Shown here: in pieces, positions 1-64,000 of the stretch
Position numbering within the stretch: the first letter of the stretch is position 1
Layout: each line of letters begins with the position of its first letter
Assembly: GCF_009914755.1 (NCBI RefSeq)
Contig: NC_060941.1
DNA: 64,000 nucleotides
DNA from: the human T2T-CHM13v2.0 reference genome, Homo sapiens
Direction: 5' to 3' (one strand)
The notes under the pieces: model-generated
Seen by the model: only the letters and a program-made list of their open reading frames with translations
What the model was told of the DNA's origin: nothing
The model's database searches: none
Made by a program: the position numbers and the translations under genes

Positions 1-741
1 CCAAGATCACACCACTGTACTCCAGCCTGGGCGACAGAGTGAGTGAGACTCCATTTAAAAAAAAAAAAAATTAGCTGAGCACAGTGGTATGCACTTGTAG
101 TTCCAGCTGCTGTGGAGGCTAAGGCAGGAGTCTCATTTAAGCCCAGGAGATTGAGGCTGCAGTAAGCTATGATTGCATCACTTCACTCCCTTCTGGGCAA
201 CAAAGTGACACACTGTCTCTAAAATAAAGAATTAAAAAGCCTACCTTGGCTGAGGAGATCCACCTGGATAGAGCTTGATAGGGAGGAGAGATCTTTGCTT
301 CAATTCAGATGACAGACAAGAATGACTTGCCCCAGGCTGGTGGCAGTGCAGGTGAGGAAGGCTCTATGGGCTCAGGGTGGGTTTTGGAGTTGGAGTGGAC
401 AGGGCTGGCTAATGGATTGGATGTGAGGGATGACAGAAAGAGGGGAGTCTACAGTGATGGGGTAGAGATGGGTTACTATCCGGGTGCAGTCGCTCACACC
501 TGTAATCTCAGCACTTTGGGAGGCCGAGGCGGCCAGATCATGAGGTCAGGAGTTCAAGACCAGCCTGACCAACATGGTTAAACCCCGTCTCTACTAAAAA
601 TACAAAAATGAGCCGGGCATGGTGGTGCGCACCTGTAATCCCACCTACTCAGGAGGCTGAGGCAGGATAATTGCTTGAACCTGGGAGGCAGAAGTTGCAA
701 TGAGCCGAGATCGCGCATGATGGTTCATCCCTATAATCCTA

Positions 742-1512
<771 letters not shown>

Positions 1513-2939
1513 TCAGGAGGCTGAATAGGAGAATCACTTGAACTCAGGAGGCAGAGGCTGTAGTGAGCCGAGATTGCACCACTGCACTCCAGCCTAGGTG
1601 ACAGAGTGAGACTCCATCTCAAAACAAAACTAAACTAAACAAAAAATTAGCCAGATGTGGTGGCATGCACCTATAGTCCCAGCTACTTGGGAAACTGAGG
1701 TAGAAGGATCACTTGAGCCCAGGAGTTCGATACTGCAGGGAGCTATTGATCGCACCACTGCACTCCAGCCCGGGCAGCAGAGTGAGACCCTATCTCTATT
1801 TTTTAATTAATTAATTAACAACAACAAAAAGCAAATGGGCATGGATGCATTTCAATTAAAAAGAAATAGTTGGTGGCTGAGGCCGTGATCTCATCTGAAA
1901 GCTCGACTGGGGAGGATCCACTTTTAAGCTCATGAGTTGTTGGCAGGATCAGTTGCCCACTGGCTGTTGGTCAGAGGCCTCTTCTGGTTCCTGGCCTTGT
2001 GACCCTCTCCAATGGGCAGCTCACAGCCTGGCAGGTGGCTTCCCTCAGAGTGAGCAGAAGAGAGGGCAAGAAAGGGAGTGCATCCAGCTGGGCACAATGG
2101 TTCACACCTGTAATCCCAGCACTTTGGGAGGCTGAGGTGGGTGGGTGAGGTCTGGAGTCCAAAACCAGCCTGACCAACATGGTGAAACCCCATCTTTACT
2201 AAAAATAAAAAATTAGCTGGGCATAGTGGCCCATGCCTGTAATCCCAGCTACTTGGGAGGCTGAGGCAGGAGAATCACTTGAACCGGGAGGTGGAGGTTG
2301 CAGTGAGCAGAGATTGCATAATTGCACTCCAGCCTGGACGACAGAGCAAGACTCCATCTCCAAAAAAAAAAAGGGAGCTCACCCAAGATGAAAGGCATGG
2401 TCTTTTTTGTGACCTAATTTTAGAAGTGACATTGCATCGATTTTGCCACATTCTATGGGCAGGAAGCAAGTCATAGAGTCTAATCACACTAAAGGGTAGG
2501 GCATTAATGCAAGGGCTGGAACATTGAGGGCCATCTTAGAGGCTGTCCCCACACCATGCACGTCAATCCAGTGGCTTCATACCACCCGTACCTGTGACTC
2601 TTTGCCTGACTGCTTTGCTCTAGTGCATGCAGGCAGCCAGAAGTTCTGGAGAATTCATTTTCTCTGCTAGCATACCTCAACTAATAAAGGCTGGGAGTTG
2701 GAGGATAAATACCCCAGCTCCCTCACCCTTTGCATAAGATAACTCTTGGGGTTTGTCCAAGATGAGTTAAGACCTAGATATCGCAGGATAACCTGCTCAT
2801 TTCCACATGACATACTGGCTGCCCTCCCTTCTGCATCTCACCTCCTCCATCCCCTGCCAGCACTCCCTGCAATCACCTTCCAGGTAAACCACTTTTACTC
2901 AAATCAGAGTGTCTCAGGTACACTTCTGAAGCACCCAAC

Positions 2940-4340
<1,401 letters not shown>

Positions 4341-4386
4341 CATCTCCTGCACCAATAGAGGACGATGATGTGTCATTAACTGAGTT

Positions 4387-4800
4387 GGGGAGGACAGAGG
4401 AGGGGGGAGGACAGAGGAGAGGGGAGGACAGAGGAGGGGGGAGGACAGGGGTGAGGACAGAGGGGGAGGATGGGGGGAGGACAGAGGGGGGAGGACAGAG
4501 GAGGGGGGAGGACAGATGGGGAGGACAGAGGGGGGGAGGACAGAGGAGGGGGGAGGACAGAGAAGGCAGGAGGACAGAGGAGGGGGGTGGACAGAGGAGG
4601 GGGGAGGACGGGGGGAGGACAGAGGAGGGAGGAGGATGGAGGAGGGGGGAGGACAGAGGAGCAGGAAGGAGGGGGGGAGGACAGAGGAGGGGGAGGACAG
4701 AGGGGGGAGGACAGAGGAGCGGGGAGGACAGAGGAGGGGGGAAGACAGAGGAGGGGATGGACAGAGGAGTGGGGAGGACGGAGGGGGAGGACAGAGGAGG
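4387..4800. repeat. G-rich minisatellite (VNTR), unit about 17 bp GGGGGAGGACAGAGGAG, roughly 24 degenerate copies
   Basis: Directly visible tandem array with an almost all-purine plus strand. Confidence 0.95.
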
Positions 4801-4912
4801 AAACAGGTCTGGAGTGTGATGAAGAGTCTGCTTCCGGTGTGATACTTGGGTGTACCCACTGGGTTTCCAGCGGAGACATCTGGGGGGCAGGTGAAGGTCA
4901 GCAGAGAGGTGA

Positions 4913-5545
<633 letters not shown>

Positions 5546-5920
5546 TGAGCCACTGTGCCCAGCCTATTTCATTTTATTTTAATCATTTTTTTTCTTGAGA
5601 CAGAATCTCGCTCTGTCACCCAGGCTGGCGAGCAATGGTGCGATCTCGGCTCTTGGCTTTCTCTTCAAGGCTAAGATTGGGAGATGAAGAGGAATCACAG
5701 AAGAGACTAAGAAGTGGTGGCCTTGGAGGTGGGAGGGGAAGCTGGGAGTGCACAGTCCTAGAGGCTGAGAAACGACCATCAGGTTGGGCAGGATGGAGCC
5801 CTTCTAGTGGCTGAGTGGGAACAAAATACTGAAAGGAGAGGATCAGAGAGAGGACGAGAGAAGAGCAGCCGGACCCAGCGATAACTCTTGGGATGTTTTG
5901 CTAGGAAAGGGAGTGTATTC

Positions 5921-7832
<1,912 letters not shown>

Positions 7833-8763
7833 TAATATTTCCTGTGACTGTTGTAACCAATGCCCACAAATTGGGTGGCTTCAGGACAGCAGAAAACAAA
7901 ACAATACAACTATTATATATCAATAAAATATAATTTCAAAACAAAAACCAAAAAACAGACATTTATTTTCTTACAGTTCTGGATCCCTTAAGTCCCAAAT
8001 CAGTATCATTAGCCCCAAGTCAAGGTGGCCCTCTGGAGGCTCTAGGGGAGGATCCTTTCTGCCTCTTCGAGCCTCTGGTGGCTCCCGACATTCCTTGGCT
8101 TGTGGCTGCATCACTCCAGTTTCTGCCACCATTGTCACATGGACTTTTTCCCTGTGTCTCTGTGTCTGGTTCCCTTTTTTTCTTTTTCTTTTCCTTTTTT
8201 TTTTAATTTTTTTGAGACAGAATCTCGCTCTGTCACCCAGCCTAGACTGAAGCGGTGCAATCATGGCTCACTGCAGCCTCGACCTCCTAGGCTCAAGTGA
8301 TCCTCCCACCTCAGCCTCCTGAGTAGCTGGGACTACAGGCACACACCACCAAGCCCCACTAATTTTTAAAAACTTTTTTCTAAAGACAGGGGTCTCACTA
8401 TGTTGCTCAGGCTGATCTCAAACTCCTGGGCTCAAGTGATCCTCCCAACTCAGCCTCCCAAGGCTCTGGGATTACAGGTGTGAGTCATGGTGGCCTCTCT
8501 ATTCTTTTCTGATGACATTTTTTCTTTCTTTCTTTTTTTTTCCCCTCTTGCTCTGTCACCAACGCTGGAATGCAGTGGCATGATCTTGGCTCACTGCAGT
8601 CTCTGCCTCCCCAACTCAAGTGATCTGATCTTCCCACCTCAGTCTTTCAGGTAGTTGGGACTATGGACGCCCGCCACCACACCCGGCTAATTTTTGTATT
8701 TTTAGTAGAGACAGGGTTTCACCACGTTGGTCAGGCTGGTCTTGAACTCCTGACCTCCGGTGA

Positions 8764-8865
<102 letters not shown>

Positions 8866-9040
8866 TGATCTCATGTCAGGATTCTTCACATAAATACAAC
8901 TTCAAAGACCCTTTGTCCAAATAAGATCACACTTACAGGCTCTGGGGGTTAGGATATGAACGTACATTTTTGGAGGACTGTCATTCAACCAACTATAGGG
9001 AGGAAAGGGATGGGGCTGGGGTGGGGAGGTGACTTGGTGA

Positions 9041-9262
<222 letters not shown>

Positions 9263-9724
9263 TAGCTGATTTTTGCATTTTTAGTAGGGATGGGGTTTTT
9301 GGCATGTTGCCCAGGCTGGTCTTAAACTCCTGAGCTCAAAGCAATCTGCTCACTTTGGCCTCCTAAAGTGCTGAGATTACAGGTGTGCACCACCATGCCT
9401 GGCCAATATGTGTTGAAATCTTAACCCCCGAGGTCGTGGTGTTAAGAATTGGGGCCTATGGGAGGTGAGGAGGGTGGAGACCTCATGAATGGGACCTGTG
9501 CCTTTACACAAGAGGCTGGAGAGAGACCTCATGCCCCGTGAGATTAGAGGGCGAGAACGCTAACATCTTTGTCTATAAAGAGAGCCTGGCTGGGCGTGGT
9601 GGCTCATGCCCGTAATCCCAGCACTTTGGGAGGCCAAGGCAGGCAGATTACCTGAGGCCAGGAGTTTGAGACCAGCCAGTTCACCCATAGTGAAACCCTG
9701 TCCCTACTAAAAATACAAAAATTA

Positions 9725-9937
<213 letters not shown>

Positions 9938-10184
9938 TCAAGTTTCTGGCCACTCCCCACGCCATTCCCCAGGACCCCAGCATCCCCTGCCCCCACTATC
10001 CTTGGCTCCATGACTGTTCTCCCAGGTCAGAGCCCGCATCACACTCTTTCAACCTCCAGAAGTTTGATAAGGAAGTCTCTCTACCTGATTGGCCTTCCCT
10101 CCCACAACTCCCTCTGTCTGCCTATCCTTAAAGTAGCAGCCAGGGTGACCCTTCTGAAGGGGGCTTGGGTTATGCCAAGATCTC

Positions 10185-10250
10185 TTCTTCCTTCCCCTCC
10201 CCTCCCCTCCTCTTCCCTCCCCTCCCCTCCCCTCCCCTTTCCTTCCCTTC
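10185..10250. repeat. (CCCCT/CCTT)n polypyrimidine simple repeat at an Alu tail
   Basis: Directly visible. Confidence 0.8.
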
Positions 10251-10715
10251 TCTTCTGACAGAGTCTCACTCTGTCCCTCAGGCTGAAATGCAGTGGCACA
10301 ATCTTGGCTCACTCCAACCCCCGCCTCCCAGGTTCAAGGAATTCTCCTGCCTCCTCCTGAGTAGCTGGCATTACAGGCATGAGCCACCACACCCGGCTAA
10401 TTTTTGTATTTTTGGTAGAGACGGGGTTTCACCATGTTGGCCAGGTTGGTCTCGAACTCCTGGCCTCAAGTGATCCACCCACTTCGGCCACCCAAAGTGC
10501 TGGGATTACAGGCATGAAACACCATGCCCAGCCTTCTTTTCTTTTTGAGATGGGACCTTTTTCAGTGGCCCAGGCTGGAGTACAATGGCATGATCATAGC
10601 TCACTGCAGCCTCAAATTCTTAGGTCCAAGTGATCCTCTTGCCTCAGCCTCCCAAGTAGCTGGGACTAGAAGGCATGTGCCACCACGCCCAGCTAATTTT
10701 TAAAATTTTTTTTAG

Positions 10716-10901
<186 letters not shown>

Positions 10902-11260
10902 TAATTACCTAGTTTGGCAGAGTGATGTCTTAATGTTGCTCTCTCTGCTTCTAGAATGTGAGCCCCCAGAGAGGTCAGGGCCTGGGAGATTTATTCATTT
11001 ACATATCCCACGCACCTAGTCAGGCATAGCACACAGTAAGTACTTAATATATGTGCCCAGGAGGTTTTCAAATGAATCCCTTTCGGCCAGGCACGGTGGC
11101 TCACGCCTGTAATCCCAGCACTTTGGGAGGCCAAGGTGGGTAGATCACTTGAGGTCAGGAGTTCACGATCAGCCCGGCCAATATGGCGAAACTCTGTCTC
11201 TACTAAAAATACAAAATTTAGCCGGGCATGCTGGCGGGCGCCTGTAATCCCAGCTACTCA

Positions 11261-11761
<501 letters not shown>

Positions 11762-12709
11762 TCAGAGGAAGAACAGATGGGTGTTTTTTTCCTCCCCTTT
11801 CTCCCCCTTGCTTGGGCTCGGAGTCAGGAATCTATGTCAGCCGTGGGTTTGTTCTTGGTGTGATAGGGTGATTCTGGGGAGACAGAGGCCCAGCCAGGCT
11901 GCTGGGTCCCAGGGAGCAAGGGGTGGCTTGTGAGCCACTGAGGACCCCCGCTCCGCATCCTCCATCCTCCTCCCCACCGGCTCTGTCTCCTGGGCCTGTA
12001 GGCTGCCGATCTGAGCCCCATCCCCCATCCTGCTATTTTAATTTTTACATTTTCTCATCACCCCCTGGAATTACCGTCTCTCCTTATTTCCTTCCTCCTT
12101 CACAGTCTTTTTCCTTGAAGGCAGGGCCATGTCTGTCCTGTTCGTCGTTGCATCCTTAGTGCATTGAACACATAGCAGTGGCTCCCATATCTGCAGACAA
12201 CCACTAACCCTCTGCCACATTCCCACCATCACGCCTGCCATCCTATCCTAACCTTACTAAGGACACCTTCCCCCACTCGCCGGCGGGCTGTGAGCGCGCT
12301 GGAAGACGGGGGCTGTTTAGTTTGTTTCCTTCATGGATGGATCTACTGTCCCTCCACCCCCAAAGAAAGCCTGATTCACAGCTTTCTGGGTGTTGGGATT
12401 GGGGGATGGGGACAGACAGGCATGACTGAGTCATTCAGCTGTTTAAAAGCTATCACTGACTTCTTCAAAATTGAAAAATGTTATCGTGGCTCCAACCTAG
12501 ACCCAAAACACCTGTTCAGTTTAAACCACCCCACCCCCGCCCCGCGCCTGCCCCCACAAACATGCTGGCACCCGCCTAGGCACCACCTAGTCAAACCCCC
12601 TGGCCCATGTGGTCCCCAACTCACCCATGATGCTTTGCATCGCCTTCACCAAATGCCCCGCCCCTCCCTCTGTGTCCACCCCAGAGCTGAATCCAGCCCA
12701 CAGATGTAA

Positions 12710-13087
<378 letters not shown>

Positions 13088-13668
13088 ATGACTTGCTAGC
13101 TTTTAAATATAGGCTGCTTTTTCATTGTTGTTGTTGTTGTTGTTGTTTTAGAGATGGCGTCTCGCTGTGTCGCCCAGGCTGTAGTGCAGTGGTGTGATCT
13201 CTGCTCACTGCAAACCTCCGCCTCCTAGGTTCAAGCGATTCTCCTGCCTCAGCCTCCCAAGTAGCTGGGATCACAGGCGAAGGCCACCAGGCCCAGCTAA
13301 TTTTTTTCTATTTTTAGTAGAGACAGGGTTTCACCATGTTGGTCAGGCGGCCTTGAGCTCTTGAACTCAAGTGATTCGCCCCCCTCAGCCTCCCAAAGTG
13401 CTGGGATTACAGGCTTGAGCCACCAGTGCCAGACCTCATGTGATTTTTGCATAAAAATCTGGATGCCTGACTTCTCCTAAAGACGAAACCTTGTCTGGGC
13501 GTGGTGGCTCATGCCTGTAATCCCAGCACTTTGGGAGGCCTAGATGGGCAGATCACCTGAGGTCAGGAGTTCGAGACCAGCCTGGCCAACATGGCGAAAC
13601 CTTGTCTCTACTAAAAATGCAAAAATTAGCCAGGTGTGGTGGCACGTGCTTGTAATCCCAGCTACTCA

Positions 13669-13824
<156 letters not shown>

Positions 13825-14982
13825 TCATGCTATATAAGGAACAGGCTTAGCAAGTGCTGATAAATGTTACTCATTCTTATCATTATTTGCCATAGTCTCA
13901 ACCTTCCTTACTGTGTCCCTGACACTGAAGTTGTTCCATTGCTGGTGCAGTCAGTCTTTTTATCTTGGCTGCTTGGCATATTTATATTACCTACTGTCTG
14001 TCCCTGTAGGTTTGTGGCATGCTTCAGCTCAGTTCTGGGTCATCACCTCTGCTATAAAGAGGTTCCCCAGTCTGGGCACAGTGGCTCAAGCCTGTAATCT
14101 CAGCACTTTGGGAGGCCAAGACAGGAGGATCGCTTGAAGCCAGGAGCTCAAGACTAGCCTGGGCAACATAGTGACACCCCATCTCTACAAAAAATAAGTA
14201 AATAATTAGCTGTGCATGGTAGCATGTGCCTGTAGTCCCAGCTACTCGGGAGGCTGAGGCAGGAGGATCGCTTTAACCCAGGAGGTCGACTGCACCACTG
14301 CATTCTAGCCTAGGTGACGAAGAGAGGCCCTGTCTAAAAAAAAAAGAAAGAAAAAAAGGCTCTCTGGTCTTCCACCTCACTGCCCATCCGTTTCTCAACA
14401 CTCCCCATTTTCGAGTTTCCCTCCCCCTCCACTGTACCGCGGGCCCCTCCAGATGCTTCATCAAGTGCTCGTGGAATTGGATATCAGGGCCTGTGTTCAT
14501 TTCCTGGGGCTGCTGAAATACATTACCATAAACTAGGTGGCTGGAAACAACAAGAATTTATTATTTCACCATTCCGGAGGCCAGAGGTTGCAATCAGGGT
14601 GGTGCAGGGCTGCAATCCCTCCGAAAGCACTAGGTGAGGATTCGTCCTTTCTTCTTCCAGCCTCTGATGGTTCCTTGCTTGTGTCTGTACTGCTGCAAGC
14701 CCTGCCTGTCTTCACTTGGCCTTCTTCTCTGTGTCTAACCCCCTTCTCTTCTAAGGTCATTTATCATTGGATTTCGGGCCACCCTAATCCAGGATGATCT
14801 CATTGCAAAATCCTTAACTTAATTACATCTGCAAAAACGCTTTGTCCAAATAAGGTCACCGCTATGGTTTGAATGTCTGTGTCCCTTCCAAATCCATATG
14901 TTGGAAGAGTTGGGGTTCTTGGGAGGTGATTAGGCCAAGAGGGCCCCATTCTCATGGGTGAGATTATTGCCCTTATAATTGA

Positions 14983-16210
<1,228 letters not shown>

Positions 16211-16463
16211 GGCCAGGCACAGTGGCATACGCCTGTAATCCCAGCAATTTGGGAGGCCGAGGCAGACGGATCACTTGAGCTCACTAGTTCGATACCAGCC
16301 TGGACAACATGACAAACCCCATCTCTACAAAAAATACAAAAATTGGCTGGGTGCGGTGGCTCACGCCTGTAATCTCTGCACTTTGGGAGGTCGAGGCGGG
16401 TGGATCACGAGGTCAGGAGATCAAGACCATCCTGGCCAACATGGTGAAACCCTGTCTCTATTA

Positions 16464-17002
<539 letters not shown>

Positions 17003-17443
17003 TCAGGAGGCTGAGGCAGGAAAATCGCTTGAACCTGGGGGGTGGAGTGGGCTCTCACCAGACACCAAATCTGCTGGTGCCTTGATCTTGGACTTCCTGG
17101 CCTCCAGAACTGTAAGCAATACATTTCTACTGGCTGGGTGCAGTGGCTCACACATGCAATCCCAGCACTTTGGGAGGCCAAGGTGGGCAGATCACCTGAG
17201 GTCAGGAGTTCCAGACCAGCCTGGCCAACATGGCAAAACCTCGTCTCTACTAAAAGTACAAAAATTAGCTGGGCGTGGTGGCGGTTGCCTATAATCCCAG
17301 CTACTTGGGAGGTTGAGACAGGAGAATTGCTTGAATCCGGGAGACCGAGGTTGCAGCGAGCCAAGATCGCGTCACTGCACTCCAGCCTGGGTGACAGAGT
17401 GAGACTCTGCCTCAAAAAAAAAAGAAAAAGAAAAAATTCTATT

Positions 17444-17820
17444 ACAGTTGACTTTTGAACAACATGGGCTTGAGCCATAACTGCCTGAGTCCCCTTGTAA
17501 GTGGATGTTCTTCCGCCTCTGCCACCCCTGAGACAGCCCCTCTTCTTCCTCTTCCTCCTCAGCCTATTCCATCGGAAGACTCGTGGATGAAGACGGTTAT
17601 GATAATCCACTTCCACTTCATGAATAGTAAACACATTTTCTCTTTCTCATGATTTTCATAACATTTCTTTTCTCTAGCTTACTTTATTCTAAGAATATTG
17701 TGTGTAATATATAGAACATACAGAATACGAGTTCATGGATTGTTTATGTCATTGGTAAGGCTTTTGATCAACCATAGGCTATCAGTGGTTAAGTTTTTGG
17801 GAAGTCCAAAGTTATATGCA
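17444..17820 (+). mobile_element. Tigger2a/MER28 DNA transposon fossil, 3'-truncated
   Basis: cagttgacttttgaacaacatggg...tccgcctctgccacccctgagacag...ccacttccacttcatgaatagtaaa matches the Tigger2a consensus as I recall it. Confidence 0.8.
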
Positions 17821-18006
17821 GGCCAGGTGCGGTGGCTCACGCCTATAATCCCAGCACTTTGTGAGGCTGAGGCAGGAGGATCACTTGAGCCAGGAGTTCA
17901 AGACCACCTTGGGCAACATAGCGAAACCCTATCTCTACAAAAAATATGAAAGTTAGCTGGGTGTGGTGGTGTGTGCCTGTGGTCCCAGCTACTCGGGAGG
18001 CCTTAA

Positions 18007-18770
<764 letters not shown>

Positions 18771-19340
18771 TAGGGGCAAATGCCACCCCGTCCGCCCTTT
18801 GTTACCAGGGAGGCCGAACCCACCTCTCTTCACACTGCAGAAGAACTCGGGTGGGCGCCCCCACTTTCCCGCAAGCTCGCAGAGAGCATCCTCCGCCCAC
18901 CCGGCAAGCACCACTTCATCACGCCACCGCCAGGGTGTCAGGCGGGGCTGAGCGGTTGTCATTTCTCTCTAACCCGTCAGAACTCTGCACTTCCTTGACA
19001 GTTCGCTGGCTGGCCTCCGACCCGTAGCTGATTTCTTTCCAGGGCTGGCAGGTTGGGTTAAGAGGGAGCGCTCCCCTGAGCCGAGACTTACTTTCTTTTG
19101 CCTCCAAGTTGCTTCATCCCCCACCCTTCACCAAGAACGCCCACAACTCCTGGATGGTGCATTACCCTCCCACCCCTCCACCCCGTCCCCTTCCTTTCCC
19201 TCCATTCCCAAATGACGGCAGCCCTGGGGCCAAACTGGCCCCAGATGTGTTGTTTGGCCTGTATGGTTAACTCCTTGTTTTTAAAAAATTCCTTTTTAAA
19301 AAAAAATTAAAAAAAAATTTTAAATTCCTTTTTGGAATAA

Positions 19341-19901
<561 letters not shown>

Positions 19902-20676
19902 TCAAGCAATCCTCCCACCTCTGCTTCTCAAAGTGTTTGTTAGGATTACAGGCATGAGCCACTGTGCCCAGCCAAGATTAATCGTACATTTTTTTGTTTT
20001 TGTTTTTTGAGACAGAGTCTTGCTGCGACACCCAGGCTGGAGTGCAGTGGTGTGATATTTGCTCATTGCAACCTCTGCCTCCTGGGTTCAAGTGATTCTC
20101 TTGCCTCAGCTTTCTGAGTAGCTGCGACTAGAGGTGTGCACCACCATGCCTGGCTAATTTTTGTATATTTAGTAGAGATAGGGTTTCACCATATTGGCCA
20201 GAATGGTCTTGAACTCCTGATCTCAAGTGATCTGCCCGCCTCGGCCTCCCAAAGTGCTGGGATTACAGGCATGAGTCACTGTGCCTGGCCCCAATTGTAC
20301 ATTTTAAAATGTACAATTCACTGGACTTTTGTATACTAAAAGAGTTGTGCAACTATCACGTCTAATTACAGAACATTTCCATCACCCCCAAAAGAAGCCC
20401 TATCCCCACTAGCAGTCAATCTCCATTCCCCATCCCCCATCCCCTGGCAATCACCAATCTGTTTCTGTCTCTATGTGTTTATCTGTTTTGGGCATTTCAT
20501 ATAAAGGAAATTATATACTATGTGACCCTCTGTGTCTGGCTTCTTTCACTTTTCCAAATGTTTTCAAGGGTCATCCATGTTGTAGAGTTAATGCCTTTAT
20601 GGTGAAACACATAAATCTTAGGGGCACAGGTCTGTGGATTTTTGAAATACATTTCACCCTTATCACTGTCACCTAG

Positions 20677-21260
<584 letters not shown>

Positions 21261-23640
21261 GGGCTTCCCCAACTCTTTTCATAGGTTACTTCTGCCTGGC
21301 CTTGAACAATACAGGAATGAAATCACTCAGGGTATTCTCTTTGTTATCTTGCTTCTCCTACTGAACATTATGTCTCTGGTATTCATCCATGCTGTGAATG
21401 CATCAGTAGTTTATTCTTTTTCATTGCTGCGTTATATTCCATTATATGAATGTCCTCCCATTTCTTTTCCATTTGCCAGTCGATGGTCAACTTAAGGGGT
21501 GTCTGGTGTTTGGCGATCATGAATGAAGCTGCTAGGCACATCCATGGATGTGTCTTTAGGTGAACCTAAGCTCCTGTTCCCACTGGGAATCAACCCAGGA
21601 ATGGAATTGCTGGGTCGTAGCAATTTAACTTTAGTAGATCCCCATGGGATATTTAAAGCTCAGGGAATTTTGTGCAACAACTGTGATTTCTGGCTTCTCT
21701 TGAAGAAGCTATTCTGGCAACATTGAGCCTGAGTTCCCACGTGGTAGCGCACAGCTGGAGCTGAGTGGTAGCAAGCGGGTGCCCATGGAAAAGGGGGGGG
21801 TGGTGCAACTTCAGCTACCCTGTCCTTCACCACTGCCTCACACCTGCCCAAATTCTGCATTTTCATTCCCTGGTCAGCATTTGGCTTTGTGTCCCCTGAA
21901 ATGAGCTCATGCAAGGTTAGGAGTCACCTTCTACCTTCCCATGGCCATCACCTCTACCTCTCTGGGACCCACCTATAACCCCTCACTCCTATTCCCAACC
22001 CCCTTCCCAACCTATCTCCATTCCACAGAGCCTGCAAGCCCCCACATCCACCTTAATCCCAAACACAGGATCCCTTTAGAGCTGGCAGGCATTTCTGGGT
22101 TGCCGCAGACCCCACCACTCCCTATCACACTATTGCAGCTTGGATACTGCCGGCTTTTTTCTTGGTAACAGCCTCAGAGCCTCCATATGAGTGGTCGTCT
22201 CTGCCCAGATCACCATGAGGGGGACTGCTATTTAAAGCCAGCAGGTCCCTGCCTCAGTTTACCTGTCACTTCCCCAGGGCTGGGAAGCCTTCTTTGTGCC
22301 GGGACTGGCCAGTGCCGGGACTGGATCTGTCTCATTCATTGCTGTTTTACCACTCAATTCATTACACAATGAATCCTGGCCCTGAGGCTTGAAGGAGAGA
22401 GAGGCAGAGTCAGTGCCAGGTTGAATAAGCCACTTACTGGCCACACGTTCTGCAGAAGCTAGCTGGTGAACTTGCCAGGCACATCGCACTCCTCAAAGGG
22501 GGAGTCCCTCCCCGTTGCTGGTCCGAGGGATCTGGGTCTGAGAAATCCCTCTTCCTCCCCAGAACACACTGGCCAAGTCCAAGTCCAGCAAAGCTTAGGG
22601 CTTCTTCCCTGGGATCCTCAACCCCACAGGCCAATCCCACCCCTCAATCGTCCCGGTCTTTTCCATGCATGGTCCAAATTTCCTCCAGTGGAGCCACCAG
22701 GGCAAGGCCTTCCGCCTGCCAGACTTTCCCGGACTCCCCAGTTTATCACCCATCTTCCCGCACCTCCCTCAACCCTCCGCTCCTCTCTCCCTAACACCGG
22801 GCTGTCTCCTCACCTTCTCACACCTCCCAACCTCCCTACGCATTTTTCCCTTCCTTTAAGCAGTCCCCATCTCAAACACGCTCAGCTCTCTCCCTTCACC
22901 CCCACTTTGTCCCCTCACACCCCAACTCCCCCAGCTCTGCGCTCTTCACCCCCCTCCCTTCCCCGGGCTGCCCCTCCTGAGCACCTGGGAAGAAGAGGCG
23001 GGGCCCCCTCACCTGGCGGCCGCAGAGCAGCGGGGAAACGGCCCCTAGCGGCCGGGGAAGGAAGCGCAGCCCAGCCGGGCTCCCCTTCCAGCTGGTGCCT
23101 AACTAGGAATCCGCCTCCACTTAAACGCCCGCCTGCTGCTCAGGCTGGAACCCGGCGGCTTCCGGGATTCTCGCTTTCCTCCACTCCCCCGCTTTCTCCT
23201 GAGCGCCTACTGTGTGCCAGGATCTGTCCTAGGCTCCGGGTAGACAGCAGTGAACAAGAAACAAACATCCCTGGACTGGGGAGTTGGTATTCTAGTGAGG
23301 GAGATAGATAAATGAATGAAAACGAAACTAGGTCAGGATATGCTGTGGGGACTAGGAGTTCGAGACCAGCCTGGACAACATAGTGAGACCCCCCCCCCCC
23401 AGTCTCTGGGACTGGAGAGAGATAAAGGGGAGAGGAGATCAAGGGAGTGAGGAGGGTGGGGGTGTTTGCAGTTTTCTTTTTTCTTTTTTTTGAGACAGAG
23501 TCTTGCTCTGTCGCCCAGGCTGGAGTGCAGAGGTGTGATCTCGGCTCACTGCAACCTCCACCTCCCGGGTTAGAGCGACTCTTGTGCCTCAGCCTCCTAA
23601 GTAGCCGGGATTACAGGCATGTGCCACCACACCCAGCTAA

Positions 23641-23970
<330 letters not shown>

Positions 23971-24193
23971 TGTGTTTTGCATTTTCAATAGAGTGGTCAG
24001 GAGGTAACATATAAGCAGAGTTCAAGGAGGGTGCAAAGTAAGGGGTCCTGTTGACTCTGCCCCTAAGACATGCCGAAAACCTAACGTTTTCCCCCAGCAT
24101 CCCGTTCTGGGCCTCCATCACCTGCCTCTCACCTGCATGACAGTGGTGATCACCTCACGAATCTCCTGGGTCCCTCTCAAATTGACTATATAA

Positions 24194-24370
<177 letters not shown>

Positions 24371-24848
24371 TTAAGAGATAGGAGTATCGCTCGGTCACCC
24401 AGGCTGGAGTGCAGTGTTGCAGTCATAGCTCACTGCAGTCTCTAACTCCCAGGCTCAAGTGATCCTCCCACTTCAGCCTCCCAGGTAACTGGGATTACAG
24501 GAGCACACCAGCATTCCTATCATTTTCTTTCCTTCCTTCCTCCCTTCCTTCTTATCTTCCTTCCTTCCTTTTTTTTTTTTTTTTTTTTTGGCATCTCACT
24601 CTATTGCCCAGGCTGGACTGCAGTGGTGCGATCTCAGCTCACTGCAACCTCTGCCCCTGGGTTCAAGTGATTCTCCTGCCTCAGCCTCTGGAGTACCTGG
24701 GACTATGGGCACGTGCCACCACGCCCGGCTTTTTTTGTATTTTTAGTAGAGATGGGGTTTCTCCGTGTTGGCCAGGCTGGTCTCAAACTCCTGGCCTCAA
24801 ATGATTTGCCAGCCTCTATCTCCCAAAGTGCCAGGATTACAGGTGTAA

Positions 24849-25993
<1,145 letters not shown>

Positions 25994-26604
25994 CACGCCC
26001 GGCTGATTTTTGTAGTTTTAGTGGAGACGGTGTTTCAGCATCTTGGCCAGGCTGGTCTTGAACTCCTGACCTTGTGATCCACCCGCCTCGGCCTCCCAAA
26101 GTACTGGGATTACAGGCGTGAGCCACCGTGACTGCCGGCCACCATTTTTAATTGAGCTAAAATTCCCACAACAAAAAATTAACCACCAACCATTTTAAGG
26201 TGGACGATGTCATGTCATGTCATAGTACATTCATCATGTCTAGTTCCAAGACATTTTTCATCATCCCCTTAAGAAAACTCACACCCGTTAGCAGTCACTC
26301 CCCATTCCCTCCTCCCCCAGCCCTGGGCCACCCCTCATCCGCTTTCTGTCTCTCTGGATTTGCCTGTTCTGGACATTTCATATAAATTTCATATAAATAG
26401 AACATATAATGGTACACTATGGGAACTTTTGTGCCTGGCTTCTTTTGAGCATGGTGTTTTCAAGTTTCATCCCTGTTGTAGTGTGTACCAGGACATCTTT
26501 CCTTTTAATGGTTGGAAAATATTCCATTGTATGAATATACATTTTGTTTATCTGTTCATCTACTGATAAACATTTGGATTGTTTTCACGTTTTTACTATG
26601 GTGA

Positions 26605-26832
<228 letters not shown>

Positions 26833-27035
26833 TAGCTGGGACTATAGGTGCAAGCCACCCTGCCCAGGTAATGTTTGTATATTTTGTAGAAACCGTGTCT
26901 CACTATGTTGCCCAAGCTGGTCTTGAACTCCTGGACTGAAACGAACCTCCCATCTTGGCCTCCCAAAGTGCTGGGATTACAGGCGTGAGACACCGTGCCC
27001 TGCCTCATATAGTAATTCTGTGTTATAGTTATTGA

Positions 27036-27287
<252 letters not shown>

Positions 27288-27411
27288 TAGCCAGGATGGT
27301 TTCGATCTCCTGACCTCGTGATCCACCCGCCTCGGCCTCCCAAAGTGCTGGGATTACAGGTGTGAGCCACCGTGCCTGGCCTATTTTATTTATTCTTATT
27401 TTAACATTTTG

Positions 27412-27761
27412 TTTTAGAGACAGGGTTGGGGGGTTTTAGAGAGGATAGGTTGGGGGCGGGGAATAATTCCAACTGTGGTCTTTTTCTTTTCTCACCCTGT
27501 TGCCCAGGCTGGAGTGCAGTGGCTATTCACAGACGTGATTCCACTACTGATCAACACAGGAGTTTTAACCTGCTGTGTTTCCAACCTGGGCCAGTTGACT
27601 CTTCCTTAGGCAACCTGGTGGTCCCCTGCTCTTGGGGGGTCACCACATTGACGTTGATGGTCATGGCACACACCACCTCCCGGAAGTCCTAGGATCAAGC
27701 CTGTGTGCGTGAATCCTCCTGCCTCAGCTAGGATACAGGATCACACCACCAAGCCCAGCCC
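27412..27761 (-). pseudogene. 7SL (SRP RNA) retropseudogene
   Basis: Contains the 7SL S-domain that Alu lacks (ggctattcacag...ccactactgatc...ccttaggcaacctggtggtcccc...ggtcacca). TSD TATAATCTTTTA at 27047-27058 and 27762-27773 encloses it together with an AluY-like element in its tail (about 27060-27381). Confidence 0.9.
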
Positions 27762-28278
27762 TATAATCTTTTAAACATCCAAATAAGATCATGCCACCCA
27801 CTTCTGAAAGCCCTCTTGGGGTTCCTAGTATCACTGGGAATATAATCTAGACCCTCTCCTGGCCTCCCACCATGCTAGCCTAGCCCTGGTGCCTTTCAAA
27901 TAGTCCTGCCTAGCTAGGCGCAGTGGCTCACACCTGTAATGCCAGCATTTTGGGAGACCGAGGCGGGAGGATCGCTTGAGCCTGGGAGTTTGAGAACAGC
28001 CTGGGCAACATTGTGGAACTCTGTCTCTACAAAAATACAAAATTAGCCAGGCATGGTGGCATACGCCTGTTGTCCCAGCTACTCAGGAGGCTGAGGCAGG
28101 AGACTTGCTTGAACATAGGAAACAGGTTGCAGTGAGCTGAGATTGAGCCATTACACTCCAGCCTGGACAACAGAGTGAGAAAAGAAAAAGACCACAGTTG
28201 GAATTATTCCCCTTCCCCACCCTATCCTCCCAGCCCAAATCCGGGACCCGGCTCGGAACCTAACTTTTTTTTTTTTAG

Positions 28279-28434
<156 letters not shown>

Positions 28435-28841
28435 TAGTACAGACAGGGTTTCTCCATGTTTGTCAGGCTGGTCTCGAACTCCCAACCTCTGGTGATCTGC
28501 CCACCTCGGCCTCCCAAAGTAATGGGATTACAGACGTGAGCCACTGCACCCGGCCTATAACTACATTTTTTAACTACTTGGGCATGTTCTGGAGCCTTCG
28601 TTGCCCCTTCTGTAAGATGGGGAGAAAGTCCCCCACCCACAGAGTTACCATAAAGTATAAATGAGAGCATTCGTGCTCATTTGAGCCATTTCTCGGCCAG
28701 CCTGAACCTCTCCCCGGGCACCAACTTCATGCCTCCACTTGGACATATCAAACCAAAGGCTTGGATCTAACCTACAAAACTGCCCCCTCTCCATCCTCTC
28801 CATCCTTCCAGGGGCTCACTCAGCTCACAAATTTTGACTTA

Positions 28842-29573
<732 letters not shown>

Positions 29574-30949
29574 TTACTCCCTGCCCCCAACCTATCCTCC
29601 TAGCCCAATTCTGGGACCTCTTCATCTTGCCCTCCACTTGGCTTGGCAGTGGGGGTGGAACTGAATGGAGCTCAGAAATCGCCCAAGGTTGGCCTGCCAC
29701 CACGGCTCACACCTGTAATCCCAGCCCTTTGGGAGACTTAGGAAGGAGGATCATTTGAGTCCGGGAGTTTGAGACCAGTCTGGGCAACATAGCAAGCTAT
29801 GAAAAAAAAAAAATACAAAAATTAGCTGGGTGTGGTGGCTCGTGCAGTGAGCTGCAGTGAGCTATGATTTCATCACTGCACTCCAACCTGGGCGACAGAA
29901 AGAGACCCTGTCTCCAAAAATAAATAAATAGTGTGGCGCGGTAGCTCACGCCTGTAGTCCTAACATTTTGGGAGGCCGAGGTGGGCGGATCACTTGAGGT
30001 CAGGAGTTCGAGACCAGCCTAGCCAACATGGTGAAACCCTGTCCCTACTAAAAATATGAAACTTAGCCGGAAATCACTTGAACCCGGGAGAGGGAGGTTG
30101 CAGTGAGCAGAGATCGTGCCACTGCACTCCAGCCTGGGCAACAGAGCGAGACTCCTCAAAATAAATAAATAAATAAAAATATAAATAAATAAATAAAAGA
30201 AGTTGCCTAAGATGGGGGTACAGGGAGCCTCTGGAAAGGCCAGGGACACACAAAACTTCACCCACACCTCAAGGCTTGGATAGGTCCATCCTCCACTCCC
30301 TGGCACCTGCTGACTTTCCAGGGCTCATTCCATCACACATTCTGTGTCCATCTTCTCCATGACGAAGGAAGCGCCCAGAGAAGGCTCCCTGCCTTGTTCC
30401 CTGTGCACTGGAGGCACATCCTCAATGCATCACACTGCACCTGACAGGTAAGGGCATATAAGGTGCGTGCTGTGTGTTTGAGGCGTAAATGGAAGGAATG
30501 AATACGTGCACGGAGCAGTGAAATGAACAGCAGGGTTGTGCATCCTATACCGAGTGGGCTCTAGGAAAACACGGGCTGGGGGCGCCTGGTGGGCAGTGGC
30601 TGTCTGGCGTTGCGCTGACCTGTCCAGGAGCCTGAGGCAGGGCACCCGGGAACGAGGGCGCTGGGCCTGAGGCAAAGGGAAGCTGAGCACTGGGGCGAAG
30701 CAGAGCCTTCAGGACTGTGAGGTTGGGGGCCCAACCGAGGCAGTGGGCGCAATACATGGAAGGCACAGAGAGGGGACAGACAAGGCATAGGCGAGCCCAG
30801 CTGTGTCTGACGCTGGGATGCTGGAGGTGCTAGGCGTACAAAATGTGGGGTCCCAGATACGCAGGAGAACACAGGGTGCCCTAGGCATAGGGCACCCTGG
30901 GCGTGCGGGTTCTATAGCACAGGGTGCACAGAAGATGGGGCGTCCAGGT

Positions 30950-31320
30950 GCAGGGTTCATAGAACATGGGGTACTCGAGGCGCGTGGCACCGTGGGCGTG
31001 GAGGTCCCGTGGGACGGAATACACAGAGCGTGGGGTGTCTCAGGCGCGGGGCTCATGGGAATCCCAAGGCGCAAGGTGGGAGGCTGGAAGCGAGGAGCGC
31101 CCTGGGAGCAGGGTGTCCGAAGCGCGGGTACCGATCTGGGCAGCGCGGGGCACGCGGCGCGCGGGCGAGTCTGCGTGCGCGCGCGGACGCCTTGGTTCCC
31201 GGAGCCCAGTTGCTGGCGCGGCCTCCACTGCGGCTGCGAAGCCGAAGGTCTGAGGTGCGCCAGGGCTCTTTACGCGGCCCCCAGCCTCTCCGCACCCTTT
31301 GTCTCCTGAGCACGCCGCTC
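30950..31320. promoter_or_regulatory. Small CpG island upstream of the ADGRL1-like promoter
   Basis: Dense CGCG runs in non-repeat sequence. Confidence 0.6.
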
Positions 31321-33749
31321 ACAAGTCCAGGAGACATGGATCAGATGGAGGCTGGAGAGCCGATCCCAGCTGGGACCAGTGGGGTTTAGAGGGTCTAGAA
31401 AGGGGTGAGGGGCGAGGGTGAGGGGGTTCTGGCTGGGGTTTTCCAAACTGAGCTGAGGGTGCCTTAAAGAATGTCGTTGCTTTCCCTCATATAAGTAAAG
31501 GCCACTCCTTCTCGTAGCCTCTGGAGAGTGCAAGTTAGAACCACCTCCTAGGCTAGCTCTGTAGGGGGAAGTGGGTGGGCTGCTCAGGGCTGGAGGGTGG
31601 GGTGGGGACAAAGGCCTGGAGCAAGAGAACAAGGAGGTGACAAGCTTTTCCTGAGCGTCAAGTTCTGTTCCCTTTTCGGTACTGCTAGGTTTATAGAAAG
31701 CTGGCTGCCTGGAGTGCCCTCCATCTCAAAGCCTTCATGGGTCTTACTTGCTACTGTCAGTATCTCAAACTGGGAAATTGAGGCGTAGAGAGATGGGATG
31801 CCCTCCTCCATACCCAGTGGGTCTGCAGTCAACCACAGATGGATGGGATCTGTTTTGCACTCACCAACTCCTACTTTATACCCCTTTGGTCCCCCAGATC
31901 CAGGTGTCCAGCCTGGCCACCCAGATTCAAGGCTGGACAGCTCTGCAGCCATGAAATCCTGGGCATGAAGGAGGAACGAAAGTGACCCATCCCTCCATTT
32001 TGAAGTTCTCTGGGGCCAGATTTGCCTAGGTTCTGGCTTTCAAGAATCCCTTCCCAGTCATGAAAAGACAGCTGTCCATAGAAGGCGGTGGAGGGTGACA
32101 GGCTGCCACAGCTGTGGTGCGTGGTCACCTGGGCAGCCTGGAAGTCTGGTGTCCCTGCCCTTCCTCCAGTTTAGCCACAGCGACGTGCTTCTAGGAAGGG
32201 ATTCTTAGAGGCCAAGTTAATTCCCGTGCAGCCTATCAATTCAGGCTTTCTTAGATACTCATTTTTCCCATCCAGATATGCCTCAAGTTTTGTGGATTTA
32301 CCACTCCTACTCAGGAACCCTTTTCCCTTTCCTCATTCATTCTGCAAAGCGCCTGGTTAGCAATGCACTCTCTTCCCTGGACATGTAGGGAATGGGGGTT
32401 TCCCCCATCCCCATCCTCAGCCCGTCCCCCTCCTCTAAAACTCAGATCAGGGTTTGTCTGCCCTGCTGCTAAGATGCAGCCCAACTTTGAACTTTGAGCT
32501 GTCTGCTTTAACATTTGGGCCTCACTTGAATGGATTCCCTTCCCTGAGGATTCCAAGCCCTCCCCAGCCATCAGTCTTCCCATCTTTCATAAAATGGAGC
32601 CAGCAGCCCCGCTTCAGGGACTCCCCCCTCCCCCTGTTCCCTCTACGCCAGGATTCTTCCCCCGACTTCCATTTCCCTCCAGCCCCCACCCTGCACAAAG
32701 TTGCCTGTTCTGCCGAAGTGCCTATTTTTGGCTTGGGGCCCAGTTTTATAGCCCCAGCTATAGGTCTTGGCAGTCACAACTTTCGCTCTCCAGACAGCCA
32801 AGCCGGGTCCAACAGCCTTCCCCACCCCAGAGAGGGGGTGCGGGGGCTCCCTCTGCAGCCTCAACCCGAAACCTGCCCCTCGCCTTACTTGGTCTGATGC
32901 CTGGGAACCCAAGCCTGCTTCTTGCCCTACTTCTTAGAGTCCACCAGCTGCAATGGAGTTGTTAGGTGTTGAAAATCCATGCCGGGTTTTTACTCTTTCA
33001 GAGAACATAAAATTCAATTTTTCTCCTCGCACCCCCTCCCCAAAAGCAAGACTTTGAGGCGTTTATAGATACAAACCTTCCCCTAACGCTTCCCTCCGCC
33101 CCTGCTACCCGGTCAGCTCCAAGCCCCTGTCCCGGTGGCCCAGGATCTTCTGCTAAGGGTCTCATTCCGTCCCGCGCTCCAGTCCTGGCTTGGCGTGCCT
33201 CCCTCGCCTTTTATTGTAGGTCTGGTCTCCCAGGGTAGCGGCCTCATCGCATTCCCTTCGCAGCGCCCCTGGATCCAGAAACCGCTTTTACCTGTCCGCT
33301 CCGGTGCAGCCAGCACGCCGAATCCCGTCGTACCCGAGTCCAGCCCTCCTTTTGCCCCTCCCCCTTGCACGTCGCTGCCAGGAAGATGAGGGCAGCCCAA
33401 GTCGCCTCAGCCACTAAGCATCCCCCTTCCAGAACTCCCCCCATGCGAACCCAGGTCCCGGGAGTTCCGGGCTGGGTCTTGCTTGTTTTCACTGCGTTAG
33501 GCCTGACGCATTACTCCGTCTCCCAAGAAAGAATCCGGCCCGAAATTTGCGTGCCCCGGGTGCGTTTGGCCATGTCGCATCTACCCCCCAACCCCCCGCT
33601 CCAACACCGTTTCTCCCATCTTTATCTAATCCAACTCGGGTTTTGCACAACCCTTCCAGATCTCCCCATTTGCGCCCTCCTTCCCCGGGCTCGGCGCCTT
33701 TCCTTTTACTTCACTGGAAAATCCGCTCCGGGTCTTCCTTACGCCTGTC

Positions 33750-35480
33750 TCCCTTCCCCGACTCCCCGCTCCAACGCGGGGGTCCAGCACGTCGCTTTCC
33801 CTCTCTCTGCTTTTCCAGGGAGGAGGCGAGAGGAGGCGAAAGGAAGGAAACTCCAGCACGGGTTTTCGGGCCGGCTCCTGGGGCGCTCAAGCGGGTTGCG
33901 GCGGCCAGTCCCGGGCGGCGACTCCGGGCCGGATTTTGCGCGCGCCCACCGCCCCCCTCCCGGAGCGGGTGCGCCGGGGAGAGGGGAGAGCTGGCGGCTT
34001 GTCATTGCTGGTTCCCGGCTCCGGCTCGGTCCGCGCGTCCTGCGGTGCCCACGGGCCCGGCCTGGCGCCCCCCCCTCCGGCCGCGCCGCCCCTCTCCGCC
34101 AGCTCCGCGCCGCCCGCCCCCAACCCGAGCTCCCCGCGGCCACTGCGGGGAGCCCGAGCCGTCGGCGCGGGAGCTGTCGGCGCTGCGGTGCCCCCGCCCC
34201 GCCGTCTGCCGAGGAGGCCCCGGCTGAGGGGGCCGCGCGGGCCCCGGAGCGGCGCCGCCGAGCGGCGGGGGCCTGCAGGGGCGCCCCCGCTGCCCCGTTA
34301 ACCCCTCGTCCACCGCCGCCGTCGGAGGGGGCTGGGAAGTCGCCTGGGCACACACGTGCCGCCTCCGTTGGGGCCGCGGAGCTGCGGGGGAGATGCGGGC
34401 CGCTGCCGGCGCCGCCTCGGGGCGCTCCGCCTCGCCCCAGCCCCCGGCGCTCTGACGCCGCCCCCGCCCCACAGCCTCCCTCCCCGGGAGGGGCGCAGAC
34501 CCGATCGCCCCCAGTCCCGAGCCTCCGCCGCCGCGAGGGGGCCGCCTTTGGATCCGTGTAATCCGCCTCTTTTTTTCTATTTTCTTTTTTTTTTTTTTTT
34601 TTTTTTTCTAATTTTTGGTTGGTGGCGGCGGTGCTGGGCCAGGGGAAGGAAGGGACACGGAGGCCGCCCTCGCCCCGCCACCTCCTACCAGCTTCCCCCC
34701 AGCCCCGGCTCCGGGAGATGTGCCGGGCGGGGGGCCCGGGTTCGCCGAGCCGCAGGAGAGACACGCTGGGCCGACCCCAGAGCGGCGCTGGACAGGTGAG
34801 TGTCTGCGGGCCCAGGGCGAGGGGCGAAGCCGCACCTGGGCCAGGTGTGCGGGGCGCGCGGAAGAGGGGAGGCGGGAAGGATGGGAGGCCGGGGCCTGTC
34901 CTGGCCGCGAGGGCGGAGGGGACGCTGGAGCCGCGCGGGGCACCGCACCTGAGCGGGAGGGGCGTCGGGGGCAGCCCGCACCTCACCCCCACTGGCGAGG
35001 GGCCCGGGAGGGGCGGCCCCCACGGAGCTCCCGGGGCGCGGGGGTGCGGACGGGCGACCGCAGGGTGCCTGGCGGGGGGAGGGGACAGCGAGTGTGCCCG
35101 CGCGCGCGCCAGCCTTTGTGGGGAAGCGGCGCCGCGGTGCCTGCGTGTCCCCGGTGCGTGTGCGCGCGGGTCCTTGGCGCCCTGTTTGTGTAGGTGTCTG
35201 GGTGTGAGCGGAGGGGGTGCGTGTGCGTGTGCGCGCCGCGCGCCGGCCCCGGGCCCCAGAGGATCCGTGTCGGGGATTGGCACCACAGGATGCTGGGCGA
35301 GGGGGTTGTTTTTCTCTGGGAGGCAGTGGCGCGGGGGATGGGGAGGGGTCCGTCTGGGTGTCAAGCCGGCCGCAGTCCGGGGGGCGCCGCTGTCAGGAAG
35401 AGGGGGTGCAGCCAGGCAGCACCTTCTCTCCGTGGTGCCGGGTTAAAGCACGGGAGGCCGGCAGGTTTGATCCACCCGGA
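33750..35480. promoter_or_regulatory. Large CpG island (ADGRL1-derived promoter, exon 1 and start of intron 1)
   Basis: Extremely GC- and CpG-rich, free of repeats, many GC boxes, surrounds a strong splice donor. Confidence 0.9.
34560..34795 (+). pseudogene. Duplicated non-coding exon 1 of ADGRL1 (latrophilin-1/LPHN1/LEC2)
   Basis: A T-tract followed by ctaatttttggttggtggcggcggtgctgggccaggggaaggaagggacacgg...caggagagacacgctgggccgaccccagagcggcgctggacag matches my recollection of the ADGRL1 mRNA 5'UTR. It ends at a consensus donor CAG|GTGAGT. No ADGRL1 coding exon was recognised downstream. The 5' boundary is approximate. Confidence 0.75.
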
Positions 35481-35974
35481 TTATTCGTGCTTTGAGGACA
35501 GCTCCCCACCCCCACCCCAGGTGCGCATTGGATTGAGCTACGAGGGTTCAGTTGTCATCCTCCCATCTGACGGTCCTGGGACCCGAGTCCAGGCCTGAAG
35601 TGGTGGGGTGGGGGGGTGCTGTGTTTGCTCCAGCCGTGTCCAGAAAATGCCCTCCCAGGTATCTCTCCAGTGCACCCCCGGCCCCCATCTGAAGACAGCC
35701 GCTGGCTACACACACCCCTGTCCCTACACTTCCAGTCCAGGTCCTCACACTGCCCCATCCCTGGCCAGCACCTCACTGTACCTGCCTGGACCCTTTCTTC
35801 CTGTTCCAACCCCCATCCACCCCCAGCCATGGCAGCTGCGTGGGGGTTTCTGTATCCCAGTTCCAGGCAGGGCCCCCCTCTTCCGCCTGGCTTCCACTAG
35901 ACTCAGAGCTGGGGTCTGTCTTCCCACATCCCACATCCCAACATGTGTGCCTGGGGGCAGGAGGGGGAGGGGTT

Positions 35975-35998
35975 CAAAATGGCTGCCAAGATGGCTGT
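35975..35998 (+). promoter_or_regulatory. Tandem YY1-like motifs
   Basis: CAAAATGGCTGC immediately followed by CAAGATGGCTGT. Confidence 0.5.
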
Positions 35999-36082
35999 CT
36001 CGCTGTCTCGCGCTCTCTCTCTCGCTGTCTCTCTCTCGCTCTCTGTCTTTCTCTATATCTCTCTCTCTCTCTTCCCCTCTCT
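35997..36082. repeat. Imperfect (CT)n tract
   Basis: gtctcgctgtctcgcgctctctctctcgctgtctctctctc... Confidence 0.85.
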
Positions 36083-38128
36083 GCTTGCCCGGCTCCCTTA
36101 TCCTGGTAGGGAGTCACTGCTTAGAGGAGGTTGGACCCAGTGGGGCACACCTGAGGGTGAATGTATATTCCCGGCCGTTGACCTCCATGCTGTTTGGGGA
36201 CAGACCATTGGTTTCTGCTTCTCTCTCCAACACCCCAAGGGCTGCCATGTGCCTAACCTGACCCCAGACCCCACTCCTTCACCCTGGCTCACAGCCTGAA
36301 AGCTCCCTGCCCTCCACCTGCTCTCCAGGGCCTGGCCCCCTGAATTGATCAACCCCGCGGAGGGTCCACACCCCTCATTCTCTTCTCCGGTCTGCCCCAC
36401 GGCCCGGGGGCAGGGGATTGATTCTGCGTGGGCCCCTGTCAGGCCCCAGCTTTGGGGGGCAGGTGACTTCTCCTTCCTCCCTGCTCCCCTTCCATTAATG
36501 CCAAATTTATTACTTAAAAGTAGGATGAAAACAGGGAGAATAAGAGAAGGTTTACAATCTTCATTATCATATCGAGAAAATTATCCGTGATTTTCCTAAC
36601 TAGCAATTTGCCTGCCATGCCGTTCAGAACTGACTTGCCCATTAATTACAGAGATGAAAAATCATCTGGAATTCGGAAAAGGGAACTAATTCCATGGCTG
36701 GCAGCGATCGCACCCGTGCACGGAGCCACATACATGTGCGACATACGTGTGCGCTCACATGTAGGTCCCGGCCCTCTTGCTGGTCTTGCCACCATCTTCC
36801 TACCCAGCTTGGTGACCTCCCTCATGGCCTTGCTCGGTCCACCCCATGTGTGTGTGGCACCTGCCCTGGGACACCCCTGCAGGCCCTCTTTCTCTCCAAG
36901 GGGCGCCCATCTCAATCCCCACTTCTGGGAAGCTTGCGTACCCCGTGATCACCCACGCTGATTCCTGCTCTTGGGGGTGTAGCTGGCGCCCAGGGTTGGG
37001 GAGGATGGAGAGCTGGGGACCAGCACACCTGGGCTGTGGAGCCTGCAGGGAGGGGGTGGAAGGGGGGGACTTGAAGCCCAGCTTCTATTCCCAGCCTGCC
37101 CAGGGGAGCCCTTTCTCCTGGGGGGCCTAGTAGGACCCTGTGGGCACGTTGGGGAGGAGCCTACAGGCGCCTCAGCTGCACGGGAGTGTGTTTGCATCCA
37201 GCAGTTTGGGCCCCCGGCCGGTGGCGTCTCCACCTGCACGTGAGGCTGTGTGATGCTTGCAGGCATCTCGGTGGGGAGGGTGGCAGCGGGTGCCCCTCAA
37301 GAGGAACAGGAGGAGTGGGAGCACTGCCATCCCCGCTGGAGCATCGTCTTTGCCCTCCACCCCCTCCTTCCTCCCTGGCGAGACATGTGGCCAGGGACAC
37401 ACAAGGCTCTGGGTTCTGTGTGGGTTCCTCTCACGGATCTGATTTCCACATGCCAGACACTTCCCCTTCTTCCAGCCCCTCCGTGGGGAGGCAGGGAGAG
37501 GGGCTCCCGAGGCGGGGGTTCCCTGGGTCTGAAACCCTGACCCCAGTGACCCTGAAGGTGCCATGGCAAGACAGACAGCTCCTCCCAGGCTGGGTTTGGG
37601 GCAAAGTGGTTGCTATTGGGCACCCTGATGGAAGGGGAGAGACGGGTCCTGGAGTGAGGTGGGAGGCCAAGTAGAAACATGGAGGGGGTCCCGGTGTCCC
37701 CAGAATCCAGATGTCTGTCTGTCTCTCCACCTGTGCATAGGTGTCCTCTGCCTGTGTGGCCTGGATGGTGATCTAGCCAAGGGTGCATGTGGCCACGTGA
37801 CCATCAGGCACATCCGGTGTTCATAAGGGTCCCTTGTGTGCTGGTGTTTGTGTTTTGCAGAGGGGGTGGTCATGCTGGGGGAGGTAGGGCTGCAAGAAGG
37901 AGTAGCTGTCTGTGTGCACACATGGAGCTGTTTGCATCTTTTGTGCACCTGCAGTTGTGTGCTCAGGATTTCTTGGAGCAAGGCTGGGTGCACCTTGTCA
38001 TGCAATCTGCACACACTTGCCAAGTGCCTTCCCCACCCAGCACCATGCGGGGGGTGCCATGGGGGCTGGTGGCCACGTCCTGTCCTCATGGAGCTCACAC
38101 TCTAGCAACACATATGGGGTTTCCATCA

Positions 38129-38563
<435 letters not shown>

Positions 38564-39544
38564 TCATGGTCTTTCTGGGCCACCTCCTCCCTCCTCGTTG
38601 CTCCTCCAGTGTGCTAAGTGTGATCCTACCCCGGGGCGTTTGCACTGCTGTTCTGCCATCTAGGACCCTTCCCCAGATATTTGCGAGGCTTTTTCTCCCC
38701 CACCCTCTTGAAATATCACCTCCCCAGTAAGGTTTACTCCCAGGCACCTTCTGCAGAGTCTCAGCTTCCCACACCCCTCCTGATGTTCAGTACAGCAGAC
38801 GGCTTTTCACATAGGCTGTAATTTCCTGATGTTCTGCGCTTGTTTGTTTACTGTCTGTGTCTGTGAGGAGGATCCAAGTGCGCGAGGATGTTGTGATTTG
38901 CTTTGCTTTGGGAATCCCAGGTGTCAGCAGTCATCACTGGCCCACAGTGTGCGTTCAAGAAGTCTTACCTGACCCAGGTGTGGTGACTCACACCTGTAAA
39001 CCCAGAATGTTGGGAAGCCGAGGTGGGAAGATTGCTCGAGGACAAGAATTTGAGATCAGCCTGGGCAACATAGCAAGACTCGTTTCTAAAAAATTTTTTT
39101 AATAGTTGGGCATCGTGAATATGCACCTGTAGTCTCAGCTGCTCAGGAGGCTGAGGTGGAAGGATCGCTTGAGCCCAGAAGTTTGAGGCTGCAGTGAGCT
39201 ATGATTGCACGAGTGCACTCCAGCCTGGGCGACAAAGCAGGATCCTGACTCTTAAAAAAAAAAAAAAAAAAAAAAGGCCCCTGCCTTCACTGTCTCCTGT
39301 TCCAAAATTTGGGGGGAGATAAAAATTCAATAAATAGATGCCCAGGCCAAAAATAGCCTTGCCCCCCCGCCAAAAAAAAAAAAAAAAGCCTCAGAATAGT
39401 CAGTGCCCCTCCCTCAGAGGCTAAAAATACCCTGCAGGTCACAAATGATCAGGTCAGGAAGCCAGGTGGATTCTCCTTCCTGTCCTTGAGGAGGTGAGGG
39501 GTCCGGGGCTGGCTTTCTCAGACAGGATTTCCCAGATGATTTCC

Positions 39545-39745
39545 ATTACTCCTGACTTTGGCACTGCATCATTCTCTGTGGGAGGCTGTCCTTTGTACTA
39601 TAGGATGCTCAGAGGCCACCCTAGCCTCTTCCCGATGGATGTCAGTGACACCTCCAGCCCCACAGTTGTAACACCTCGGAACGTCTCCAGACATTGCTAA
39701 ACATACTGGGATCAGGGGCAGAATTGTCCTGGGTTGGCAGTGATG
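39545..39745. mobile_element. MER20 fossil in the opposite orientation
   Basis: ggctgtcct...taggatgctc...cagttgtaacac...gtctccagacattgc. Confidence 0.65.
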
Positions 39746-40273
39746 GCTGTAGAGTAGAGGTTGCCAGTGGGGCAAGGTGGCCCACGCCTGTAATCCTAGC
39801 ACTTTGGGAGGCTGAGGCAGGAGGATCACTTGAGTCCAGGAGTTCAAGACCAGCCTGGGCGACAAAGCGAGACCCCCTTCTTTACAGAATAAAAAATTAA
39901 AAAATTCGTTGGGCATGGTGCTGCACGCCTGTCGTCCCAGCTACTCGGGAGGCTGAGGCAGGAGGATCACTTGAGCTGGGAGGTCAAGGCTGCAGTGAGC
40001 TGTGATCCCGCCAGTGCATTCCAGCCTGGGCAACAGAGCAAGACCCTGTCTCAAAAAAATATATACATAAATAAAATAGAGTAGAGGTTGGCTGACTTTC
40101 CTGTAGAAAGCCCGATGGTAAATCCTGCAAGCTTTGCGGGCCGCAGACGGGTTCTGTGGCCTGTTCTCTTTTCTCTTCTCTTCAGTCCTTTAAAAATGTA
40201 AACACCATTCTTAGCTCACCAGCTGTACAAAAGCAGGCTGGGGCCTGGCCATGGTTGGCCGACCCTGCCCCAG

Positions 40274-40292
40274 AACGCCCCCTAGTGGCTTC
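40274..40292 (-). promoter_or_regulatory. CTCF motif
   Basis: Minus strand AAGCCACTAGGGGGCGTT. Confidence 0.6.
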
Positions 40293-40627
40293 TGGGAGTG
40301 AAGGCTGGGCAGAGGGGCGGCCCCATTTGGGGAGCAGTTGTGTGCTTAAAGTACAAGGCGAGTCCCGCGCAGTCTGTTCCCGGCACCTCCCTGCTCTCAC
40401 CTCCTCCCACTCTCCTCACCAGCTCACGACCCGCTTCCTCGATGCAGCTGCCACCGTTATTCAAACATACAGGCACAGTCCAGCCCCAGGGCCTTTGCAC
40501 GGGCTGTGACCCTGCCTAGGACGCTCTTCTAACTCTCCTGAACTGATCACCTGCGTGCTCCTCCCTCAAATTCACAGAGGTTTGCTAAAATGTCATCTTC
40601 TCCAGGGGAGATGACCTTTCTTGATCA

Positions 40628-40819
<192 letters not shown>

Positions 40820-40822
40820 TCA

Positions 40823-40981
<159 letters not shown>

Positions 40982-43424
40982 TCATGCCTGTAATCCCAGC
41001 ACTTTGGGAGGATGAGGTGGGAGGATTGCTTGAGTTCGAGACCAGCCTGGGAAACATAACGAGGCCCCCATTTCTACAAAAAAATTAAAAATTAGCTGGG
41101 CACGATGGCACACGCCCTGTGGTCCCAGCTACTTGGGAGGCCGAGGCAGGAGGATCCCTTGAGCTCAGAGGCTGTGGTGAGCCATGATCCCACCACTGCA
41201 CTCCACCCTGGGCAACAGAGCGAGACCCTGTCTTTAAAAATACGATTAAAAAAAAAAAAACACTCCCAAACCCACACACACTCATAGCCACTTTTCCTGG
41301 CTTTATCTTCTTTCACAACACTGGTACGCTACAGAGTCGACTTTTTTGTACCCAGCCCCTCAGTGTCTGGCACATAGAAGATGCTCCAAAAAAGATGTGT
41401 GGAATTGCCAAAAATTATTTCTAACCCCCACAGCCACCCTGGGATGCTATCGTTCCCCAGCTCCCCCGTGGAGAGACAGAATTGAGAGGAGTGATGTGGG
41501 TGTCCTGTCGTGCCGACATGACGGCGCACAGCCTGGATTTGAACCTGCAACTTAAGGGCGCTATGCCCGGGGCCTCTTCTCTCCTGCCCTGCTAGGCACC
41601 ATGCCCCCGTCTCCTGGTCTCACCCTGCCCCTTAACTGCCGGCATCTGATGAGGCAGGGGGATCCCGCCTCTGTGCCCTCTGCTCGGGCCCTAGCTTCTA
41701 GAACTCTTCAGCTCTGCTCTGCTGAGCTCGGAGTGCAAAGCTTGGGGCTGGACAGTGAACACTTTGGAGTGGAAACAGACCACAGGCCACAGGCCACAGG
41801 ACCTGCCATGATGGTGAGCACAGCAGAGGTGCAAGTCAGGGAAGGCTTCCCGGAGGCGGGGGCTTCCCAGCTGCAACCTGGAGTGGGAGGAGGGGTATGG
41901 CGGAGGGGAAAGAGCATCTGTGAGAGAGAGGGGCTGCCCTGAGGTCAGACAGAAGGTGGTGGCTCAAAGGGGAGGAAGGAGAGATGTTTCACAACTGCAC
42001 ATGGAGAGAAGCTGGAGGCTGCTGGCTGGCCTTGTGACTGTGAGTCTGTTTGGTTTGTCCGTGGGGCTGCCAGGGCCTGTGGCAGGGATGGGGGTAGAGG
42101 TAGGGGGTTTATGTCAGGATCCAGATGTCAGGGTGAGAATGTTTAGCATGAGCTCCCTCTAGCTGCTACATGGGAGAGAGCCATAGTTGGCAGGAAGGGA
42201 GGCCAGGAGGCCAGAAGGGAGGCCAGGAGGCAACCAGCAAGGTGAGGGCCAGAAGCAGCCAGCACTTGGTGGAAGCTTCAGGTTTCTGGCTTTGACAGCC
42301 CTGTGGACAAAAGGCAAGGGACAGGTGGGGTAGGGAGTACCCTCCACTCCCAGCAACCCTCCCCACACACAGTCTGATCTCCATCTCTGTGGCCAGAGGA
42401 CACCTGTGAACACCCGAGCCAGATCCCATCCCTCCTTTGTTCAGGATTCCCAATGGCTCCCACCTCTCTAGAAAGCCAAAGTCCTCCTTGAGGTCCACAA
42501 GGCCCTGCATGGCCTCTGTGACCCCCCTCCCCAGCTGCCCTCACCTCCTTCCACTCTTCCCTTGCTTGCAAGGCCCCAGCCACATCTCAGCACATTCCTA
42601 CCCCAGGACCTTTGCACGTGCTGTTCCCTCTGCCCAGAATGCTCTTTCCACAGGTACCTAGATGGCTCACCTCCTCAAGACCTCTGCCAAAATGTCACTT
42701 TTTAGGGGAGGTATTTCCTGGCCACCCTGTCTACAGTTGCACCTACACGTATACCCCCTCTCAGGCACACCTTCCTCCATTGCACTTGTGACCAGTTGGG
42801 AACTCGGTAAACATCCACTGAATAGATGATCTGCTTTTTGGGTCTATTTCATCTTCATTCATTAAACAAATGAACAAGCATCCACTCCTTGCCCAGGGCT
42901 GGGTATGCAACAAGAGCCAGCCCAACCCGCAATGGTACTTTGCCCTCAGAGTCCCTCGATGGTGGAGAAGACAGACATTAAACAGCTGAGTCCAAGTCCA
43001 GTTAGGGGAGCAAAACACAGAGGCCCTGTGTTCTGTGAGAGTGGATATGAGAGATACGAATGCCGTCCTCTGGGCAGAGCCCTTTGGAGGGAGAGCAGAA
43101 TAAGGAACTGTGTGTGAGAGAGAGACAGACGCTGAGTAGAAGTGATGGGAAGGTGGCAGGACAGCAGGGCCTGAGATGCCATGTTAGAGCATCACAGGCA
43201 ATAGGGAGCCATGGAGGGTTGTAGGCAGGGAGGGGTGTAATTGGATTTCCATTTTGCAAAGATCATTCTGGCCTCAGGGTAGAGACTGGATGGGACAGGG
43301 GTAGCAGATAGATGGGGAGACGAAGGAGAAGGTGTCGGGGGGGTGCAGGGAATTTTTTGAACGACCCCTACCGCTCTGCAGTCTAGTGCTGCTTGGTGGC
43401 TGGGGTGACCTTTATTTTATTTAG

Positions 43425-43586
<162 letters not shown>

Positions 43587-43976
43587 TAGAGAGAGGATCT
43601 CACTGTGTTGCCCAGGCTGGTCTCAAACTCCTGGCCACAAGCAATTCTGCATTGGTCTCCCAAAGTGCTAGGATTACAGGTATGAGCCACTGTACCCAGC
43701 TCCAGGGTGACCTTTAAAAGGTTCTTCATTGAACAATTATATTTCAGCTTCCTGCTTGTGCCAGGCACTGTGCTGAGTGTAGTATGCAAACCCCACCCTG
43801 CAGAGCCAGCATCTAGTAGCAGAGAGTTCATAAGCAAATAAAACGCATGGCGTGCTGGTGATAGGTATGGAGAAATCAAGTCAGGACACGGCGTAGGAGT
43901 GCGGGGGCCAGCAGGACCTTGCCGAGCTAGTGATGTTTGAGGAACGACCAAAAGGAAGATGCAGGAGGAGCTGTGA

Positions 43977-44240
<264 letters not shown>

Positions 44241-44464
44241 TAGAGACAGGGTTTCACTATGTTGCCCAGGCTGGTCTGGAACTTCTGAGCCCAAGCAATC
44301 AGCCCGCTTCAGCCTCCCGAAGTGCTGGGATTACAGGTGTGCGCCGCCACATCCGGCCCAGTGCAGAGCCTTTGTATGATACAGACTTTGGCTTTTGGTC
44401 GAGTGAGGTGGGAGCCACGGAGGGTTCTGAGCAGAGGAGGGAAGCAGCTGACTTAGATGCTCAC

Positions 44465-44483
44465 AAGCGCCCTCTGGTGGCCA
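44465..44483 (-). promoter_or_regulatory. CTCF motif
   Basis: Minus strand TGGCCACCAGAGGGCGCTT, a near-perfect CTCF core consensus. Binding cannot be shown from sequence. Confidence 0.7.
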
Positions 44484-45267
44484 TGGGGGAAACATACTGT
44501 AGACAGTTTCATTTTGCAAAGATTGTTCTCACCTCGGGGTAGAGATTGGATGGGACAGGGGTGGCAGATAGATGGGGAGACGAGGTGTAGACAGTGAGGT
44601 GGGGAAGTGGGGTCCAGCCAGGAGATGATGGGGCTGGACCAGAGAAGCTGAGGAGTGGCGAGAGGTGAGTGGGCTCTGAAGGAGTAGCCACAGGACCTGA
44701 CGGGGCTGGATGTGATGTGAGGGGAGAGGGATCCAGGATGACTGTCCGGTTCCTGAGCACCTGGAGGGACTGGGCTGCCATCCGCTGAGCTGGAGGATGG
44801 GGCAGGGACTGGAGATGCCGCGACAACCCTGCCCTGCCCAAGGACCATGTACCTGGGCCCTCTCTGGGCACGTGCTCTGTCTCTGCGAGGTAGGTCTGTT
44901 AGTCCCTGAGCAGCAATGGGGAAATAGGTTCAGAGAGGCCAAGTGCTTGCTCTGAAGCTACACAGCAGATTGAAATTCAGGAGCTTCGACTCTCAGCTGG
45001 TCCTTCATAGTCACCCCGGGGCCTGCAGCTTCCTTATGGACCTGCCGGATGCCTGAGGGCTTCCTGGAGGAGGTGGGCTCATGGGCGGCTGGGTTTGGGG
45101 AGTGGGCAGGAGGCAGGAGATGCAGCCAGAGGGCTGTGTGTGGAGGGGCCGGCTGCTGCCAAGAAGGGAGAAGACCATGAAGGGGGCTCAGATCCCAGAT
45201 CCCCACCTTGGTTCCCCGCCACCCCACCCAAGGCACTCAGACTCCCACCCCCTCAAGCGCGCAGAGG

Positions 45268-45281
45268 GTTGCCATGGCAAC
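45268..45281. promoter_or_regulatory. RFX X-box (perfect palindrome)
   Basis: GTTGCCATGGCAAC is the full RFX consensus and lies in unique sequence. Confidence 0.65.
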
Positions 45282-45686
45282 TGCAGGCTAGGGCAGGCTA
45301 GAGGCGCCCCCTCTCCCCCAGCAGCCACTTCTCCTCCTGTCGCTCTCCCCATCTCCATCCCAGGGCACCCGAGGACAGAGTCTAGGCCTTAGTGGCCCAC
45401 CCTGCCGCACCGACCCTTGACTTGAGACAGACGTAGGGCTTAGATGCGAACATACAGGCAGGTGTGCAGCCCCGTTTCCCATGGGTGAAATAGGGTCACC
45501 TATGGCTGGGTGCAATGGATTCCTGGGTACACCTGTAATCCCAGCATTTTGAGAGGCTGAGGCGGGAGGATTGCTTGAGCCCAGGAATTCAAGACCAGCC
45601 TGGGCAACATGGTGAAACCTCATCTCTACAAAAAACACAAAAATTAGCCAGGCGGGGGTTTGTGTGCCTGTAGTCCCAGCTACTCA

Positions 45687-45785
<99 letters not shown>

Positions 45786-47072
45786 CTACTGTCTCAAAGG
45801 AAAAAAAAAAAAAAAGAGAAAGAGAAGAAAGAAGGAAAGAAAAAAGAAAGACAAATAAGGTGACTGGAGACTACTGAGGTGCAAGCGGGGGACAGACACA
45901 GGTGTGGGCTCACCTGGCTTCCCAGATGTAGAACGTCCAGGCGTGACCAGCTCTGAGGTTGCATAGACACTCAAATACAGTGTGGGCCCGGGGGTGGGGG
46001 CTCTTCTGGCCCCCCAGGATACCCCCACAGCTCATCAAGCCCAACCTGGGGAGCCAGCCCTCCCTGGGTTCAAGCCCCCTTACCAGTTGGGTGTCCCTGG
46101 GTATATCTCTTCAATGACAGGACCTCACTTTCCTCCTCTGTAAGCTGTGGGTACAAGCATCTCTCCTTCCTAAATGGTTATTAGGATTACATGAGCTACA
46201 CATGGAAGCTGTTCGGGCTGGGACTTGGAGGTGTCCGCCACTGTCCCAGGCATCTCAGGTGATTCCTTGCTGGAGAGCCCAGCTAGATGCCCTCCCTGTC
46301 GTTTGCTGTTTCCTGTAAATGGTTTCTTTAAAGTTCTGCGGCTCAGGCCCTTGCCCCCATCTCTGCCTCCCTCCTCACTCTCTGTGTGTCCTGACTCCCT
46401 ATATGAATTTCCTAGGCTCCCACAACAAATTACCACAGACGGGACAGCTTTAGCAACAGAGACTTTATTGGTTTTTTTGTTTATGTTTCAGAGATGGGGT
46501 CTTGCTCTATTGCCCAGGCTGAAGTGTAGTGGTGCGATCACAGGTCACTGCAGCCTCAACCTCCCGGGCTCAAGTGATCCTCCCACTTCAGCCTCCTGAG
46601 CAGCTGGGACTACAGGTGCATCCCGTCATGCCCAGCTACTTTTTTATATTTGTTTATAGAGCTGGGGTCTCACTGTGTTGCCCAGGCTCGTCTCAAACTC
46701 TTGGGCTCAAGCAATTCTCCCGCCTTGGCCTCCCAAAGTGCTGGGATTACAGGCGTGAGCCACTGCAGCCAACAACAGAATTGTGTCGCCTCCCAGCTCT
46801 GGAGGTTGGAAGTCCAAGATCAAGGTGTCGTCAGGGTTGGTTCCTTCTGGGAGCCTTCAGGGAGAATCCATTGCAGGCCTGTCTCCTGGCTTCTTTTGGT
46901 CATTAACTGGCAATCTTCCCTGGCTTCTAGAAGCATCACTCTGATCTCTGCCTTCATGGTCACATGGTCTTCTGTGCATGTCTGTGTCCAGGTTTCTCCT
47001 TTGTATAAGGGCATCAGTTGTTGGATTAGGACCCACACTAATGACCTCATTTTAACTTGATTATCTCTGTAA

Positions 47073-47645
<573 letters not shown>

Positions 47646-48371
47646 TAAGGCAATGGCACCCTGCCTGTGGGGGTCAGGCGTGGCCCGCCAGGTCACAGGG
47701 CAGATGCCCCATCTCCAGCTATCCTCACTGCCATCCTTAGTCACTCCCCTGTGACTAAGTAAGTTTTTGCTTGGGGACCCACTGTGTGTTCAGGGGACCA
47801 GGAGACAGGAGTCAGGGAAACCAAGTTCCAGCCTCAGGAGTTTCCATTCTCCTGGGAGTAGAAAGAAAATCTAGAAGGCTGGGTGCGGTGGCTCATGCCT
47901 GTAATCTCAGCACTTTGGGAGGCTGAGGCGGGTGGATCACCTGAGGTTGGGAGTTCGAGAGCAGCCTGACCAATATGGCAAAACCCTTTCTCTACTAAAA
48001 ATACAAAAATTAGCCAGGTGTGGTGGCCTGTGACTGTAATCTCAGCTACTCAGGAGGCTGAGGCAGGAGAATCACTCGAGGTTCTTGAATCACTTGAGGC
48101 AGAGGTTGCGGTGAGCCAAGATCACGCCAATGCATTCCAGCCTGGGCGACAGAGCAAGACTCCGTCTCAAAACAAAACAAAGAAAAGGCCGGGAGCAGTG
48201 GCTCACGCCTGTAATCCCAACACTTTGGGAGATCAAGGCAGGCAGATCACCTGAGTTTGGGAGTTCAAGACCAGCCTGACCAACATTGTTAGTAGAGCAA
48301 AACGTCGTCTCTACTAAAAATACAAAAATTAGGCAGGCTTGGTGGCGTGTGACTGTAATCCTAGCTACTCA

Positions 48372-48521
<150 letters not shown>

Positions 48522-48562
48522 TCAAGTAAAAGTATAGAGCAGGGATGGGATGGATGAGGTTA

Positions 48563-49098
<536 letters not shown>

Positions 49099-49452
49099 TT
49101 ATAGTGAGAAGGCGGAAGAGAATTTCCACAGAAACTGAATTCGCTGGCACCTTGATCTTGGCCTTCTGGCCTCCAGAACTAGGAGGAAGTAAATTTCTGC
49201 TGTGTAAGCCGCGCAGTCTGTGGTACTTTGTTATGGCAGCCCGAGCTAATGGAGAAGGTGACAATGGGGACAAGGGATGCTTCACCCTGTCTATGTGCCA
49301 GGAGCATCCCGAGTGTCTCATGTGTGTGAATTTGTCCTGTTGCACAGCTGCCCTCTGAGGTATCCCCGTTTTACCAAGAAGAAAACAGAGACACAAGAGG
49401 TCACAGCATGGCAAGGGATGCACAGGCAGGTGGTGACTGCAGGGCACTGTGA

Positions 49453-50165
<713 letters not shown>

Positions 50166-50279
50166 GGCTGGTCTTGAACTCTTGACCTCAGGTGATCTGC
50201 CCTCCTCGGCCTCCCAAAGTGCTGGGATTACAGGTGTGAGCTACTGGCCCGGCCAAGATTGTCTTTTAAAACACCCCTC

Positions 50280-52010
<1,731 letters not shown>

Positions 52011-52130
52011 CTGGACACAGTGGCTCATGCCTGTAATCCCAACACGTTGGGAGGCCGAGGCGGGTGGATCACTTGAGGTCAGGAGTTCCAGACGAGCCTG
52101 GCCAACATGGTGAAACCCCGTGTCTACTCA

Positions 52131-52619
<489 letters not shown>

Positions 52620-53292
52620 TCAGCGGGGGCTCCACTCTGGAGTCTCAGCATTCTAGGGTGCAGCCTGGGAGGAAGAGAGGGACTGCCTCTTCCGTGGGTG
52701 TCTTTGTGCCCTGACTGGCGCCAGGCTGTGCATGGCACCCTCTGATGGGGCCTGTGTTGGCCCAGCGTGTACGTGCACTGCTCTCCTTACCAGAACCCTG
52801 CAGAATAGCAGCGCAGAGGGAACCAGGGCCAGGGAGGTGAGGAGACCAGCTCAAGGTCACACAGGGCACGTATAAGGCAAAATTGGGATCTAGACCCATG
52901 TGGATTCGCTGCCCACACAACTTGGCATCGGGTGGCTTCCCTGCCCTTTTTTTTTTTTTTTAATTAAGAGAGGGTCTTGCTCTGTTGCCCAGACTGGAGT
53001 GCAGTGGCAGGATCATAGCTTACTGCAGCCTTGCAAACTCCTGGGCTCAAGTGATCCTCTTGCCTCAGCCTCCCAAGTAGCTGGGCACCACCACGCCAAA
53101 TTAAAAAACAAAAAATTTGGCCGGGCGCTGTGGCTCACGCCTGTAATCCCAGCACTTTGAGAGGCCCAGGTGGGCTGATCACGAGGTCAAGAGATCGAGA
53201 CCATCCTGGCCAACACGGTGAAACCCCGTCTCTACTAAAAATACAAAAAATAGCTGGGCGTGGTGGCGCATGCCTGTAGTCCCAGCTACTCA

Positions 53293-53415
<123 letters not shown>

Positions 53416-53742
53416 CTAGAGACATGTTGCCCAGGCTGGAGTGCAGTGGCACGATCATAGCTCACTGCAGCCTTGAACTCCTGGGCTGAAGTGATCCACC
53501 CACCTTAGCCTCCCAAAGCACTGGGATCACAGGCATGAGTCACCGTACAAATCCAGCCATTTTTACTTCCCCTAACCAGTTCCTCTGCTAGGATGCCTGT
53601 TGCAGTGTGAAAGAAAGCGCTTGGAGACCCTGGGAGGGGAGTACTCCTCAGCTTGGGGACACTGCCTCCACTGAACCTTCCTGTGGCTGGACAGTTGGAG
53701 AAATGAGGAAGTTGAAATAAGGAAGCCACTCCCCATCCCCAA

Positions 53743-53934
53743 AGTAACATGCTGGAAAATGATCTGAAAGTGACACCAGCCATGTCTAGTCACAGATGTG
53801 GGGGGAGATGCGGACGGGGGCTGGTGGCGGCTGGGGGAGTAACACGCTGTAAAATGATCTGAAAGTGACACCAGCCGTGTCTAGTCAGGGATGTGGGGGG
53901 AGATGCGGATGGGGGCTGGAGGTGGCTGCGGGGG
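53743..53934. repeat. Two-copy tandem duplication, period about 95 bp
   Basis: agtaacatgctggaaaatgatctgaaagtgacaccagcc... at 53743 recurs at 53838 with few substitutions. Confidence 0.9.
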
Positions 53935-53943
53935 ATTTAGTGA

Positions 53944-54465
<522 letters not shown>

Positions 54466-55258
54466 TAAGGGCCTCTCTCAAGAAGCTCATGTTGATAAAA
54501 AGGTAATTTCAGGTGCTCACTTGAGAGCTGTGAATTAAAAACAGGGAAAAGATGGCGGGTGAGGGCAGCAGGCGAGGACTGTTTTGTTTGCAGGGGGCCA
54601 GGGTAGGTCACTCTGCTGCGGTGACCTTGCGGCTGAGCCCTGAACAATGAGCAGCCGCAGCCAACATGCAGGGATCCTGCTTGGGGGCTGGAACTGGAAT
54701 GTTGAATGTTTCAGGAACAGGAGGGAGGACAGAATGGGGCTTGGAGAGCTTGGTGGCACCAGTTCACCCACAGCCTCTGGGCTCTAGTGAGGAAATGAGA
54801 CCCCAGCAGAGACCAGGGGGTCAGTTAATGTTCGGATCAACATCATTATGTGGTCCCTTAGCTCTGAGTGAAGGGCGGATTGGGAGGCGGGCAAGGAGGC
54901 CAGGACAACATACAGGTGACATAGGATGGCGGCATGGGCCTGGGTGCTGTGCTTAGAGCCAGAAGTGGGCAGGTCGCGAGATACTTGAGAGGCAGAGCCC
55001 ACAGGACTTGCTGATGGCTTCTGTGAGGGGGATGACAGGGAAGGTGAGGAATCAAGGCAGAGTCTCAGCTTTGGGATCTGAGATTCATTCAACAAATAAT
55101 TCAGTGCCGCGTGCCAGGCCTATTCTAAAAGTTGAGGATATGAAGACAACAATGGTGATGGCCTCAAGCAGTAATCCCAGCACTTTGGGATGTTGAGGCA
55201 GGAGGATCTCTTGAGGCCAGAAGTTCATGTTCAGCCTGGGCAACATAGCAAGACCTCA

Positions 55259-55420
<162 letters not shown>

Positions 55421-55906
55421 CTATCTCTAAAAAAAAAAAGTAAAATTTGGGGATACGGCCACCATGAGCAAAACAGTTCAATGATCCCTGCCCCATGAAG
55501 AGGACATTCTATACACCAGGTGAATAGTTCCATCTGAGCAATGGCCTGAAGGAGCCGGCCATGTGGACAGTGGGTTGGCAGAAGCTACAGGTGGAGGAAG
55601 CGACAGGTGCAAAGGCCCTGGGGCAAGGCCTGCTGTGGTCCAGGAATAGCAGGAGTGGCTGGAGCAGACATGGGGTCAGGGAGCTAACTGGGCCAATTAC
55701 AAGGGTTTTGGTTTTCAGCAGGGAAATGGTAATGGGGGCTCTGATGAGAAATTCCAGGCTGGACATAAGAGATTTGAAAGTGCTGGCTCAATGATGGTAC
55801 TGAGAGCCCAGGACAGCCTGAGATGGGACAGGCTGGGATGACAGCTGGATGTGACAGAGCAGGGGTTCCCATGCTGGAGGGCCCGCCTCAGAGAATGTGT
55901 GTTTCT

Positions 55907-56274
<368 letters not shown>

Positions 56275-56379
56275 TCAAGAAGAGAAGAGTGTATGTAAGT
56301 ACTTCTCAACCAGTTTACCTCTCTGACCGCTCTTACGGTGTTTGGGGGCAAAAAACTAAGGATCTAGACTCTTTAAACC

Positions 56380-57215
<836 letters not shown>

Positions 57216-59093
57216 TAGTGGAGGGAGGAATTGAGGGGATGTCCCCCTTTCGGAGATTACGTCTCCAGGGGATCCGGAGTCCAGGGCCTTGGGAGAGCTG
57301 GAAAAGAGGGTCTGGGTGGGTTCTTGACTCCCCCAAGATTGACGCAAGAGGCTCGGGACTGGGGCCCCACGTTCAGAGCAGGCGGCTTTTAGATGAGGAG
57401 GTAGCAGTTGAACTGAGCCGCAGTCACATCCCGAGACTGGTTCTTGTTTTCTTTCATGCCTTTCGGACTCTAGAAATACAGGGGTTTCGGTTGTAGCTTT
57501 TGAGGGGCAAAATGAAGCCTGTGAAGGGATGAGTGCAGTGGAACCGAAGAAAGTGTCCTTAGTCTGAAATGCCTTCGCGCTAACTTGGTGCTGCAGGTTC
57601 CTATGGCACCTTTGGATGCTTAAAACCCTTCAAATCTATCCACCCATTTTGTGGATATGTAAACTGAGCCAGAGAGTGGTCAAGCATCTTCTCTGGAGAC
57701 GACCCCAGAATTCTGCTTTTTCTACTCGGCTTACAGGACATTTTCTTGGGTCAATTTCTGTTTCTAAGGTCTGTCTGGTAGGTGAAACTGACTTATTTGG
57801 AAAGGAGAGCAAGGTGTCTGGAAACAAACAATAGAATTTATTAAAAACATCGTGACTATGAATAATCCTGATTGTTCTTTAAGGAATGTTATATCCTGAT
57901 TGGTTTCCTTTTTTGCTTTTGTGTGTTATAATTTGGGTGATCTTTAATAGCTAAGTAATCTTACAGAAACTTGAATAAACTTGGCTCTACCGCCCAGTGT
58001 CCTTATTTACAGTTTCACTGTGGCATATATTAAGGGCATGGTATCAGCTGTGCTTAGAAAGACCGTATTATGTTGTTTAATACCCTTCCTTCATTCTCTC
58101 TCATTAGTGCTTCATGAAATTCTAATTGGAACTTAATAGAAGGAGTTTCAGTTTTTATCGAAACGAATATTGACCTTGCTTCAGAGAGATTCACATTATT
58201 CACATATTTCTTAATATACTTTGAAATATCTAGAGAGGCTTTAATTGGAAATAGGATGGAGAACTGAAGGGCAGTGGTGACAATAATGATACTTGTTTGT
58301 ACCCCTTCTAAAGTATCTCATCTCCCTTTAGTTAATTTAAGATAAAACTAACCAATTGAAGATTTAGGTGGAAATTTTAAAAGTTCTTTCTGAATGTTAA
58401 GAGAAGACACATTCTCCAAGAAAGTTTTAACTATTTGCGTTCTGATGAGTCGACCTCAGGGAAGTCAAGTGTCATTAAGAGCTAGATCTGGTCATAAAAC
58501 AACTTGAAGTTGTTTACTGGAAAGTTTAAATACTTGAATGTAATTATTCACAGTTATTTCTATTTGGTTTATTCTGATACTGCTGTATAATGACAACGTG
58601 ATACTAATAGGTCATTAATGTAACTAATATAATAGTATATGTATTTTTCATCCACTTAAGTCCTGTATAACAAATTACATTTTAACTAATTTGAAATTTA
58701 ATTCAACTCATTTTAAGCGTTAGACGGTTTTGTGAATCTGTCAATTGTGTAAAAAATGTATTGAGGTAATATTTATATTGAACAAAATAGATAAAACTTT
58801 AAATTATAATTAGGAATATTTATTGAGAATTTTTTCTGCAGTTTGTGTCCGAGATTTATTTCAACATTGACTGACTTTTGAGTGCAGTGGATCCCACCTG
58901 TAATCCTAGCTACTCTGGAGGCTGAGGCAGGAGGATCTGTTGAGCCCACGAGTTTGAGACCAGCCTGGGCAACATATCAAGACCCCTTTTCAAAAAAAGA
59001 AAAAAAAAATCTTGACTGACTTTCATCATACCTGTATTAGGAATGTCTGGATCTGTATTAGGATGTCATCATATCTGTATTAGGATGTATTAG

Positions 59094-59415
<322 letters not shown>

Positions 59416-59884
59416 GGCTGACTACAAATTTTTTAAGTGACCATTTAAAAAGTGAAATTTTCATCTTGTTTGGCATCAATCAATAGTTCTTTTGTTGACT
59501 CCAGCTACCTATTACAGCTGCTTTTTGGAAGAAAATCGGTTATAAATAGTTTAAATTAAGCTAAGTTAAATGAGTACAACTGCTTCTCTTGAGTTCTGCT
59601 CGGTAACAATAACTATCTTAGAAAGGCTTAAGAAAAATATTGTAAAGAACCTTCAGTATAAAAAGCGTAGATGAACTTTGTGAATGTATGCCATTGATTG
59701 AATACCTTTTGATCTTACTGTGCATACTAACTTTCTTGATGTAAATATTTAGTGCGATATAAATATTTAGTGCGTGATTTCCATAGCAGATGACAAGTTT
59801 ATATTGATTATAACATGGTCTCGGTTGATATTTTTCTGACAAGTAAGTTTAGATCATGTTTGGATTTTGTTTCCTATTACCTAG

Positions 59885-59931
59885 AGCCAACACAGATCTA
59901 TAGATTTCTTTGAACTCGGAATCTCATAGCA
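59885..59931 (+). pseudogene. SUZ12P1: SUZ12P1 exon 2 (47 nt) with premature stop
   Basis: Acceptor ...ttacctag|AG CCA ACA CAG ATC TAT AGA TTT CTT TGA ACT CGG AAT CTC ATA GCA|gtaagt. TGA replaces the Arg codon in RFLRTRN. Confidence 0.95.
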
Positions 59932-60020
59932 GTAAGTAGTCAACAAAATTCATCAATATTATTTCTCTCTTATAACTGCATCTGTATTCAATTTTAACAT
60001 TTTTAAAACTCTTTTTGTAG

Positions 60021-60085
60021 CCAATATTTTTGCACAGAACTCTTACTTACATGTCTCATCGAAACTCCAGAACAAACATCAAAAG
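60021..60085 (+). pseudogene. SUZ12P1: SUZ12P1 exon 3 (65 nt), reading frame open
   Basis: ctttttgtag|CCAATATTTTTGCAC...AACATCAAAAG|gtacat translates PIFLHRTLTYMSHRNSRTNIK(R), the same as SUZ12 as I recall it. Confidence 0.95.
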
Positions 60086-60315
60086 GTACATTTTATGAAT
60101 CTTATTTCAAGCTGATCAAACCATGTTAGTTTTATTTTAAAGTACTATTTCTCAAAATTAAAAAAAAGAACAAAAATAAGTACTATTTCTAACTAAAGAT
60201 TTAATATGAAAACTGAAGTGAGAGAGTGACTGGTTGAATTGGTTGCACAGTGGTTTTCAATAGTATAATCTTTGTAAGTCTCAGGTTGTTATTAGCTTTT
60301 TTTTTTTTTCCCCTA

Positions 60316-60631
<316 letters not shown>

Positions 60632-60711
60632 TTAGTAGTTAAGTGAATAAAGTGATTTTACTGATTATATTTTTACTCTGTGCCATGGGTTATTTCTCTT
60701 TTTGTTTGTTT

Positions 60712-62174
<1,463 letters not shown>

Positions 62175-62177
62175 TGA

Positions 62178-62411
<234 letters not shown>

Positions 62412-62528
62412 TAGCCAGGATGGTCTCGATCTCCTGACGTCAGGATCCGCCTGCTTCGGCCTCCCAAAGTGCTGGCATTACAGGAGTGAGCCACCATGCC
62501 CAGCCTGGCCTTCTTTTTCTTTTTTTGA

Positions 62529-62780
<252 letters not shown>

Positions 62781-63011
62781 TGACAGGCGTGAGCCACTGC
62801 GCCTGGCCTCCACTGGTTATTTTCAAGTTTGATAGAAGTTGAGGATTTAAATATTTACTAAAGGGCTCAGGGTAACTATATTTGTTATGTAAAATTTAAG
62901 TTAACTTTTGATTATTATGTGTAATTTGAATTAGCTCCTGTAATGCTGGGTTCAGAAAGTCTCATTTTATATCTTTGGTTTTTTGTTTTTTGTTTTTTTG
63001 GTTTTTTTTGA

Positions 63012-63251
<240 letters not shown>

Positions 63252-64000
63252 TGAAGTGCTGGGATTACAGACCTGAGCCACAGCACCCGGCCTTGGTGGT
63301 GGTCTTATTGAAGGGGAAACGCTTTTTGAAATCAATAGGATGAAGGTTTTTTAAAAACAATGAAGTCTTAAATCATTAGATTTTAAAGTGGGGTCTGGAG
63401 GTGGAAGACAGCTTATTTCTGCTGTGTAACATTTAGTACTTAACCATACATAATTATCAATGCAAGTTTTTTGTCCTAGGTGCAAGATTATATTTATTTG
63501 AGAGTATCAGGTGAACAAGTTTACATTTAAAGGCGAGAATTGTGTTAAGCATTTGGTATTGACATTATAGTTTTAGTAAAACCATCAAGTTATCTCGATA
63601 GAGTTTGAAACTAAGCTCTTTGGTGGACTGCTACTGTTTATTAAGTAGGTATCACATTTCTATAGCAAGACATAGTTGAGTTTTGTAAATCTACTTGTAT
63701 TTTGAAGGATTGAATTGTGAAAATTATTTGTCTTTTGGCAATCTTTCTGAATAGAGAGCGTGCATGAGCAAGTTTGCATTGCAATTAATAGGTGAAAATT
63801 GCTGAGCACCTAAGTAACCAAAAAGGAGGTGATGAATTAGGTTACAGAATTAGTTTTGTCCACCCTTTACCTGTCTACTCCATTATTTGATTTTTGGCAG
63901 CATTCAGCATGCTTTTTCTGTAAAGGACCAGTAAATAGTAATTATTTTAGGCTTTGTGGCCAGGATGCAAAATTGAAGATATTATGTAGGTACTTAATAT

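What the first reader, a model, noticed from the sequence alone, without database searches (positions are those of the whole stretch)
34560..60085. Candidate chimeric gene: a duplicated ADGRL1 promoter and exon 1 upstream of SUZ12P1, with a reading frame that can bypass the pseudogene stop
Seen: an intact CpG island and exon with a consensus donor (CAG|GTGAGT at 34795/6) lie on the same strand about 25 kb upstream of intact SUZ12P1 acceptors, and no ADGRL1 exon 2 was recognised in between. The exon has an ATG at 34718 (G at -3) that reads 26 codons (MCRAGGPGSPSRRRDTLGRPQSGAGQ) to a phase-0 donor. Splicing to exon 2 (59885) gives a 40-aa micro-ORF ending ...SQHRSIDFFELGIS*. Splicing directly to exon 3 (60021, phase 0) puts it in the SUZ12 frame (PIFLHRTLTYMSHRN...) and skips the TGA. 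Inference: duplication placed a neuronal adhesion-GPCR promoter in front of a PRC2-subunit fragment, which could give a hominid-specific fusion RNA and possibly an N-terminally swapped, truncated SUZ12. A long 5' SUZ12P1 isoform may already be annotated; the frame-rescue possibility is my own deduction.
Basis: partly seen in the sequence, partly recalled or inferred. Interest (0 to 1): 0.8.

Follow-up and report, generated by a model that had tools for sequence, protein, structure and literature searches.

The report
Known chimeric ADGRL1–SUZ12 pseudogene transcript
A copied promoter and first exon of the ADGRL1 gene sit in front of a broken partial copy of SUZ12 and drive an already annotated non-coding RNA, and the proposed rescue of a SUZ12-like protein fails because the copy is frameshifted two exons further on.

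Summary
The sequence facts are right. The CpG island, exon 34592-34795, donor, ATG 34718 with 26 codons, the 40-aa ORF and the in-frame join to exon 3 are all present.

Exon 1 is a copy of the ADGRL1 5' end on chr19. The chr19-derived duplicon is at least 66 kb and about 95% identical. It stops 1.7 kb short of ADGRL1's first coding exon. It joins a 50-kb SUZ12 copy inside a chimeric Alu at window ~55.91-55.95 kb. No NF1-REPc paralog exists.

The frame rescue fails. Exon 5 has a 1-nt deletion, so skipping exon 2 gives 107 aa, of which only 54 are SUZ12 residues (108-161). Further lesions are a 1-nt deletion in exon 7, a TGA in exon 8, a lost exon 9 donor and no exons 10-16.

The chimera is already in RefSeq and was noted in print in 2012. 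Verdict: a known transcribed chimeric pseudogene of low interest.

The parts
1..55950 (+). chr19 (ADGRL1 5' region) segmental duplicon. It starts before the window, at or beyond window -10465. It contains ADGRL1 upstream sequence, promoter, exon 1 and about 21 kb of intron 1.
   Evidence: 14 colinear BLAST blocks to chr19:14311953-14380000(-). There are 61,699 ungapped columns with 1,975 mismatches. Latrophilin Pfam exons lie at chr19:14277528-14279537(-). An exon at chr19:14304184-14304363 is 100% identical to proteins named ADGRL1.
33800..35400 (+). CpG island, a copy of the ADGRL1 promoter island
   Evidence: GC 0.76, CpG o/e 0.87. 189 CpGs are shared with chr19 and CpG loss is symmetric, 4 versus 4. 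The hub table lists RefSeq enhancer 34008-34684 and silencer 33888-34107.
34592..34795 (+). SUZ12P1 exon 1a, a copy of ADGRL1 non-coding exon 1, with donor CAG|GTGAGT
   Evidence: Outside the T-tract it differs from chr19 at 34673, 34690 and 34783, plus a 3-nt indel. The exon bounds come from the hub's RefSeq table.
34718..34795 (+). Upstream ATG plus 26 codons, inherited from the ADGRL1 5' UTR. It starts the 40-aa ORF of the annotated splice form.
   Evidence: It is the only ATG in exon 1a. The ATG and frame are present in chr19 with one amino-acid difference.
55906..56215 (+). Chimeric Alu at the junction of the two duplicons; crossover at about 55906-55950
   Evidence: Three-way alignment. 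The left flank and the first Alu bases follow chr19. From about 55950 onward the Alu body, poly-A and right flank follow the SUZ12 parent.
55905..64000 (+). SUZ12-derived duplicon. It continues outside the window to 105063, homologous to chr17:32882163-32932721.
   Evidence: 6 BLAST blocks, 47,758 ungapped columns, 1,175 mismatches.
56300..57111 (+). Copy of the SUZ12 CpG island and SUZ12 exon 1 (exon 1b). The coding part is 56874-57111, with the ATG and donor kept and three 12-nt in-frame deletions.
   Evidence: In one search, the 56300-57500 stretch has CpG o/e 0.80 and 92 CpGs shared with the parent. The hub table lists RefSeq enhancer 56587-57207.
59885..59931 (+). SUZ12P1 exon 2 (SUZ12 exon 2) with CGA>TGA at 59911-59913. 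The 40-aa ORF from 34718 stops at 59927-59929.
60021..60085 (+). SUZ12P1 exon 3, identical to SUZ12 exon 3 (residues 108-128 plus 2 nt)

Best explanation
This is the known transcribed pseudogene SUZ12P1, a mosaic of two segmental duplications.

How it is built:
- A duplicon of at least 66 kb copied from 19p13 carries the ADGRL1 upstream region, CpG-island promoter, non-coding exon 1 and most of intron 1.
- It was joined by Alu-Alu recombination to a 50-kb copy of the 5' half of SUZ12, covering about 1 kb of promoter and exons 1-9.

How it most likely works (inferred):
- Transcripts that start at the ADGRL1-derived island use the inherited consensus donor at 34795.
- The SUZ12-like exon 1 is a first exon and has no acceptor. 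The donor therefore splices to the first good acceptor downstream, SUZ12 exon 2.
- The product is non-coding in any SUZ12 sense. The first ATG gives a 40-aa ORF that ends in exon 2, far upstream of the last junction. By the usual rule (recalled) the RNA should be NMD-prone if it is translated.
- The SUZ12 reading frame is destroyed many times over.

Shown here: the duplicon origins, the junction, the exon lesions and the ORF lengths.
Inferred: the reason for splice choice, NMD and lack of protein function.
Taken from annotation, not tested: that the 34795-59885 junction is used in RNA.
For: Origin:
- Searches show colinear chr19 homology.
- Searches show that the chr19 locus is ADGRL1. Its first coding exon lies at chr19:14310184-14310255(-), 1.7 kb beyond the duplicon end.

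Junction: one search shows the chimeric Alu.

SUZ12 part:
- the parent's exons 1-9 splice into a clean 341-aa ORF, with AG at all 8 acceptors and GT at all 9 donors.
- 9 of 9 exons were mapped in SUZ12P1. The lesions are a TGA in exon 2, a 1-nt deletion in exon 5, a 1-nt deletion in exon 7, a TGA in exon 8 and GT>CT at the exon 9 donor.
- 3 of 3 VEFS-box matches lie in the parent and none in SUZ12P1.
- PMC8553723 (passage) says SUZ12 exon 10 lies outside the homology.

ORFs: one search gives 40, 107, 88 and 71 aa. One search gives maxima of 188 and 247 aa over 256 exon combinations for each start.

Neutral decay: exons 2-9 have 9 substitutions in 747 nt (1.2%). That is half the duplicon-wide 2.46%, as expected if only the parent copy is constrained. 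Two of the 9 are nonsense, and there are 2 frameshifting deletions as well.

Prior record: the hub's RefSeq table lists NR_144395.1. [quoted passage not shown]
Against: - Both CpG islands kept full CpG density with symmetric CpG loss. This suggests they stayed unmethylated in the germline and are active.
- Papers report phenotypes on SUZ12P1 knock-down. PMC12013597 reports a CRISPRi drop-out hit in colorectal lines, and PMC5312399 reports siRNA effects in prostate lines (passages). The RNA may therefore not be inert.
- Exons 3, 4, 6 and 9 are identical to the parent.
- A SUZ12-frame ORF of 71 aa starts at an ATG in exon 3 of the annotated splice form.
- I saw no RNA, CAGE, Ribo-seq or proteomic data. 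I saw only 1 of the 4 RefSeq transcripts, so I cannot say how much RNA starts at exon 1a or whether exon 2 is ever skipped.
Confidence: 0.88

Rival explanations
1. SUZ12P1 RNAs are translated into a small protein that carries the SUZ12 WDB1 segment. This would be either the 107-aa exon-2-skipped product from the ADGRL1-derived ATG, or the 71-aa ORF from the exon 3 ATG reached after the 40-aa upstream ORF. The protein would act on RBBP4/7 or PRC2 assembly.
For: - The frame logic holds through exons 3-4, which are identical to the parent.
- Residues 108-161 include the whole WDB1 (aa 110-145), according to a passage of bioRxiv 10.1101/2023.04.30.538846.
- WDB1 contacts RBBP4/7, according to a passage of PMC7000746.
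- Knock-down phenotypes are reported.
Against: - No evidence of exon 2 skipping. The exon 2 splice sites are identical to the parent's over +/-30 nt, and skipping this 47-nt exon would shift the parent's reading frame.
- The ORF ends in exon 6 with several junctions downstream, so NMD is expected (recalled rule).
- The tail is 27 out-of-frame residues.
- Exon divergence fits neutral decay.
- ZnB, C2, Zn, WDB2 and VEFS are all missing.
- Two papers hold both 'SUZ12P1' and 'Ribo-seq'. In the passages I read, neither mention concerns its translation.
Confidence: 0.05
2. The exon 1a-exon 2 junction is an artefact. ADGRL1 exon 1 reads or cDNAs would be mis-assigned to chr17, or a template switch would link ADGRL1 and SUZ12 RNAs. 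There would be no real chimeric transcript.
For: Exon 1a is nearly identical to ADGRL1 exon 1. FusionFinder lists this case under multi-mapping false fusions.
Against: - The genome itself places the two parts in cis, on the same strand, with a consensus donor and an intact acceptor.
- RefSeq marks the model BestRefSeq (hub table).
- FusionFinder's point is that the SUZ12P RNA really contains both kinds of exons.
Confidence: 0.03
3. This reading does not exclude the best explanation. Most SUZ12P1 RNA starts at the SUZ12-derived CpG island and exon 1b (56.3-57.1 kb). The ADGRL1-derived exon 1a isoform is then a minor alternative start, and the 'neuronal promoter capture' matters little.
For: Exon 1b keeps its ATG, donor and CpG island: CpG o/e 0.80 and 98% substitution identity to the parent island. 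The hub table lists a RefSeq enhancer at 56587-57207. Only 1 of the 4 RefSeq transcripts was shown to me.
Against: The upstream island is equally well kept, and the RefSeq gene span starts at 34592.
Confidence: 0.4

Closest known systems
SUZ12P1 (SUZ12P) as annotated in RefSeq and used in the NF1-microdeletion literature
   Same: It is this locus. The exon 1a-exon 2-exon 3 structure is RefSeq NR_144395.1 (hub table). The homology with SUZ12 ends before exon 10 (PMC8553723 passage). Its exons were said in 2012 to be shared with LPHN1 and SUZ12 (PMC3384600 passage).
   Different: I did not find these details in the papers I searched:
- the chimeric-Alu junction;
- the size of the chr19 duplicon, at least 66 kb;
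- the stop 1.7 kb short of ADGRL1 exon 2;
- the exon-by-exon lesion list.
Older subscription papers on NF1-REP structure are not in the library.
Chimeric transcripts born where two segmental duplications abut (a class recalled from the primate segmental-duplication literature, not looked up here)
   Same: The promoter and first exon of one parent gene drive exons copied from another. The junction lies in a repeat.
   Different: No open reading frame spans the two parts, so this is not a new protein-coding fusion gene.
SUZ12P1-CRLF3 polymorphic fusion RNA (PMC11077074)
   Same: It is a fusion transcript that involves the same pseudogene.
   Different: That fusion is at the 3' side (SUZ12P1 exon 7 to CRLF3 exon 3 or 4). 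It is caused by a population-specific rearrangement (abstract and passage). The paper does not mention ADGRL1 or LPHN1 (0 occurrences).
SUZ12 (parent gene, PRC2 core subunit)
   Same: Exons 3, 4, 6 and 9 are identical. The two copies show 2.5% substitutions across 47.8 kb.
   Different: The copy lacks exons 10-16, which include the Zn finger, WDB2 and VEFS. It carries 2 nonsense codons, 2 frameshifts and 1 lost donor.

Membership tests
Unprocessed (duplicated) pseudogene of SUZ12 | Homology to the parent runs through introns as well as exons | tested here: met
   6 colinear blocks from window 55905 to 105063, 95.6-96.7% identity.
Unprocessed (duplicated) pseudogene of SUZ12 | Disabling lesions in the parental reading frame | tested here: met
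   TGA in exons 2 and 8, 1-nt deletions in exons 5 and 7, exon 9 donor GT>CT; exons 10-16 are absent.
Chimeric transcript across juxtaposed segmental duplications | Each part has its own parent locus elsewhere in the genome | tested here: met
   (chr19 ADGRL1 5' region). (SUZ12).
Chimeric transcript across juxtaposed segmental duplications | A genomic junction between the two duplicons lies inside the transcription unit | tested here: met
   chimeric Alu at 55906-55950, inside annotated intron 1.
Chimeric transcript across juxtaposed segmental duplications | RNA that splices from one part into the other | not testable with these tools
   Taken from the hub's RefSeq row (NR_144395.1, BestRefSeq) and the PMC3384600 passage. 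No RNA data were available here.
Protein-coding fusion gene (new gene from duplication) | An open reading frame that runs from the captured first exon through a functional part of the second parent | tested here: not met
   40 aa as annotated; 107 aa with exon 2 skipped, of which 54 are SUZ12 residues; the maximum is 188 aa over 256 exon combinations.
Protein-coding fusion gene (new gene from duplication) | Selective constraint on the exons of the copy | tested here: not met
   9 substitutions in 747 nt (1.2%), half the duplicon-wide 2.46%, as expected with constraint on the parent only. Two of the 9 are nonsense.
ADGRL1 (latrophilin-1) gene copy | Presence of ADGRL1 coding sequence | tested here: not met
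   no tblastn hit better than E = 1.6 in the window and downstream sequence. The first coding exon, chr19:14310184-14310255, lies outside the duplicon.

The most novel reading that the evidence does not exclude
SUZ12P1 RNAs make a great-ape-specific micro-protein that contains the complete RBBP4/7-binding WDB1 segment of SUZ12 (residues 108-161 or 118-161). Two routes are possible: the ADGRL1-derived ATG with exon 2 skipped (107 aa), or re-initiation at the exon 3 ATG after the 40-aa upstream ORF (71 aa). The product would compete with SUZ12 for RBBP4/7 and so tune PRC2 assembly. This could explain the reported proliferation phenotypes.
Probability: 0.03. Interest if true: 0.6.

Novelty: already known. 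Interest (0 to 1): 0.15.

Why it matters
As it stands this is a tidy example of how segmental duplications build a transcribed chimera. One gene's promoter and first exon are captured in front of another gene's exons through an Alu-Alu junction. It makes no new protein.

Practical points:
1. Exon 1a and both promoters are near-identical to ADGRL1 and SUZ12, so short reads, fusion callers, CRISPRi guides and siRNAs can cross-hit. In the two promoter regions, 141 of 263 and 175 of 263 NGG protospacers have perfect 23-nt matches in the parent loci. Published SUZ12P1 'dependencies' deserve a specificity check.
2. SUZ12P1 has two CpG-island starts. TSS-based assays need to say which one they target.

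Tried and rejected
- 20-kb DNA queries against the genome were swamped by Alu, LTR and SVA hits. Only 38 candidates were scored in each. I fetched the chr19 and chr17 regions instead and aligned them locally.
- Literature:
  - 'SUZ12P1' + 'ADGRL1': 0 papers.
  - 'SUZ12P' + 'LPHN1': 1 paper.
  - NF1-REP / 19p13 / JJAZ1 / latrophilin terms: 43 papers hold at least 2 of the 6 terms and 15 were listed. None concerns the origin of exon 1, judging by title and abstract.
  - 'SUZ12P' + 'segmental duplication' + 'chimeric': 4 papers. I checked SUZ12P passages in 2 of them (PMC12721320, PMC9641868) and they do not address it. The other 2 I saw only as listing and abstract.
- Exon 5 of SUZ12P1 was missed by tblastn and was found by DNA alignment.
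- I considered that exon-skipping combinations might restore a long frame and rejected it.
- I considered that identical exons 3, 4, 6 and 9 signal constraint and rejected it. The exon divergence equals half the neutral value.
- I ran no structure or complex prediction.
Full report
**Observation.**
- Window 33.8-35.4 kb is a dense CpG island: GC 0.76, CpG o/e 0.87.
- The annotated exon 34592-34795 ends in CAG|GTGAGT.
- Its only ATG is at 34718, with G at -3. It reads 26 codons to a phase-0 donor.
Joined to 60021 it enters the SUZ12 frame.
- Exon 3 is 21 of 21 identical to residues 108-128 of PDB chain 6c23_A, 'Polycomb protein SUZ12'.
- Exon 2 carries TGA at 59911-59913 where the parent has CGA.

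**Origin of exon 1.** The whole genome of the window could be searched. Window 33800-35400 gave 10 matches. Two span the query: the window itself and chr19:14332035-14333678 on the minus strand (93%, 2516 bits). The other eight are 40-52-nt hits to the T-rich tract.

The chr19 locus is ADGRL1:
- The Latrophilin C-terminal Pfam domain matches chr19:14277528-14279537(-). The only other loci are on chr1 and chr4, and all 11 matches fall in these three loci.
- SUEL-lectin exons lie at chr19:14297345-14304327(-).
- The exon at chr19:14304184-14304363 is 100% identical to proteins that their sources name 'adhesion G protein-coupled receptor L1'.
- A primate ADGRL1 (P0184) places the first coding exon, which holds the signal peptide, at chr19:14310184-14310255(-).

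Exon 1a aligns to chr19 with the ATG, the 26-codon frame (one amino-acid change) and the donor all shared. The ATG is therefore an inherited upstream ATG of the ADGRL1 5' UTR. With the likeliest ADGRL1 exon 2 acceptor, which I inferred from the polypyrimidine tract, it would open a short upstream ORF that stops before the ADGRL1 start codon.

**Extent and junction.**
- The chr19 homology is not a small promoter fragment. It is colinear from window -10465, the limit of what I fetched, to about 55.9 kb. This is 14 blocks, 61,699 ungapped columns and 3.2% substitutions.
- It ends in ADGRL1 intron 1, 1.7 kb short of the first coding exon. No ADGRL1 coding match exists in the window; the best tblastn E-value is 1.6.
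- SUZ12 homology runs from window 55905 to 105063, matching chr17:32882163-32932721. This is 6 blocks, 47,758 columns and 2.5% substitutions.
- The two duplicons meet in one Alu. A three-way alignment shows the left flank and the first bases of the Alu following chr19. From about 55950 the Alu body, poly-A and right flank follow the SUZ12 parent. This is the signature of an Alu-Alu-mediated join.

tblastn with a full-length mammalian SUZ12 (P0088) shows that the SUZ12 duplicon begins about 1 kb upstream of the SUZ12 start codon. It therefore includes a copy of SUZ12 exon 1 at 56874-57111. The ATG and donor are intact and there are three 12-nt in-frame deletions. Its CpG island is kept too: CpG o/e 0.80, with 92 CpGs shared with the parent. 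The hub's table lists a RefSeq enhancer at 56587-57207. SUZ12P1 thus has two CpG-island starts. As a first exon, exon 1b has no acceptor. This explains why transcripts from exon 1a jump over it to exon 2; that step is my inference.

**The reading frame.** I defined the parent's exons 1-9 from tblastn and splice sites. They give a clean 341-aa ORF with AG at all 8 acceptors and GT at all 9 donors. All 9 exons map in SUZ12P1 (coordinates above 64000 lie outside the window):

| Exon | Window coordinates | State in SUZ12P1 |
|---|---|---|
| 2 | 59885-59931 | TGA |
| 3 | 60021-60085 | identical to parent |
| 4 | 68289-68357 | identical to parent |
| 5 | 84475-84523 | 1-nt deletion |
| 6 | 91482-91567 | identical to parent |
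| 7 | 93813-94043 | 1-nt deletion |
| 8 | 94851-94944 | TGA |
| 9 | 101275-101380 | identical to parent, but donor GT>CT |

- Exons 10-16 lie outside the duplication. All 3 VEFS-box matches are in the parent. A passage of PMC8553723 says SUZ12 exon 10 is outside the homology.
- ORFs: the annotated splice form gives 40 aa. Exon 2 skipped gives 107 aa, made of 26 aa, then SUZ12 residues 108-161, then 27 out-of-frame residues, with the stop in exon 6 at 91542. Exon 1b plus exon 2 gives 88 aa. An ATG in exon 3 opens a 71-aa ORF.
- Over all 256 combinations of exons 2-9, the longest ORF is 188 aa from ATG 34718 and 247 aa from the exon 1b ATG.
- Residues 108-161 cover WDB1 (aa 110-145) and the hinge. 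They do not cover ZnB (79-106) and include only the first residues of C2 (153-365). These boundaries come from a passage of bioRxiv 10.1101/2023.04.30.538846.

**Evolution.**
- Exons 2-9 carry 9 substitutions in 747 nt (1.2%), against 2.46% duplicon-wide (binomial P = 0.012). This is half the neutral value, which is what is expected if only the parent copy is under purifying selection. Two of the nine are nonsense, and there are two frameshifts. I see no sign of coding constraint on the copy.
- Jukes-Cantor distances are 0.033 for the chr19 duplicon and 0.025 for the SUZ12 duplicon. Against recalled human-ape divergences these sit near or after the orangutan split. 'Hominid-specific' is plausible but untested, and gene conversion with SUZ12 could make the copy look younger.
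- Both islands lost CpGs symmetrically with their parents, 4 versus 4 and 2 versus 3. This fits continued germline hypomethylation.

**Literature.**
- No paper holds both 'SUZ12P1' and 'ADGRL1'.
- PMC11077074 (abstract and passages) describes a different, 3'-side polymorphic SUZ12P1-CRLF3 fusion.
- PMC12013597 and PMC5312399 (passages) treat SUZ12P1 as a lncRNA with knock-down phenotypes.
- Neither of the two papers holding 'SUZ12P1' and 'Ribo-seq' addresses its translation in the passages I read.
- I opened no supplements. Guide and siRNA sequences there bear on specificity. In the two promoter regions, 141 of 263 and 175 of 263 NGG protospacers have perfect 23-nt matches in ADGRL1 and SUZ12 respectively.
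- Older subscription papers on NF1-REP structure are outside the library and may describe the chr19 segment.

**Verdict.** The chimera is real but already annotated and already noted in print. The one original deduction, frame rescue giving a truncated SUZ12, fails two exons later. The locus is a transcribed mosaic pseudogene (confidence 0.88).

The boldest reading left open is a micro-protein carrying the WDB1 segment. I put it at about 3%.

Limits: I had no RNA, CAGE, Ribo-seq, proteomic or other-primate data, and I saw one of the four RefSeq transcripts.

Noticed in passing
window 25026-25993: A ~968-bp element is inserted, on the minus strand, into an Alu about 9.5 kb upstream of exon 1a. 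It is 99% identical to dozens of loci genome-wide and absent from the chr19 parent, which is continuous at 14340771-14340778. A short direct repeat flanks it. Its ends look like a HERV-K-type solo LTR (LTR5Hs); that name is from recall and no repeat library was run. RefSeq 'enhancer' rows 24387-25361 and 25362-26335 overlap it.
   Followed up: partly
window 60722-61774: A ~1.05-kb insertion lies in SUZ12P1 intron 3 and is absent from the parent SUZ12. It has a T-rich start, an Alu-like part and a terminal (GGGAGA)n run. This looks like an antisense SVA (name from recall). Many loci match it at 92-98%. A 2026 preprint lists SUZ12P1 among genes near accessible human-specific retroelements (passage).
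   Followed up: partly
window 34292-35095 and 56400-57400: 54% (141 of 263) and 67% (175 of 263) of NGG protospacers in the two SUZ12P1 promoter regions have perfect 23-nt matches in the ADGRL1 and SUZ12 promoter regions. CRISPRi or siRNA phenotypes ascribed to SUZ12P1 could therefore be cross-hits.
   Followed up: partly
p1 coordinates 82791-82795 (outside the window), parent chr17:32908023-32910327: About 2.3 kb present in SUZ12 intron 4 has no counterpart in SUZ12P1. It is either an insertion in the parent or a deletion in the copy.
   Followed up: no
window 34570-34610: The annotated 5' end of exon 1a (34592) falls inside a long T-run that is also present, with differences, in ADGRL1. The true start may lie further upstream in the island. 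There an ATG at 34393 would add another short upstream ORF (read).
   Followed up: no
window 101381-101382 (outside the window): The exon 9 donor is CT instead of GT. The annotated 10-exon transcript must therefore use another donor or skip this exon. I could not see the RefSeq exon list beyond the window.
   Followed up: no
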